Shown piece after piece: positions 1-64,000 of a stretch of DNA of 64,000 bases. Location: the NCBI GenBank assembly GCA_024421085.1, contig JAHQYN010000001.1, positions 5,009 to 69,008 of the forward strand, given 5' to 3'. The position numbers and the translations under genes are program-made. The number at the start of each line of letters is the position of its first letter. Positions within the stretch are counted from its first letter, which is position 1. The stretch comes from Acidimicrobiia bacterium (lineage in GTDB: Bacteria > Actinomycetota > Acidimicrobiia > Acidimicrobiales > Aldehydirespiratoraceae). The notes under the pieces were generated by a model. The model saw only the letters and a list, made by a program, of their open reading frames with translations, was not told the DNA's origin and made no database searches.

Positions 1-8325: not shown

Positions 8326-11300
8326 ATGGAACGCCTCGATGAGTTGACCGAAGCCGCAAAGCAGACTTTGGAACACCACGACCATTCAGTGGCTCGGGAC
8401 TCGACATCCTCCGAGAGCGATATCCGAGCTGCGATAGTCGCGATGTTCATTAGCGGGGAATTGGCTAAACGGGACGAGATCTTGTTGGAGTCGGACCGCA
8501 CAGACCTTCGCACGGGCCACGTTCTTGTCGAAGTGAAACGACGGATCGGTGTTGGGACGGACCCAAAACCAGAACATCTTTCTCAGCTTGACCGTTACCT
8601 CAATGATGCCCGGACGAAAGGACGAGGCGAGCGGCTCGGGATACTCACCGACGGAAAGTACTGGGTGTTGCGTCCAAGCGCCGAGACCGGTCAACCCCTC
8701 AAGACCGCTAGCACCCGGACATTCACACTACGGAGCGCAAAGGCCGCGGTGGACTGGCTGGTGTGGGTGCGAGACGCAGCCGAGCTCACGTTCAGCAGGC
8801 TACCACAAGCGACATCTGAGATCGTCGCCAAAGCGTTCGGTACTGGTTTGATGGCCAGCAACGAGGTTACCGAACTTCGCCGCCTTTACGACGACCACAG
8901 AGCTCGTCCGACCATACAGGTCAAACGCGAGTTGTGGGAGACGTTGCTCGGAACAGCACTCGGTGAGGTGGTGTCTGAAACGAATGATATAGATGATCTG
9001 TTTGTACGCCACACGTATCTTACAGCGGTTGTTGGGTTGGCGCTGCAGTCAGCGTTTGGGATCGATATCGCGGATATCTCCGCTGACAATCCGAACAGCT
9101 TGATAGATGGGACTGTTTTCGCTGAGCGAACAGCGGTACGCGGAGTGATCGAATCTGACTTCTTCGGTTGGCCGACTGAAGTAACCGGCGGTGAATCATG
9201 GATCGAAGCATTAGCCCGCCGAGTAGCTCGCTTCGATTGGGGGTCAACTCAGATCGATCTTGGAAGCGTCTTGTATCAAAGCGTGATCAGCGCGAATGAA
9301 CGCAAGCGTCTTGGCGAATATTACACCCCCGATTGGTTGGCTGAAGCGGTAGTCAGTGAGACGGTCCAGGATCCACTAAATCAACGAGTGCTCGACCCTG
9401 CGTGTGGCTCTGGGACTTTTCTTCGTGAGTGCGTGAAAGCGTTCGTCGTTGAAGCAAAAGCGCAAGACGTTGATGCGCGCGATGCGCTGCTGTCGTTGCA
9501 GAACAAAGTGATTGGTGTTGATATTCATCCTGTCGCGGTCCACCTAGCTCGCACTGCTTGGATTCTGGCTGCCCGAGAATTGATAAGCGAGGTCGACGGA
9601 ACCGTCAAAGTAGCGGTCCCGGTATTTCTCGGAGATAGCCTGCAGACCCAAGCGAACGCTGAGAGTTTGTTCGGGCAGAACACCGCGGTTATTGTCTATG
9701 ACCCATCTAGCGGGATCAGTCTTGAGTTTCCGAGAGGCTTGGTTGACAGCGGAGATAGCTTCGATCTGTTGTTGTCGCGAGTTGCGATGGACATCAGTGA
9801 AGGGGTTGACCCTGTTCATATTCTCGAATGGGCAAAACAAAGCCTTGACTGGTTTGAATCAGCAAGCAGTGCCGACGTCAAGATGATTCGATCAACTTTA
9901 GAAGCGCTCACAAGGCTCCACGAGCAAGGCAGAGATCACATTTGGGCATACTTCACGCGCAACCTTGTGAGACCAATATGGTTGAGCACCGATGCTGGGA
10001 AGGTGGATCGAATAGTTGGAAATCCGCCATGGCTTACATACAACAAGACACGATCTACGATCCGAGACGCTCTCAAGAAATTTGCAAAGTCGATGTACGG
10101 TTTGTGGCCAAACCAGCAATATGTGACACACAGTGACTTGGCTGGACTGTTCTACGCCCGGTGCGTTGATCTCTATCTGCGTGGGGGAGGGCAAGCAGCA
10201 ATGGTGATGCCTCATTCGGTTCTGCTCGCGGGACAATACGAACCTTGGAGAACAGGTCAATGGGGCCACGTCAGCGTTGACCTTGGAGCGGAGCCCTGGG
10301 ATTGCGAAACACTGGACCCCAACAACTTTTTCCCGGTCCCCGCTTGCGTCGTGTTCGCGTCGAAGACTCAGGGCCGAGGTCTGTCGCGAACCGTGATTCA
10401 ATGGCATGGCTCACCGAACGACCCTACAAACATCAGGCGGGCGCCTCTTACCCTGCCTAAACTCGAGAGACAATCACGCTACGGGACACGCGCTAAACAA
10501 GGAGCGACCATCGTGCCGCGTGTCCTGTTCTTCGTTCAAGCTTTGGAGTCTGCGACCGCCATGCTCAACGGGTTCAGCGATGTGGTTCCGATGCGGTCAA
10601 GCCAAGAAAAAGAACCGTGGAAATCCCTAGACATTCCAACACTTAAAGCTACGATCTCAGACGACTACATTCATGATGTTCACCGCGGTGATACAATCGC
10701 TCCGTTTGTTGCCTTGCCTCCACAAAGAGCCGTGATCCCTTTCAAGAGAGGATCCACGGGTGTTCCTTGGACGAAAACGAATCCTAGCGTATTGCCCGTG
10801 CCTGATATAGGGTTGTGGCGCCGGTGGCAGGTGATGACACAGACTTGGGAAGCCAACAAAGCAGCAGCAAACAAACTAACGCTCGTGTCCCAGATTGATT
10901 ACCGGCTCAAGTTGACGCACCAACTGCCCGCAGCAAAGACGAGGTTGCTTTATGGTGCTTCGGGGCGACCAACGGCTACGATCTTATGTAACTCTGATGC
11001 GTTGATCGACTCTTCGTTGTTTTGGATTGAGTGCCGGGACGAGCCAGAAGCACATTATCTAGCGGCGATAATTAACAGTGACCGCCTGTATCACGCGGTG
11101 CGTCCGTTGATGTCTAAGGGACAGTTCGGTCCGCGTCACCTCCAAAAACACTTATGGAGGTTGAACATAGCGGAATACGAACCAACAAACCCCGTACACC
11201 AGAAACTCGCCGCACTCGGTGCAAAATCGGCGAAACAAGCGGCCCGAATCGTCGACTCGCTTGGGGCAGATGTTGCGATTGACAAAGCCCGGAAGGCCGT

Positions 11301-11367
11301 ACGCAAACAGTTCGCCGGATCAAAGATCTCAGCTGAGATCGAAAAACTGGTCGAAACGATGATCTAA
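8326..11367 (+). CDS. Single-polypeptide Type IIG/IIL restriction-modification enzyme (MmeI-like layout: N-terminal PD-ExK nuclease, gamma-class N6-adenine methyltransferase, C-terminal specificity region)
   Basis: ORF 8185-11367; the first ATG is at 8326 (MERLDELTE). Motifs are DLRTGHVLVEVKRR (D-x8-E-x-K), GILTDGKYWVL, EYYTPDWLA, LDPACGSGTFL (SAM motif I) and VGNPPWLTYN (motif IV). Hand-counted GC is about 45-55%, against about 70% in the flanks. Confidence 0.65.
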   Translation: MERLDELTEAAKQTLEHHDHSVARDSTSSESDIRAAIVAMFISGELAKRDEILLESDRTDLRTGHVLVEVKRRIGVGTDPKPEHLSQLDRYLNDARTKGRGERLGILTDGKYWVLRPSAETGQPLKTASTRTFTLRSAKAAVDWLVWVRDAAELTFSRLPQATSEIVAKAFGTGLMASNEVTELRRLYDDHRARPTIQVKRELWETLLGTALGEVVSETNDIDDLFVRHTYLTAVVGLALQSAFGIDIADISADNPNSLIDGTVFAERTAVRGVIESDFFGWPTEVTGGESWIEALARRVARFDWGSTQIDLGSVLYQSVISANERKRLGEYYTPDWLAEAVVSETVQDPLNQRVLDPACGSGTFLRECVKAFVVEAKAQDVDARDALLSLQNKVIGVDIHPVAVHLARTAWILAARELISEVDGTVKVAVPVFLGDSLQTQANAESLFGQNTAVIVYDPSSGISLEFPRGLVDSGDSFDLLLSRVAMDISEGVDPVHILEWAKQSLDWFESASSADVKMIRSTLEALTRLHEQGRDHIWAYFTRNLVRPIWLSTDAGKVDRIVGNPPWLTYNKTRSTIRDALKKFAKSMYGLWPNQQYVTHSDLAGLFYARCVDLYLRGGGQAAMVMPHSVLLAGQYEPWRTGQWGHVSVDLGAEPWDCETLDPNNFFPVPACVVFASKTQGRGLSRTVIQWHGSPNDPTNIRRAPLTLPKLERQSRYGTRAKQGATIVPRVLFFVQALESATAMLNGFSDVVPMRSSQEKEPWKSLDIPTLKATISDDYIHDVHRGDTIAPFVALPPQRAVIPFKRGSTGVPWTKTNPSVLPVPDIGLWRRWQVMTQTWEANKAAANKLTLVSQIDYRLKLTHQLPAAKTRLLYGASGRPTATILCNSDALIDSSLFWIECRDEPEAHYLAAIINSDRLYHAVRPLMSKGQFGPRHLQKHLWRLNIAEYEPTNPVHQKLAALGAKSAKQAARIVDSLGADVAIDKARKAVRKQFAGSKISAEIEKLVETMI

Positions 11368-11474
11368 CTCTGCGATGGTTGGAGAACAGTTCCATGACTC
11401 GCTCCATCCGCGTGACGCGACCATCAATGCGAGAGCGAGTCACACGGTGAGTTGCGGCGATCCCCCGCTCCGAT

Positions 11475-11823
11475 CCTCTTCGGTGACCTGGTGAACATGG
11501 CGCTGGTTGGCGATCCCGGCGATGTTGCCGAGCACGTCGATCCCTCCGTAGGTGGCGACACAGGCCTCGGCGGCAGCGCGGCACTCTGGGTCCGAGCGGA
11601 CGTCGGTGACCCGTCTGGACAGCTGCTGACCCGCGGAGGTGATCTCCGCTTCGGTCTCTGCCAGTTTGGCTTCGTCGATGTCGAGGTCGAACGCGCAGGC
11701 CGCCTCGGCGGCGAGGCGCCGGGCCGTCGCCCGCCCGATTCCCGATGCGACTCCGGTGAGCGACGCGATCTTGTGCGCGTATCGATTTGCGGCGCGGATC
11801 GTATCGCTCGGAGCGCCGCGCAA
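11475..11823 (-). pseudogene. Truncated SDR gene fragment (N-terminal ~115 codons only), about 80% aa-identical to the 5' part of 7334-8107
   Basis: ORF 11440-11823 reads ...IASLTGVASGIGRATARRLAAE...AAAEACVATYGGIDVLGNIAGIANQRHVHQVTEED and then runs into unrelated sequence. The catalytic YxxxK part is absent. Confidence 0.8.
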
Positions 11824-11940
11824 ACCAAATGTCGACTGGCATCTCGCAGGTTTTTGCCCCCCAAATGTCGATCGCGCGGGCCATTGTCACACACCTGGAC
11901 TACTGTTCGGCTCCGTGAACACCGCTATCGCACAGAACTG

Positions 11941-11972
11941 GAGTCTGCCCAATGAGGAGTCTGCCCAATGAG
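11941..11972. repeat. Perfect 16-bp tandem duplication (gagtctgcccaatgag x2) spanning the start codon of the first operon gene
   Basis: Copies at 11941-11956 and 11957-11972. The junction creates GAGGAG (11955-11960) 7 nt upstream of the ATG at 11968, and a 7-codon mini-ORF from the ATG at 11952. Confidence 0.9.
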
Positions 11973-12339
11973 TAATGATCCTTGGGGAAGCACCGACGAC
12001 GTCTTCGGAGACGATCAACTGGTCGCTGATGCGGCCGCGGTGCCTGTGGTTTCCGGCACTGGGTTGGGCCAGAGACACCGCGTGGTCGGCGTGGGGCCGC
12101 TGGTCTTGTCGCTGGCTGCTCTGGTGGTGTCATTGGCCGGCGCACCGGGCTACGCCATGGTGGGCCTGGCGGCGCTGGCCTATGTGCTGGCGGTGTTGAC
12201 CGACCTGTTCGTGCGCAGATCGCGGTACCGCCTACACAACTACAGCCGTTGCCTGACCACGGTGGCGCTGCGCGTCGGCACGTTCGTGGCCGCGCTCCTC
12301 GTCGGTTGGCTGGCGGCCTCGTCGATGGCGGGCGCGTGA
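11968..12339 (+). CDS. Small integral membrane protein (acidic N-terminus plus 3 predicted TM helices); first gene of the vWA/tubulin-like operon
   Basis: 123 aa. Hydrophobic stretches are VVGVGPLVLSLAALVVSLAG, YAMVGLAALAYVLAVLTDLFV and TVALRVGTFVAALLVGWLAA. An SD-like GAGGAG lies upstream. The stop TGA (12337-12339) overlaps the next ATG (12339). Confidence 0.55.
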   Translation: MSNDPWGSTDDVFGDDQLVADAAAVPVVSGTGLGQRHRVVGVGPLVLSLAALVVSLAGAPGYAMVGLAALAYVLAVLTDLFVRRSRYRLHNYSRCLTTVALRVGTFVAALLVGWLAASSMAGA

Positions 12340-15227
12340 TGAGGTTCGGTCGCCTCTTCGGCCTCGCCCTTCTGCTGGGCCTGCTGGGCGCGATCCTCGC
12401 CCTTGCTGCGCCCGACCGTCCCGCCTCCGCCGAGACCGGCATCAGCCCCACCGCCAAGTGCAAGCTGTCCGAAGCGCAGAACCAGATCAACGTAGTCCTG
12501 CTACTGGACGCCTCAGGAAGTCTCGAGGCGACCGACCCGGACCGCAACCGTCGAGACGGGTTGCAGGCTGCGGTTGAGAACCTGGCCGAACTGGCTGGCA
12601 ATGATGCAGCCAACATCGACATCGCGGTGGACACGTTCAACACCGTTTATCACAACAAGCACGGATGGCAGTCCGCGTCGGACGCGCGGCGCGAACTGAT
12701 CGGACGATACTCCGAAATCACCTCGTTGGGGAGCGGGCGTGGGAGGACTGACTATCGAGAGGCAATGCGCGGGTTGGATCAACGATTCGACGCCGCTTCG
12801 ACAACAGGCACATGCAACCTGTTGTTGTGGTTCACCGACGGTGAACACGCGACCGACGGCAGCAACGGCGTCACACCCGAGGAGTGGCAGCAGGTGGAGA
12901 CCCTGTGCTCCTCGACGGCGATGGGAGACTTGTCAGAGATCAACCTGTACACCGTCGGAGTGCTGTTGCAGTCCAGCGCCGGGACGGTAGACGCAGGGCC
13001 CCTGAGGTATCTGTTCGGGGAGGACGACGGGCGCGACTGTCCGTTCGCCCTCAACGGTGAGATCAAAGACGAATTTGATGCCGAACAGATCACTTCGGCT
13101 CTGGACGAACTGATCAACGAAGTCGTCTATGAGGTCCAGGCTGAGCTGCCAACCGACGACGACCTGCCCAATGAGGAGCAAGGGCTTCCCGAGGATTTTG
13201 GTGAATGTGAAGGCGTTGGCACCGCGGATGCTCCGTGCGTCTACGAGTTCACCTTGGATCCCGGCACCGAGGGCTTTCGCCTCTTCTTGGACATGACGTT
13301 CCTCAATCAAGAAATACGAAACCCAGAAGCGATCAGGTTTCGCTTGGTGTCACCGTCGGGTCGCAACGAAGAGATCGTCGTCGCTCCGCAAGGCGATGCA
13401 AATCTGAGCGACTATCAACCGGTTCGGTCGTTCGGGTTCTGGTCTCGAAGGCCCTACGACAGCCGCTGGGAGATCATTGGTCACATAGCGGCACAGGAGC
13501 GTGTCGGCGACAGCTGGGAATGGGAAGGGGAGTGGGATCTGCAATTCTGGGGTGACACGCCTCAAGCTGCCGATGAGGCCAGGAAGGTCGCCTCAGCCCT
13601 GCGAGAGATCACTGACGTGGCTCCGACAGCAGAGCAAATGTCTGTGAACGAGGACGGAACCCTGACCGGGTTCGTCGTCAACTATCCGGGCGGTTACTCC
13701 GATGTCGAGTTGCGCCTGCAACCCCGCGATAATAGTGGTGAGCCGGTGTATCCGGCCCGCGAGAACTTGACCTGCAGGTCTTTGACCGTCTGTGACCCAG
13801 TGCCGGTGGGCGACAGCGAGGCCGGGCGCCGTTTCGTTATTCCGAGCTTGTTCGACGAACTCCTCTGGTGGGACAGTGCTGACGGTGGCGGAGACACCAT
13901 GGCGCTCGACCAAGCACACACTGAGAGCGATCCGATCAAGATCGTTGCCGTATTGGGCCAATCATTCACCTACGGCAACGTGGAGGAGATGCAATGGTCA
14001 CGAGACATAGGAGAACTCCCACTGGCAGGTTTGACTCGACATCTCATGCGTCGCGAAAATTACGAGGATCTCAAGGATTGGCTCGAAATGGGAGGGTCCG
14101 ACGCTGTGCCCCTGTTGAGCCTCGAGCCCGCACCCTACGAGGTCTCAGGCGATCAGGTGAGCTTCGGGTTGAACGCCGGCAGTTCGGAGTTCGGCGGTGT
14201 GGTCACGCTGCAGGGCGCGACTGCTGAGATCGGCAGCGAGACGAAGCAGCTGCCGGTGGATTTCGACTATGCGTGCTCGGTCCCCCCTGAAGGAACGGAC
14301 TGCCCGGAGATCGCGTTTGATCTCGGCTTGTCTTCTGACAGCGATGTCATCGCGGTGTTGCACTTCGAGATATCGCCGCCAGGGGACCTCGAAGAAAAGA
14401 TCCGCGCCGACGGTGTGGCGCCGTCGAGACAGCAGATGGACGATCTGTGGCGCGAGGTCCAAGAGCGGACGCAACCGCGCACTGAGTCGGTTCGATCCGC
14501 AGAGTTTCGGGTGGACCTAGCGACCGCGAGCGACACCTTCGCGAAGTTCTTGCCGATTCTGCTGACGCTGATCGTGTTGGCCGGGCTGCTGCGGGTGCTC
14601 GTCGCTTGGAGGCTGCGTCCCTGGAACGCGCTCGGCAATGCTGAGTACCAAATGCAGCCACTGTCGATGGATGCTCTGGATCGTTCGATCGAAGCGGCCG
14701 AAAAGAACGTCTGCATGGACCTGACTAGACGGGCTGTGACGGCACGGGTCGGCGATGTGACGCTGGCGTCGAGTTGGATTCCGCTCCTGTTCGGAAAGCC
14801 GCCGTCGATCGAGGCAGTCCATTCGGGAGGCGCCGGATGTGCCGGGCCCCGCGCAATTAGGCCCGAGAAGGATCGCGCGGTCGGGATCGTCGGCAGCAGC
14901 TTGCAACAAGGTTGGGTAGTTGTGGCACACAGCGACTCGCGATTCGAGCTGATCGTTTGGGACCTGCCCTCTGCACTTGACGACCAAACCCAACACGTCC
15001 GCGATGTCGAGGACGCGGCTCGGGATGCGGTCGAGCGGCTGCGAGCCGACACGCGAACAGGCTCGGGGGCAGAATCCGCTGAGACCACCCAATCCCGAAG
15101 CGGCGACAGTCCACCACGCGACTCCTTCGGCGGCTCAGACGACCCGTTCAGCGGCACGAGCGACCCCTCCGGCGGCTCAGGAGATCCCTTCCGCAGTTCA
15201 GACAACCCGTTCAATTCGGGCTTCTAA
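12339..15227 (+). CDS. Secreted von Willebrand factor A (vWA/MIDAS) domain protein with a C-terminal TM anchor and a cytosolic tail
   Basis: ATG at 12339 gives the signal-like MRFGRLFGLALLLGLLGAILALAAP. MIDAS elements are VVLLLDASGSLE (DxSxS), GRTDY and LLLWFTDGEH. A late TM helix is FLPILLTLIVLAGLLRVLVAW. The tail ends in the DPF-rich SFGGSDDPFSGTSDPSGGSGDPFRSSDNPFNSGF. The upstream start at 12249 overlaps the previous gene. Confidence 0.8.
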   Translation: MRFGRLFGLALLLGLLGAILALAAPDRPASAETGISPTAKCKLSEAQNQINVVLLLDASGSLEATDPDRNRRDGLQAAVENLAELAGNDAANIDIAVDTFNTVYHNKHGWQSASDARRELIGRYSEITSLGSGRGRTDYREAMRGLDQRFDAASTTGTCNLLLWFTDGEHATDGSNGVTPEEWQQVETLCSSTAMGDLSEINLYTVGVLLQSSAGTVDAGPLRYLFGEDDGRDCPFALNGEIKDEFDAEQITSALDELINEVVYEVQAELPTDDDLPNEEQGLPEDFGECEGVGTADAPCVYEFTLDPGTEGFRLFLDMTFLNQEIRNPEAIRFRLVSPSGRNEEIVVAPQGDANLSDYQPVRSFGFWSRRPYDSRWEIIGHIAAQERVGDSWEWEGEWDLQFWGDTPQAADEARKVASALREITDVAPTAEQMSVNEDGTLTGFVVNYPGGYSDVELRLQPRDNSGEPVYPARENLTCRSLTVCDPVPVGDSEAGRRFVIPSLFDELLWWDSADGGGDTMALDQAHTESDPIKIVAVLGQSFTYGNVEEMQWSRDIGELPLAGLTRHLMRRENYEDLKDWLEMGGSDAVPLLSLEPAPYEVSGDQVSFGLNAGSSEFGGVVTLQGATAEIGSETKQLPVDFDYACSVPPEGTDCPEIAFDLGLSSDSDVIAVLHFEISPPGDLEEKIRADGVAPSRQQMDDLWREVQERTQPRTESVRSAEFRVDLATASDTFAKFLPILLTLIVLAGLLRVLVAWRLRPWNALGNAEYQMQPLSMDALDRSIEAAEKNVCMDLTRRAVTARVGDVTLASSWIPLLFGKPPSIEAVHSGGAGCAGPRAIRPEKDRAVGIVGSSLQQGWVVVAHSDSRFELIVWDLPSALDDQTQHVRDVEDAARDAVERLRADTRTGSGAESAETTQSRSGDSPPRDSFGGSDDPFSGTSDPSGGSGDPFRSSDNPFNSGF

Positions 15228-15246
15228 TAGAGAAAGGCAACACCGA

Positions 15247-18200
15247 ATGCTCAGACCAGTGATATTCATCGGATGCGGCGGTTCCGGGGAGAAGGCTGTG
15301 CGCTACGTGCGTTCCGCGGTCAAACGGACTCTGGACCAGGCCGCCTGGCAGAACGGGATGCCCGACTCCTGGCAGTTCATCGCCCTAGACACGCTGACAA
15401 CCCAGGAGAACCCGACCGAGATCCCGACCATTCCGGGCAATGACTTCCTTACCCTGTCCGCCGAGTTCGACGCCTACGCCGCGCTGCATCGTTCATTGGT
15501 GGCGGGGCACAGCGGACACCGCGGCGACCCGGAATTGTTGTGCGGCTGGCTGCCCGACCCCGACGAGGTGAACGTCCCCCTCAAGGACGGTGCCGGCCAG
15601 GTCCGCGCCATCGGCAGGGCAGTCGGGTTGCGTTCGCTTGAACGCACCTTGAAGCCGCGCCTCGAAGAAGCGTTCAGGCGGGCCAAGTCGGGGAACGCCG
15701 AGCTCTACGCGGTGGGCCAGTGCTTGGGGTTGGATACCGAACTCGGGTCTGACACGCCTGAGCCCCTGGTCGTGGTGTGCTCCTCAATGGCAGGAGGCAC
15801 CGGAGCGGGTGTGGCCCTCGACGTGGTGGACTTGCTGCGCCGCAGCGACCCGCTCGGGAACTACCCGACCCTGGTGCTGTTCGCCAACGACATTTTCGAC
15901 TTCCAAGCAAAGAACGACTCGATGACGGCCAACTCTCTGGGCCTGATCTCAGAGATGCTGGCGGCCTACTGGGCCAAGCCCGACGAGATCGATTCGCCGC
16001 TTGCGACGAGCAATGTGCAAGATGAGGGCGTCGGCCCCCACTCGGCGTTTATTCTCGGCAAGGCCGGTTACAGCGGCGCCGACCTGGGTAGCACCCAAGA
16101 GTTCTACCGTGCGGTCGGGGAGGCCCTTTCGAGTTGGGTCACGTCCAACACCGTGCAGGAGCAGGTCCACAACTTCATCAACGTCAACTGGCAAGCGAAC
16201 GCAAGCCAGAACTATGGCGGGTACCCGTTCGGGCGAGAGCAGCAGCTCGGCGCGCTCTCTTCGTTCGGCGCGGCCAAGCTGACCGTCGGCCGCGAACGCT
16301 TCGCGCAGTGGGCCAAGCACCAGTTGGGCAAGCAGATTCTCGAGGGGTTGATCCAGGGTCATCTCAGGCTCGCCGGCGACCTGCCTGACGGCCTTTCTGA
16401 TGAACGCAAGGTGGAGGAGGCCGGCAAGATCTACGCGGAGATGGTTTACCAGGCTTGGCCGAGGTGGGAGGCGCGGCCCGAACAGTTTCCTGGGCTCAAG
16501 GGAGCACGAACACAGTTCGCGTCAGATGAACAGCTGCGAGAAACTGTGAGCCGGCGCAAGCGCGAGATCAAACAGGATCTCCCCAGTGGACAGGAGGCTT
16601 TCGGCGAGCAATGGCGCGGTCAACTCGAGCGGTCCGGAAGGCGCCGTGTCGAGGAGGTCGAGCGAACGACCAGGGAGTTGTCCGCACGGGATCAAGCCTG
16701 GTGCCAGGACGTGGTCCACGCCACCTGCAGAGCTGCATCGCAGGTGGCCGCGGTGCAGTCGATGCCGGTGGCCGTTGCCGCGGTGACCGAAGCGGCGACG
16801 CGGTTGAACCGTGAGGAGGTCACCTTACTGCGCGCGGCGGCTTCCAGAGACAGCGCCAAGTATTCCAAGCGGGTCGCGGAGGGCCTTGCGACAATCGCTC
16901 GAGCTTCAGGGACGGTCAGTTCCGACGACCCGCGGCTCGACGAAGCGGTGACAGCCGTGGTTCAGGGCATTGCCTTGCACTGGCGGAGCCTCCGTCTCAC
17001 CAGGGCGGCCGAGGTGCTCGAACATGCCGAGACGCAATTGCTGGGGAGCATCGCTGATTCTTTTCGTGCTGCATCGGCCCAGGTCGGCGAGGCGTACCAG
17101 AGCGACGAGGTCAAGTCGTGGCCCGATCTGGAGGGTGTGCCCAGAAAGTATCTGCCGTCAACCGTGGAGTTCCCGCTGGAGCATCACGGCACATGGACCA
17201 ACAGTTTGGGACACCTCTGTGCCGAGGTTGCCGAAGGTGGCGTTCCTTACGGCGGGAGGTCCACAGACCCGTTGCGGTACTGCCTCATCACCGGCACCGA
17301 GTTGAGAGCCGACAACGATGAGATCAAGCCGCTGGTACACCTCTCACAATTCAAGCGCTGGACTCCCGGGCAACCCGTGGACATGACCTGCGATGCAAGG
17401 GCCGAAGACATTATTGAGCGGGTTGAACGCTGGATGAACGATCCCGGCGGGAGATTCAAACGTTTCCTCGACGAAGGCTTGGCCGCCTATCTCAGCGAGC
17501 ACGATTCCGACACCGACAGGCGCCGAGTCGACCACGTCGAGCGCCTTCGGAGGTTCCGAAGCCAACTTGGTGCGGCCAAGAACCGCTCGGAGCCCTTGGT
17601 GTCGATCAACGCCGACCTCTATGGGCAATGCCACGACAAGGCGATCGAGTTCACGACCATCTGCAGCCAGTTCCCGTTCCTTGAGGGTCATCCTGCTGCT
17701 GAGGACGCACGCAAGATCGTCGGCGACGACGCCTATGAGTCAGGCAATGCCGACACAACGTCGGTGCTGATCTCTCAGTACCTCAAGCACCCGATACACC
17801 CGTTGGTGGTGAGGTCCATAACGGATCCCATCAGCGATGCCCTCTCGGCTACCGAGGATCCCGGCGAGAGGGCGTCGTCTTTCTGGATGTGGCGCAGGGG
17901 GAGGCGGCTCGACGCCTTCGTGCCGCTGCCGCGGGAGCTGTTGGAGTCGGTCATCCGCGGGTTCGCGGTGGCGCGGCTCTGCGGCTATGTGACCGCCGAC
18001 ACCGACATCCCCATCCGGATCACAACCGAGCATGGGGTGGCATCTTTCCCGTGGCCGCTGTTGAGTCGTTTGAGTGCACAGAACGACATTCTTCCGGTTC
18101 TGCTTGAGAGCTTCTCGCTCACCTACGGGATGGTCCCGAGCGCGGGTTTTCGCACCTATGACGGTTTCAAGCGCCTCTACGAACTGGGCGAGCCAGTGAC

Positions 18201-18525
18201 ACAGGGTCGGATCCACGCCGAGCTGGAACATCTGCTCGAGACCGGCAGCCCGCCATTTCCGACGGTCGCCTCAGAGCAGCCGAAAGTCAGAGGTTCGAAT
18301 CCCACCGAGCGAAGAGAGTCGGCGCTCAAGTACCTCGAGGCCAACGACGGCTGGTTCTGGGATCAAAAGACCAAACGCAACGAAGGCAAGATATTCCACA
18401 AAGGACGCGACGGTCGCGCCGACGAGGGTGTGCCGACGATGGAGTTGGTTGAATTGCTGGGGAAGTGTTACAGCGAACTTCACATGCTGTTGAAGGCTGG
18501 CAGCGAGCGGGGCAGCGTGGTATGA
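15247..18525 (+). CDS. Large cytosolic tubulin/FtsZ-like GTPase-domain protein (Tubulin_2-type), 1092 aa
   Basis: ATG at 15247 is preceded by GAGAAAGG. The N-terminus VIFIGCGGSGEKAVRYV resembles the FtsZ/tubulin G1 (T1) loop. VVVCSSMAGGTGAGVALDVVDLLR matches the tubulin signature (S/A/G)GGTG(S/A)G (T4 loop). No signal peptide or TM helix is seen. Confidence 0.7.
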   Translation: MLRPVIFIGCGGSGEKAVRYVRSAVKRTLDQAAWQNGMPDSWQFIALDTLTTQENPTEIPTIPGNDFLTLSAEFDAYAALHRSLVAGHSGHRGDPELLCGWLPDPDEVNVPLKDGAGQVRAIGRAVGLRSLERTLKPRLEEAFRRAKSGNAELYAVGQCLGLDTELGSDTPEPLVVVCSSMAGGTGAGVALDVVDLLRRSDPLGNYPTLVLFANDIFDFQAKNDSMTANSLGLISEMLAAYWAKPDEIDSPLATSNVQDEGVGPHSAFILGKAGYSGADLGSTQEFYRAVGEALSSWVTSNTVQEQVHNFINVNWQANASQNYGGYPFGREQQLGALSSFGAAKLTVGRERFAQWAKHQLGKQILEGLIQGHLRLAGDLPDGLSDERKVEEAGKIYAEMVYQAWPRWEARPEQFPGLKGARTQFASDEQLRETVSRRKREIKQDLPSGQEAFGEQWRGQLERSGRRRVEEVERTTRELSARDQAWCQDVVHATCRAASQVAAVQSMPVAVAAVTEAATRLNREEVTLLRAAASRDSAKYSKRVAEGLATIARASGTVSSDDPRLDEAVTAVVQGIALHWRSLRLTRAAEVLEHAETQLLGSIADSFRAASAQVGEAYQSDEVKSWPDLEGVPRKYLPSTVEFPLEHHGTWTNSLGHLCAEVAEGGVPYGGRSTDPLRYCLITGTELRADNDEIKPLVHLSQFKRWTPGQPVDMTCDARAEDIIERVERWMNDPGGRFKRFLDEGLAAYLSEHDSDTDRRRVDHVERLRRFRSQLGAAKNRSEPLVSINADLYGQCHDKAIEFTTICSQFPFLEGHPAAEDARKIVGDDAYESGNADTTSVLISQYLKHPIHPLVVRSITDPISDALSATEDPGERASSFWMWRRGRRLDAFVPLPRELLESVIRGFAVARLCGYVTADTDIPIRITTEHGVASFPWPLLSRLSAQNDILPVLLESFSLTYGMVPSAGFRTYDGFKRLYELGEPVTQGRIHAELEHLLETGSPPFPTVASEQPKVRGSNPTERRESALKYLEANDGWFWDQKTKRNEGKIFHKGRDGRADEGVPTMELVELLGKCYSELHMLLKAGSERGSVV

Positions 18526-21257
18526 GCAACTCTGGGCGCCTGGTGGTCTTGGCGTCGTCGGACTCAGAGGAGTTGACGCAGTCGCTCAACGAGAGCCTTG
18601 CCGGTTGGTGCGCGGCGGGCCTGCTCGGCGAGGTGGTCTGGGCACCCGCGTCCGAGTTCGTCGACCAAGGCTACTCGGCGCTGTGTTGGTGCAACGAAGC
18701 CGGTGAGTGGACTCGGCGCACCTTCGGCGTGGCGATGTCGAGGCTCTATCGTGAAGAGGTCTGGCTCGCGGTGCTGCGCCACCCGCACGGGCCCGGGGGG
18801 TCGGTCTCCAAGGGTGCGGCGCGTCGCCGCGAACAGGAGGCCCACGCAGCACTTGAGGAAATGCTGGGATCGGCAATGAGGCTCCGGTCCCTGACCGTGC
18901 AGGTGGCCGACCGAGCGGTTGTCCGCGAGGTCGAGGACTGCATGCCGATCTGGGACTTCCACCTGATCCACGACAGCAGCGTCGAAGCCCACGAGTCGCT
19001 GCCGAGACTGAGGGCCGCCGACCGCGAGGCGTTGAGTCTCTGCGCCCTGGTTGCGCTGTGCGCCGCGGGCGGTTGGAGCAAGGCGGTCAAGAGCCTCGAG
19101 TGGGAGCCGGACCGGTCCGACGGACCGTACAAGCCGGCCCGCTACGTCCACGCCCAGATGAGGATACTCCACGCGCCGCCGGTGCCGGTCTTGGCAACAC
19201 CGAAAGCTCCACCCTGGCCTCTGCCCAACACTGCGGGCGTCACCCGGGCGCGCCCAGTCGAGGTGCCACCCCTGCGGTTGGCCGAGTTCCTCGCCAAGCA
19301 GAGCCGATTCGTCTGCGAACCTCCGCCGCTGGTGCCCGACCCACCGGACCGGTTCAGCCCCCGGCGGGTCTTCAGCCGCCTGTTCGACGCCGTGCCTTGG
19401 CCGGTAGCCGATACCAAGGCTGAACAGGCGCTGAAGCGGCTCGGCGACCGCACCGGGGGATTCACCGAGGCGTCGAGGGGGGAGTCGCGGCTCAAGCTTG
19501 ACGACACCGCGGACCTGCCGAGCCTGATCCAACACCTCGAACGCAGCGATTTCGTCGACATCGGGCTCTCGCACAGGCTCGCCCTGAATCCCGAGGCTTG
19601 GCAGACCATGCGTGAGACGATGTTCGGTCTGGTTGACGGCGGCCCGTTGCCTGCTGGAGTGACGCATCCCGCACTGTCGATCGACGGCGACTCCAAGCGA
19701 TTGATCTGGACCGACCCGAGCGGTGTGGCACCGCCGGTCGCGCCCGCCGAAGCCACGGACCTGTTGGCCGAACCTGAACCGCCTGAACCCCCTGCATCGT
19801 CAATGCCTGATGAGTCAATGCCTGATGACGGGCCCGCAGTCGGGAACGGGCGCTATCGATTCGCTTCGGACAACGACGAGGAACAAACCGATTCCGAGGA
19901 GTCCAAAGAGCCTCCGCGTCGCAGTTTCCGAGAGCGCTTCGACAAAGCCGAGCCCACGCCGGAGCCTCCCGAGCGGGTCGCGCCGCGTGACACGCTTATG
20001 GAGAGGCTGGCCGACACGCTGCGCCGGGGACTGCTCGAGGCCCAGCGCGGCTTCAGAAAGAACTGCGGACGGGTCTCGGTGGCCGACGCATACGACGACG
20101 CGCGCGCTGCCCAGAGGTCGGTCAGGTTTCGGCTGCTGTCTTTGGCGTTGCTCCTGGTCGTCGCGCTCGCCTACGCCATCGACCAACGCTGGTCGTACCT
20201 GGCACGCGTCTGGGAGTTCGCCACGCCTTTCGAGGCTCTGACCAACGGGGGGACCTCGTCTCCTTTGGCGGAATGGTACGTTCTGATCCCCTTGTACCTG
20301 GCCGTGGCAACAGCTCTGCTGTGGAAGCCCCTGCGAAAATTGAACGAGAATTTTCAGCGCTTCGAGTACCTCAGTGCGCGGCGCGAACGCCTCGGCAGAC
20401 ACTGCGGGCACTACGCAGTCGAACTGGTGAGACTGTACAACAGTGCCCAGCAGTTCAGCGACCACCGGTCGATCATCACCGAGTTTCTGCATCGCCCGTT
20501 CGGACCGTTGCCGAACGCACGGGACTCCGCGCTGTCGCCTGATGATCTGGCCTTCCAGTCGCCGCCGCCGCACTCGATGCTGGTCGCCTGCGCCGAGGTG
20601 ACGCCCCCGAGACTCGATGCCCTGCGACGGCGCAAACAGGAATCAGCGGTTGATTCGGGATGGTTGACCGACTGCTACCACCGGGTGTATCGGGCATGGT
20701 CCGATCGCTACCGGGAGCGGTTCCTCGGCAACTTCGACGATCCGGACCACGACATACTGCCGCGCGACAGCGTGGCCCGCCGAGACCGGCACGACCACAG
20801 CGACGTCTACGGCGCCCGGACCGAATTTTCCAAAGGTGTCGCTGCGGACCCGGACGACGAGGGGAGCGGCTGGGCGGTCCGACAGGCGACCGACGACCAG
20901 GTGGTCCGCTATCAAGACGACGAATTGGCTGACGAGTACCTGGAGTTGTTCGAGTCGATCAAGTCGGTGCATGGTCTTCAGCCCGGGATCGACGCCAAGT
21001 CCTTCTTCACCTTCGCCGATCAGCCGCACCGCTTCGACTGGAACGACCTGCTGCGTCCGGGAGCGCATCGGCCGGCCGAGAGTTCACAGCCGTTGCCGAC
21101 CCGAAGGTATGTGATACCCGACGCTGCCGAGGGTCGGTCGCTGGTGGTCGGGTGGCGCCTCGACCTGTCGGGCGCAGTGCGTCCCCAGGACCAGATCGGT
21201 TGGCAGGACGAGGGCCATGACGACCGGCCGACCAGCACCGCGGGGTCCGTCGTTTGA
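18522..21257 (+). CDS. 911-aa membrane protein of unknown function (large N- and C-terminal soluble regions around a 2-TM hairpin, with a Pro/acidic linker)
   Basis: ATG at 18522 overlaps the upstream stop (ATGA at 18522-18525). TM candidates are FRLLSLALLLVVALAYAI and WYVLIPLYLAVATALLW. I recognise no catalytic motif. Confidence 0.6.
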   Translation: MSNSGRLVVLASSDSEELTQSLNESLAGWCAAGLLGEVVWAPASEFVDQGYSALCWCNEAGEWTRRTFGVAMSRLYREEVWLAVLRHPHGPGGSVSKGAARRREQEAHAALEEMLGSAMRLRSLTVQVADRAVVREVEDCMPIWDFHLIHDSSVEAHESLPRLRAADREALSLCALVALCAAGGWSKAVKSLEWEPDRSDGPYKPARYVHAQMRILHAPPVPVLATPKAPPWPLPNTAGVTRARPVEVPPLRLAEFLAKQSRFVCEPPPLVPDPPDRFSPRRVFSRLFDAVPWPVADTKAEQALKRLGDRTGGFTEASRGESRLKLDDTADLPSLIQHLERSDFVDIGLSHRLALNPEAWQTMRETMFGLVDGGPLPAGVTHPALSIDGDSKRLIWTDPSGVAPPVAPAEATDLLAEPEPPEPPASSMPDESMPDDGPAVGNGRYRFASDNDEEQTDSEESKEPPRRSFRERFDKAEPTPEPPERVAPRDTLMERLADTLRRGLLEAQRGFRKNCGRVSVADAYDDARAAQRSVRFRLLSLALLLVVALAYAIDQRWSYLARVWEFATPFEALTNGGTSSPLAEWYVLIPLYLAVATALLWKPLRKLNENFQRFEYLSARRERLGRHCGHYAVELVRLYNSAQQFSDHRSIITEFLHRPFGPLPNARDSALSPDDLAFQSPPPHSMLVACAEVTPPRLDALRRRKQESAVDSGWLTDCYHRVYRAWSDRYRERFLGNFDDPDHDILPRDSVARRDRHDHSDVYGARTEFSKGVAADPDDEGSGWAVRQATDDQVVRYQDDELADEYLELFESIKSVHGLQPGIDAKSFFTFADQPHRFDWNDLLRPGAHRPAESSQPLPTRRYVIPDAAEGRSLVVGWRLDLSGAVRPQDQIGWQDEGHDDRPTSTAGSVV

Positions 21258-23002
21258 GACCTGAGGATCCGTTCTGCTCGGCTTCAGACGATGAGGGTCG
21301 CGACGATCCGTTCACCGAGCCGGACGGTTTCTTCTCGGCTTCAGACGATGAGGGTGGCGATGGCCGGTTCACCGAGCCGGACGGTTTCTTCTCGGCTTCA
21401 GACGATGAGGGTGGCGACGACCGGTTCTCCGAGCCGGACGGTTTCTTCTCGGTTTCAGACGATGAGGGTGGCGATGGCCGGTTCTCCGAGCCGGACGGTT
21501 TCTTCTCGGCTTCAGACGATGAGGGTGGCGATGACCGGTTCTCCGAGCCGGACGCTTTTGACCCCGACGTGTGCAGTCGGAGCGGCGCGGGCCGAGCCGC
21601 TGGGTCCTTTGCACACGGTCGACGGGTCGATCGGAGGTTGGTTGATCTGAGGCTGTTGGTCGCGGGCGCGGCGCTGGTCGCGGCCGTTGTCGCCGCTGGT
21701 GTCGTCGCATCGCTGAGCAACGGCGGCGAGGTGTCAACAACTCCCGACGCTTCCCCGGTGCCTACAGCGGTGCCCTCAACGGTGCCTCCCACGACGCTTG
21801 GGGGGCCCGCAGAACCGGCGCCGACCAGCATCGCCGCGAACGGGGCCGACGCACCCCGAGTGCCGGACCCGGCACCGGACGCACCGGACGCGCTGCTTGG
21901 ATGCGACGACCGGAGCGGCGACGATCCTCATGGTCTGGTCAGGGTCGACGAGATCACCGAGCGGCTCAGTTTCTGTGGTGAGGAGACCTGGCAAGTGTTC
22001 GTTTGCAGTGCGCGGGAATCGGACCGAGCAGATCGGGTCGCCTATGTTGATGACGTATTGGGGGAGGCGGCCGAGTGGTTCGAGTGGGCCAGCGCCGGCC
22101 AATACGACATCGACTTCTCCGCCGGAGACGACACCAGGGCGGTGTCCGGCGGCACCGCCGGCCCGCAGGAGTGTTTCGAGGAGGTTCTGCAAAATCAGTG
22201 GAGTGAATCGCGCAGCGGAGCGCTGGTCCTCGTCGATGAGGCCGCGCTCGATCCGCTGGGGGGATGGGCCGGAGTCGGCACCTGCGGATACATAGGCTCC
22301 ACAAGCGCCCGCGAGTTCGGCGAGAGTGGCAGGATGGTCGCCATCGCGGTGCATGCACGAGGTGACCAGAGTGCGATTGCGGTACACGAGCTGGGGCATG
22401 CCCAATGTTGGCCGCACTCGTACTCCGGTGAGACCGGCTCGGAGTACGACAATCCCGCAGACGTCTTGTCCTCAGGCCAGAACTGGCCCGTGGGAACGAT
22501 TGCGGTGAACCGCTATGCGTCGGGCTGGATACACCCCGACGCAGTCCGCGTCCATCGCAGCTCCACCGGTGCCTACACGCTGTCGCCATGCTGCAGCGGG
22601 GGAGTGCAGATGCTTGCCCTCCTCCCACAAGAAGCGTCCGAGCAGCCAGTTGATTTCAACCGGCGATGGTGGCACCTCGAAGTGCGCGACCCCCAAGACG
22701 ACTGGGAACGGGGTCTCGCAGACACTGAGGTCGGGACACAACTCGGGGTCTCGGTCCACTGGATCGACCAGAGCGTCGGGTTGGGCCCCGAACGGCGCCA
22801 GGCTCAAGTCGGCAATCAGGCCGGCTTTGAGTTCGGCGTTCCTGTGCGTTTCGGTCGATTGAGGGCCGTCGGCAGCGAGTTCTGCCTGCATTCCGACCAA
22901 CCGAGGGCGTTGCTCGACTGCAGCAGTGCTCACCACTGGCGGGTCGAGGTGAGTGCTTCGCAGGCCGGGGGCCTGAGCCTCACGCTGACTCCAGGCTCGT
23001 AA
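21254..23002 (+). CDS. Membrane-anchored zinc metalloprotease-like protein (metzincin-type HExxHxxxxxH spacing) with a cytosolic acidic 19-aa repeat tail
   Basis: The TTG start overlaps the upstream stop (TTGA at 21254-21257). It has five 19-aa repeats (DPFTEPDGFFSASDDEGGD-like), a TM helix LLVAGAALVAAVVAAGVVASL, and then AIAVHELGHAQCWPHSY. Confidence 0.65.
   Translation: MRPEDPFCSASDDEGRDDPFTEPDGFFSASDDEGGDGRFTEPDGFFSASDDEGGDDRFSEPDGFFSVSDDEGGDGRFSEPDGFFSASDDEGGDDRFSEPDAFDPDVCSRSGAGRAAGSFAHGRRVDRRLVDLRLLVAGAALVAAVVAAGVVASLSNGGEVSTTPDASPVPTAVPSTVPPTTLGGPAEPAPTSIAANGADAPRVPDPAPDAPDALLGCDDRSGDDPHGLVRVDEITERLSFCGEETWQVFVCSARESDRADRVAYVDDVLGEAAEWFEWASAGQYDIDFSAGDDTRAVSGGTAGPQECFEEVLQNQWSESRSGALVLVDEAALDPLGGWAGVGTCGYIGSTSAREFGESGRMVAIAVHARGDQSAIAVHELGHAQCWPHSYSGETGSEYDNPADVLSSGQNWPVGTIAVNRYASGWIHPDAVRVHRSSTGAYTLSPCCSGGVQMLALLPQEASEQPVDFNRRWWHLEVRDPQDDWERGLADTEVGTQLGVSVHWIDQSVGLGPERRQAQVGNQAGFEFGVPVRFGRLRAVGSEFCLHSDQPRALLDCSSAHHWRVEVSASQAGGLSLTLTPGS
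21266..21565. repeat. 57-bp tandem repeat, about 5 copies, in frame within the 5' end of the protease gene
   Basis: Unit starts are at 21305, 21362, 21419, 21476 and 21533, plus a truncated first unit at 21266. The differences are mostly D/G and T/S codon changes. Confidence 0.9.
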
Positions 23003-23011
23003 CCGTCGTCG

Positions 23012-23110
23012 TTGTGGCCGTGCCGGACTGCTCGGAGTGCCAACGTTCGCCGGGGTCGTAGTGATCCATGTCCTGCTTTGTGGCCGTGCCGGACTGCTCG
23101 GAGTGCCAAC
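23012..23110. repeat. Two perfect 33-bp direct repeats (ttgtggccgtgccggactgctcggagtgccaac) spaced 66 bp start to start, between the operon end and the thioesterase gene
   Basis: Copies at 23012-23044 and 23078-23110, read directly. Confidence 0.9.
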
Positions 23111-23139
23111 TGCAGCGAACCGACGCTACGGTCACCCGA

Positions 23140-23853
23140 ATGCCTGAAGGCCAACAAGGCATCCTGGAGCCTGTTCAACTCAATGGGGCGCTGCGCGAGT
23201 TGATAGAGGTGGTCCGCACCGCCGACCTCGACGGGGTGGACCTCACCGCTGCGATCGCTCGGGTCCGCGCGCTGCGCGACGATCTCGCGCCGTTGGTCGT
23301 GCCGGGAATCCGGATGCAGTCCTGTCTGGTCTTTGACGACGCGGCCGTAGAGCAGGCCCAAGGCGGGGCCGACGGGCCAGCACCACCCGCAGAGCCCAGG
23401 TCAGAAAACCCTTCGGAGTTCTTCCCCTACAGCCCGCTGGTCGGCCCGCTGAACCCGGTCTCGCCGCCCGCGACGATGAGAAGGGTCGCCGTCGACGACC
23501 GTTTCGAGATCCACGGGGAGGCGACTTTCACGTCAGCCTTCAACGGGCCGCCGGACTGCGTCCATGGGGGAGTGGTCGCGGCCCTGTTCGACGAGCTCCT
23601 AGGGTGTGCCTGCGTCGTCAACGGCATCGGCGGCTACACCGGCACGCTGACCGTCGTCTATCGCACACCGACACCTCTGGGCACTGCGCTGACGCTGCGG
23701 GGCTGGGTCGACCGCCGCGAACGCCGCAAAGTGTTCGCTGCGGGCACGATCCACTCCGGTGACACGCTGTGCGCACAGGCCGAAGGGATCTTCGTGCAGT
23801 CCGAGAACCTTCGCAACCCGACCGATCAGCCGGGGTTGACGACGACTTCGTAA
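23140..23853 (+). CDS. PaaI/hotdog-fold thioesterase-like protein
   Basis: ORF 23068-23853. The ATG at 23140 is preferred because it lies downstream of the repeat pair. It carries the CVHGGVVAALFDELLG motif typical of PaaI-type thioesterases. Confidence 0.6.
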   Translation: MPEGQQGILEPVQLNGALRELIEVVRTADLDGVDLTAAIARVRALRDDLAPLVVPGIRMQSCLVFDDAAVEQAQGGADGPAPPAEPRSENPSEFFPYSPLVGPLNPVSPPATMRRVAVDDRFEIHGEATFTSAFNGPPDCVHGGVVAALFDELLGCACVVNGIGGYTGTLTVVYRTPTPLGTALTLRGWVDRRERRKVFAAGTIHSGDTLCAQAEGIFVQSENLRNPTDQPGLTTTS

Positions 23854-24782
23854 CCGGGCTGTTCGGGTTCCTCGTCGATCAACTCGGGCGGGAATCCGGG
23901 AGCGCGGAAATCGGATCCGGCAGCTTCCTCAGAGCGCTGCACGACCCGCGGGCTCAGTGCACGGGGCCCGTACCTTGCGGCTGCATCGTCGAACATCGCC
24001 GCTACGACGGGCGCTACCTCGAGCGCCAGGTCGGCACGCTCGGCTAGGCCCAGGAACAGGCTCATGTCCTTTTGCACCAGATCAAGGGTGAAGCCGATGT
24101 CGTAGGAACCGTTCAAGATCACCTGACCCTCGGTCTCGTGCACGAACGAAGTGCCCGAGGAGATGCGGATCGCCTCATACGTGGTGGCAAGGTCGATTCC
24201 CGACTGCTGTGCTGCCGCGAAGGCCTCACCGATCGACGCCAGGTTGACCGAGGCGAGATAGTTGGTCACGACCTTGAGGATCGAGGCCGACCCCAGCGGA
24301 CCCGTATGGAGGATCTTCCGGCCCATCATCGCCAGAATCGGCAGCGCCAGATCGAACGCTTCCCTGGAACCGCCACAGAAGATCGAGATGTTCCCCGTAG
24401 CAGCACGATGGCAGCCCCCCGACACCGGGCACTCGACCGGGGTGGCCCGGCGTGCTTCAGCGAGACCCGCAAGACGGCGGACCTCGGCGGAGTCGGTGGT
24501 CGACATCTCCAACCAGAGCTTGCCCTCGCCGAGCCCCGCGAGCACTCCGTCGTCTGCCTCCATGACCTCGGCGCAGACTGTCGGCGACGGCAGGCAGGTG
24601 ATCACCGCGTCGCAGCGTTCGGCGAGTTCTTTGGGCGACGAGGCTCGGCTCGCGCCGCGGTCGGTGAAGGACCGCACCACGGCCTCGTCGAGGTCGCGCA
24701 CCACGAGGTCGACTCCGTTGCGCAAGAGGCTTCCGGCGAGCTTGCTGCCGAGGTTGCCCAGTCCTGCAAATCCGATCCTCAT
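23826..24782 (-). CDS. NAD(P)-dependent 3-hydroxyisobutyrate/6-phosphogluconate dehydrogenase-family oxidoreductase
   Basis: 318 aa. The N-terminal MRIGFAGLGNLGSKLA is a GxGxxG Rossmann motif, and the beta-hydroxyacid dehydrogenase pattern appears downstream. Confidence 0.8.
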   Translation of the reverse strand: MRIGFAGLGNLGSKLAGSLLRNGVDLVVRDLDEAVVRSFTDRGASRASSPKELAERCDAVITCLPSPTVCAEVMEADDGVLAGLGEGKLWLEMSTTDSAEVRRLAGLAEARRATPVECPVSGGCHRAATGNISIFCGGSREAFDLALPILAMMGRKILHTGPLGSASILKVVTNYLASVNLASIGEAFAAAQQSGIDLATTYEAIRISSGTSFVHETEGQVILNGSYDIGFTLDLVQKDMSLFLGLAERADLALEVAPVVAAMFDDAAARYGPRALSPRVVQRSEEAAGSDFRAPGFPPELIDEEPEQPGYEVVVNPG

Positions 24783-24934
24783 GATGCACTCCGTTCGCGG
24801 CTGGGCGCGTCAACGTGGGCAGGTCCACGCTAGCTTACGCCGAAACCCACAACAGTTGGTGGTTGAAGAGACGATGTTGACCACCTTGACTGAATGTGTT
24901 GCATTATTGGTGGTCTGATCCGTACGATGGTCAT

Positions 24935-25597
24935 ATGCCTACCGCCACCTCCCAATCACGGGCATGGCTCGACGATCTGCCCGGCGGTGAGTTCTTCTTC
25001 GCATCGGAGGTGCCCGGACGGTCCAGCGTCGTGCGTCCGCTGCTCAGCCGGCTGTCAGCAGACGAGAGGAGCCCGATCCACCGCGAGATGCAAGGTTTCT
25101 ATTCGAAACTGTGGCACGAGGCCGACGAGCCGCGAGTGCCGTACGCGGATCGCGTCTACGGATCGTTGAAGCTCGCCGGCCCGGGTGGTGGTGGTGCATC
25201 AGGTTTTGCCCTCAACTGGCTCGGCTGGACGCTCCAGCATCCCTGCAGGTACGACTTCGCCGTTGTGGGGCGGCCCCCGACGTCGCCATGGAAGTTCGCT
25301 CGCTTCCATCGTCGCAGCAATAAGTCTCGACTTGGATTGTCTTGGGCCGAAGTGACGCTCGTCGAAGCGGTCCGTGCGTTCGGAATTCTGGAGTGCCTTC
25401 CATGGGATGCCGCAATGGACATGCTGCGCTCGGGTGTGTCGCAGCATCGGCTCGGCGTCGGCGCTGTCCTCCGCCAAGATGCCCTGCTGGCGGCAGCGGC
25501 CGATGAGCGTTCGCAGCCGCGAGAATTTCATGTGAGGCTCGGTGATGCAGTTCAAGCGCTTCCCGGGCCAGTTGCCATTGCGTCCTCGGCGGCATGA
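24935..25597 (+). CDS. abiEi: AbiEi-like antitoxin (type IV toxin-antitoxin)
   Basis: The winged-helix-like N-terminus FFFASEVPGRSSVVRPLLSRLSADERSPIHREMQGFY resembles AbiEi. The stop overlaps the ATG of the nucleotidyltransferase gene (ATGA at 25594-25597). Confidence 0.55.
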   Translation: MPTATSQSRAWLDDLPGGEFFFASEVPGRSSVVRPLLSRLSADERSPIHREMQGFYSKLWHEADEPRVPYADRVYGSLKLAGPGGGGASGFALNWLGWTLQHPCRYDFAVVGRPPTSPWKFARFHRRSNKSRLGLSWAEVTLVEAVRAFGILECLPWDAAMDMLRSGVSQHRLGVGAVLRQDALLAAAADERSQPREFHVRLGDAVQALPGPVAIASSAA

Positions 25598-26751
25598 GCC
25601 GTCGACGCGCGCTGTGCGGTTCTAACGACACGTCGAGCGGCAAGCCTTGCAAGAACCTCAAGGATGCGTGCCCGCACGCTGGCCATCGCCGTGCTGAGGA
25701 CGGTGGGCGCACGTTGCCGGCAGGACGCGCCGCTCTCGAGTCGGCTACAGATGATGCTCGGCACCGAGAACGTGCCGCTGCTCGCCGAGCATTGACCCCG
25801 CCGACCGCGGGTTCGGGTCCGGCGGCAGACCGGGCAACGTTCAGCGCGGCCGTCCGTTCCGCCGCGGATGCTCTCGGCTTGCCCGAACGACAGGTCGTCC
25901 ACGACTATTGGCTTGTCCGTGCTTTGCATGGATTGCGGAAAGTTCTGCCCGAAGACGGCGAAGTTCTGGTGCCGGCTCAAAAGGCGAGGCATTCTGATCG
26001 CCGGGTAGGCCGCTGGGCGTTCGGTGGCGGCACATCTCTGACTGCGGCGTGGCGTGTGGCGGAGCGCTATTCCGAAGACATCGACGGGAACCTGTTTGCG
26101 GACGAGCAGATGTCACCGAGTGCGTTCGCTGCTGTTCATCGGCGTATCAGCAACGCGATGTGCGAAGCCGTCGAGGCAAACGACCACAAGACACTCGGAC
26201 GCAATGTGAGAACCACCACAGTCGACCTGGAGGGCCACCCGGGGTTCTTGAGGGTGGAGACCGCGCTGCAAGGATCTGATGACGGCCTTGTGGTGGCTCA
26301 GGAGGTGAACTCGCTCATCGCCGTTCACTCCGGCATGGATCTCACAGGCAAGTACTCGGAGGTTGGAGGGTTCCGTATTCCGTGCGTGCGTCCCGAATGG
26401 ACGGCGGTCAACAAGTTCGACGCGATGCACCGACGATCTGTTGCTGGTGATCTCGAAGGTCTGGTCGACAGAGGTCGTGACCTGTACGACCTGTGGGCAC
26501 TCGCGGGCTCCGAGCACGCGACCGTGATTCGCCAACGGACATCAGAGTTGTGGGAACGAGCGACGAGTGGGATGCGCACACCGGTGCCGCGGCCCGATGG
26601 CGGATACGGGCAGAGTCCTGCTCTCGAGTTCGGCTCAGCTGCCAACGACGCCCTCAGGGAGGGCTTCGGGAACGCAATCGCGTTGACGGTCTGGGGCCAA
26701 GCTCCCGCATTCGAGGAAGCCGTTGAGTCTGCGAGGTTGCTCGACCGCTAG
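25594..26751 (+). CDS. abiEii: AbiEii/AbiGii-family nucleotidyltransferase toxin
   Basis: WAFGGGTSLTAAWRVAERYSEDIDGNLF matches the GGTxL...RxSEDID core of AbiEii. The N-terminal ~90 aa is Arg-rich and poorly supported. Confidence 0.7.
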   Translation: MSRRRALCGSNDTSSGKPCKNLKDACPHAGHRRAEDGGRTLPAGRAALESATDDARHRERAAARRALTPPTAGSGPAADRATFSAAVRSAADALGLPERQVVHDYWLVRALHGLRKVLPEDGEVLVPAQKARHSDRRVGRWAFGGGTSLTAAWRVAERYSEDIDGNLFADEQMSPSAFAAVHRRISNAMCEAVEANDHKTLGRNVRTTTVDLEGHPGFLRVETALQGSDDGLVVAQEVNSLIAVHSGMDLTGKYSEVGGFRIPCVRPEWTAVNKFDAMHRRSVAGDLEGLVDRGRDLYDLWALAGSEHATVIRQRTSELWERATSGMRTPVPRPDGGYGQSPALEFGSAANDALREGFGNAIALTVWGQAPAFEEAVESARLLDR

Positions 26752-26829
26752 ACGCTGCCGGTCAGCCGGGTGCCTTTTCGCGACTCGAAGCATTGAAGCC
26801 CGCCCCCCTTCAATCGACCGCTCCGGGTT

Positions 26830-27381
26830 TCAGTTGTGTCGAGGATCGTGGGGGTAGTGCGCCAAATGGCGAATCGAGGACCGCTGGCGGGCGCACACTT
26901 CCCACCAGAGCTCCCCCGGGTTGGCGGTGCGGACATCGTCGGGTTCGGCGTCGACGACGAACCAGCTGCCGGTGACCAGTTCGGCCTCGAGTTGGCCTCC
27001 GGTCCAACCTGCGTAACCGGCGAACATCCTCACGCCGCCCAGTCCAGGCACCTGCTCGGGAGGCACTTCAAGGTCGACCGTCCCGATGCTGCCCAGAATC
27101 TGATTCCAGCGCTCGCCGGCTGTGGCGAGATCGAACGATGCCAGGGCGATGACCGAGGAGGGCGAGACGGGACCACCGAGGAACACGACTGCGGGTTCGG
27201 TCGCCTGTTCGGACCAACCCTCGATGGCTGTGGAGACGGGCAGTTCGCTCGGCCGGTTCAGGACCACCCCGATCGCCCCCTCCTCGTTGTGCTCGAGAAT
27301 GAACACGACAGACCGGTAGAAGTTGCGGTCAACAAGTGTCGGTGCCGCCACCAGCAGTCGTCCTCGGGTCGAATCGTGCAT
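26830..27381 (-). CDS. YqgE/AlgH-family protein (UPF0301)
   Basis: 183 aa. GRLLVAAPTLVDRNFYRSVVFILEHNEEGAIGVVLNRPS is the family signature. Confidence 0.8.
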   Translation of the reverse strand: MHDSTRGRLLVAAPTLVDRNFYRSVVFILEHNEEGAIGVVLNRPSELPVSTAIEGWSEQATEPAVVFLGGPVSPSSVIALASFDLATAGERWNQILGSIGTVDLEVPPEQVPGLGGVRMFAGYAGWTGGQLEAELVTGSWFVVDAEPDDVRTANPGELWWEVCARQRSSIRHLAHYPHDPRHN

Positions 27382-27468
27382 CGCCCCCAGTCTCGCGTGA
27401 TCCAGCGGCGTCTGTCACCCGCAAACGACGTTCATTGCGCGCTTGCGCGTTTGTCAGACGCTCGGCAT

Positions 27469-28167
27469 CTAGGGGGTGTCGGACCAGTCCTCGCCGTAGT
27501 CGAAGAGCAGTTCCTCGCCGGGGCTGACATCGCGCAGTGCATAGAGGTCCGGTCCATCGAATACGACGTTGGGGGAGCGGCTGTGGTTCAAGAAGCGCAG
27601 GTCGCCGGTGCCGTCGATCCCTTCCCATGAGCCGTCGTCACCCTCCACCCACAAGACATATCTTCCGTTGATTTTGGTGGGAGCGCCGGTATAGCGGCCA
27701 ATCAGGGAGTCCTGTCCAAGTTCCACCAGAGCGAACACACCGGTCCCGTGAACTGGTGACGGTCTGAGCTCCACGAGCCCACGGTCATCGGGTTGGATCG
27801 ACATGACCTCGGCCCGCTCGCCGACTGTGGGCGCGGGTCGGTACCTGCTGTCGGTGATCAGCGAGTGGGTGACGGCGCGCTGCGCTAGGTCCTCGAGCTC
27901 CTCGCGAAGCGGGTCTCGCAACCAGCCGTCCACCGAGGCGCCGTCTGGAAACGAGACGACCAGAACTGCGTCGGGGACCGCGGACTCTACGTCTGTGTCG
28001 GCGATCCTGCGTTCGAGGATTCCGCTGGTACGCGGCAGGAGTCCGATCAGCGCGCCGATGTACTCCTCGAAGGCTTCTGTGTCGCCACGGCTCCGGAGTC
28101 GCAGGGTCAGCTCGATGCGTCCGTCTTTGTCCACTTGTCGCACAATACTCAAGGGCCGCATCCCCAA
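27469..28167 (-). CDS. SET-domain protein (putative protein lysine methyltransferase) with an ~110-aa N-terminal domain of unknown function
   Basis: The C-terminal half has VHGTGVFA (GxG), RFLNHSRSPN (NHS) and GEELLFDYG (ELxFDY). Confidence 0.75.
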   Translation of the reverse strand: MGMRPLSIVRQVDKDGRIELTLRLRSRGDTEAFEEYIGALIGLLPRTSGILERRIADTDVESAVPDAVLVVSFPDGASVDGWLRDPLREELEDLAQRAVTHSLITDSRYRPAPTVGERAEVMSIQPDDRGLVELRPSPVHGTGVFALVELGQDSLIGRYTGAPTKINGRYVLWVEGDDGSWEGIDGTGDLRFLNHSRSPNVVFDGPDLYALRDVSPGEELLFDYGEDWSDTP

Positions 28168-28453
28168 TCGATTGGCACTCGGCGAGCGGTATTCCGCAGA
28201 GATAGCGCGTCAACTTTACATAACGATGATTTCCGGCGGTCAAGCCGAAAAGAACCGCCGCTTTCCTCGGGCAGTCGGCCACCTGTGCGGCGGTTGCACG
28301 GGTCTGCCATACCTCCGCACGCAACACATCCTCAGAAGACACCACGACACAAGGCCGACGTGCAACCAACCACCCACCGCCACCGGCCGTTGGACAATAC
28401 GGTTGGGCAGGGATCGATGCCGCGGCGAGTGCCAGCCCGTCTTTTGAAAGTGG

Positions 28454-30492
28454 TTGATAGCGAACTGGCCGATACGGTTCTTGGGCGTGGCTCGAAGGCT
28501 GGAAATCGAACTGACCTCAAATCGCTCCGACGGCAAGTGGACTTGGCGTGCCGCAGGCGCGAAGCAACCGAAGGGAACTCTCGACGGTTCGCTGCTCCCA
28601 GAAGGGACCGAGGTCGGCGATGTCTTGAAGGTGGAGGCCGACGCGACTCTCGATGGACTCGAGATCACCGCTGTGCTTCCCACCCGGTCTCCGAGAGCTG
28701 AAGTTGAGATACTGCCGCTGCTCGGTTCGGGTCGAAAGCAGCCGCTGGTCACTTCACAACTGGCACCCAAGATCCGCTCCCGGGCACGCGGCGCCGACAG
28801 GGATCGGCCCGGCACCGCGCCAACCCGCCGCAAACGCGCAGACCGCGGCGAACGGCGCAGAAACGACGACAACCGAACTTCAAGATCCGCCACGAAACAG
28901 GATCGCCGCCGCCCCGGCGAGGATGCCCGCTCCCGTGATCAGAAGCGGGCCGACCGCCCCGAGGGCCGCCCCAAGACCCGCGACAAAAACCGTGGCGGTA
29001 CCGACAAGGGGGCCTCGCGGGACCAGCAAGGCAAGCGAAACAGTCGGGCCAGCTCCCAGAGGCGGCCGAAACCACGCTCTACGCCTAGGGCTCACCGCCT
29101 TCGTCCCCGCACCAATAACCGTCGTGCCGCTCTCGCAAAATTGCCGGAGATCCAACATCCGCTCGCCGAGGAGGTTATCAAGGGAGGTGTCCCCGGTCTG
29201 CGCAAGACGATCGACCGGATGAACAAGATGGCTCAGGCCGAAGGTATCCCCAAGGTCTCCTCGGAACCGCTGGTTGCCTTGGCAGAGAAGCTGACACCTG
29301 ATTTGAACGCAGCTCTCTGGCGCGACCGGGCTGAAGCCGCCATCGCGGGAATCGACAAGGTCGACCTGCGCGACATCCGCAGCGTGGTTGTGGCCGCTGA
29401 CAGCGGTGCTCGCGACGAAGAGTCCCGTGAACTTGCAGAGCAACTGCGCGAGGGACTGTCGGCCCGGGTCGAGAACGAGCATCGATCCTGGCTCAACGAG
29501 ATCGCCGAGCATCTCGCCGATGGGCGGACAGTGCGTGCTCTGCGGCTCAGCAGTCACCCCCCGAAGGCCGGGGCCCCGCTGCCCTTCGACGTGGCGGATC
29601 GCCTGACCAGTGCGGCCTCGGAATCGTTGAGCAGTGACATCGCTCCCCAGCGCTGGGCGACGGTATTGGACGCAGTGGCCTTCTCCCCTGTCCGCTCCCA
29701 GGTGACTCCCCAGGGCTGCCCCCCCAATCCCAATGAGCAGTTGCTCACCACCGTGCGCAGGTTGGCTTCGAAAGTCCCCGACATTGCAGCCTTGTTCGGG
29801 ATAACGCCCTCGGGCCCCCCAAAACGCTCAGCGACGAAGCGGCGACCCACACCCCCTCCCCCGCCGACCCCGCCCCCCCCGCGCCCCCCCAAACCCGCTC
29901 AGCGCCGAAGCGGCGCCCCCCCCCCCCCCCCCCGCCGCCCCCGCCCCCCGCCGAGCCCGTGGCGGCCGACTTGGCGACCGCTGAACCAGCGGCCGCAGAG
30001 TCTCCAGTTGACCCCGTGGCCGAGGAGCCTTCGGTTGAACCCGTCGCCGCTGGATCCGTGACCGCTGAACCGGCGGCCGCAGAGTCTCCGGTTGACCCCG
30101 TGGCCGAGGAGCCTCCGGTTGATCCCGTGGCCGAGCAGCCGGTGGCCGCAGAGCCTTCGGTTGACTCCGTGACCGCTGAACCGGTGGCCGAGGAGCCTGC
30201 GGTTGATCCCGTGGCCGAGCAGCCGGTGGCCGTAGAGTCTCCGGTTGATCCCGGGGCCGAGGAGCCCGTGGCCGCAGAGCCTGTGGTGGTGCCGGTGGCC
30301 GTAGAGTCTCCGGTTGATCCCGTGGCCGAGCAGCCGGTGGCCGCAGAGCCTGTGGTGGTGCCGGTGGCCGTAGAGTCTCCGGTTGATCCCGGGGCCGAGG
30401 AGCCCGTGGCCGATGAGGTGGCGGTCGAGGAGGGACCCACTCCCCCGCCACCGTCCGCAGGCCTCGACCCGACCGAAAGGGTCGACAAATGA
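28454..30492 (+). CDS. Hypothetical protein with basic, helical, Pro-rich and acidic-repeat regions; the reading frame is broken at an 18-nt poly-C tract (frameshifted gene or two genes)
   Basis: Frame A (28454-30061) enters the poly-C and then gives low-quality sequence. Frame B is open through the tract, encodes PVDPVAEEP-type repeats, and ends in an ATGA overlap with the next gene at 30489-30492. One extra C, or two fewer, would fuse the frames. Confidence 0.45.
29916..29933 (+). repeat. Homopolymeric C tract, 18 nt (with additional C8 and C7 runs at 29873-29880 and 29884-29890)
   Basis: Counted directly from the sequence lines. Confidence 0.95.
29977..30425. repeat. Nested in-frame tandem repeats (84-bp period at 29977/30061; 69-bp period at 30223/30292/30361) encoding acidic PVDPVAE(E/Q)P repeats
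   Basis: Read directly. All periods are multiples of 3 in frame B. Confidence 0.85.
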
Positions 30493-31250
30493 TCGAGTTC
30501 GACATCGAGGGCCGAATCGCGGTCATCAGACTTGATCGGGTGGAGGCTCGCAACGCCATCAACCCGGCGATGGCCCAAGCAATCGAATCGGCGATCGACC
30601 GCCTCGAGGAGGATGACGACCTGTGGATCGGGATACTCGCCCACAACGGGCCGGTGTTCTGCGCGGGAGCCGATCTCAAGGAGATAGCCGCCGGCAACGG
30701 CGCGGGTCTGGGAACGAAGCGTGGAGGGTTCGGAGGGATAGTCATGCGCGAGCGGACCAAGCCTCTCATCGCCGCGGTCAACGGGCATGCTGTCGCCGGC
30801 GGCACTGAGATCGTCCTGTCCTGTGATCTGGTTGTCGCTTCAACCATCGCCAAGTTCGGGATACCGGAGGTGAAGCGCTCGCTGGTCGCAGCCGCGGGCG
30901 GTCTGGTGCGGCTGCCCCGAGTGCTCCCCCCCAACATCGCCATGGAGCTCGCGATAACGGGCGACACGCTCAGTGCCGAACGGGCGCACCACTTCGGTCT
31001 GGTGAACGAACTGTGTCCCCCGGGCGAAGTCGTCGCCACCGCCTCCGCACTCGCTGAACGGGTCGCCGCCAATGCTCCGATAGCGGTCCGTGAGAGTCGT
31101 CGCCTGATCCTCGAAGCCCCGACCCAGACTGACTCCGAAGGGATCGTCGAAGGCGGCAGGACGATCGCCGCGCTGGCTTCGACGGAGGACTTCGCGGAAG
31201 GCCCCAGGGCCTTCATCGAGAAGCGTCCCCCGGTCTGGAAGGGCCGCTGA
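30489..31250 (+). CDS. Enoyl-CoA hydratase/isomerase (crotonase family)
   Basis: 253 aa. It has FCAGADLKE and AAVNGHAVAGGTEIVLSCDLVVAS. Confidence 0.85.
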   Translation: MIEFDIEGRIAVIRLDRVEARNAINPAMAQAIESAIDRLEEDDDLWIGILAHNGPVFCAGADLKEIAAGNGAGLGTKRGGFGGIVMRERTKPLIAAVNGHAVAGGTEIVLSCDLVVASTIAKFGIPEVKRSLVAAAGGLVRLPRVLPPNIAMELAITGDTLSAERAHHFGLVNELCPPGEVVATASALAERVAANAPIAVRESRRLILEAPTQTDSEGIVEGGRTIAALASTEDFAEGPRAFIEKRPPVWKGR

Positions 31251-31312
31251 CAAACCCGTCTGCCAACGGCACCGCTGGCCACCGGCAGCGCTGCCGATGC
31301 CGCTGCCCGCCG

Positions 31313-31786
31313 TCAGTCCTGCAGTGATCGATGGACCCGCAGGGCGCGGGCGGTGAGGCCGAACGTCTCAAAGAAGTTCTTCGTCTCCCGGTCCCCGGGA
31401 AGGGCGATCGAGTCGATGCCGATGCAGCCCTGCTCGGTGCACCAGCCCTCCACGAGCCCCAGCAGCGCCTCACCGCATCCCACACCGCGGGCGTCGGGGG
31501 CGACGTAGATGTCAGTGACTTGGCCGAGGACGCTGCCATCGTGCAGTTCAACGAGATCAACCCCTGCGTAACCGACGGTCGTGCCGTCGATGCAGACGAC
31601 CGCGAGCAGTCCTGCATCCATCGTTTCGCGCAGGCTGGCATCCAAGGGTTCAGCACGGGCTTCGCGTTGGGACCAGACCGCGCCGCCGCGTCGAGGACGC
31701 AGCTCATCAATCGCTTCAGCGCACAACCGGGTGACTTCCCCCAGATCAGCCACCCCAGCCGGGCGTGCGTTGATTTCCACGGTCAC
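31313..31786 (-). CDS. GNAT-family N-acetyltransferase
   Basis: 157 aa. The acetyl-CoA binding-like segment YVAPDARGVGCGEALL (RGxGxG-like) is present. Confidence 0.7.
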   Translation of the reverse strand: MTVEINARPAGVADLGEVTRLCAEAIDELRPRRGGAVWSQREARAEPLDASLRETMDAGLLAVVCIDGTTVGYAGVDLVELHDGSVLGQVTDIYVAPDARGVGCGEALLGLVEGWCTEQGCIGIDSIALPGDRETKNFFETFGLTARALRVHRSLQD

Positions 31787-32207
31787 TCTCTCAAAGAACT
31801 GTTGGCAGCAAGCAGTTGCTTGATCCGGTTGGTGACGGTCTGGCGGTTCCGGTGGGTCTTCTCGTAGGCGAGAATCTCGGTGAGCTGAGCCTCAGACAGC
31901 GCTTCGAGTTTCGCCAAAAGCTGCGGCGCCGAGAAGGAGCCGTAGTCCTCGATCGGCAAGGAAGCGGCGTCCCCGTTCGGTCCACCCTGGTCGTCGTGGG
32001 CATCGTGGTCGTCGGGTTCATCGGCTAGCTCGTGATCAGTTGCCCGACGCTGACTCTCGGCGACCTTGCGGGCAAGTCGGGCGAGTGCTACCTGACCGCG
32101 TCCGCGGTCGGCCAGCTTGGGGATCAGGTCGCGGGCCTCCAACAGCAGGCCGATCGGCGCATAGACGAGCAGGTCGAGCAGTTGCTCGCCGAGGTTCGCC
32201 TCGTCGT

Positions 32208-32861
<654 letters not shown>

Positions 32862-32875
32862 CCTCGGGGAACGGA

Positions 32876-34495
32876 TTAACCCAGATCGCGTTCTCGGCGG
32901 CGCTTCTCCGCACGCTGTTCTGCAGAGAGGCGTCCCAAGGCCGTGTCGGTTGAATGGTCCACGAAGCGCATGGCCTCGGCCAGCGCGATATGGCCCGCCT
33001 TCTCGGCGATCTGGGTGTGCATTCGCTGGCAGATTCGACGGTACGCCTCATGTCCCTGCGGCGTGGTGCGCAACTCGAGCATGTGCATGGCCTCGCGGGC
33101 GTTGAACTGCATCGAGTAGCGGATCCGGTAGGCCAAGGCCACCGCGTAGCGGGCGCTGTCGCGATGGTCCGCGGCGAGTGCGTTGTAGAGCGACGCAGAA
33201 CGCGCCATCGCCGAGCGGTAGTCCTCGGAGACGCCAGCGGCATCGACCGCGTCCGGAACTGCGTATCCGTGGCGGGGCGACAGCGGCTGCCAGTCGATGG
33301 TGAGCATCCGATGACGCTGCAGGTCCCTGAAAGCGCCGTAGTCCGACAGGACGTCGAAGCGGTACCCGGTCCGCTCGAAGGCTCGACCGGGGCGGTGGCG
33401 GCGATTGCTGCGGTAGCCGACATAGGCCTTGATCACGTCGATCCGCTCCTCCACCGACATCTGCTGCACCCGGGCCTCGATCATCCGCTCGGAGAGCGAG
33501 GTGTGGGGATAGAGGCAGGCGGTCACGACCTTCAGTTCACCCTCGGGGTCGAAATCGACCAGGTCGACTACGTCGTCGTCGACCACTCCCCCGGTCTCGT
33601 AGCCGAATATCCGATCGCTGACCGCCTCCATGGAGTCACGGGCGTCGGTCAAGTAGCTCGTTGCCCGCACCCCGCGATCGGGCAGATCAACACGCTTGAG
33701 AAACGAGGGGATCACCTTGCGCAGTTCGGTCAGCATCAGTTCCGCGTAGGCACGTGACTCCGGCAACGGGTGGCTTCTCATTCGCAGCAGCAGGGCCTCG
33801 TATGCCTGTCCGGTGCCGTATATCCCGACATTGGACAGCGAAGCGGCCGGCAGCATGCCGCGGACCGCGTCGAGCGCACGGGCCTTGACGGCGATCCGGT
33901 AGGCGAAATCGCTGTCACCGTCTTTCTTCGGGACGACCTCGCGAAAGAAGGTCTGCATCTGCGGGATCAGTTGCGAGTAGCCCTCGAAGATCCGGTCCAT
34001 GTCTGCCACATAGCGCGTGCCGAGCGGAGAACTCATGATCTGGGGATCGCGGTAGTAGCGGTAACGCCCCCCCAATCGTTGGTCATAGGCGATGTAGCGG
34101 GTGCTCTGCTCGAGGTAGGCCATCAGGCGGCCCCATTCGAGGATCTTGGTCAAGACGTTGGAGGCCTGCTCGCAGGCGAGGTGGACGCCGCCGAGCTGGG
34201 CCACACTGTCGTCGCCGTACTCGAAGAAGACCCGGTCGTAGAGCTCTTCGGCGCGGCGCAACCCCACGGTTGCGTCGATCGTCTGGTCGCCCTCGATGTC
34301 GAGGTCTCCGACGAACTCCTGGAGGAACAACCGCCGCAGGCTCAGCGGTGAACGGGAGTACCTGGCAAAGAGCGCTCCCTTCACGACTTCGGGAAGGTTG
34401 ACCAACGCGAACACGGGCTGGTCGAGGTTCGTGAAATAGCGGCGGAGGACATCGGCCTCGTCGGCGGTGAAGTCCTCGGCGGTGTAGACCGTCAT
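32876..34495 (-). CDS. ThyX-like (flavin-dependent thymidylate synthase family) protein, long form
   Basis: ORF 32876-34564. The Met at 34495 (MTVYTAEDF) avoids overlap with the M20 gene. It has the ThyX-type RHR motif (FRDLQRHRMLT). Confidence 0.6.
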   Translation of the reverse strand: MTVYTAEDFTADEADVLRRYFTNLDQPVFALVNLPEVVKGALFARYSRSPLSLRRLFLQEFVGDLDIEGDQTIDATVGLRRAEELYDRVFFEYGDDSVAQLGGVHLACEQASNVLTKILEWGRLMAYLEQSTRYIAYDQRLGGRYRYYRDPQIMSSPLGTRYVADMDRIFEGYSQLIPQMQTFFREVVPKKDGDSDFAYRIAVKARALDAVRGMLPAASLSNVGIYGTGQAYEALLLRMRSHPLPESRAYAELMLTELRKVIPSFLKRVDLPDRGVRATSYLTDARDSMEAVSDRIFGYETGGVVDDDVVDLVDFDPEGELKVVTACLYPHTSLSERMIEARVQQMSVEERIDVIKAYVGYRSNRRHRPGRAFERTGYRFDVLSDYGAFRDLQRHRMLTIDWQPLSPRHGYAVPDAVDAAGVSEDYRSAMARSASLYNALAADHRDSARYAVALAYRIRYSMQFNAREAMHMLELRTTPQGHEAYRRICQRMHTQIAEKAGHIALAEAMRFVDHSTDTALGRLSAEQRAEKRRRERDLG

Positions 34496-34506
34496 TCGTG
34501 CGGAGC

Positions 34507-35682
34507 TTATTCGCTCGGCTTGAACGAGCCGCGGATGGCGGGCAACGCCTCGGGGTCGCCCCAACAGTCGACGATGGTCATCGCCATGTTTATTGCACCG
34601 TCGATGACTGCTCGGTCCGCCGCGTCGGAACGCGCGTGGACGGCGAACTCCGGCGTGTGGATCGCAACACCCTCGGGTGCCACCTTGATCATCGGATGGA
34701 TCGAGGGAACCGCGTGGCTGACGTTGCCCATGTCGGTGCTGCCGACGACGATTCGTTTGTCGTCCTGGGGGTCGACGACCCGGCCGTTGGCTGCTGAGTT
34801 GTTGACGTAGAGATCGAGCAGCGGCTCGCTGTCAACCATGTTGTAGAAGGGCGGGTCCTTCCAGACACTGTGCATCTCGCAGCCCGCCGCAGTCGCCCCG
34901 GCCTCGAGGCAGGCACTGAAACGCGCCTTGAGGCGTTCGAGGCTGTCGACATCGCCGGAGCGCACGTACCACTGGGCTGCCGCAGCGGACGGGACGATAT
35001 TGGGTTTCGTGCCGGCCTCGGTGAAGATGCCGTGGATGCGCTCGTCGGGTGCGATGTGCTGGCGGAGCGCCGCGACCGCGTTGTAGCCGAGCACGGCTGC
35101 GTCGAGCGCGTTGCGCCCCAGATGCGGGGCGGCGGCTGCGTGGGACGCTCTCCCGGCATAGCTGACGTCGACGGTGTGGACCGCGATCACCTCCATCTTG
35201 TTGATGTCGTGGTCTGCCGGGTGGACCATCATGGCCGCGTCGACGTCGTCGAAGGCGCCCTTGCGGATCATGAACTCCTTGCCTCCGCCGCCCTCCTCGG
35301 CCGGTGTGCCGAGAATGGCGACACGTCCGCCCAGCGCTTCGGCCACAGTGGCCGCCGCGAGTCCGGCGCCGAGCCCCGCAGCGGCGATCACATTGTGGCC
35401 GCAGGCGTGACCGATCCCGGGGAGTGCGTCGTACTCGCAGCACACCGCGATGGTCGGGCCCGAGGTTCCGACTCGGGCATCGAACGCAGTCGACATGTCG
35501 TATGCCCCGCGGTCAACTGGCAGTCCCTCGCTTTCGATGGCATCGGTCAGGACCTCGTGGGCGTGATGCTCCTCGAACCCGAGCTCCGGGTTTGCATGCA
35601 GCGAGTGCGAGATCTCCAGCAGCTTCGGAGTCAGACGCTCAACTTCGGCTCGGACCGACTTCTTCGCCTCGATGACGTCCAT
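34507..35682 (-). CDS. M20-family amidohydrolase/peptidase (M20D-like)
   Basis: 391 aa. It has HACGHNVIAAAGLGAG and GTPAEEGGGGKEFM. Confidence 0.8.
   Translation of the reverse strand: MDVIEAKKSVRAEVERLTPKLLEISHSLHANPELGFEEHHAHEVLTDAIESEGLPVDRGAYDMSTAFDARVGTSGPTIAVCCEYDALPGIGHACGHNVIAAAGLGAGLAAATVAEALGGRVAILGTPAEEGGGGKEFMIRKGAFDDVDAAMMVHPADHDINKMEVIAVHTVDVSYAGRASHAAAAPHLGRNALDAAVLGYNAVAALRQHIAPDERIHGIFTEAGTKPNIVPSAAAAQWYVRSGDVDSLERLKARFSACLEAGATAAGCEMHSVWKDPPFYNMVDSEPLLDLYVNNSAANGRVVDPQDDKRIVVGSTDMGNVSHAVPSIHPMIKVAPEGVAIHTPEFAVHARSDAADRAVIDGAINMAMTIVDCWGDPEALPAIRGSFKPSE
35245..35547. repeat. Left copy of a 303-bp direct repeat (partner 38031-38333, about 98% identical) bracketing the m5C R-M island
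   Basis: Hand alignment finds about 7 mismatches over 303 bp. This left copy lies inside the intact M20 gene (about codons 45-146). Confidence 0.9.
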
Positions 35683-35719
35683 CCGCCGATTCTAGGACCA
35701 CGCTGTCGGTGCCGGGTGT

Positions 35720-36586
35720 TCAGGCCGGAGAAATCTGTGGATGACCGGCGCGGCCGCAGAGTTCGTCTTCCAAGTGCGCCCATGCGTCTTCGCCGAGGTA
35801 GGCACTGCCACCGTGCTGACGAAATGTCCTTGCGAGTTCGGACAACTTGGAGTTTTCGGTTCCGTCGAGCACTAGGAGCACGGGTGTGAATCCACTAGCT
35901 TTGCAGTCGGCGGGAAAAGAGAGTTCCTCTCCCCAGCGGCCTTGGCCCGACGCGGCGATAGTAACACGAATCTTGATTTCGTATGCCTCTCCACCGCGTA
36001 AACAGTCCACTTGACGGCCCCGACCTGTGCCGCCTCTTCGGACAGGGCTAGAAGCAGCCGGTATCGGCGATCCTCCGATAGCGCCAGCCATGATGGGCTC
36101 GAACAGATATCCTGTTTCCTGCGCAGCTCGATTATCGATGTCGTACATCCACTTGCGCAAGATCAGGAGCGCACCGAGCGCTTCGGCGCTCAAATCACCG
36201 TATTGAAGCAGTCCTCGCGGTCCGACTTGCTCCAGCGAGGGGGTCGCTTGAAAGCGGAGTATATTGGCGAACTTGAGTCGTGCGCGGTGAAGAACTGCGA
36301 GCGACAAGAAATACATGTCGGTGTCAGGCAGGCCGATTTGAACCAGAGCCTCGTACGCATCGAGTCCAGCGGTTTCACCTTCAAGTGACAGTTCGTGTGG
36401 TGCGAACTCGTAGAACTCTCTCGAGTCCATCGTGCCGAGTCCAGTGAGCGACGGCAAGCTGAGATCCCGGACGGTGACAGCTACGAGGGCTCGCACCACG
36501 CTGTCAGTCAACGAGACCGCTTGGCCTCCCGCACCCGTGGCCCGAGCTTTCTCGAACGCCGCGGACTGCGGTTTGTTCAGCACCAC
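35720..36586 (-). CDS. Putative Type II restriction endonuclease (PD-(D/E)xK-like), partner of the adjacent m5C methyltransferase
   Basis: 288 aa. It overlaps the methyltransferase gene by 10 nt. The candidate catalytic motif is QVDCLRGGEAYEIKIR (D-x9-E-x-K). GC is lower, about 57-58% by hand count. Confidence 0.5.
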   Translation of the reverse strand: MVLNKPQSAAFEKARATGAGGQAVSLTDSVVRALVAVTVRDLSLPSLTGLGTMDSREFYEFAPHELSLEGETAGLDAYEALVQIGLPDTDMYFLSLAVLHRARLKFANILRFQATPSLEQVGPRGLLQYGDLSAEALGALLILRKWMYDIDNRAAQETGYLFEPIMAGAIGGSPIPAASSPVRRGGTGRGRQVDCLRGGEAYEIKIRVTIAASGQGRWGEELSFPADCKASGFTPVLLVLDGTENSKLSELARTFRQHGGSAYLGEDAWAHLEDELCGRAGHPQISPA

Positions 36587-37815
36587 AACGGCACGCTACC
36601 GATTTTGTACCGGGCGTTCACGCGTTCGGCGACCCGACGCAGGGCCGGGCTCAATCCGCTGCCATTGCTGACGTGGAACTCGTACAATCGCGGTGACTCA
36701 TCGGCGTGCGAAGGCGCAGACAACTCGCGGCCAGCTACCCACCGGCCGAACAATTCAGCGAAGGGCGGTGGTATAGCATTGCCAATTAGGGTGGCCTGGT
36801 CGGAGCGGCTACCAGAAAACTCGAAACTATCCGGGAAGCCCTGAAGTCGGGCGCATTCTCGCAGCGTCAAGCAGCGGTCTTGAACGGGATGGACGAACTC
36901 TCGGCTCGCCGCGCTGGTGATTGCCTTGGATGGTTCTTCAGCCAGCAATCGGCGAATCCCCGCTGGTGCGCCGCCACGCTTTTCTGAGGGCATCCCGTCC
37001 GATACGCGCCGGTTGGCGCGTCGGGTGTAGCTGTGGTGCCGAAGTTCCTCAGGCAAGTCGCGCATGGTCTGGCCCGGCCCTAGGAGGCTGAAGCGACGGG
37101 TATCGAATTCTGAGGCACAAGCCATAAAATGGCCCTGAACAGTCGCTTGGTCCTCGCTGCCAGCAGGCTCACCTATGCCCTCCAAGGCCTCGATGACAGT
37201 CGGTGCCGGCGGGAGCATCGCCGTGTTGATGGTCTGCGTACCCGGCGCGCCATACGCTCGATGCGACGGGGTCGGGAAGCCCGGATCCGAACCGCGAGTC
37301 CCAATCGCGATAACTCTCTTGCGTAGCTGAGACACACCATAATTCGCGACGTTGACCTTCCGGAGCCGCACCGAATATCCGCCATCTCGCACGCCGTCGA
37401 GCAAGTCGATCACAAAATCGCCGCCCGACGCGGTCAGCATGCCCTCGACGTTCTCGAACAGGAACCACTGAGGTTGCACCTCAACCACCAAACGAGCGAA
37501 CTGGCCCACCAGCGTGTTACGAAGATCGTCAGAACGCCGAGCGCCAGCGGAAGTGAAGCCCTGACATGGCGGTCCCCCGGCTACCAGCGATGGCATCGTA
37601 CCACCCACGCGCTCCAGCAGCCAAGCGCCCGTGAGTTCTCGGACACAGCCAGCCTCAACCACCGTGTCACCGAAATTGCTCCGCAGCGTGTCTAGGGCCG
37701 GTCGCCAGTTGTCGTTAGCCAGAAGCGTGTCGAATCCAGCCCGCTGCAGACCCAACGTCAAGCCCCCAGCGCCCGCAAACAGATCCACACTTGACAGCCG
37801 CGTAGCGCCGCTCAT
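36577..37815 (-). CDS. dcm: DNA (cytosine-5)-methyltransferase
   Basis: 412 aa with the canonical m5C motifs: DLFAGAGGLTLG (I), GGPPCQGFT (IV), FLFENVEGM (VI), QLRKRVIAIG (VIII) and GNAIPPPFAE (X). Confidence 0.9.
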   Translation of the reverse strand: MSGATRLSSVDLFAGAGGLTLGLQRAGFDTLLANDNWRPALDTLRSNFGDTVVEAGCVRELTGAWLLERVGGTMPSLVAGGPPCQGFTSAGARRSDDLRNTLVGQFARLVVEVQPQWFLFENVEGMLTASGGDFVIDLLDGVRDGGYSVRLRKVNVANYGVSQLRKRVIAIGTRGSDPGFPTPSHRAYGAPGTQTINTAMLPPAPTVIEALEGIGEPAGSEDQATVQGHFMACASEFDTRRFSLLGPGQTMRDLPEELRHHSYTRRANRRVSDGMPSEKRGGAPAGIRRLLAEEPSKAITSAASREFVHPVQDRCLTLRECARLQGFPDSFEFSGSRSDQATLIGNAIPPPFAELFGRWVAGRELSAPSHADESPRLYEFHVSNGSGLSPALRRVAERVNARYKIGSVPLWC

Positions 37816-38030
37816 GGCATCACTGACCAGTGCAGTTGCATCGTCAAATCATAGCGGACAGCAGTCAGATCATTAGGGAATACAGCATCTTCGCGTTTGA
37901 GGATGTCTGGTATGACAGTGACGGCAACTTCAGCTGTCCGCTTCGTGTCGATATCTGGAGCAAGACTCTGGCTGGACGCGAGGGAGCTGTGATTCACGAC
38001 GGCCAAGCCAAACCGCCTGGGTCACTGGAT

Positions 38031-38333
38031 GTCGTCGAACGCGCCTCTGCGGATCATGAACTCCTTGCCTCCGCCGCCCTCCTCGGCCGGTGTGCCGAGA
38101 ATGGCGACACGTCCGCCCAGCGCTTCGGCCACACTGGCCGCCGCGAGTCCGGCGCCGAGCCCCGCAGCGGCGATCACATTGTGGCCGCAGGCGTGGCCGA
38201 TCCCGGGGAGTGCGTCGTACTCGCAGCACACCGCGATGGTCGGGCCCGAGGTTCCGACTCGGGCATCGAACGCAGTTGACATGTCGTATGCCCCGCGGTC
38301 GACTGGCAGTCCCTCGCTTTCGATGGCATCGGT
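38031..38333 (-). pseudogene. Duplicated internal fragment of the M20 amidohydrolase gene (right copy of the 303-bp direct repeat)
   Basis: ORF 38022-38417 contains AIESEGLPVDRGAYDMSTAFDARVGTSGPTIAVCCEYDALPGIGHACGHNVIAAAGLGAG...GGGGKEFMIR. This is near-identical to residues ~45-146 of 34507-35682 and is flanked by unrelated sequence. Confidence 0.85.
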
Positions 38334-38469
38334 GTAGGTCACGGCACTGTCGCACCCACCGTGTAAGCTGAGCATTACCTGCATCAACACTGTCAGGGTC
38401 CCGAGAATCGGGGGCAAGCTCTATCGGTGGTTGCGACAGAGTGTAGCGTAGATGTGTTGTGCGGGGTTC

Positions 38470-39100
38470 CAGTTGTGGAGTTTGCGGGGCATGTGGTTGA
38501 GGCCGTCTCAGATGGGCGCGAGGTGTTTGGGGTTCAAGTTGATGCTGGTGAACACTAACGCGACGGGTTTGACGCGTTCGTCGAGGTTGCTGGCGGTTGG
38601 TGTGGCTGCGTTCGTGGCTTTGGCGGAGTGCTGGTGCGAGGTCTGGGTGCGCCAGCGCCGGTTGATCTCTTCGGGCAGTCAGGCGTCTTGGAAATCATCA
38701 GCGAGTTGTTCGACCGTCTCGACGCCGGTTTCGGTGCCGGTGATGTCATAGACGCCGCGCAGAGTCTGGTGGGCATGCCAGGCGTTGGGGCCTCTCCGCG
38801 GAGGTCGCCAGCAGCGAGGCGACCTCACAGTTTGGTCCGGCCGTTGCCGGTGACCCGCTCAGAGGCTGACACCAACAGTTCACAGACCCGACACAGCGGG
38901 TCGTCTTCGCGGCAGCAGTGTCGCAGTGACTGGTCTTGGACCCGGCCGCGGGCACCGTCCCTGTTTACGCGCAGGCTCATTTTGCCTCGTTTCGCGTTCT
39001 TGCAGGTTATGGAACGGGTCCGCGACCTGCTCGGCGGCACCGCGCCGCATCCAACGCGGACCGGCACGGCCCTTCGAGGTCAAGCACCGGCTCCGACAGT
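38470..39100 (-). mobile_element. Degraded ISL3-family-like transposase remnant (multiple frameshifts and in-frame stops)
   Basis: Minus-strand translations give AEQVADPFHNLQE, ..DDPLCRVCELLVSASERV.., AWHAHQTLRGVYDITG..QLADDFQDA*LPEEINRRWRTQ and ..ATNAATPTASNLDERVKPVALVF. These match the order of conserved ISL3 transposase blocks (DxFH, GRxGDPLYRxRxLL, PE..RLxRTLxxW, TNGxTExxNxxIKxxKRxAxGF). They are recognised by eye only. Confidence 0.5.
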
Positions 39101-39264
39101 TCCGCACCCGACCCGCCCCGGACAACCGCATCCCACCGACCCCGAGACGTGTCAAGCCTTCGGAATTGTTGGAGTTGCGTTCGTCGGTCGTGTGTCGTAG
39201 CGTGCCGGTGGCCGCGGCTGCGGTCTTTGTTCGCTGGAGGAGCTGTCTTGAACTTTCACATCAA

Positions 39265-39279
39265 CCCCCCCCCCCCCCC
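39265..39279 (+). repeat. Homopolymeric C tract, 15 nt, ending 13 nt upstream of the proposed GTG start of the giant surface-protein gene
   Basis: Counted directly (C at 39265-39279). Confidence 0.95.
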
Positions 39280-39292
39280 GCTGAAGCGTTTT

Positions 39293-42200
39293 GTGGTTGA
39301 CTCGTCTAAGCGGTGCAACAGCCGCCGGTGGGTGTCGTTGTGGTGTGTTGTGGTGGTTTCGCTGCTGACATCAGCGTCACCGGCAGGGGCGGTAGCCGGG
39401 TACGGCGATGTCGCCGACGGCCAGTATTACACCGAGCCTGTGCAATGGTCTGCCGACAACGACATCACAGGTATCGACGGGAACTGCTTCAGACCCGACG
39501 CGGTCGTCACCCGCGGTGAAGCTTCAGTCTATTTCTGGAACATGGAGAACCGGCCAACCGCGCCCGATCACGGCTTCGGTGATGTCACCGCCGAAACCCA
39601 GAACGCGGCAGTATCGTGGATGGTTCACAACAACATCACCACCGGCACGACACCAACAACTTTCGGTCCTGACACGCCGTTGACCCGCGTCCAGCTCGTC
39701 ACATTCCTGTGGCGTCTGGCTGACCAACCGCCAGCACCAGACCACGGATTCGACGACGTAAAAGCAACCTGGCAACAAGGCAGCGTCTCTTGGGCTGCTG
39801 ACCGTGGAATCACCACCGGCACGTCACCAACTACGTTCTCGCCTGACCTGGAGTTGACGAGGGCGCAGCTCGTCACGTTCTTGTGGCGATACCAAAACAA
39901 ACCCGCAGTCACCATCGACCCATCCTCCCCCCAATGCGGCGACGAATCCGTCCCCACCGACGAACAAACCAACACGTCCGGCAACGAAGTCGAAACGGTC
40001 ACCACCGATGAGCAGGCCGACTCGCCCGGCGGTGAGTTCACATCCGTCTCCGTCGGCGGCTCGCATTCGTGTGGCATCAAGACTGACAACACCGTCACCT
40101 GCTGGGGCTACAACGGAGATGGGCGCGCCGATCCGCCTGACGGTGAATTTACGACAGTTTCCGCCGGCGACGAGCATACGTGCGGTGTCAAGACCGACAA
40201 CACCGTGATCTGCTGGGGGAACAACGATTACCGGCAGGCCGACGCGCCTACCAGTGCGTTCAGAACTGTCTCCGCCGGCGACGAGCATTCGTGTGGGGTC
40301 AAGACTGACAACACCGTGATCTGCTGGGGGAACAACGGATTCGGGTTGGCCGACGCGCCCGACGGAACTTTCGACACCGTCTCCGCCGGTCGGTTGCATT
40401 CGTGTGGGGTCAAGACTGACAACACCGTCGCATGCTGGAGCAACAGCGGAGATGGGCAGGCCGACGCGCCCGACGGAACGTTCGACACCGTCTCCGTCGG
40501 TGGGTCAGATTCGTGTGGGCTCAAAACGGACGCTACCGTCACCTGCTGGAGCCATGGGTGGGAAGAGGGGCACGATTACTACACCTTGTACGGGCCCAGC
40601 GGAGTTTTCAGCGCCGTCTCGGTAGGCGGCAGCCATGCGTGCGGAGTCAAGACTGACAAGACTGTGACTTGCTGGGGCTCCGACTCATTTGGGGAAACCT
40701 TCGCGCCCTACAGTGAATTCAAGACCGTCTCGGTCGGTGCATACCATTCGTGTGGGGTCAAGACTGACAACACTGTCATCTGCTGGGGTTTCATGAGGTG
40801 GGGGCAAGCGCCCAGCGGAGCTTTCAGCGCCGTCTCGGTAGGCGGCAGCCATGCGTGTGGGGTCAAGACTGATAACACTGTCGTCTGCTGGGGCAGCAAC
40901 GGATCCAGTTCGGCGGTTGCCGCGCCTACTGGTGAGTTCAAAACGGTCTCTGCTGGTGGCCACCTTTCGTGTGGGGTCCAAACTGACAACACCGTCATCT
41001 GCTGGGGGATTTCCAACGGTGCGCATGCCCCCGACGGCGAATTCAAAACTGTCTCCGCTGGCCTCGAGTACGGGTGTGGGGCCAAACGCGATGCCACAGT
41101 CGCCTGCTGGGGCCGCAACTGGTGGGGGGAGGCTGACGCGCCCGACGGAGAATTCATAACCGTCTCCGCCGGCAACGGGCACTCGTGTGGGGTCAAGACT
41201 GACAACACGATCACCTGCTGGGGCAACAACGAATTTGGGCAGGCCGACGCGCCCGACGGAACTTTCAGCGCCGTCTCTGCTGGCCCGGAGGGCACAGGTT
41301 TTGTGCAGGGTTCTGAGTGGGGAGACGGTGCCTCACATTCGTGTGGGCTCAAAACGGACGCAACCGTCACGTGCTGGGGCAACAACGAATTTGGGCAGGC
41401 CGACGCGCCCGACGGAACGTTCGACGCCGTCTCCGCCGGTCGGTCACATTCGTGTGGGCTCAAAACGGACGCTACCGTCACCTGCTGGGGCGACAACAGA
41501 GATGGGCAGACCGACGCGCCTGCTGGTGAGTTCAGAACTGTCTCCGCGGGCGGAGACCTTTCGTGTGGGGTTAGGACTGATGCCACCATCACCTGCTGGG
41601 GTTCCGACGTATTGCAGCCCCCCAACACGTCCGACGGCGAAGTCGAAACCGTCCCCACCGATCAGCAAACCGGCGTGTCAGGCGAAGTCGTCACCGTGAC
41701 CTCCGATGAGCAAACCGACACCTCCGACGGCGAATTTACGACGGTCTCCGCCGGGCTCCGCCACTCGTGTGGTGTCAAGACCGACAACACGATGATCTGC
41801 TGGGGCTACAACGAAGACGGCCGGGCCAACGCGCCTGACGGCGAATTTACGACGGTCTCCGCCGGCGAGTGGCATTCGTGTGGTGTCAAGACCGACAACA
41901 CGATCATCTGCTGGGGCTACAACGAAAATGGGCAGGCCAACGCTCCTGCTGGTGAATTTACGACGGTCTCCGTCGGCCTCTGGCATTCGTGTGGGGTCCA
42001 GACCGACAACACGATCATCTGCTGGGGCGACAACCAACGAACCGACGCGCCCGCTGGTGAATTCAGAACTGTCTCCGCCAGTCGCAGGCATTCGTGTGGC
42101 ATCAAGACCGATAACACTGTCACTTGCTGGGGCGGCAACAGTTTTGGGGAAGCCGACGCGCCCGGCAGTGAATTTGCGGCGGTCTCCGCTGGCATCGGGT

Positions 42201-45200
42201 ATTCGTGTGGGGTGAAAACTGATAACACTATCACTTGCTGGGGTAACTATTATGGGCAGGTCGACCCGCCTGCGGGTGCGTTCAGAACTGTCTCCGTCGG
42301 CGACTCGGCTCCGTGTGGCGTCAAGACTGACAACACGGTCGTCTGCTGGGACGCAGCCGGAGGTGGGCGGACCGACGCGCCTGACGGGGAATTTACGACG
42401 GTCTCTACCGGTAACCGGCATTCGTGTGGGCTCAAGACCGACAACACGATCATCTGCTGGGGCTACAACGAAGATGGCCGGGCCAACGCGCCCGGCAGTA
42501 GGTTCAAGAACTTCTCCGCCGGCATCGGGTATTCGTGTGGGGTCAAGACCGACAACACGATCATCTGCTGGGGCAACAACGACCATGGACAGGCCGATCC
42601 GCCTGCTGGTGAATTTACGACGGTCTCTACCGGCAACGGGCATTCGTGTGGGGTCAAGACCGACAACACGATCATCTGCTGGGGCTACAACAAATTTGGG
42701 CAGGCCGATCCGCCTGACGGTGAATTTACAACGGTCACCGCCGGTTACTGGTATTCGTGTGGGCTGAAAACTGATAACACTGTCACTTGCTGGGGCTACA
42801 GTAATCTTGGACAGACCGACCCGCCTGCCGGTGAATTCAGAAATATCTCCGCCGGCAACCGACATTCGTGTGGGGTCAAGACCGACAACACGATCATCTG
42901 CTGGGGCAACAAATACTATGGGTGGATCGATGCGCCTGTTGGCGATTTCAGTACTGTCTCCGCCGGCAACCGGCATTCGTGTGGGGTCAAGACTGATAAC
43001 ACTGTCACTTGCTGGGGCTACAACGACCGTCGGCCGACCGGTGCGTTCAGAACTGTCTCCGCTGGCGGCAGCCATTCGTGTGGGATCAAGACTGATAACA
43101 CTGTCACTTGCTGGGGCTACAACGAATTTGGGCAGGCCGATCCGCCTGACAGCAAATTTACAACGGTCACCGCTGCTTACGGGTATTCGTGTGGGATCAA
43201 GATTGACAACACAGTCACCTGCTGGGGCAAACATCGCTCTGGGGAGGTTGATGCGACTAGTGGTGGACCGGTCGTTGTTGTTGCTAGGGGCGGTTTGGGC
43301 CCGTCTGCGGTTGGTTCCGGGCAGGGCGTGGCGTGCGCGGCGAACACGCCGACATGCCGCTACATCAATATCGAGTTGAGCGGCTTCGACGCGGGCACCT
43401 ACACGGTATCTTGCGCTCACGATGGCTGGGGCGATGTCGGGCCCTCGACGTTTTGGACATTCTCGGTTGCAGTTGACCAGAGCGGTTCAGCGTCGCTCAA
43501 CGGGCCTTGTTTCTTGAATTTTGCGAGGTTGACGGGTAACGGCGCGTATGTGACGGTGAGCGGGTTGGATGTGGATGCTGTGAGGTCCAACTGGCTTGGC
43601 GGGTCGGTTGGTCCGGTGGTGGTGCCGGTTGAGGAACCGGTGGTGGTGCCGGTGGAGGAATCGGTGCCGGCTGCATTGGCTGTGTCGTTGACTAGGACTA
43701 CGGTTGCTGAGGATGCCGGGGCTGTGACGGTGACGGCGGCGTTTGACAGTCCTGTGGAAACTGCCACGACGGTTACGTTCACCGCTTCGGGTGGAACGGC
43801 TGTCGGCGGCGTTGATTTCACGGTGCCAGCGGTGTTTACTGCGGTGGTGGGTGCGGGTTCTTTGTCGGTTGCGGCAACGTTGATTATCACCGACGACGAT
43901 ATTGCTGAGGGCAGCGAGACGTTCACGTTGGGTGCAGTGAGTGGCGATTCGGTGGCCCCCGGGGTGTCAGTGACGATCACCGATAATGATGATGCTCGGG
44001 TGCGGATACTCGACGACAGCGACTATGGTTTGGAAACCGTGACTGTTTTATCGTCAGAGTCAGCGTCGTATTCGGTGTTGTTGAGTTCGGAGCCGACTTC
44101 GATGGTGACGATCACCGCTGAGAGCGATTCTTCGGAGGTTGCGACGGTCGCGCCGTCGGCGCTTACGTTCACGCCGAGCAATTGGGACACGGCGCAGTCT
44201 TTTACGGTGACTGGTCGCGATGATGGTGGTACGTGGGTGAGGCACACATTGTTGAGCAGCGACGGTGAATACAACAAATGGGGGGTTGACCCGATTTTCG
44301 TTGATGTGGCCAAACCTCGGCCTGTTGTTGTGTGTGCTGCCAAAGAAGGCGAGTCAGTTGACAAATACGAAATAAGACGGCATGGTCTAAATAAGCGTGT
44401 GCATGCGCTTCGAAGCTTTTCGATCCCGCGGTGGGGGGAACAAGTTCAAGTTGGCGAAGAGGGCGGGAAGGTGGCTGGCGACCTCAGCCTTTCGCAGTTC
44501 GGGTGCGCGTGGGTGGAGAAGAACGCGGTTATTGGCAAAAGAGCCAGGGTGTTGATCAATGCGCTGCTTAAAGACAATGCCCTCGCTACCGGCAACGCGA
44601 TAGTTTTTGGCCGTGCATTAATCTACGGCCAAGCCCAGGTTTACGATGACGCTTGGGTTTATGGCAACGCCGAAGTGTCAGGCAAGGCCAGGGTCTACGG
44701 CGACGCCAGAGTTCACGGCGACGCCGAAGTGTCAGGTGACGCCAGGGTCTACGGCGATGCCAAAGTTCACGGAGATGCCGAAGTGTCAGGCGATGCCAGG
44801 ATTTCCGGTTACGTAGAGGTTCGCGGCAAAGCTCGATTGGGTTTCGGCGATGATGTAACCTGCTCTGAGGCCATGAAGGGCAATGACGCATGCATCTACG
44901 ACGGCAAGACTGAATATGAATATGCGGCCGAGCAGTATATGGCCAAACTCAAGCAAGAGCTAAAGGCTGATCTTGGAACCTGTCCTTTTCGAGACGAAAA
45001 CGCACTAAACGACTTTGTCGATAAGCTCTTAGATCCGTCAATATCAATACATGGCACCGTTAACGAGGCGACAGAAATCGGTTGTGCGCTAAAGAAAACC
45101 TGGCTCAATATCATCGAAGCGTTGACACCGGGCTCAGTTGAATTGGTTTTTGGTCTAGGTCTTTCGTATCTTGGCGCTTTCAGGGAAATCAAATTCGCGC

Positions 45201-45367
45201 CTACCCTCATGAAAACGATCGGCACAATTGCCGACATCAACACGGTGCTAGGTGCAGGTCAACAGTTGGCAACAATCGCGGAAATCGCCGAAACGTTCAA
45301 AGCAACACACCATTGCACGATTGAAGAACAACCGCTCGAAACCTGCATCAAAACTAAGCTCAGATGA
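39293..45367 (+). CDS. Giant secreted cell-surface protein: signal peptide, 3 SLH domains, 28 RCC1-like beta-propeller blades (2 x 14), an unknown beta-rich domain, 2 Calx-beta domains, a beta-helix repeat and a low-GC C-terminal domain
   Basis: ORF 38936-45367. The GTG at 39293 gives VVDSSKRCNSRRWVSLWCVVVVSLLTSASPAGAVA. SLH-like units include QNAAVSWMVHNNITTGTTPTTFGPDTPLTRVQLVTFLWRL. There are 28 repeats of the type SAG.xHSCGVKTDNT(V/I)xCWGxNxxGQADAP. The Calx-beta pattern is AEDAGAVTVTAAFDSP..GGTAVGGVDF..ITDDDIAEGSETFTL. The beta-helix stretch is GNAEVSGKARVYGDARVHGDAEVSGDARVYGDAKVHGDAEVSGDARISG. Confidence 0.8.
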   Translation: MVDSSKRCNSRRWVSLWCVVVVSLLTSASPAGAVAGYGDVADGQYYTEPVQWSADNDITGIDGNCFRPDAVVTRGEASVYFWNMENRPTAPDHGFGDVTAETQNAAVSWMVHNNITTGTTPTTFGPDTPLTRVQLVTFLWRLADQPPAPDHGFDDVKATWQQGSVSWAADRGITTGTSPTTFSPDLELTRAQLVTFLWRYQNKPAVTIDPSSPQCGDESVPTDEQTNTSGNEVETVTTDEQADSPGGEFTSVSVGGSHSCGIKTDNTVTCWGYNGDGRADPPDGEFTTVSAGDEHTCGVKTDNTVICWGNNDYRQADAPTSAFRTVSAGDEHSCGVKTDNTVICWGNNGFGLADAPDGTFDTVSAGRLHSCGVKTDNTVACWSNSGDGQADAPDGTFDTVSVGGSDSCGLKTDATVTCWSHGWEEGHDYYTLYGPSGVFSAVSVGGSHACGVKTDKTVTCWGSDSFGETFAPYSEFKTVSVGAYHSCGVKTDNTVICWGFMRWGQAPSGAFSAVSVGGSHACGVKTDNTVVCWGSNGSSSAVAAPTGEFKTVSAGGHLSCGVQTDNTVICWGISNGAHAPDGEFKTVSAGLEYGCGAKRDATVACWGRNWWGEADAPDGEFITVSAGNGHSCGVKTDNTITCWGNNEFGQADAPDGTFSAVSAGPEGTGFVQGSEWGDGASHSCGLKTDATVTCWGNNEFGQADAPDGTFDAVSAGRSHSCGLKTDATVTCWGDNRDGQTDAPAGEFRTVSAGGDLSCGVRTDATITCWGSDVLQPPNTSDGEVETVPTDQQTGVSGEVVTVTSDEQTDTSDGEFTTVSAGLRHSCGVKTDNTMICWGYNEDGRANAPDGEFTTVSAGEWHSCGVKTDNTIICWGYNENGQANAPAGEFTTVSVGLWHSCGVQTDNTIICWGDNQRTDAPAGEFRTVSASRRHSCGIKTDNTVTCWGGNSFGEADAPGSEFAAVSAGIGYSCGVKTDNTITCWGNYYGQVDPPAGAFRTVSVGDSAPCGVKTDNTVVCWDAAGGGRTDAPDGEFTTVSTGNRHSCGLKTDNTIICWGYNEDGRANAPGSRFKNFSAGIGYSCGVKTDNTIICWGNNDHGQADPPAGEFTTVSTGNGHSCGVKTDNTIICWGYNKFGQADPPDGEFTTVTAGYWYSCGLKTDNTVTCWGYSNLGQTDPPAGEFRNISAGNRHSCGVKTDNTIICWGNKYYGWIDAPVGDFSTVSAGNRHSCGVKTDNTVTCWGYNDRRPTGAFRTVSAGGSHSCGIKTDNTVTCWGYNEFGQADPPDSKFTTVTAAYGYSCGIKIDNTVTCWGKHRSGEVDATSGGPVVVVARGGLGPSAVGSGQGVACAANTPTCRYINIELSGFDAGTYTVSCAHDGWGDVGPSTFWTFSVAVDQSGSASLNGPCFLNFARLTGNGAYVTVSGLDVDAVRSNWLGGSVGPVVVPVEEPVVVPVEESVPAALAVSLTRTTVAEDAGAVTVTAAFDSPVETATTVTFTASGGTAVGGVDFTVPAVFTAVVGAGSLSVAATLIITDDDIAEGSETFTLGAVSGDSVAPGVSVTITDNDDARVRILDDSDYGLETVTVLSSESASYSVLLSSEPTSMVTITAESDSSEVATVAPSALTFTPSNWDTAQSFTVTGRDDGGTWVRHTLLSSDGEYNKWGVDPIFVDVAKPRPVVVCAAKEGESVDKYEIRRHGLNKRVHALRSFSIPRWGEQVQVGEEGGKVAGDLSLSQFGCAWVEKNAVIGKRARVLINALLKDNALATGNAIVFGRALIYGQAQVYDDAWVYGNAEVSGKARVYGDARVHGDAEVSGDARVYGDAKVHGDAEVSGDARISGYVEVRGKARLGFGDDVTCSEAMKGNDACIYDGKTEYEYAAEQYMAKLKQELKADLGTCPFRDENALNDFVDKLLDPSISIHGTVNEATEIGCALKKTWLNIIEALTPGSVELVFGLGLSYLGAFREIKFAPTLMKTIGTIADINTVLGAGQQLATIAEIAETFKATHHCTIEEQPLETCIKTKLR

Positions 45368-45425
45368 AACGCGAAACCAAATCTACCGGGATTCTTGGCT
45401 TTGGTGGGTGTGGAGCATTTCGGGT

Positions 45426-46037
45426 TCAGATCCAGATGTCGAGGGCTTCGGGCTCGACTCGGATGCTCAGGGTCTGGGCATTGCCGATGCTGATTCCGTC
45501 GAGAACCACCGGCGTTGGCCTCGTGAGTTCCAGTTGGGCCGCGCGGCAGCGGCGGACCTTGATCTGCGGGTGGGGCACATGGGTGCCTGAGCGCAGTCTG
45601 GAGCGGGCCTTGAGGCGCTCGGAGAAACTCGGGTCGGCCTCGATGAGGTCGAGTCGGCCGTCACCGGGGTGCGCTTTGGGAGCGACGTTGTAGTCACCGA
45701 TGAATGCCGCGTTGGCGGCGACCACGATCGGGCCCCGCCACCACCAGCGGCGTGCCAGCAGATGCGACACGAACCAGACCAGACGTCCGTCAACCAGCGC
45801 CATCCCCAAATCGATCTTCAGGTGGGTCCCCTCCCCCGCCCGCAACGAACCCTCGTTGTCGGCAACGCCGAGCGTGCGCGCCAAGTCACCGCCGAGCAGG
45901 CACAACGGCGGAACGGGCCGGCGCGCCCGTCGTGAAACGCTGACTGCTTCATTGGCCTCGGCATCGTTGTTGACGAAGATGGCACCGTCGGGAACCGCCC
46001 CGGGTCTCCCCCAGTCGGTCCCCTTGCGAATGCTCAC
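45426..46037 (-). CDS. Diacylglycerol/lipid kinase-family-like protein (C-terminal part recognisable, N-terminus atypical)
   Basis: 203 aa. APKAHPGDGRLDLIEA...VVLDGISIGNAQTLSIRVEPEALDIWI resembles the C-terminal half of YegS/DAGK-type kinases. No clear GGDGT motif is seen. The gene overlaps the tatC stop by 4 nt. Confidence 0.4.
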   Translation of the reverse strand: MSIRKGTDWGRPGAVPDGAIFVNNDAEANEAVSVSRRARRPVPPLCLLGGDLARTLGVADNEGSLRAGEGTHLKIDLGMALVDGRLVWFVSHLLARRWWWRGPIVVAANAAFIGDYNVAPKAHPGDGRLDLIEADPSFSERLKARSRLRSGTHVPHPQIKVRRCRAAQLELTRPTPVVLDGISIGNAQTLSIRVEPEALDIWI

Positions 46038-46816
46038 TGCGGCGCGGCCCGCTTGGCGGCTCTTCGATTCCGCAACCGACCGAACAGGATGGCGATCTCA
46101 TAGAAGATGTACATGGGTACAGACAGCACGCCGAGGGTGAACGGGTCTCCGCTGGGCGTGATGATCGCCACGAGCACGACGATGCCGACGACGGCATAGC
46201 GCCGACCGCGGCGCAGCGTCTGGTTGTCGACGATGTCGAGCACCTGCAGGAAGATCAGGATGATCGGGAACTCGAACCCTATCCCGAACGCCAGGATCAT
46301 CTTGATCACGAAGCCCAGGTACTCATTGGGTGCGTACCATTCGACGAGGTCTTCGCCGCCCAACTCGGAGAGAAACTCGAGAGCCCGCGGGATGGTCCAG
46401 TAGGCGAGGCCCGTGCCCGCGAAGAAGAGCGCCACGCCACTGACCATGAAGGCGACGGCGAATCGTTTCTCGTGCGAGAACAGTCCCGGGGCCACGAACC
46501 GCCAGGTCTGCCACAACAGCACGGGGATCGCGGCGATGAACCCGCCGTATCCGGCGACCGAGATTCGCACACTGAAAGGCTCGAAGGGATTGCGGGCATA
46601 CAGTTGGCATCCCGAGCCGAACACTTCGGTTGCGCTGCGATCAGCCTCAGGCAGCGAGCGACAGTACGGTTCGAGCAGGAAGTCTAGGATCCACGGATAG
46701 GCGATCCAGCAGGCGACGGCGCCGACGGCGATGGCGATGAGCGAGATGACGATCCGGCGGCGGAGCTCCGTCAGGTGCTCCATGAGCGTCATCGGTGCTT
46801 CTTCTGTTGTGCTCAT
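46034..46816 (-). CDS. tatC: Twin-arginine translocase subunit TatC
   Basis: 260 aa. It has the typical MTLMEHLTELRRRI start and six hydrophobic segments, and it overlaps the tatA stop. Confidence 0.9.
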   Translation of the reverse strand: MSTTEEAPMTLMEHLTELRRRIVISLIAIAVGAVACWIAYPWILDFLLEPYCRSLPEADRSATEVFGSGCQLYARNPFEPFSVRISVAGYGGFIAAIPVLLWQTWRFVAPGLFSHEKRFAVAFMVSGVALFFAGTGLAYWTIPRALEFLSELGGEDLVEWYAPNEYLGFVIKMILAFGIGFEFPIILIFLQVLDIVDNQTLRRGRRYAVVGIVVLVAIITPSGDPFTLGVLSVPMYIFYEIAILFGRLRNRRAAKRAAPQ

Positions 46817-47286
46817 GAAGTGGACGCTTGAGCGTTGGCCTCGGTCGCGGCTTCAGTGCTGTCGGCTGCTGCGTCGCCGGCTGCTGCGTCGCCGGTTGCC
46901 GTGTCGCCGGTTGCCGTGTCGCCGGTTGCCGTGTCGCCGGTTGCCGTGTCGCCGGTTGCCGTGTCAACTGCTGCCGTGTTATCGGTTGCTGTGTCGGCTG
47001 TTGCCGTGTCGGGGACGGCGTTGGAGTCGTCTGCGGCGGCGGTGTCGGCTGGTGTGGCGACCGATTCCGAAGCGACCACGCGCGCGCCCTTGGCCCGGGC
47101 CTCGGCTTCAACGATCGGGTCCTGCATCGCTTCGCGCATCTCCTTTTGGAATCCGCCGGAGATCCGCTTCAACTCGGTGAGCGCCCGCCCGACCTGACGA
47201 GCGGCTTCTGGCAGTTTCTTGGGTCCGAGCACCACCAGCGCCACCAGCAGGATGACGACCACTTCCATACCGCCCAGATTTCCCAT
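46813..47286 (-). CDS. tatA: Twin-arginine translocase subunit TatA/E with a repeat-expanded C-terminal tail
   Basis: MGNLGGMEVVVILLVALVVLGPKKLPEAARQVGRALTELKR. The tail contains (TATGD)n encoded by a 15-bp tandem repeat. Confidence 0.85.
   Translation of the reverse strand: MGNLGGMEVVVILLVALVVLGPKKLPEAARQVGRALTELKRISGGFQKEMREAMQDPIVEAEARAKGARVVASESVATPADTAAADDSNAVPDTATADTATDNTAAVDTATGDTATGDTATGDTATGDTATGDAAAGDAAADSTEAATEANAQASTS
46861..47007. repeat. 15-bp tandem repeat (gtcgccggttgccgt), 5 perfect and about 5 degenerate units, inside the tatA 3' half
   Basis: Perfect units are at 46888, 46903, 46918, 46933 and 46948. Confidence 0.95.
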
Positions 47287-47295
47287 GCACAGAGC

Positions 47296-47544
47296 CTAGC
47301 GAGCCGCGTATCCGCGCCGCGAACGGAGCCGCCGGAGCGTCGCGGCGGCTTCGAGTCGCTGCATTCGAGCAGCCAAGGCACCGCTGAGATGCGCCAGGTC
47401 GTCGTTGGCCACTCCCGCCGCGCGGGCGCGCCGCATCGAGTGGCGCAACAGTGCCATCTCGGTGGCGACCCTTTGCAGTGAGACTGCCAGCACCACCACA
47501 GACACGATCACTGCTGCGGCCACCAGCATCAAGCTCCAACTCAT
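47296..47544 (-). CDS. Possible small single-TM protein upstream of tatA (weak call)
   Basis: The Met at 47544 gives MSWSLMLVAAAVIVSVVVLAVSL followed by a helical Arg/Ala-rich tail. Its 5' end lies in the 74-bp repeat, and the ORF could be a high-GC artefact. Confidence 0.3.
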   Translation of the reverse strand: MSWSLMLVAAAVIVSVVVLAVSLQRVATEMALLRHSMRRARAAGVANDDLAHLSGALAARMQRLEAAATLRRLRSRRGYAAR

Positions 47545-47701
47545 GGGGCGAGCCGAACGCGACGATGCCCGCACCCGTACCCGTAGCAAGCGGCCACCAG
47601 CATCAAGTTCCAACTCATGGGGCGAGCCGAACGCGTCGATGCCTGCACCCGTACCCGTAGCAAGCGGCCACCAGCATCAAGCTCCAACTCATGGGGCGAG
47701 C
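47521..47701. repeat. 74-bp tandem repeat, about 2.4 copies, in the divergent region between tatA and the phosphodiesterase gene
   Basis: Copies start at 47521, 47595 and 47669 (the last is partial). The period is not a multiple of 3. Each copy carries an ATG on the plus strand (atggggcgagc) and an ATG on the minus strand (atgagttggag). Confidence 0.9.
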
Positions 47702-48462
47702 GTATCGCAGTCGCTGTCGTGGTTCTCAGTGGCTGCGCGCGCATACTGGCAGACGTGAAGACGCGTTATGCGCCCCTGGGAGACCCGGCGATCCTCTTCG
47801 CGCACCGGGGGGCGAAAACCATGGAGAGGGAGAACACGCTTGCCGCGTTCAGTCGCGCCGCGCAGCTCGGCGCGACCGGACTCGAGAGCGATGCCTGGCT
47901 GAGCCGCGACGGCCAGGTCGTGTTGGACCACGACGGTTGCCACCGAAGGTTCCCCCGAAAGTGGATCAGAGACACCGCCAGAGCCGATTTGGCCGCACAC
48001 ATCCCCACCCTGGGCGAGTTCTACGACTGTGTGGGCACTGACCTTCCGCTGAGCCTCGACCTGAAGGACCCGGCAGCTTTCACTCCGACCGTTTCCACAG
48101 CTCGGGAGTTCGGCGCGCAGCAGCGGTTGTGGATCTGCCACTCTGACCTTGAACTGTTGTCGCAGTGGCGCCGAGCCGCTCCTGACGTGCGCCTCGTCAA
48201 CTCGACCGCCACCAGACGGCTGCCGCACGGCCCCGAACGTCGCGCCGCCGAACTCAGTTCCGCGGGCGTCGACGCAGTCAACCTGCGCCAAGGTGAATGG
48301 ACCGCTGGACTGGTTGTGCTCTTCCACCGGTTCAAGGTGCTCGCCTTTGCTTGGGACGCACAGCACGAACGCCAGCTGGCGTCGCTCATCGACATGGGAG
48401 TCGACGCGGTCTACAGCGACGACGTGGAGCGAATGGTGGCAGTGGCGGCAACTTTCGCCTGA
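47617..48462 (+). CDS. Glycerophosphodiester phosphodiesterase (GDPD family), possibly a lipoprotein
   Basis: The core is ILFAHRGAKTMERENTLAAFSRAAQLGATGLESDAWLSRDGQVVLDHD. From the ATG at 47617 the N-terminus ends in a lipobox-like VVVLSGC. An alternative GTG start at 47755 would remove it. Confidence 0.75.
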   Translation: MGRAERVDACTRTRSKRPPASSSNSWGERIAVAVVVLSGCARILADVKTRYAPLGDPAILFAHRGAKTMERENTLAAFSRAAQLGATGLESDAWLSRDGQVVLDHDGCHRRFPRKWIRDTARADLAAHIPTLGEFYDCVGTDLPLSLDLKDPAAFTPTVSTAREFGAQQRLWICHSDLELLSQWRRAAPDVRLVNSTATRRLPHGPERRAAELSSAGVDAVNLRQGEWTAGLVVLFHRFKVLAFAWDAQHERQLASLIDMGVDAVYSDDVERMVAVAATFA

Positions 48463-48479
48463 ACGGCACCGTGCCCGCT

Positions 48480-48563
48480 CACCTGAAGCCTGGGGTCACA
48501 AGAAGCCTGGGGTCACCTGAAGCCCGGGTCACCAAGAAACCTCGGGTCACAAGAAACCTATGT
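48480..48563. repeat. Tandem repeat of about 17 bp (cac(c/a)(t/a)gaagcc(t/c)ggggt-like), 5 units, between the convergent GDPD and lepB genes
   Basis: Units start at 48480, 48497, 48514, 48530 and 48548. The last unit overlaps the lepB stop codon. Confidence 0.85.
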
Positions 48564-49275
48564 CTCCGAGGGGCCAGAGCTTGATGAAGGCCCGACCGAC
48601 GATCGAGTCGATGTCGATCGGGCCGAAGACACGGGAATCAGTGCTGCCCTCGCGGTTGTCGCCCATCACGAACACCATCCCCTCCGGCACGAGGCAGCGG
48701 TCTGCCGCGGGCGGATTGTTGGCGCAGTTAAGCAACTGCCCGTTGGCGAACGTCAGGTTGCTGCCCACGTACGGCTCGGTTTGCAACTCACCGTCGATAA
48801 GGACCTGGCCAGCGGCGAATGAGATGGTCTCGCCGGGCAGGGCGATGACCCGCTTGATGAAATCGTTGATCACACCGGGCGCATTGTCGGGCTTGGAGAA
48901 GACGATCACGTCGCCGCGCCCGACCTCGCCGAAGCGGTAGCTGAGCTTATTGACCATCACCCGGTCATCCTCATGGAGCGTGTCTGCCATGGAACTCGAC
49001 GGAATGTAGTAGGCCTGTACCAGGAACGTCCGGATCAACAACGCCAGAGCCAGCGCGAAGCCGGCCACGACAACCCATTCGACCATTGTTCGAGCAAGCT
49101 GAGGTGGGGGCTGGGCCTCGCCCGGCAGCGCCTGCGTCCCGTCGGCATCGTGACCATCGTCGAGCTCGGCCCAGCGCGGGTCAGAGGAGTCGTCGGACAG
49201 CCCGCTCAATGTTGGTACGTCGTCGGCGCCGGTGCGCCCGGCTGCTGACGTGGGCGGAACCCCGAAGTCACTCAC
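48547..49275 (-). CDS. lepB: Signal peptidase I
   Basis: It has IPSSSMADTL (the catalytic Ser box SxSMxPTL) and GDNREGSTDSR. Confidence 0.9.
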   Translation of the reverse strand: MSDFGVPPTSAAGRTGADDVPTLSGLSDDSSDPRWAELDDGHDADGTQALPGEAQPPPQLARTMVEWVVVAGFALALALLIRTFLVQAYYIPSSSMADTLHEDDRVMVNKLSYRFGEVGRGDVIVFSKPDNAPGVINDFIKRVIALPGETISFAAGQVLIDGELQTEPYVGSNLTFANGQLLNCANNPPAADRCLVPEGMVFVMGDNREGSTDSRVFGPIDIDSIVGRAFIKLWPLGDIGFL

Positions 49276-49336
49276 AACCCACGACGATACCGCCGTGCTG
49301 AACCGAAGCCGTGGGACCGCCTCGAAGCGGCAGCCC

Positions 49337-50299
49337 TCAGCGGTAGCGCTCCAAGACCCGGTTCGCGGCCTCAGAAACGAGATCGGGCGACAACGGCGCG
49401 TCGATCGCGACGATCTCCGCTGAAGGTCCGAGTCGCAGCATCAGGCGCTCCAGCCAGCCGACGGACGACACGGCCATGCTGACAGTCGAGTAGCTGGCCT
49501 CGTCGGTCTTTGCCGACTCCGTCGGGTACTGCTCGGCAACCCAGGCACTGTCAGGGTGCAGGCGCAGCACCACCCGCGGATCGTTCTCGCCGGGGGTGAA
49601 GGTCCCCGCCGGGTCGGTCGGCCGCTGCTCGACAACGTCGCCGGTGAGTCGGACTGAACGGATCCGGTCCACGCGGAACACCCGTTGCGCTCCGGCCCGC
49701 TGACACCAGGCGTCGAGGTACCAGTTGCCGTTGTCGCTGAACACCCTCGACGGCTCGACGATGCGTTGAGTGAGCTCGTCGCGCCCGTAGGTGTAGTACT
49801 CGATGTCGACCTGCTCTTGTCGGCTGACAGCCGACCTCAGAGGCACCAGCGTCTCGCGGCCGGCATCGCCGAGCCGCACCTCCACAGCCCCCTCGGCCGC
49901 CTCGCCCAGCGCCATGGACAGCTTGGTGAGCGCCCGCAGCAGCGGGCCGGCCTCCTCGTCGTCCCCGCCCGCCCAGGATTGATCGCCGAGCAGCGAGTGT
50001 GCGGCGGTCAGCAGGCGCGCCCCCTCGCTTCCGGTGAGGCGCAGCGGTCGCGAGAACCAGTCCGCGTAGCTGATCTGCACCTCGTCGTCGGAGATGTCGA
50101 CCTCGATCATCGAGTCCGGTGTGAACGGATGCACGCCGACGAAGAACACGACCCCGGTGAGGTCTTCAACGAGCTGCGACCTCGGGTAGTCGAAACGGGC
50201 GACTATCTCGTCGATGGGAGCGCCCTGCTGCTGAACGACCCAGGGGATCACCGCCAAGAGCCGGGTCATCCGTTCAGCGGCAGTCAGCCTAGGGCTCAT
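49337..50299 (-). CDS. pafC: WYL-domain transcriptional regulator, PafC-like
   Basis: 320 aa. It has the NWYLDAW motif and sits after pafA-pafB, overlapping the pafB stop by 4 nt. Confidence 0.75.
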   Translation of the reverse strand: MSPRLTAAERMTRLLAVIPWVVQQQGAPIDEIVARFDYPRSQLVEDLTGVVFFVGVHPFTPDSMIEVDISDDEVQISYADWFSRPLRLTGSEGARLLTAAHSLLGDQSWAGGDDEEAGPLLRALTKLSMALGEAAEGAVEVRLGDAGRETLVPLRSAVSRQEQVDIEYYTYGRDELTQRIVEPSRVFSDNGNWYLDAWCQRAGAQRVFRVDRIRSVRLTGDVVEQRPTDPAGTFTPGENDPRVVLRLHPDSAWVAEQYPTESAKTDEASYSTVSMAVSSVGWLERLMLRLGPSAEIVAIDAPLSPDLVSEAANRVLERYR

Positions 50300-51201
50300 G
50301 TGAGCGCCTCGAGCCAGTCGACTATGTCGTCTCTGGCCTGTTGCGGCGCCAACACCTCGGCGTGTTCAAGGAAGGTGAGGATGAACGACCGGAAACCTTC
50401 GCGGTTGCGCACCTCGAAGGTGACAACCCCAGTCGGAGTTCCGGTTTCGTCGTGCGGCTCGGCATCCTCGCCGAGCAGATGGTGCAGATAGGCGGCCTGG
50501 TCTTCATCGACGGCCACCCGCACAGTGACGGGACGTTCATCGCCCAGTTCCCAACCCTTCAGCCTGGTCGGGTCGGTCGGCGTGCCCAGCGGTTGCACGG
50601 CGCCGTCGAGCGGTTCGACCGCGCCGCTGATCCGGTCGGTCCGGTAGAGGCGCTGATCGTCACGTCGCCGGTCCCAGCCCGCCAGGTACCAGTGCCCCCG
50701 CGAGAACGACAGGCGCCACGGTTCGACCTGGCGCGCAACGCCTCCGTAGCTGAACCCGACCGCCCGACGCTCGGCGGCCGCGGCGATCAGCGTCGCCAGG
50801 TTGTCGTTGAAGGGAACATGGCCGACTTCGGCGGCTTCGACGCTGCTTGAAGCGCCACCGAGTTTGTGCAGGCCCGTCTCGCCGCCGTCGAGCCGGACGA
50901 TGCTGGTTGCGAGGTGCAGCGCCGCCAACTCGTCGGGTTCGAGTCGCAGGTCCCGCCCGGCGTATTCGGAGCGGAGGATCCGGTAACCGTCGATCGGGGG
51001 ATCGGACCCCGCAATGCTCTCAACCCGCAGCGGTATGCCCATGTTGCGAAGGTCTTCCTTGTCACGCTCGAAGGTCCGTCGAAACGATGCTTTGGCTTGC
51101 GGGTAGCCGCCGATCCGTCGGCGCAGCTCCTCCGCGGAGAGGAACCGGTCGGTGTCGAGGAGCGCTGCGGTCAGGTTCAGGAGGCGTTCGAGTTTGTCCA
51201 T
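50296..51201 (-). CDS. pafB: HTH/WYL-domain transcriptional regulator, PafB-like
   Basis: 301 aa. The N-terminal MDKLERLLNLTAALL is HTH-like, and the GHWYLAGW motif is present. It lies directly downstream of pafA. Confidence 0.75.
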   Translation of the reverse strand: MDKLERLLNLTAALLDTDRFLSAEELRRRIGGYPQAKASFRRTFERDKEDLRNMGIPLRVESIAGSDPPIDGYRILRSEYAGRDLRLEPDELAALHLATSIVRLDGGETGLHKLGGASSSVEAAEVGHVPFNDNLATLIAAAAERRAVGFSYGGVARQVEPWRLSFSRGHWYLAGWDRRRDDQRLYRTDRISGAVEPLDGAVQPLGTPTDPTRLKGWELGDERPVTVRVAVDEDQAAYLHHLLGEDAEPHDETGTPTGVVTFEVRNREGFRSFILTFLEHAEVLAPQQARDDIVDWLEALT

Positions 51202-51220
51202 TGGCGCTGGGTTCTGTCTC

Positions 51221-52588
51221 CTACAACGAAGCGATCAGCTTGTCAACACGGTCGTCTTGGGCTTTGAAGGGGTCTTTGCACAGCACGGTCCGCTGTGCTT
51301 GATCGTTCAGCTTCAGGTGTACCCAGTCGACTGTATAGTCTCGCCTCTGCTCCTTGGCCCTGCGGATGAACTCGCCGCGCAGGCGTGCCCGGGTCGTCTC
51401 CGGAGGATTCTCGACGGCTTGGGAGATCTGTCTGTCGGTGACTATGCGCTCGACCATCCGGCGTTTCTGCATGCGGTAGTAGAGCCCGCGGTCGCGGTTC
51501 ACGTCGTGGTACTGGAGGTCGAGCAGAGCCACCTTGGGATCGGACAGTTCGAGCTGCTTGCGGGCCCGGTAGCCCTCGATCAACTTGTACTTGATGACCC
51601 AGTCGACCTCTCGGTCCAGCGTCAGCGGGTCGTCCTCGATCGCCGAGAGGCAGTGCTCCCACATTGTGAGCGCGAGTTGCTCCTGCTCGCTGAGATCATG
51701 GTGGTCGGCGAAGCGGATGGCTCGTTGCAGGTACTCGCTCTGGATGTCGAGGGCGGAGACCTCCCGCCCGTTGGCGAGGCGGATGCGTCGCCGACAGGTC
51801 ATGTCGTGGCTGATCTCGCGGATGGCGCGGATGGGGTTCTCGAGTGTCATGGCGCGCAGCACCACATTGGGCTCCTCTAGCATCCGCAGCATCAACGAGG
51901 CGGCCCCGACCTTCAAGAAGGTGGTGTACTCGCTCATGTTCGAGTCGCCCACGATCACGTGCAGCCGACGGTACCGCTCAGCGTCTGCGTGCGGTTCGTC
52001 GCGGGTGTTGATGATCGGCCGCGAGCGGGTGGTCGCGGAGGACACCCCCTCCCAGATGTGCTCGGCCCGCTGGCTCACGCAGTACCTCGCACCCCGCGCG
52101 GTCTGGAGGATCTTGCCTGCTCCGGCATAGATCTGGCGGCTCACCAGAAACGGGATCAGCACCTCGCTGTAGGCGGTCAGGTCGTCGCTGCGGGTGATGC
52201 AGTAGTTCTCGTGACAGCCGTAACTGTTGCCAGCAGAGTCGGTGTTGTTCTTGAACAGATAGATGTCACCGTGGATGCCCTCTTCAGACAGCCGTTCCTC
52301 GGCGCTCATCAGGAGCTGCTCCAGGATGCGCTCCCCGGCCTTGTCGTGGGCGGTCAGGTCGCGGACCGAGTCGCACTCGGGGGTGGCGTATTCGGGATGG
52401 CTGCCGACGTCGAGGTACAGGCGCGCCCCGTTCCCTAAGAAGACATTGCTCGAGCGTCCCCAGGACACGACCCGCCGGAACAGGTAGCGCGCCACCTCGT
52501 CGGGGCTGAGGCGCCGCTGGCCGCGCAGTGTGCAGGTCACGCCGTACTCGTTCTCGATCCCAAAGATGCGGCGCTGCACTCCGAACAA
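51221..52588 (-). CDS. pafA: Pup-protein ligase PafA
   Basis: 455 aa. It has [11 protein letters not shown] and GCHENYC, and is a paralogue of dop in this window. Confidence 0.9.
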
Positions 52589-52617
52589 CCTAGACCCCGG
52601 CTTGCGCCAGCGGCAGG

Positions 52618-53298
52618 TCAGTGCTCGACAAGGCTCGCCACCTCCGCATCGTCAAGCCGGCGGAAGGCCCTTCGCCCGGTGTCTCGCTGGAGCACCGCGA
52701 TCTCCAGTTCGGCGGGACCCAGGGCTCGGTCGGGACCGCTGAGCGCCGAGACGGCACGGCGCAGGCCGTCGGCGAGCTCCGGTGCCTCGGCGAGTTCGCC
52801 GAAGCGGTCCGAGATGGCCTCGGTCTCGCCGCCGAGCACCACCGACATATCCTCGTCCACCACTGTTCCGTCGTAGAGGATGTGGAACAGCTGGTCACCG
52901 CCGCCGTCGTCCTCGTCTATCTCGGCCACGAGGATCTCCACCTCCATCGGTTTCATCTCGTGAGTGAAGATCTGGCCGAGGATCTGGGCGTACTGGTTGG
53001 CGAGGCTGCGCGCATCGACGTCGCCGCGGCTGAACGCGTATCCCTTCAGGTCTGCGTGGCGCACGCCAGCTATCCGCAGCTGGTCGAACTCGTTGTACTT
53101 GCCGACCCCGGCGAAGGCGATCCGATCGTAGATCTCGCTGACCTTGCGCAGCGTCGAGGACTTGTTCTCGGCACAGATGGCAATACCGTCGACGAAGCAG
53201 AAGGCGATGAGGCTGCGGCCGCGGGCGATGCCCTTGCGCGCGTAGTCGGCACGGTCCTTCATGATCTGTTCGGGGGCCACATAGAAGGGCATGTTCAT
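52618..53298 (-). CDS. prcA: 20S proteasome alpha subunit
   Basis: 226 aa. The start is [29 protein letters not shown]. Confidence 0.9.
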
Positions 53299-53308
53299 GA
53301 CGGGTCCC

Positions 53309-54112
53309 TCACTGCGCTCGGCGACGCGCGATCAGCGCGTCGGTACGTTCGGCCAGTTCGTCATCGTCGAGGCGCCGATAACCCTGCGCGGTGATCGTGG
53401 CGACCATCGGATAGATGCCCCGGATCGGATCGGGGCCCCCTGTCGCGGAGTCTTCGTCGGCAGCCTCGAAGAGCGCGGCGATGGCCAGGTCGGTCACGGC
53501 GCCTGAGTCCATTTCGGCTCGATACCCCAACTTCAACACGGTTCCTGCGTGAAGGCTGCCCGAGCCTGTGCAGGCATGCTCGGCCTCCTCGTAGCGTCCG
53601 CCGGTCACGTCATACTCGAACAGGCGCCCCTCGTTGAGTTTCACGTCGTAGCCAGCGAAGATCGGAACGACCACCAGTCCCTGCATCGCTGCGGGCAGGT
53701 TTTGGCGGACCATCTGCCCGAGTTGGTTGGCCTTGCCCTCAAGGCTCAACGCCTCACCCTCGACCTTCTCATAATGTTCCAGCTGCAGCTGGAACAGCCG
53801 CACCATCTCGACGGCCGGGCCCGCTGCGCCGGCGATGGCGACTCCGCTGTGCCGGTCGGCCGCAAAGACCTTCTCGATGCTGCGATGGCTGATCAGGTTC
53901 CCCGAGGTGGCCCGGCGATCACCTGCGAGCAGCACACCGTCGGTGTAGCGCAGCGCAACACAGGTGGTGCCGTGCCGATAGTCCACAGCTGGGATCTTGG
54001 CATCCGCGCAGGAGCCTCCGGTCGAAGCCTGGTTCTCGAAGCCGCTCCGCCTCAGCAGTTCCGCGAAGTTGGGGCCGGGATCGTCGGGTGGTCGAAACAG
54101 CGGCAGGTTCAC
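53309..54112 (-). CDS. prcB: 20S proteasome beta subunit (with propeptide)
   Basis: 267 aa. The HGTTCVALRYTDGVLLAGDRR active-site Thr context is present. Confidence 0.9.
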   Translation of the reverse strand: MNLPLFRPPDDPGPNFAELLRRSGFENQASTGGSCADAKIPAVDYRHGTTCVALRYTDGVLLAGDRRATSGNLISHRSIEKVFAADRHSGVAIAGAAGPAVEMVRLFQLQLEHYEKVEGEALSLEGKANQLGQMVRQNLPAAMQGLVVVPIFAGYDVKLNEGRLFEYDVTGGRYEEAEHACTGSGSLHAGTVLKLGYRAEMDSGAVTDLAIAALFEAADEDSATGGPDPIRGIYPMVATITAQGYRRLDDDELAERTDALIARRRAQ

Positions 54113-54179
54113 CTTGCGCTGCTCCAGTTCGTCGAGACCCCGAATCGCCTGCTGGGCTGCGTCGCAGAGCTTGGACGCC

Positions 54180-54374
54180 TCACTGGCCGCCCTTTTGGAT
54201 GTAGCTCTTCACGAAGTCCTCGGCATTGGACTCGAGCACCTCGTCTATCTCGTTGAGAAGGTCGTCGAGCTCCGCCTTGATCTCCTCGCTCCGTTCGGTC
54301 GCGGCGGGTGATGCCTGCTCGGCAGGTTCGCGTTCGACCGGCGCAGGCTTGCGCCTCTGTTCGCGTTCAGCCAT
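54180..54374 (-). CDS. pup: Prokaryotic ubiquitin-like protein Pup (C-terminal GGQ)
   Basis: 64 aa. It ends in ...FVKSYIQKGGQ and is located between dop and prcB. Confidence 0.9.
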   Translation of the reverse strand: MAEREQRRKPAPVEREPAEQASPAATERSEEIKAELDDLLNEIDEVLESNAEDFVKSYIQKGGQ

Positions 54375-54389
54375 TCACATCTCCCTTCA

Positions 54390-55898
54390 TCAGGACCCCA
54401 ACCGCCGGAGGAGCTCCGTGGCTGAGTCGCAGTCTTCGAACAAGCTACCCACATGGGCCTCGGTACCGCGCAACGGTTCCATCATCGGCACCCTGCGGAG
54501 GGCGTCTGAGCCCACGTCGAAGACGAGCGAGTCCCAGTTGGCGGCCACCACAGCAGCGGAGAACTGCTGGAGGCAGCGGCCGCGGAAATAGGCGCGGGTG
54601 TCGACCGGCGGTTCGCTCATCGCCGTGACCGCCTGGGAGTCATCGACGATCGTCTCCAAACCGACCCGCGCGGCCAGGGAGCGCTCCGGGCGCATGTCGT
54701 GGTACTGGATGTCGAGCGCCCGCAGCCGGGGATTCCCCCAGTCGAGCCCGTGGCGTTCCCGGTAACCCTCGATGAGACGGTACTTTGCGACCCAGTCCAG
54801 TTGCGATGCGAGGCTCATGGGGTCGACTTCGAGACCTGCGAGCACGGACTCCCAGCGGTCGAGGACCTCCGTGGCGACCGTTCCACCAAGATTGTCCGAA
54901 CCGTTGGTCTCCACGTACTTGCGGCACTGTCCATGGAGTTCCCATTGGATCTCCAGCGCGGTCGCGGTCTTGCCGTTGACCAACTCGAGGGGCGTAGAGA
55001 GGGTTGGATCGTGAGACACCGCGCGGATCGCGGCCACCGGAGCAGCGAAGAGGAACTCACGGCCGAAAGCGTCGTCTTCAATCAGGGCCAGCACCAGGGC
55101 GGTGGTACCGACCTTGAGGAACGTCGACACCTGTGAGGGGTTCGAGTCGCCCACGATCACATGGAGTCGACGGTACTTGCGGGCATCAGCGTGGGGCTCA
55201 TCGCGGGTGTTGATGATCGGGCGCTTCAAGGTGGTCTCCAGGCCGACCTCCTCCTCGAAGAAGTCGGCGCGCTGGGTGAGTTGGTAGGGCACTTCGTCGG
55301 TGCTCTGGCCGGGCGCCTCGGAACCGACCTTGCCCGCTCCAGTGAAGATCTGCCGGGTTGTGAAATGGCTGGTGCAGCCGCTCACGATGCGCCCGAAGGG
55401 GGTTGCCCGGTCGACCAGATAGTTCTCATGGCAGCCGTAGCTGTTGCCCTTCCCGTCGCTGTTGTTCTTGTAGAGCACGATCTCCTGGTCGGGTGGCAGG
55501 ATCGCCTTGGCCGCGGCCATCGAGCGTTGGGCGATCAACTCGGCGGCCCGGTCATACAGGACCGCACTGCGGGCGTCTGCACATTCGGGTGTGGAGATCT
55601 CGGGGTGGGCATGGTCGACGTAGTAGCGGGCGCCGTTGGTCAGCACCGCGTTGACAAGGTGGGTCTCGACGTCGGGAGGCATTGAGGCGGTCGAGGCGCA
55701 GCCCCTGGCATCTAGACCCGGCGTCTCATCGGTGAAGTCCCAGTGGACTGTGTCGCTGCCGCCTTCGCTGCGGTATCCCGCGTCGCGGAGGTAGGCGTTG
55801 ATGAGCACCGAGGAGGCCGCGATCGGGTTGGGGTCGCCGCTGCAGCGGTGGACTATCCCGTATTCGGTCTCGATGCCGATGGTCTTTGGTATCGACAT
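54390..55898 (-). CDS. dop: Pup deamidase/depupylase Dop
   Basis: 502 aa. It has IGIETEYG and GCHENYL, and is the PafA paralogue directly upstream of pup. Confidence 0.9.
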   Translation of the reverse strand: MSIPKTIGIETEYGIVHRCSGDPNPIAASSVLINAYLRDAGYRSEGGSDTVHWDFTDETPGLDARGCASTASMPPDVETHLVNAVLTNGARYYVDHAHPEISTPECADARSAVLYDRAAELIAQRSMAAAKAILPPDQEIVLYKNNSDGKGNSYGCHENYLVDRATPFGRIVSGCTSHFTTRQIFTGAGKVGSEAPGQSTDEVPYQLTQRADFFEEEVGLETTLKRPIINTRDEPHADARKYRRLHVIVGDSNPSQVSTFLKVGTTALVLALIEDDAFGREFLFAAPVAAIRAVSHDPTLSTPLELVNGKTATALEIQWELHGQCRKYVETNGSDNLGGTVATEVLDRWESVLAGLEVDPMSLASQLDWVAKYRLIEGYRERHGLDWGNPRLRALDIQYHDMRPERSLAARVGLETIVDDSQAVTAMSEPPVDTRAYFRGRCLQQFSAAVVAANWDSLVFDVGSDALRRVPMMEPLRGTEAHVGSLFEDCDSATELLRRLGS

Positions 55899-55924
55899 TG
55901 AGCCGACCCTACCGGTCCCGCCTC

Positions 55925-57136
55925 CTATTCGGCCCGCTGGCAGGCACAGCCCCGCTGGCCGGCACAGCCCCGCTGGTCAACACAGCCCCGCTGGCCGGCA
56001 CAGCCCCGCTCGTCAACATAGCAACGACGGTACCTGGTCCCGAGCGCGGCGAGGACCTCGTGGGGGATCGTGCCGGCCCGCTGCGCGACCTCGTCGATCG
56101 GGGCCCTGTCGCCGATCAGTTCGACCTCGGCGCCGCATCGGAGCTCCGACTCGGCGACAGCGCTGACGTCGAGTGTGATCAGGTCCATGGAGACGCGGCC
56201 GACGACCGGCACCGGCACTGAGCCGAGGTAGGCGACCCCGGCATTGGAGGCGGCACGAAAGTAGCCGTCCGCGTAGCCGACCGGGACCGTGGCGACCCGG
56301 CCGGGCCGGTCGAAGCTGCGGGTGGCGCCGTAGCCGACGGCATCGCCGGGGCCCACACTGCGGACCTGCAGGATAGGCGCTGTGACTGAGACCACCTGAC
56401 GCATCGGGTTGCCGCTGCCGGCGCAGGGGTTGCCGCCGTAGAGCGCGACCCCGGGACGGGCGAGGTCGAAGTGGTAGGCCGGACCCAGAAAGATCCCGGC
56501 CGAGTTGGCCAGCGACGCGGTGCCCGTCGACAGGCACCTGCGGTGAGCCTCGAACCGTCTCAACTGCTGTGCGCTCTGGGGGCTGTCGGCGATGTCTGCC
56601 GACGCGAGGTGACTCATCACATGCACCACCTCGAGCGGGTCGAGCCGCCAGGGTTCGTCGAGCAGCACCGCCGTCTCGTTTGCGCCGAGGCCGGTCCGGT
56701 TCATGCCGGTGTCGAGGTGGATCGTCGCTCGCAGCTTCTGCTGACGCTGCTTCGCGGCACCGGCCCAGCGGTCGATCTGTTCGAGGCTGTTGAGCACCGG
56801 GATCACCGAGAGCTCGATCAAGTCGTCGGTCGTGCCATCCAGCGCGCCGCTGAGCACCTGGATCTCAATGTCTTCGAGAGCTTGACGGTCTCCTGGAAAG
56901 CGACGGCCTTGCGGAGCGTGGCGGTCTCCCAGAGCTTGACGCAACTGTTCGGCCTCGGCGAGCTGTGCGACGAAGAAACGGCGGCAACCCTGTTCTGTGA
57001 GCGCTCTCGACACCTCGACGGCGCCCAGGCCGTAGCCGTCGGCTTTCACCACCGCCGCGGCCTCGACTCCGTTGAGCTGCTCGCAGATGACCCGGTAGTT
57101 GGTCTTGAGTCTCCCGAGGTCGATGGTGAGGTTCAC
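55925..57136 (-). CDS. alr: Alanine racemase with a repeat-encoded Cys-containing C-terminal extension
   Basis: AAVVKADGYGLG is the PLP-lysine motif. The GTG at 57136 abuts the gdh stop, whereas the longer ORF to 57328 overlaps gdh. The tail is RGCAGQRGCVDQRGCAGQRGCACQRAE. Confidence 0.85.
   Translation of the reverse strand: MNLTIDLGRLKTNYRVICEQLNGVEAAAVVKADGYGLGAVEVSRALTEQGCRRFFVAQLAEAEQLRQALGDRHAPQGRRFPGDRQALEDIEIQVLSGALDGTTDDLIELSVIPVLNSLEQIDRWAGAAKQRQQKLRATIHLDTGMNRTGLGANETAVLLDEPWRLDPLEVVHVMSHLASADIADSPQSAQQLRRFEAHRRCLSTGTASLANSAGIFLGPAYHFDLARPGVALYGGNPCAGSGNPMRQVVSVTAPILQVRSVGPGDAVGYGATRSFDRPGRVATVPVGYADGYFRAASNAGVAYLGSVPVPVVGRVSMDLITLDVSAVAESELRCGAEVELIGDRAPIDEVAQRAGTIPHEVLAALGTRYRRCYVDERGCAGQRGCVDQRGCAGQRGCACQRAE
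55931..56016. repeat. 18-bp tandem repeat (cacagccccgctggccgg), about 4.8 units, at the alr 3' end
   Basis: Units are at 55945, 55963, 55981 and 55999, plus a partial unit at 55931. Confidence 0.9.
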
Positions 57137-58404
57137 GGGAATATGCCGCGCAGCCGGTAGACCTTCTGCAGCAGGGTCGCAGCCTCGATGTAGGCGGCAC
57201 GTCGCCAACTGCACCCCTGTACTTTGCGGACTGCCCCGACGCGGTCCGAGGCATCCCAGATGGCGTCGCGGAGGCGGGAGTCTATGTCGTGGGCCGTCCA
57301 GCGGCTGCTCGTCTTGTTCTGGACCCACTCGTAGTAGGAGACGACCACCCCGCCGGCGTTGGCGAGGATGTCTGGAATCACGTTCACACCGGCTTGCTCG
57401 AGAAGGTCTGAGGCCTCGTTGGTCACGGGGCCGTTGGCCGCCTCCACGATGGTGCGGGCGCGGATGCTTCCGACGTTGTCAGTGGTGATCTGCGATTCCA
57501 GCGCGGCGGGAACCAGGACATCGACATCGAGTGCGAAGAACTCCTCGCTGGAGATCGTGTCGCATTCGGTGAATCCCGCGATTGTGCGGTGACGCGATGC
57601 GTGGTGCATCAGCGCTGCGACGTCGAGCCCCTCGGGGTGGTAGACCGCGCCGCTCTTGTCGGCTACGGCGACGACGTCCATGTTGAGCTCGGCAAGCGCC
57701 TCGGCCGCGTGCGACCCGACATTGCCGAATCCCTGGATGGCAGCGCTCTGGTGGCGCAGGGAGCGGTCGAGCTGGCCGTAGAGGTGGCGCAGCGCGTAGG
57801 CCGCGCCGCGCCCGGTCGCGGCCTCGCGGCCGAGGCTCCCTCCCAACTCCACAGGCTTGCCCGTCACCACGCGGCGGGCGTTCTGCCTCTCGCCCGGGCC
57901 GCGCGAGTTGAGGTAGGTGTCCATCATCCAGCCCATGGTCTGGGCGTCGGTTCCCATGTCGGGGGCGGGGATGTCGAACTCGGGACCGATGTTCTCGCCG
58001 AGCGCGTGGGTGAAGCGCCTGACCACCCTCTCAAGTTCAGCGTGGCTGAATCTCTTCGGGTCGATGGAGACGCCGCCCTTGGCCCCGCCGAAAGGCAGAT
58101 TGAGCAGCGCGCACTTGAAGGTCATCCAGGTGGCGAGCGCCCGCGACTCGTTGAGGTCCATGCCCTGATGGAATCGCATTCCTCCTTTGAATGGCCCGAG
58201 CACGTTGTTGTGCTGGATGCGGTACCCCTGAAGAACCACATGTTCGCCGTCGTCACGCTCGATCGGGAAGTTGACGATGAGCTCGTTCATCGGCCGCAGC
58301 AGGACGCGACGAACCTTCTGGTCCATGTCGATCGCCGTGGCAGCATCCTCGACGTTTGCCGTCGCCTCCCGGTAGAGGCGGGTTGAACTCGCGGAGACGG
58401 TCAC
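57133..58404 (-). CDS. gdhA: Glutamate dehydrogenase (Glu/Leu/Phe/Val dehydrogenase family)
   Basis: 423 aa. It has LNLPFGGAKGGV, a Rossmann motif GFGNVG, and VSYYEWVQN. Confidence 0.9.
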   Translation of the reverse strand: MTVSASSTRLYREATANVEDAATAIDMDQKVRRVLLRPMNELIVNFPIERDDGEHVVLQGYRIQHNNVLGPFKGGMRFHQGMDLNESRALATWMTFKCALLNLPFGGAKGGVSIDPKRFSHAELERVVRRFTHALGENIGPEFDIPAPDMGTDAQTMGWMMDTYLNSRGPGERQNARRVVTGKPVELGGSLGREAATGRGAAYALRHLYGQLDRSLRHQSAAIQGFGNVGSHAAEALAELNMDVVAVADKSGAVYHPEGLDVAALMHHASRHRTIAGFTECDTISSEEFFALDVDVLVPAALESQITTDNVGSIRARTIVEAANGPVTNEASDLLEQAGVNVIPDILANAGGVVVSYYEWVQNKTSSRWTAHDIDSRLRDAIWDASDRVGAVRKVQGCSWRRAAYIEAATLLQKVYRLRGIFP

Positions 58405-58444
58405 GCACTTCCCTTCTGTTCGGGTCCTTGGCTGTCGGACGGGG

Positions 58445-60241
58445 TTACAGGTACTGCCCCGGCGTCACCGAGTCGATCGACTTGCCGCCCGTGCTCACTT
58501 CATTGGAGTGGGCCAGCGTGCGCACATAGACGATCGGCTCGCCCTTCTTGCCGGAGATCTTGGCCCAGTCGTCGGGGTTGGTGGTGTTGGGGAGGTCCTC
58601 ATGCTCCCTGAACTCCTGGCGGATCGAGGCCAACAGGTCTTCTGTGCGGACTCCGCGGGTGCCGCCGGAGATCTCCCGCTTGATGGCGAGCTTCTTGGCT
58701 CGACGCACCACGTTCTCGATCATCGCCCCAGAGGAGAAGTCCTTGAAGTACATGACCTCCTTGTCGCCGTTCTGGTAGGTGACCTCCAAGAACCGGTTCT
58801 CGGCGTCGGTATTGTACATCTCGCGCACCGTCTCCTCGATCATGGCCTGGATCGCCTTGTCGATCTCGCCCCCGCCCCGGGCCTCGATCGCAGCCTCGTC
58901 GATGGGCACATCGGCTGTGAGGTACCGCGAGAAGATCGGCACTGCGGCCTCGGCGTCGGGGCGTTCGATCTTGATCTTCACGTCGAGGCGTCCGGGACGC
59001 AGGATCGCAGGGTCGATCAGGTCCTCGCGGTTCGACGCGCCGATCACGATCACGTTGCGCAGAGCCTCCACGCCGTCGATCTCGGCAAGCAGCTGGGGAA
59101 CGATTGTGGACTCGATGTCGGAGCTGATACCGCTGCCGCGGGTTCGGAACAGCGACTCCATCTCGTCGAAGAAGACGATCACCGGCCAGCCCTGTTCGCT
59201 CTTCTCTCGGGCACGTTGGAACACCAGCCGGATCTGGCGCTCGGTCTCGCCCACGTACTTGTTGAGCAGTTCGGGGCCCTTGATGTTCAAGAAGAAGCTG
59301 CGTGCCTCGCTGTCGCCGGACACTTCAGCGACCTTGGTGGCCAGACTGTTGGCGACCGCTTTGGCGATCAGCGTCTTGCCGCAGCCGGGAGGGCCGTAGA
59401 GCAGTATCCCCTTGGGGGCCGGGAGGTCGTAGTCCGCGAACAGCGCGGCGTGGACGAACGGCAACTCGACCGCGTCGGTGATCTCCTCGATCTGCGCGTC
59501 GAGCCCGCCGACGTCCGCGTAGGACACGTCTGGCACCTCTTCGAGGATCAGATTCTCAACTTCGGGCCGGGGCAGCCGTTCCAGCACGATGCCGGCGCGA
59601 GGATCGATGAGGAGGGTGTCGCCGCTGCGCAGCGGCGCTTGGCGGACCGCGTCGCCCAACTCGACCACACGCTCCTCATCGGCGCGTCCGATTATCAACG
59701 CTCGCGTGTCGCCGTCGAGCAGTTCCTTGAGGATGGCCACCTCGCCTGAACGGTCGGGCCCGCATGCGAGGACCACGTTGAGCGACTCGTTGAGCACTAC
59801 TTCTTGACCTCGGGCCAGTTCCCCTGAGAGTTCTGGCTTCACCGCCACCCGCATCTTGCGGCCACCGGCATGCACATCTACGGTGCCGTCGTCGTTGACG
59901 TTGAGCACGGTCCCGTAACCCGACGGCGGCTGGCTCAACTTGGAGACTTCGTCGCGCAGCTTGGCGATGTGCTCGCGGGCCTCGCGCAGCGTGTAGGCGA
60001 GCTTCTCGTTGTGCGACACGGCTGCTTCGAGCTGTGAGCGGGTCTTCTTCAGACGCGCCTCGAGCCCGGCGACCAGATCGTGCCGCGCCCGCGAGCCGGA
60101 GGCATCGAGCGGGTAGGCGTCGGGCCCGCGGCTGTGGGTTGCCTCTCGGAGCTGCCGCCGCAGTTCGGTGAGTTCGTCCTCGAGTTCGGCCAAGCGCATC
60201 CGGAGTCGATTGGTCTCAGCCTCCGGCTCTGAGTTCTCCAC
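58445..60241 (-). CDS. arc: Proteasome-associated AAA ATPase ARC/Mpa
   Basis: The GTG at 60241 is preceded by GGAGGA. It has an N-terminal coiled coil, Walker A GPPGCGKT, and a C-terminal ...GQYL proteasome-docking motif. The ORF extension to 60514 is rejected. Confidence 0.9.
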
Positions 60242-60453
60242 GCTTCCTCCTGGTTCGCCTCGGCGCCACCCTAGACGCTGGTGCGGCGCTCGTGCGGTTG
60301 CATCTGCGCCAGTCGACGGGAGCACTGTCGCCCCGCCTCGAAAAAATACTGCAGATCCGGGTCGAAGGCGGGGCATTGGGCCGATATGCTCTGTCCAGTG
60401 AAACTCACCAGCGCGGGTTGCACCCGCGTCTACACACGAGGTCGCGACGAGTA

Positions 60454-60687
60454 ATGAAGGTTTGGATCGATCAGGATCTGTGCACTGGAGACGGTCTTTG
60501 TGAAGAGATCGCACCCGACGTCTTCACGCTTCTAGACGACGGTCTCGCCTACGTCAGGGAAGGCGACACGATCTTCTCAGACCCCGGTGGCCCCGACGGT
60601 CTTGCTGTGGTTCCAGCGGGCCAGGAGGAGGCGACCATCGAGTCCGCCGAGGAGTGCCCCGGCGAGTGCATATTCATCGAGGTCTGA
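60454..60687 (+). CDS. Small single-cluster ferredoxin
   Basis: 77 aa from the ATG at 60454. It has the CTGDGLC...ECPGEC cysteine pattern. Confidence 0.75.
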
Positions 60688-60707
60688 TTTTCATCGAGGT
60701 CTGATTT
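60674..60707. repeat. Perfect 17-bp tandem duplication (tcatcgaggtctgattt x2) spanning the ferredoxin stop codon
   Basis: Copies at 60674-60690 and 60691-60707. Confidence 0.9.
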
Positions 60708-60722
60708 TCGCTGCTCGACTCC

Positions 60723-61514
60723 TCAGCGGGGGTTCTGCTCGCTCAGGAGTCTGGCGCTGGTCAAGAACCCGGTGTGGGCGACCATGCGATGGTCGGGCCG
60801 CACGGCCCGGTCCTCGACATGCCAGCCGCGGTTGAGCACCTCCATCGTCTGGGCCAAACCGAACCGTGACCGCTCGAGGCAGGCGCGCAACTGCGCGACC
60901 TGCATCATGCTCGGCGTGTAGGCCACGAAGATCCCGCCCGGACGCAACGCCTCCTGTGCGTGGGGCACCACCTGCCATGGTTCGGGAAGGTCGAGGACCA
61001 CACGGTCGAGGCCTGTTTCGCTGATGCCCTCATAGACGTCGCGGACGCTGGTGTCGTAGCGGTCGAGCACGCCGGGCCCGAGGAATCGGCTGACGTTGGT
61101 GATTGCTCGGTGGCGGAAGTCCTCACGGATCTCGTAACCGGTGATGTGGGCGCCCGCGCGCAGCATCGCGGTGGACAGTGCTCCGCTCCCCAGGCCCGAC
61201 TCCAGCACGCGGGCACCAGCAAACACGTCGGCCAGGATCAGGATCGGGCCGATGTCCTTGGGATAGATGACCTGCGCGCCGCGCGGCATCTTCAACACGA
61301 AGTCGGTGATCGTCGGTCTGAGCGCTATGAAGCTCATCCCCCTCGTCGACCGGAAGCGGCCGCCCTCGTCGGAACCGATGAGCTGATCGTGGCTCAGTAC
61401 TCCGCTGTGGGAGTGGAACTCCCCTCCGGCCTCGAGGTCGATGAGGTAGCGGCGCTGCTTACGGTCGATCAGCAGCACCGGTTCGCCTGCGGCGAGCGGC
61501 CCGCGTGCAGTCAC
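60723..61514 (-). CDS. trmI: tRNA (adenine58-N1)-methyltransferase TrmI
   Basis: It has VLESGLGSGALSTAML (the SAM motif) and HSGVLSHDQLIG, and neighbours arc as in mycobacteria. The GTG at 61514 is preferred over the start at 61553, which overlaps the upstream ORF. Confidence 0.8.
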   Translation of the reverse strand: MTARGPLAAGEPVLLIDRKQRRYLIDLEAGGEFHSHSGVLSHDQLIGSDEGGRFRSTRGMSFIALRPTITDFVLKMPRGAQVIYPKDIGPILILADVFAGARVLESGLGSGALSTAMLRAGAHITGYEIREDFRHRAITNVSRFLGPGVLDRYDTSVRDVYEGISETGLDRVVLDLPEPWQVVPHAQEALRPGGIFVAYTPSMMQVAQLRACLERSRFGLAQTMEVLNRGWHVEDRAVRPDHRMVAHTGFLTSARLLSEQNPR

Positions 61515-61527
61515 TCGGCGGGCCGCT

Positions 61528-61773
61528 TCAGCTCGGCTCGACGTGGCGCACAACGAGCGTCTCGCCCGGTGCCAGCTGCTCGGAGAACTTCACTGGCAGG
61601 TCTCCCTTTTTCAGGACTCGCAGCAGCCATCGCCCCACGAGGCGAGCGACGAAGACCGTCGTCCAGAAGCGGGAGCCGCCGAGCAGACCTTTGCGAAAGC
61701 TCTTGACCGCGACGGTCTCCAACAGAGTGCTCAAACCGAATCGGCCCACGGGATCAGATCCTTCGGATCTCAA
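61528..61773 (-). CDS. Hypothetical small protein (weak call)
   Basis: 81-aa ORF in series with two small membrane-protein genes. I recognise no motif. Confidence 0.3.
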   Translation of the reverse strand: MRSEGSDPVGRFGLSTLLETVAVKSFRKGLLGGSRFWTTVFVARLVGRWLLRVLKKGDLPVKFSEQLAPGETLVVRHVEPS

Positions 61774-61975
61774 CTACCGTCGAGCGGGCGGTTCCGACCC
61801 GCCGCCCCAGAAAGTAGGCGATAACGAGCAGCACGACCCCGGCGCCGACTGCCGCGGGCAGCAGGCGCCGGGCGCTGTCTGCGGCTTTCTGCTCGACTTG
61901 CCCGACCACCGAACGCAGGGTGGCGTCGATGTCGTCGCGAGTGATCTTGTCTTGCGACGCGGCTGCATCTGACAT
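61754..61975 (-). CDS. Small single-TM protein
   Basis: The Met at 61975 (MSDAAASQDKITRDD...) overlaps the upstream stop (TGATG). The TM helix is LLPAAVGAGVVLLVIAYFLG. Confidence 0.4.
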   Translation of the reverse strand: MSDAAASQDKITRDDIDATLRSVVGQVEQKAADSARRLLPAAVGAGVVLLVIAYFLGRRVGTARSTVVEIRRI

Positions 61976-62343
61976 CAGAGTGTCCTCTTTCGTATCTGTC
62001 GAACCAGTGCCGCAAGGATCACGATCAAGCCGAGCAGGGTGATCCCGTGAGGCACCCAACTCAGGTTGCCGCTGAAGACGGTCCCGGTTTCTTCTTGCAG
62101 CACCCTCAATGTCGCGATGGTCAGCGAGATCCCGGCGACCATCAACAGAGTGGAACCGAGTACGCCGAAGGCGATCCATCGGGGGATGGGTCGAAGCGGT
62201 TCAAGGAGTTCCTGGCGCGCGTACTCCTTGACAAGATCGTAGAAGTCGCCCGGTCCCAATCGTTGTGCCATCGGTGCGTAGCCTACGCGCCGCAACCACA
62301 TCCTGAAACCACACCCCCGTTTCGCCTCTCTCAGACCGCCCAC
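61975..62343 (-). CDS. Small membrane protein with 2 TM helices (resembles actinobacterial holin-X-like or stress-cluster proteins)
   Basis: 122-aa ORF. TM candidates are WIAFGVLGSTLLMVAGISLTIA and ITLLGLIVILAALV. Confidence 0.45.
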   Translation of the reverse strand: MGGLREAKRGCGFRMWLRRVGYAPMAQRLGPGDFYDLVKEYARQELLEPLRPIPRWIAFGVLGSTLLMVAGISLTIATLRVLQEETGTVFSGNLSWVPHGITLLGLIVILAALVRQIRKRTL

Positions 62344-62345
62344 GC

Positions 62346-62576
62346 GCCGCCCGCAGCGCCGGCAACACCAGCGACGCCTCCACGCTGCCGGCGGTGCTCG
62401 ACGATCTCGCCAGAAGGTTCGCGGTCGGGAGGATCTGCGTGGTCGCTGACCGGGGCCTCATCTCAGCGGCCAACGTCGCCGCAGTGGCCGCCGCCGGGTT
62501 CGACCAGGTGCTCGCGACCAGGCTGCGCCGCGACCGCACCACCGCGCAGGCCCTCGAAACCCTCACCCCGACCTAA
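62346..62576 (+). mobile_element. Short remnant (about 75 codons) of an IS1634/IS4-like transposase
   Basis: In-frame translation gives AGNTSDASTLPAVLDDLARRFAVGRICVVADRGLISAANVAAVAAAGFDQVLATRL. This matches the conserved GNTxDxxTL...VxDRGMxSxxNL block of that family. No ends or intact gene are present. Confidence 0.55.
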
Positions 62577-63188
62577 AACGCGAAGCCACACATAACGAGG
62601 GAAGTCTCCTTCCCACGGCGCACCTGTCGAACCATCACGTATTGCAGCGCGCAACCAGCGAGTGACGAGTTCTGCGTCGTCCTTATATTCTCGCGGGCAG
62701 ATTGAGGCATCGCCGCGCGGCTTGGGCGGTCCAGCGAATGAGGGCGTGTCCTTAGCAGGCTCGTCGATTCCGCGGCCGGGAGCGATCTGCCGGGCAGCGT
62801 CAGAAATCCGCTTCAGTAGGGCGCGCAGCTGATCGATCCTCTCCGGATCGATGTCGGCGTCGGAGTCGGGCCAGTCGGTCACCCGTGCTCTGGGATACGG
62901 ATCGTCTCTCAACCAGCGGTCCACTCGGATCCGGCGCGTGGCGATTGCGACGATCCCCCAGCGGCCGTCGGGCAACTCCTGTGACCCGACGATACGAGCG
63001 ACGACCCCCACCTCAGAGCGCAGGTCGTCTCCGCCGACTTCGCGTCCCCGTTCGATCATGGTGGTCCCGAACTCGGGCTCATCGAGTGCTGCCACGTGGC
63101 GTGCAAGCGCCCGGTAGCGCTCCTCAAATATATGCAGTGGCACCACGGCACTCGGCAGAACCGTCTGTTCAAGGGGGAACATCGGCAT
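62463..63188 (-). CDS. LON substrate-binding (N-terminal) domain protein; 3' end probably altered by the IS remnant
   Basis: The Met at 63188 gives MPMFPLEQTVLPSAVVPLHIFEERYRALARHV, a typical Lon N-domain start. The last ~40 codons run antisense through the transposase fragment. Confidence 0.7.
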   Translation of the reverse strand: MPMFPLEQTVLPSAVVPLHIFEERYRALARHVAALDEPEFGTTMIERGREVGGDDLRSEVGVVARIVGSQELPDGRWGIVAIATRRIRVDRWLRDDPYPRARVTDWPDSDADIDPERIDQLRALLKRISDAARQIAPGRGIDEPAKDTPSFAGPPKPRGDASICPREYKDDAELVTRWLRAAIRDGSTGAPWEGDFPRYVWLRVLGRGEGFEGLRGGAVAAQPGREHLVEPGGGHCGDVGR

Positions 63189-63199
63189 TTCGAGCACGT

Positions 63200-64000
63200 T
63201 CAGCCCACTGTGTCGGAAGCGGGCGCCACCGCGAGCGGGCTGATGGCGTCGAGTTCGGGCCCGTATCCGTAGGGATAGCGCGCGACCGCCTCGAGGAGGT
63301 TCGTCTGGATGGTGTTGCATGGCCCGAGCGCACCGGGCGCGGCGGGGTCCGCGTTGGCGACCTGCACGAAGGTGATCGCCTCGCCGTTGTCAGCGACCAT
63401 CTCTCCGACCAGCGCGGTGACCTGTCCGCGGTCTGCGCTGATGACGCGCATCGCCGGCCCGTCGGAAGGCGCGCACGGCGCCAACGCGCCCTCGCCGATG
63501 TCGTGGAGCGCCGCGTCGACGATCCCACCGGCGCTCCGCTGCTCGAGGATCGCCATCAGCAGGTCGCAGGTGACGCGGTTCGCGCTGGACAGGCCTGAGC
63601 CGTCGAGGGGGAGGCTGCCCTCTACGGGAAGTCCCCGCTCAACGAGAGTGACGAGCATCCCGAAGGCGGCATCGTTGGAGGCCGACGACAGGCCGTTGAC
63701 GCGGCCCACCTCCTTGAACAGCATCTCCGCGGTGGTTCCGTCGATCAGCGCCCGCTGTGCGATCTCGGCGATCGGGGGAGACTCGATCGAGGCGAGCAGT
63801 TGCTGTTGTGCTGAGGGGGGTTGTTCCCCGGTGGTCGCTGGAGCGCCCAAGGCGATCCCGCGCCGGACCAGCAGGTCGCTCAGTGTCGCCGCGGCCATCG
63901 CCGCCGGATCTTCTGACCGGGTGACCGTTGCGGTCTCACTGTCCCAGATGAACCCGTCGTTGACCAACAGGCCCGACAACGGACCCACCACGTTGTCGGC
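63200..64000 (-). CDS. dacB: D-alanyl-D-alanine carboxypeptidase/endopeptidase (PBP4, peptidase S13), C-terminal part; the 5' end lies outside the window
   Basis: The frame is open to the window edge. It has the LPLDGSGLSSANRVT motif (the DGSGLS box of S13). Confidence 0.7.
   Translation of the reverse strand, partial: ADNVVGPLSGLLVNDGFIWDSETATVTRSEDPAAMAAATLSDLLVRRGIALGAPATTGEQPPSAQQQLLASIESPPIAEIAQRALIDGTTAEMLFKEVGRVNGLSSASNDAAFGMLVTLVERGLPVEGSLPLDGSGLSSANRVTCDLLMAILEQRSAGGIVDAALHDIGEGALAPCAPSDGPAMRVISADRGQVTALVGEMVADNGEAITFVQVANADPAAPGALGPCNTIQTNLLEAVARYPYGYGPELDAISPLAVAPASDTVG

Follow-up and report, generated by a model that had tools for sequence, protein, structure and literature searches.

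We found that the membrane proteins of an actinobacterial operon built around a tubulin-like protein carry a conserved acidic short linear motif, D-P-[F/W], at termini that are predicted to face the cytoplasm. The operon, which lies within the 64-kb stretch of DNA analyzed here (the window), is an already known vWA/FtsZl1 (Tubulin_2) system, but the DP[F/W] tails of its proteins have not been described before. We propose, with a probability of roughly 0.55, that the motif mediates multivalent docking of the operon's membrane proteins to a cytoplasmic receptor encoded in the same operon.

The five genes of the operon lie on the forward strand. Gene A (11968–12339) encodes a small membrane protein of 123 aa with two to three transmembrane (TM) segments, gene B (12339–15227) a type-I membrane protein of 962 aa with a vWA domain, gene C (15247–18525) a cytosolic FtsZl1/Tubulin_2 protein of 1092 aa, gene D (18522–21257; its ATG overlaps the stop of C) a protein of 911 aa without a known domain, and gene E (21254–23002) a putative type-II membrane zinc metalloprotease of 582 aa, whose TTG start overlaps the stop of D (TTGA). 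Protein C is a member of the FtsZl1/Tubulin_2 family: in a Pfam scan it matched positions 1–355 of the 356 of PF13809 (E = 3 × 10−35; 122.6 bits, cut-off 27), it carries the GTP-binding tubulin loops T1 (GCGGSG) and T4 (AGGTGAG), and it has no TM segments, ending in GSVV at 18514–18522 (...KAGSERGSVV). Protein B begins with a signal or anchor segment, followed by an extracytoplasmic vWA domain (aa 52–169) that contains an intact MIDAS motif (DxSxS; here DASGS) and matched VWA_2 across the full profile at E = 3.4 × 10−5 with 24.8 bits, slightly below the cut-off of 27, and VWA at E = 0.007. A single TM segment after the vWA domain (aa ~735–757, nt 14541–14609) leads into a cytosolic beta-rich domain (aa 758–925, nt 14610–15113) and then a disordered tail. 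The stop of B is 20 nt upstream of the start of C, and this adjacent, co-oriented arrangement of vWA and FtsZl1 genes is kept in more than 45 loci; the order B-C-D is kept across Actinomycetota, and C is followed by a D-like gene in all loci long enough to show this.

FtsZl1/Tubulin_2 is a branch of the tubulin superfamily that ranks among its most divergent and most widespread. Operons that pair them with vWA proteins were described by Makarova & Koonin in 2010 (PMC2875224), who proposed a role in membrane remodelling, and one of the paper's reviewers raised the question of how vWA proteins that are exported could work together with an FtsZl1 located in the cytoplasm. Kaur et al. in 2020 (PMC7159879) described an actinobacterial tubulin theme in GAP1-N2 GTPase-centric systems and proposed a conflict or immunity role for FtsZl1/Tubulin_2. 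Neither paper mentions DP[F/W] tails or matching C-termini of C and D. The literature that we searched held no experimental study of FtsZl1/Tubulin_2, and a profile search of PDB sequences found no solved structure related to C, returning only coiled-coil or low-complexity matches. The window operon resembles the systems described in 2010 in that it encodes, side by side, a Tubulin_2 protein whose C-terminal part is long and helical and a membrane-bound vWA protein with a beta-rich domain, and differs from them in its additional ecto-metalloprotease. Unlike the systems of Kaur et al., it is without GTPase or GAP1 genes: none of the five proteins matched GTPase/GAP1 families in the Pfam scan. 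We rejected assignment to a GAP1-N2-type conflict system, as DO-GTPase and GAP1 families are absent from A–E. PADLOC gave a defence-system match for none of the five proteins. A GAP1-N2 gene was found only in a distant Nostocoides-type locus (L046), downstream of the operon, and the flanks of the syntenic relative L059 contain metabolic genes only.

The motif is most easily seen at the end of B, whose reading frame closes with ...SFGGSDDPFSGTSDPSGGSGDPFRSSDNPFNSGF ahead of the stop codon. This tail (15114–15224), which ends NSGF, includes a degenerate 21-bp (7-aa) repeat (15119–15213) and contains DPF at 15141–15149, DPF at 15183–15191 and NPF at 15204–15212, the three (D/N)PF motifs named in the initial annotation. 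Among vWA orthologues, DPF is the most over-represented recurring tripeptide of the last 60 residues. It occurs in 33 of 51 non-redundant B tails against 2.05 expected, and none of 1000 composition-preserving shuffles reached 33, although such statistics overstate independence because the sequences compared are phylogenetically related. Per 100 aa, the tail has 2.55 motifs and the remainder of the protein 0.15, and in 36 of the 51 tails the end of the motif lies no more than 10 residues from the C-terminus. An independent HMMER sample drawn from 1.84 billion representatives gave a similar picture, with DPF in 25 of the 33 tails of cluster representatives that matched the B cytosolic domain.

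Protein E carries its motifs at the opposite end. Its predicted layout is a cytosolic N-terminal tail (aa 1 to ~125), a TM helix (aa ~128–154, nt ~21635–21715), a Pro/Thr-rich linker and a catalytic domain with the motif HELGHAQCWPH at 22385–22417, whose residues H378, E379, G381, H382 and H388 are the same in all 25 sequences compared. The conserved HExxHxxxxxH spacing with a third zinc ligand marks E, by sequence, as a zincin/metzincin-like enzyme. Assignment to a protease class is weakly supported by an M6 domain match (NCBIfam, E = 0.0017), matches to ADAMTS and MMP proteins, and InhA2 as the best fold match of the catalytic domain (E = 0.029, from a low-confidence AF2 model); placement in the M6 (InhA) family was rejected because TIGR03296 scored 18.3 bits against a cut-off of 110.8. 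Two intact DPF motifs stand at the start of the tail (21266–21313): EDPF at 21266–21274 (residues 4–7), ahead of the repeat array, and DDPF at 21305–21313. Their positions are kept in all E homologues with complete N-termini. The array itself is an in-frame 57-bp tandem repeat of 5.0 copies (21272–21558, 93% matches) that encodes five 19-aa units of the form A/V-SDDEG-R/G-D-D/G-P/R-F-T/S-EPDGFFS, with between-copy differences that are mostly non-synonymous. Both tails are acidic, as first proposed (37 D+E against 8 K+R in E, 10 against 4 in B), and the charge-hydropathy criterion classes both as disordered; AF2 modelled E residues 1–125 without secondary structure and at a pLDDT of ~30.

The repeats are translated, since E homologues with complete N-termini begin M-x4-DPF in alignment with the window's TTG start and an identical 582-aa product with the same start (P0144) is recorded from two other contigs. 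The same observations rule out an alternative GTG start at ~21569, which would leave the repeats outside E. The five units announced in the initial annotation are present, but the formula D(P/R)F(T/S)EPDGFF given for each of them fits only in part: copy 1 reads DDPF and copies 3 and 5 DDRF, whereas copies 2 and 4 read DGRF and so have no Asp two residues before the Phe, and copy 5 terminates in PDAF rather than PDGFF. Nor is GFF a motif of its own: the closest relative has DPFY where the window has GFF, and DPF where it has DRF, so that the array in the window is an expanded and partly decayed DPF array. L059, whose tubulin-like protein is 94% identical, carries two copies of the repeat and six intact DPF motifs, as do P0145 and P0147 (19 aa × 2). 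On these comparisons the window array reads as a recent, strain-specific five-copy expansion in which Pro was mostly replaced (DRF, GRF, DGF, DAF) and, given the loss of most of its prolines, as a weakened or altered DPF array. This loss could reflect relaxed selection on the E tail. DPF occurs in all 18 non-redundant E tails, typically in four copies, with 74 motifs against 2.3 in shuffles and 4.26 against 0.087 per 100 aa, counts that again come from related sequences. In P0162 a separate 13 aa × 4 repeat yields nine DPF, so that the window (19 aa × 5), L059, P0145 and P0147, and P0162 show tandem expansions that arose independently. Copy number varies between strains and lineages, a variation that the initial annotation had suggested looking for.

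Motifs had been noticed in two membrane proteins, B and E, but A is a third carrier. Its predicted cytosolic N-tail reads MSNDPWGSTDDVFGDD, with DPW at 11977–11985 and a degenerate second motif, DDVF, at 11995–12006; by charge-hydropathy its disorder is borderline. In relatives the start pattern is MSxDPWGSxxDPF. Among 13 A homologues (38–80% identical) 11 have an N-terminal motif and eight begin MS/VS-x-DPWG, six of these with DPF at residues 11–13, while in more distant loci A begins MTSWEHDPFAF or similar. In two loci (L040 and L043) a 6-TM protein ends DDLPF or DDPF, like the B of the same locus. Distant Actinomycetes carry DPW arrays, for example six copies of DPWATPAAPGGAPPA in L055, and Corynebacterium tails are GW-rich instead of DPF-bearing. 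The one exception noted to placement on membrane proteins is the Corynebacterium FtsZl1, which itself ends DNPFGGPF.

Clusters of the motif are confined to these proteins. Two DP[FW] within 50 residues occurred in 34 of the 799 predicted proteins of the loci and their 10-kb flanks, mainly from higher-GC loci, and all 34 were homologues of A, B or E. Across the six frames of the window, two [DN]P[FW] within 40 residues were found in the B and E tails and in one further frame, at ~31145 on the minus strand; this last cluster was rejected because the frame is antisense to an ORF (30489–31250) that, from reading its sequence, we take to encode an enoyl-CoA hydratase-like protein. Orthologous operons keep the motifs while the flanking tail sequence has drifted completely, so that the absence from orthologues which the initial annotation had named as a refutation is not what is seen, and the positions M-x4-DPF and DPF-x(0-8)-COOH persist over 27–100% identity of C. 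The tails show several properties expected of a short linear motif: predicted disorder (in B and E), conservation despite flank divergence, and enrichment over composition.

We propose that the DP[F/W] tails act as multivalent docking peptides, through which several membrane proteins with extracellular working domains would be tied to a single cytoplasmic receptor from the same operon. The carriers are the N-terminus of A, the extreme C-terminus of B, the N-terminus of E and, in some lineages, the C-terminus of the 6-TM protein, with D-P-L, N-P-F and D-x-F as less frequent variants. C, its constant partner D, and the beta-rich cytosolic domain of B are equally possible candidates for the receptor. 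Such a cytoplasmic scaffold may in turn set where the external vWA and protease modules sit, or gather them into clusters, and tandem duplication may tune motif copy number and thereby set avidity. The persistence of the peptide across very distant relatives suggests that it is probably a docking tag that connects these surface proteins with the intracellular tubulin-like machinery.

The reader of the motifs might instead be a housekeeping factor encoded outside the operon, such as a cytoskeletal or divisome component, a degron protease or adaptor, or an insertion or sorting factor. The motifs do sit at extreme termini, as degrons and sorting tags often do, and a receptor domain was recognized in neither C nor D by Pfam searches of both, NCBIfam, or a fold search of D. 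We nevertheless consider this explanation unlikely, given that clusters were restricted to operon proteins among the 799 neighbouring proteins and that the flavour of the motif shifts jointly within a locus: in L040 B and the 6-TM protein both carry DLPF, L043 has DLPF and DDPF, and Nostocoides-type loci have DPW arrays. Such joint change fits a co-inherited receptor.

Slightly less probable again is that the tails work without a folded receptor, as aromatic stickers in acidic Gly/Ser/Pro spacers that self-associate or bind a basic surface in condensate-like or fuzzy clusters. Their high multivalency and variable copy number, the GW-rich Corynebacterium tails and the tolerated loss of Pro in the window E array would all suit such behaviour. 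However, a strict D-P-F tripeptide maintained at fixed terminal positions over the full range of C identity points to a defined pocket, and strongly net-negative tails would repel each other. Strongly disfavoured, and in our estimate very improbable, is that the motifs are a functionless, neutral by-product of slippage-prone low-complexity sequence: the window does have tandem repeats at 93% DNA identity whose copies differ mostly non-synonymously, but most orthologue motifs stand in non-repetitive contexts with unalignable flanks, enrichment over the rest of the same proteins is 17- to 49-fold, and the motif is common to three or four unrelated protein families.

Docking to a cytoplasmic receptor presupposes that the tails lie inside the cell. 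Topology was predicted from two sequence properties, hydrophobicity and the positive-inside rule, and places the tails of A, B and E in the cytoplasm, on the same side as C, which must be there as it has no TM segment; the initial annotation had likewise placed the B and E tails in the compartment of the tubulin-like protein. It is highly improbable that this topology is wrong and that the tails, acidic and rich in Asp, bind metal ions or the cell envelope outside: although the positive-inside signal of B is weak (111 against 147 K+R), its signal-like N-terminal segment and one further TM put its C-terminus inside, the K+R residues of E homologues number 98 on the N-tail side and 38 on the other, basic clusters flank TM1 and TM2 of A on the tail side, and the Pro/Thr-rich linker before the catalytic domain of E is typical of exported domains. 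Mimicry of host endocytic motifs by a sponge symbiont was rejected because the tails are predicted to be cytoplasmic and because relatives from non-sponge lineages (Ilumatobacteraceae, Nostocoides, Dermatophilaceae) carry the motif too.

Protein D is predicted to have a large N-terminal part in the cytosol, joined by an acidic disordered linker to a TM hairpin (nt ~20115–20321), and a cytosolic C-terminal part that ends GSVV at 21246–21254. Searches of Pfam, NCBIfam and PADLOC found no known family for it, and Foldseek of its low-confidence AF2 model (pLDDT 58.6) against the PDB returned nothing below E = 0.1, with scattered matches of the N-terminal domain to vWA-like and flavodoxin-like three-layer folds above that value. 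We also observed that the last residues of C and D co-vary: in 33 of 39 loci the two are identical, with nine residue types represented. Homology of the two proteins was rejected as the source of this match (hhalign probability 0.1), and so was DNA duplication, because the codons differ (AGC GTG GTA against TCC GTC GTT).

A more speculative extension, which we hold only tentatively, is that two co-evolving peptide codes wire the actinobacterial FtsZl1 system. Under the first code, multivalent DP[F/W] tags on every membrane component with a cytoplasmic end would dock onto a C-D hub; under the second, the C-terminal residue common to C and D would be read by a single site. If so, a GTP-driven cytoplasmic polymer would gather and position an external vWA adhesin and protease, and in the first code prokaryotes would have arrived convergently at an equivalent of the DPF/DPW-appendage adaptor network of eukaryotes.

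Several known motif systems offer partial likenesses. The conserved C-terminal peptide of FtsZ (D-I/V-P-x-F-L type) binds FtsA, ZipA and SepF, and there too a short acidic-Pro-Phe peptide on a disordered linker joins a tubulin-superfamily system to membrane proteins. The polarity is reversed in the window operon, where the peptides are on A, B and E and C ends in GSVV, so that the operon does not belong to that system; D-P-F also lacks the spacer residue and usually occurs in several copies on several different proteins. Eukaryotic endocytic proteins such as Eps15 and epsin carry DPF/DPW/NPF arrays that are read by the AP-2 appendage and EH domains (see also PMC6912373). These arrays consist of the same tripeptides in acidic disordered regions and likewise vary in copy number, and their avidity-based binding and tethering of membrane-associated proteins to a cytoplasmic hub are what we propose, by analogy, for the operon tails. 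Here, by contrast, bacterial proteins carry the motifs, and these proteins are integral to the membrane. A Pfam scan of A–E found only VWA and Tubulin_2, with neither an AP-2 appendage nor an EH domain, and the resemblance is almost certainly convergent. EEY/F-COOH motifs are common to alpha-tubulin, EB1 and CLIP-170 and are read by CAP-Gly domains. They are a precedent for a tubulin-family protein and a partner sharing C-terminal residues, as C and D do, which by analogy would imply one reader. The residues of C and D differ from EEY/F (x-S-V-V and others), and no CAP-Gly domain was detected in A–E by the Pfam scan.

Cytoplasmic DP[F/W] tags on B, E and A provide a candidate, cheaply testable answer to the objection raised about FtsZl1 and exported vWA proteins. 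The finding supplies peptides for pull-downs (e.g., GSGDPFRSSDNPFNSGF), F-to-A point mutants and a route to the hub. If confirmed, docking through these tails would give a clear example from bacteria of wiring by multivalent linear motifs, convergent with the endocytic adaptors of eukaryotes.

The operon in the window (11968-23002, plus strand) consists of five closely packed or overlapping genes and falls into the vWA/FtsZl1 class of Makarova & Koonin 2010 (PMC2875224). Gene A (11968-12339, +) encodes a 123-aa protein with 2-3 transmembrane (TM) segments. The product of B (12339-15227, +) begins with a signal-like segment, followed by a vWA domain whose MIDAS, DASGS, is intact (VWA_2, E 3.4e-5, slightly below the Pfam cut-off); beyond a single TM near residue ~745 come a cytosolic domain of 170 aa and a tail of 37 aa. 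C (15247-18525, +; 1092 aa) is a Tubulin_2/FtsZl1 protein (PF13809, E 3e-35) that carries the tubulin T1 (GCGGSG) and T4 (AGGTGAG) motifs and lacks TM segments, and D (18522-21257, +; 911 aa) has a TM hairpin and no known domain. In E (21254-23002, +), an acidic N-tail precedes a single TM helix, and a Pro/Thr linker then leads to a domain with the motif HELGHxxxxxH, which is invariant among homologs; weak M6/metzincin signals back the label of E as a putative protease. At 11940-11971 a 16-bp sequence (GGAGTCTGCCCAATGA) is perfectly duplicated in tandem; this duplication, missing from the close relative L059, spans the gene A ribosome-binding site and ATG and yields a tiny upstream ORF (MRSLPNE, then stop) overlapping the start of A.

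We propose, with a probability of roughly 85%, that the acidic DP[F/W] tripeptide in the tails of these membrane proteins is a conserved, functional linear motif. The initial annotation had described three (D/N)PF motifs in the tail of B, and DPF, DPF and NPF occur there exactly as reported. B tails are unalignable, and DPF is the top-enriched recurring tripeptide in their last 60 residues, present in 33 of 51 non-redundant tails versus 2.05 in shuffles (0/1000 as high). In 36/51 tails a [DN]P[FLW] motif ends no more than 10 residues before the C-terminus. Motif density in the tail is 17-fold that of the remaining protein, and an independent HMMER scan of the B cytosolic domain against 1.84 billion representatives found the terminal motif in 25/33. 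Loci from Nostocoides and Dermatophilaceae encode B proteins in which DPW is arrayed in as many as six 15-aa repeats. In two Corynebacterium loci (L044, L045) the vWA protein tail is GW-rich, not DPF, and FtsZl1 itself ends DNPFGGPF (C gene end ~13816-13834); in these loci the motif may have switched sides.

The N-terminal tail of E does contain the tandem repeat claimed for it (57 bp x 5, 93% identical, in frame). The formula D(P/R)F(T/S)EPDGFF assigned to every copy needs small corrections: DPF occurs in copy 1 only, DRF in copies 3 and 5 and GRF in copies 2 and 4, copy 5 ends in DAF, and one additional DPF lies upstream of the array. In L059, whose tubulin-like protein is 94% identical, there are two 19-aa units only, with six perfect DPF (EDPFYSASDNEGRDDPFTEPDPFYSASDNEGREDPFTEPDPFDPDPF). 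Here the window DGFF reads DPFY and the window DRF reads DPF, so GFF, previously taken as a second motif, is not a separate one. The window array is a recent expansion to five copies, most of whose prolines have been lost. In other lineages different DPF units have expanded independently (for example 13 aa x 4 in the E homolog P0162, giving nine DPF), and these differing copy numbers, with five units in the window versus two in L059, confirm the copy-number variation that the annotation had suggested looking for. Every complete E homolog has 2-9 DPF ahead of the TM, typically four; the motif is present in 18/18 non-redundant tails, which hold 74 motifs versus 2.3 in shuffles, 49-fold over the remaining protein. 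A later GTG start for E, cutting off the repeats, is rejected by the homolog N-termini and the recorded product: homologs with complete N-termini start M-x4-DPF at the position of the window TTG, which overlaps the D stop as TTGA, and an identical 582-aa product with this start is recorded elsewhere.

A third carrier, absent from the initial annotation, is the N-terminus of A (11968-12010; MSNDPWGSTDDVFGDD), for which homologs read MSxDPWGSxxDPF. Eight of 13 homologs start MS/VS-x-DPWG, six of these adding DPF at residues 11-13, and 11/13 have the motif overall; more distant A proteins have starts such as MTSWEHDPFAF. A 6-TM protein encoded downstream of D is a fourth kind of carrier of an acidic-PF end, terminating in DDLPF (locus L040, 10335-11414) or DDPF (L043, 16262-17299), which matches the end of the vWA protein encoded alongside it (DDDLPF and PPDLPF, respectively). 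Clustered DP[FW] was found in 34 of 799 predicted proteins from related loci, all of them A, B or E homologs, in a set mainly from higher-GC loci, the crude gene caller having failed on low-GC ones. Apart from one spurious antisense frame, the tails of B and E were the only places in all six frames of the window with paired [DN]P[FW].

The tails of A, B and E are predicted to be cytoplasmic, and those of B and E to be disordered. A signal-like segment and one TM would place the B C-terminus inside the cell, K+R in E homologs number 98 on the side of the TM that holds the tail versus 38 opposite, and A has basic clusters on its tail side. In the AF2 model, residues 1-125 of E have a pLDDT of about 30 and no secondary structure, and the TM helix is confident; by composition, the tails of both B and E fall on the disordered side.

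Related loci (58 genome loci with 10-kb flanks) were collected via alignment of C homologs. The gene order B-C-D is kept across all of them, and E is restricted to closer relatives. Two extra single-pass membrane-protein genes (~225 and ~255 aa) lie between D and the protease in L003 (16120-17543), and at the same position in L004, L008, L015 and L039; their products have no Pfam match, cytosolic tail or DPF motif. The window, L059 and L060 are without them, and D adjoins E. The source organism is an Acidimicrobiia bacterium that probably lives in symbiosis with a sponge; its D has a 100% identical counterpart in an Acidimicrobiaceae MAG, and relatives of C are from Candidatus Poriferisocius, Poriferisodalis and Aldehydirespiratoraceae. 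Directly upstream of the operon, at ~8000-12000, GC is 56-57% versus about 65%. This stretch holds a 1060-aa ORF (8185-11367) carrying an NPPW-type DNA methyltransferase motif, adjoined by the truncated remnant of a short-chain dehydrogenase (11440-11823, minus strand); it looks like an insertion, since relatives have intact adh_short genes at this place. A highly repetitive stretch at ~29745-30500 would translate into Ser/Thr/Gly/Ala-rich repeats (ATGSTGDSTATG...) in one frame and PRDQPETLRPPA repeats in another.

The operon is also akin to the tubulin theme that Kaur et al. 2020 (PMC7159879) describe for actinobacteria, but lacks their GTPase and GAP1 genes. In a distant Nostocoides locus (L046), B-C-D is followed by a gene for a GAP1-N2 domain protein (18914-21574; PF20013, E 1.8e-9), which ties this variant to the GTPase-centric conflict systems in that paper. 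DP[F/W] tails are mentioned in neither Makarova & Koonin 2010 nor Kaur et al. 2020, and the literature searched held no work on bacterial DPF/DPW motifs. The tail motif is functionally like the FtsZ C-terminal peptide, with polarity reversed, and like eukaryotic DPF/DPW/NPF arrays; the operon tails belong to neither system, so these are analogies only.

The data fit a mechanism in which a multivalent, conserved docking peptide would tie the membrane proteins of the operon to a common cytoplasmic partner. C, D and the beta-rich cytosolic domain of B all occur in nearly every motif-bearing locus, and we slightly favor an operon-encoded partner; that it is C specifically seems doubtful. Neither a predicted model of D, which was poor, nor fold searches revealed a peptide-binding fold in it.

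In the window, C (18514-18522) and D (21246-21254) both end in (G/R)SVV. Paired C/D ends across the loci include GSVV/SVV, GSVI/GGVI, GSVT/GGVT, EQIS/SQVS, KTVA/PVVA, MSTL/HSPL, RGRG/QLRG, QVYG/TPYG, LMNSTF/LGNSTF and PMAM/IQGM. Among loci L001-L060, the last residue is identical in 33/39 versus 10.4 expected (0/100000 permutations as high), the matches covering nine residue types (V, I, T, S, A, L, G, F, M). C and D are not homologous and their terminal codons differ; this covariation suggests a single reader for both C-termini, and it merits separate follow-up.

Follow-up and report, generated by a model that had tools for sequence, protein, structure and literature searches.

The frame break that coincides with an 18-nt poly-C tract in the window (by which we mean the whole stretch of 64,000 nucleotides analysed here) is very probably an artefact of assembly, in which two overlapping sequence ends, one of them error-laden, were abutted; we infer this from comparison between assemblies and not from reads. 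With 71 nt taken out, the locus is in all likelihood one gene of 644 codons, running from GTG 28487 to TGA 30492, and its break an assembly error.

The poly-C tract and the two reading frames

What the first-pass annotation had described at the level of sequence is indeed present in the window. The poly-C tract is C18 at exactly 29916–29933; the ORF from 28454 encodes 535 aa, crosses the tract and stops at 30061, and the acidic frame is open from 29737, C18 included, to a TGA at 30490–30492 that forms an ATGA overlap with the enoyl-CoA hydratase ATG at 30489. The repeats of the acidic frame have the periods reported, 84 nt at 29976–30133 (93% matches) and 69 nt at 30070–30412; Tandem Repeats Finder also detects periods of 27 and 42 nt, and every period is a multiple of 3. 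As had been calculated, one additional C or two fewer would fuse the frames, so that C16, C19 or C22 joins both, and the fused product of about 680 aa holds if translation starts at TTG 28454, as the earlier reader had assumed. The product is 667–669 aa if started at GTG 28487, which JGI annotated as the start of P0001, the same-strain protein, and which fits the ARRLEIELT N-terminus of most orthologues.

Only three homopolymers of at least 8 nt are found in the 64 kb (63.9% GC), namely C8 at 29873, the C18 and C15 at 39265, and none is found in about 330 kb around the orthologous loci of 16 related genomes. The length of the C18 is far beyond chance, and in this assembly a homopolymer of slippage length does lie inside an ORF.

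A 71-nt tandem duplication at the break

The C18 sits within copy 2 of a 71-nt duplication, which the earlier reader missed. The features of the duplicated region are as follows:

29815..29958, + strand: tandem duplication with a period of 71 nt, 2.0 copies and 86% matches (Tandem Repeats Finder; pairwise alignment of copies)
29879..29949, + strand: redundant 71-nt block, a C-enriched copy of the preceding sequence (deletion restores contig L001; absent from contigs L018, L019 and L020)
29916..29933, + strand: C18 tract, which in copy 2 corresponds to the 18-nt ACCCACACCCCCTCCCCC, four bases (A, A, A, T) being C instead (comparison with copy 1 and L001)

The region of the block is low-complexity and roughly 80% G+C; alignment of copy 1 with copy 2 gives z = 12.4 against shuffles. 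Placement of the block is equivalent for any 71 nt starting at 29868–29879. The copies differ at 8 positions over the 71 nt (seven substitutions plus one extra C in copy 2), whereas the first 31,801 nt of the comparison elsewhere contain none (Fisher p = 4e-22), and all seven substitutions are from A or T to C (p = 4.6e-4, uniform null). The differences are thus clustered and directional and preserve length, which is an error-like signature. As the tract and its counterpart are both 18 nt long, base substitution in register is indicated and not slippage.

Copy 1 shares its frame with what lies upstream of it, copy 2 with what lies downstream. In the acidic frame copy 2 reads TRSAPKRRPPPPPPPPPPPAEPVA, the genuine counterpart being KRSATKRRPTPPPPPTPPPAEPVA, and the sequence of the copy-1/copy-2 junction is GACCCCGCCCCCCCCGCGCCCCCCCAAACCCGCTCAGCGCC. 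The way in which copy 2 runs on, in register and in the right frame, into the downstream sequence is what would be expected of an un-merged overlap. The frame is broken because of the 71-nt redundancy (71 mod 3 = 2) and not because of a homopolymer miscount. As given, the window has GACCCCGCCCCCCCCGCGCCCCCCCAAACCCG plus C18 at the block; most likely, the block is not part of the genome.

Comparison with other assemblies of the organism

The organism is an Acidimicrobiia sponge symbiont, and the strain is from Aplysina aerophoba. We compared the window with Illumina contigs of the A. aerophoba symbiont from JGI, NCBI and ENA and found 0 substitutions in about 49 kb (1–11096, 18487–29878, 29939–39279 and 39265–56816), with the proviso that some of the ‘independent’ assemblies may stem from one specimen’s reads. 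The sole discrepancy with the matched contigs is the 71-nt block. Against L001 there are 0 mismatches over 18487–29878, and 29939–39279 is identical; once the block is deleted, the sequence agrees with L001 at every base over 20,722 nt and has one ORF of 644 aa. The extra block, which copies the sequence adjoining it, is thus peculiar to one assembly, the genome being otherwise identical: there is no duplication at the site in L001/L019, L018 or L020, all of which read GACCCACACCCCCTCCCCCGCCG. The intact gene (644 or 621 aa) is present on five contigs of the species, two from JGI, one from an NCBI MAG (GCA_026713045.1) and two from ENA.

Illumina-only assemblies of the strain cross the 29.9-kb site without trouble. 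These assemblies run straight through here, yet break at the genuine C tract, which argues that there is no C18 at this site. The lesion, which in a genuine pseudogene should recur in independent sequence of the lineage, was not found in any other contig of the strain, nor were there further signs of decay, the gene outside the block being 0 nt different from the intact copy in L001. A C tract at this site, of the kind that phase variation would maintain in isolates, was found neither in the other assemblies nor in 16 orthologues. Exact look-ups of the window’s broken ORFs (177 aa and 524 aa) found none on record, and the same look-up for ORF 51221–52588 returned no record. JGI metagenome_contigs gave 0 matches both for a degenerate pattern allowing any tract of 10–30 nt and for a plain 50-mer; that collection does not contain this strain. 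A scan of genome_contigs returned other species only, at no more than 86%.

The probable intact gene and its protein

The putative single gene, its protein domains and its downstream neighbour are laid out as follows:

28487..29878, + strand: 5' part of the gene in the copy-1 frame, from the GTG start as for P0001 to the last base shared with independent contigs (L001 identity; P0001 and orthologues start V/M-ARRLEIELT)
28487..28678, + strand: N-terminal five-stranded beta domain, residues 1–64, cold-shock/OB-like (AlphaFold pLDDT 80–88; Foldseek)
28688..29065, + strand: disordered basic linker, Arg/Lys/Asp-rich, residues 68–193 (pLDDT below 50)
29084..29806, + strand: conserved all-helical domain, residues 200–440 (pLDDT above 90; most invariant columns of alignment A1)
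29852..29866, + strand: genuine PPPPP motif, CCC CCT CCC CCG CCG (conservation in alignment A1)
29950..30492, + strand: 3' part of the gene in the copy-2 frame, AEPVAADL..., acidic PVDPVAEEP-type repeats and stop (L001 identity over 29939–39279)
29976..30412, + strand: tandem repeats of 27, 42, 69 and 84 nt, all in frame, that code for the disordered acidic tail (Tandem Repeats Finder)
30489..31250, + strand: enoyl-CoA hydratase gene, its start overlapping the real gene’s stop (ATGA; Pfam ECH_1, E = 3.7e-47)

In the intact protein, TPPPAEPVAADLATAEPAAAESPVDPVAEEPSVEPVAAGSVTAEPAAAESPVDPVAEEPPVDPVAEQ-type sequence would be joined to the core; the frameshifted product would end ...PWRPTWRPLNQRPQSLQLTPWPR. 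The protein is cytoplasmic-looking. Pfam gave only a sub-threshold match to DUF6898, and NCBIfam nothing. The N-terminal 64 residues, a predicted five-stranded beta-barrel, superpose on CspA (2l15, TM 0.70) and the YBX1 cold-shock domain (CSD; TM about 0.6), at a Foldseek probability of about 1.0 and an E-value of at least 0.07, which is not significant. The Arg-rich disordered region that follows the OB-like domain is also a feature of Y-box proteins; searches of the linker against PDB sequences returned only low-complexity matches to RG-rich tails. In contrast to CspA and the YBX1 CSD, the N-terminus matches neither Pfam CSD nor any NCBIfam model at the level of sequence, and nothing in those proteins corresponds to the helical domain of 240 residues, to the PPPPP motif or to the acidic tail. 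For the helical domain we found no Pfam, NCBIfam, PDB-sequence or significant Foldseek-PDB match.

As judged by full-length similarity and synteny with the enoyl-CoA hydratase (ECH) gene, the window’s gene belongs to an unnamed conserved Acidimicrobiia family with an OB-like domain, a helical domain, PPPPP and an acidic tail. The family yields 2,950 matches at E <= 1e-3, the top one 99% identical and the orthologues at 54–86%. The gene order gene, ECH, GNAT, Thy1, M20 is kept in 16 loci, and the overlap of the enoyl-CoA hydratase ATG with the upstream stop recurs in nearly all of them. In each of the 16 orthologues from related species the gene is one ORF, its CCCCCTCCCCC motif is interrupted, and homopolymers of 8 nt or longer are absent. 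The conserved motif reads RR..PPPPP, and across the family P457–P460 are invariant and P456 nearly so (alignment A1), and in most orthologues the PPPPP motif is encoded by the interrupted CCCCCTCCCCC(G/A)CC. Orthologues have acidic tails of anything from near 0 to about 250 aa, and in some of them, such as P0019 (468 aa) and P0035 (429 aa), the tail is dispensable. Its repeats are genuinely polymorphic between strains, the 99% strain (P0122/L020) lacking 23 aa (69 nt).

A second long C tract at 39265

The C15 at 39265 is real, and every short-read contig of the organism ends or starts in the run. The length at this site reads C15, C17, C18 or C23 in different assemblies. The run, C15 or longer, occupies codons 7–11, ahead of the signal peptide, in the gene for a 2,039-aa SLH/RCC1 surface protein. 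Long poly-C/G contingency loci lie at the 5' ends of surface-protein genes in Campylobacter, Neisseria and Haemophilus, and the Bordetella fim promoter carries a poly-C tract. It is the 39265 tract that resembles these classical loci and not the C18, which differs in lying in the disordered C-terminal part of an OB-fold protein and is probably not real. The 39265 tract is a much better candidate than the C18 for real homopolymer-mediated switching, in this case of a giant surface protein.

Alternative explanations of the frame break

Among the readings that the first-pass annotation had put forward, sequencing error lies closest to the evidence, but the fault lies in an entire surplus block of 71 nt and not in a homopolymer miscounted by one base. 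We rejected the one-base miscount: the tract has the length of its parental sequence, and a +1 C repair gives a non-native protein, C19 yielding 668 aa with a 24-residue insertion, PRPPKPAQRRSGAPPPPPPPPPPP, that is found in no orthologue. No ‘ON’ length of the tract produced the native protein; 644 aa are recovered only by removing 71 nt. A variant that retains the miscount assumes a real in-frame duplication of 72 nt, undercounted by one base, so that the true tract would be C19 and the gene an intact one of 668 aa with a 24-codon insertion. The uninterrupted 668-aa ORF that C19 gives is indeed P0001 but for one 24-aa insertion, and long homopolymers are routinely miscounted (PMC3334598), as at the C15 site with its C15, C17, C18 and C23. 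Given the directional 10% divergence of the copies in an otherwise identical clone, the absence of the duplication from all other assemblies, and an inserted peptide that loses the very motif it duplicates, copy 2 having its own internal indel, we consider this variant very improbable. 

The genuine pseudogene and the slipped-strand switch fare poorly, the tract being absent from five contigs of the species and from 16 orthologues. A genuine strain-specific lesion would be a real 71-nt tandem duplication, arising by slippage between flanking C6–C8 runs and frameshifting the gene to give a recent pseudogene or truncation allele. Short C runs do flank the block and could mediate a microhomology duplication, and the 524-aa product would keep all folded domains and lose the acidic tail, a truncation that might be tolerated since P0019 and P0035 manage without the tail. 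The source assembly is, moreover, otherwise very accurate (no substitution over about 49 kb), and the lesion would gain in likelihood had it been made from HiFi reads, for which a 71-nt insertion carrying 7 substitutions would be an unusual error. However, a recent duplication in an otherwise identical clone should be exact, and here there are 8 differences, all towards C; together with the absence of the block from the five other contigs and the in-register, in-frame passage of copy 2 into the downstream sequence that an un-merged overlap would give, this makes the lesion improbable. A slipped-strand ON/OFF switch would have a real and hypermutable C18 toggle, by +1 or −2 C, between a tail-less product of 524 aa and one of about 668 aa. 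While a homopolymer tract of 18 would be extremely slippage-prone, a continuous frame is restored by C16, C19 or C22, and the genome has one genuine long C tract at 39265, the other assemblies of the strain and 16 related species have no tract here, and the ‘ON’ product would have a 24-aa insertion unknown in orthologues and a scrambled version of the conserved KRxxxKRR motif. The tract also has the length of the parental interrupted sequence, and the 71-nt block alone explains the frameshift; such a switch is very improbable. The precedent that had been invoked for it, Mycobacterium tuberculosis glpK, undergoes homopolymer phase variation at a 7C tract (PMC6667613; bioRxiv 10.1101/717272; PMC10334774). 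The likeness lies in a coding-region C run, in a high-G+C actinobacterium, in which a change of ±1 would switch the frame. The analogy rests on a mycobacterial context, whereas here the organism is an Acidimicrobiia sponge symbiont; the glpK tract occurs in every isolate and differs in length among them, whereas here no other assembly and no orthologue has the tract and the shift comes from a 71-nt block and not from tract length. It is also very unlikely that the block is a genuine allele, formed by duplication and subsequent C-biased error-prone resynthesis, with a hypermutable C18 switching the acidic tail on and off; if this were true, then, taken together with the real 39265 tract, it would mean that long poly-C tracts serve as contingency loci in an uncultivated sponge symbiont.

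A possible origin of the block in assembly

Under the preferred reading, an assembly pseudo-duplication, the C-rich proline-coding stretch would have been represented by two sequence ends overlapping by about 71 nt, the left one correct and the right one error-laden over its first ~60 nt, where lone A or T within C-rich sequence would have been read as C and one or two C added. Because of these errors the overlap would have been missed and the ends joined head to tail, the outcome being a 71-nt pseudo-duplication, a frameshift and an apparent C18 in the second copy. The step responsible may be hybrid Illumina and PacBio assembly by SPAdes without read error correction. The contiguous public A. 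aerophoba assemblies were built from HiSeq and PacBio CLR reads together by SPAdes --only-assembler (PMC5649159; PMC9426513); a search of the literature on hybridSPAdes gap filling yielded nothing beyond a general description. A<->C is the commonest HiSeq/GA miscall and clusters regionally, strand-specifically and after G/C (PMC3334598), and the A/T-to-C errors of the copy are consistent with this class.

Pseudo-duplications from assembly or gap closure arise when overlapping contig or tip ends are joined head to tail and error-rich read tails are kept with correction switched off. The present case is alike in that the block duplicates its neighbour, is private and has each copy in frame with its own flank, and in that its errors, directional from A/T to C in a C-rich context, match the dominant Illumina A<->C class (PMC3334598). 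It differs in that Illumina-only assemblies cross the site, so the break would be specific to the graph of that one assembly. A related defect is seen at the end of contig L018, which continues from C17 through 44 nt of junk and G13 into its own upstream sequence in reverse complement (z = 26); this fold-back chimera shows that non-genomic sequence does enter contig ends at C-rich sites in this organism. We had also considered whether the junk at other contig ends represents degenerate copies of the true flank and dropped this as a strong argument, the signal being weak (z = 1.5 and 2.9); the precedent thus covers junk at contig ends and not degenerate copies.

Implications

A long homopolymer at a frame break mimics phase variation, and here sister assemblies show the tract to have been manufactured; screens for contingency loci in MAGs should demand that a tract be reproducible across assemblies. 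In annotation, 28487–30492 minus 71 nt should be taken for one intact gene, neither a pseudogene nor two ORFs. A by-product of the analysis is a domain description for a widespread, uncharacterised Acidimicrobiia protein: a cold-shock-like domain, a basic linker, a helical domain, a PPPPP motif and a variable acidic tail.

Anatomy of the frame break

The run of exactly 18 C at 29916-29933 (C18), which the first-pass annotation had tied to a frame break in a gene for a disordered protein, is present in the sequence as described. The upstream frame, open from a TTG at 28454, crosses C18 and stops at 30061 (535 aa), and the acidic frame is open from 29737 across C18 to a TGA at 30490-30492. Both repeat periods reported for the acidic region (84 and 69 nt) are given by Tandem Repeats Finder for 29976-30412, along with further periods of 27 and 42 nt. 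As had also been claimed, one C more or two fewer would fuse the frames: with C16, C19 or C22 in place of C18 there is one ORF, of 667-669 aa counted from GTG 28487. C18 is no chance event. Only three homopolymers of at least 8 occur in the 64-kb window (63.9% G+C), namely C8 at 29873, C18 and C15 at 39265, and none was found in the orthologous neighbourhoods of 16 related genomes (~330 kb).

Features around the break
29815-29958: 71-nt tandem duplication, 2.0 copies, 86% matches (TRF)
From the ATG overlapping TGA 30490-30492 as ATGA, the overlap noted at first pass: enoyl-CoA hydratase gene (Pfam ECH_1, E = 3.7e-47), its protein also deposited as MCQ3805693.1

C18 lies inside copy 2 of the 71-nt duplication. 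Aligned with copy 1, copy 2 shows seven substitutions, all A to C or T to C, plus an extra C. C18 is the copy-1 18-nt ACCCACACCCCCTCCCCC with three A and one T turned into C, so that its length is unchanged from that of its parent, and we reject a miscounted homopolymer: the frameshift arises because 71 mod 3 = 2, and the length of the C run plays no part in it. In the acidic frame copy 2 reads ...TRSAPKRRPPPPPPPPPPPAEPVAADL..., the genuine counterpart being ...KRSATKRRPTPPPPPTPPPAEPVAADL.... Copy 1 is in frame with all upstream sequence and copy 2 with all downstream sequence, and the window thus looks like two overlapping pieces laid end to end; the piece ending in copy 1 and the piece beginning with copy 2 would have been abutted rather than merged.

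Comparison with assemblies of the same and related strains

The top protein match (P0001, JGI) is 99% identical and a single ORF of 644 aa reading ...KRSATKRRPTPPPPPTPPPAEPVAADLATAEP.... Its contig, L001, shows zero substitutions against the window over 18487-29878 and 29939-39279, and deletion of 71 nt from any start at 29868-29879 (e.g. 29879-29949) yields exactly L001 over 20,722 nt; the window minus 71 nt at the duplication encodes a 644-aa protein. The 29.9-kb site is crossed in the same way by contigs L018 (NCBI MAG, GCA_026713045.1) and L020 (ENA MEGAHIT assembly of a ~99% identical strain), both of which lack the duplication and C18. By look-up, five contigs carry the intact protein (644 or 621 aa), and no database record was found for the window's broken ORF products. 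Identity is 100% to contigs L026 and L027 over window 1-11096 and to L028 and L029 over 39265-56816, and ~49 kb of the window shows no substitution against same-strain Illumina contigs. Between the 71-nt block and its parent copy 8 positions differ (Fisher p = 4e-22 against the first 31,801 nt compared), and 7/7 of its substitutions are to C (p = 4.6e-4, uniform null).

These comparisons make it very probable that the frame break is an assembly artefact, a 71-nt pseudo-duplication, and no real feature of the organism. Of the three readings offered at first pass, sequencing error came nearest, the error being a pseudo-duplication and not a miscounted homopolymer. A genuine pseudogene fails on reproducibility, given the intact protein on five contigs and the lack of duplication and C18 in L018 and L020; we consider a real truncation allele improbable. 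Less probable still is an in-frame duplication that is real but was undercounted by one base, for which the fused ORF might speak: adding one C gives a 668-aa product with a 24-residue insertion present in no relative and with the basic motif scrambled by copy 2's internal indel, and this repair does not stand. Least probable, by a small margin, is a real ON/OFF switch, suggested by analogy with the glpK C-tract of mycobacteria; it too fails on reproducibility, with no C18 at the site in L018 or L020.

The C tract at 39265 as a control

A second tract shows how such runs behave in the same assemblies.

39265-39279: C15 tract, codons 7-11 (PPPPP) of a 2,039-aa gene (39248-45367, + strand)

The gene starts at a TTG (39248) just before C15, with a GGAGGAG Shine-Dalgarno-like motif upstream and a signal-peptide-like segment after the tract, and encodes an SLH domain, 21 or more RCC1 repeats, a Calx-beta domain and a beta-solenoid. 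Left-side short-read contigs stop inside the tract (C18 in L001 and L019, C17 in L020) and right-side contigs begin inside it (C6 in L029, C3 in L030). The GCA_026713045.1 contig ends here hold non-genomic sequence: L018 (JAPOPG010000208.1, 18777-18919) ends in C17, 44 nt of junk, G13 and the reverse complement of its own upstream sequence, a fold-back chimera (z = 26), and L028 (JAPOPG010000117.1) starts with 79 nt of junk, then C23. The idea that this junk is the true flank in degraded form has weak support (z = 1.5 and 2.9), and we do not rely on it. All short-read contigs of the strain stop or start within this tract, which is therefore real, with a length of 15 or more and possibly 23 or more. 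A genuine long C tract here thus breaks short-read assemblies and has junk built into their ends. At 29.9 kb these assemblies run on without a break, which speaks against a C18 at that site in the populations behind them.

Proposed origin of the artefact

The Illumina-only contigs retrieved stop at two places, ~10.7-11.4 kb and the C tract at 39265, the former adjoining a 300-nt repeat pair (7770/11474) and a strain-variable region. The window bridges both stops and so belongs to an assembly that was built in another way and is more contiguous. In hybridSPAdes, long reads bridge dead ends in the short-read graph; where the tip of such an end is error-laden, the end could be linked in this way with its overlap unrecognised. 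Contiguous public A. aerophoba assemblies are hybrids (PMC5649159, PMC9426513). One used HiSeq2000 and PacBio RS II reads, pre-corrected with proovread, then SPAdes 3.5 with --sc --only-assembler, and includes Acidimicrobiia bin134 (64.3% G+C, N50 92 kb) (PMC5649159); the other used HiSeq PE100 and PacBio, then metaSPAdes 3.12 with --only-assembler (PMC9426513); read error correction was skipped in both. The commonest HiSeq/GA miscall is A<->C, miscalls cluster by region, by strand and behind G/C, and indels in homopolymers become ~1000-fold more frequent by length 15 (PMC3334598). Hybrid assembly, with miscalls leaving the overlap unrecognised, is a plausible origin of the artefact.

Other features in the window

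A 306-nt direct repeat, 97% identical (35242-35547 and 38028-38333), in which a portion of the M20 peptidase gene is duplicated, flanks genes for an ApaLI-like restriction enzyme and a DNA methylase (35720-37815, - strand). Neither this RM cassette nor the giant RCC1 gene occurs at any of the 16 related loci, where synteny otherwise runs to M20, and the region looks like an inserted island. Contig L025 (ENA ERZ27241788, ~99.6% identical strain) diverges completely from the window past 11368 (region ~11100-11400), inside or beside a large type IIG-like methylase/restriction gene (N6_Mtase/Eco57I), which points to strain-variable defence content. A 74-nt unit repeated ~2.6 times at 47516-47737 (first two copies 96% identical) overlaps the start of ORF 47617-48462 (+ strand); it is identical in independent Illumina contigs, and hence real. 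ORF 32208-32861 (- strand), conserved in same-strain contigs, is mostly Asp/Glu runs (DDDDEDD...) followed by a Cys-containing C-terminal motif, CPHC...CPHCGG, its opposite strand reading poly-Ser.

The intact gene and its family

Homologues of the N-terminal ORF number 2,950 (E <= 1e-3), none with a Pfam domain; all those with a source name are Acidimicrobiia or Actinomycetota. The family of window 28487-29806 (P0001-P0120) is large and uncharacterised. The nearest genomes are sponge-associated MAGs, among them several complete chromosomes that bear the label Candidatus Aldehydirespiratoraceae, and the SRA runs with 100% identical sequence are Aplysina aerophoba datasets; this rules out a mycobacterium, and by these matches the organism is a sponge symbiont.

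At 16/16 orthologous loci one uninterrupted ORF encodes the conserved core and the RR..PPPPP motif, the latter in most of them via an interrupted CCCCCTCCCCC(G/A)CC. The stop overlaps the hydratase start in nearly all, and the order gene, ECH, GNAT, Thy1, M20 is kept across all 16; the hydratase gene is always next after the family gene at the loci examined. In P0011 (ENA, 613 aa, a related species) the frame is lost directly after RRLTPPPP, giving ...RQRYLQQNQWLKSRLLGL... (-1 frame of PAVPPAKPVVEESSVGP), and is regained ~60 residues on. Other assemblies, too, seem to run into trouble repeatedly at the C-rich proline motif.

An AlphaFold model of the intact protein was built on an alignment of 56 sequences.

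Residues 1-64: five-stranded beta domain, pLDDT 80-88
Residues 68-193: disordered Arg/Lys-rich linker
Residues 200-440: all-helical domain, very confident (pLDDT above 90)
P456-P460: PPPPP motif, P457-P460 invariant and P456 nearly so in the alignment
After the PPPPP motif: acidic tail, disordered

The predicted N-terminal domain is alike in fold to cold-shock/OB domains, superposing on CspA (TM 0.70) and the YBX1 CSD (~0.6), with E-values that are not significant; a nucleic-acid-binding role is a reasonable guess from the model. No fold match was found for the helical domain, which is confidently predicted and would be novel.

Across the 16 loci the acidic repeat tail varies in length from next to none up to ~250 residues, with the frame kept throughout, and in the ~99% identical strain (P0122 on L020) it is without exactly one unit, 23 residues or 69 nt. 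The tail at 29976-30412 is thus genuinely polymorphic, and in-frame repeat variation is the gene's real variable feature, a case of genuine rapid repeat evolution of the disordered tail. The C tract at 39265, for its part, makes a giant surface protein a credible candidate for phase variation through a homopolymer.
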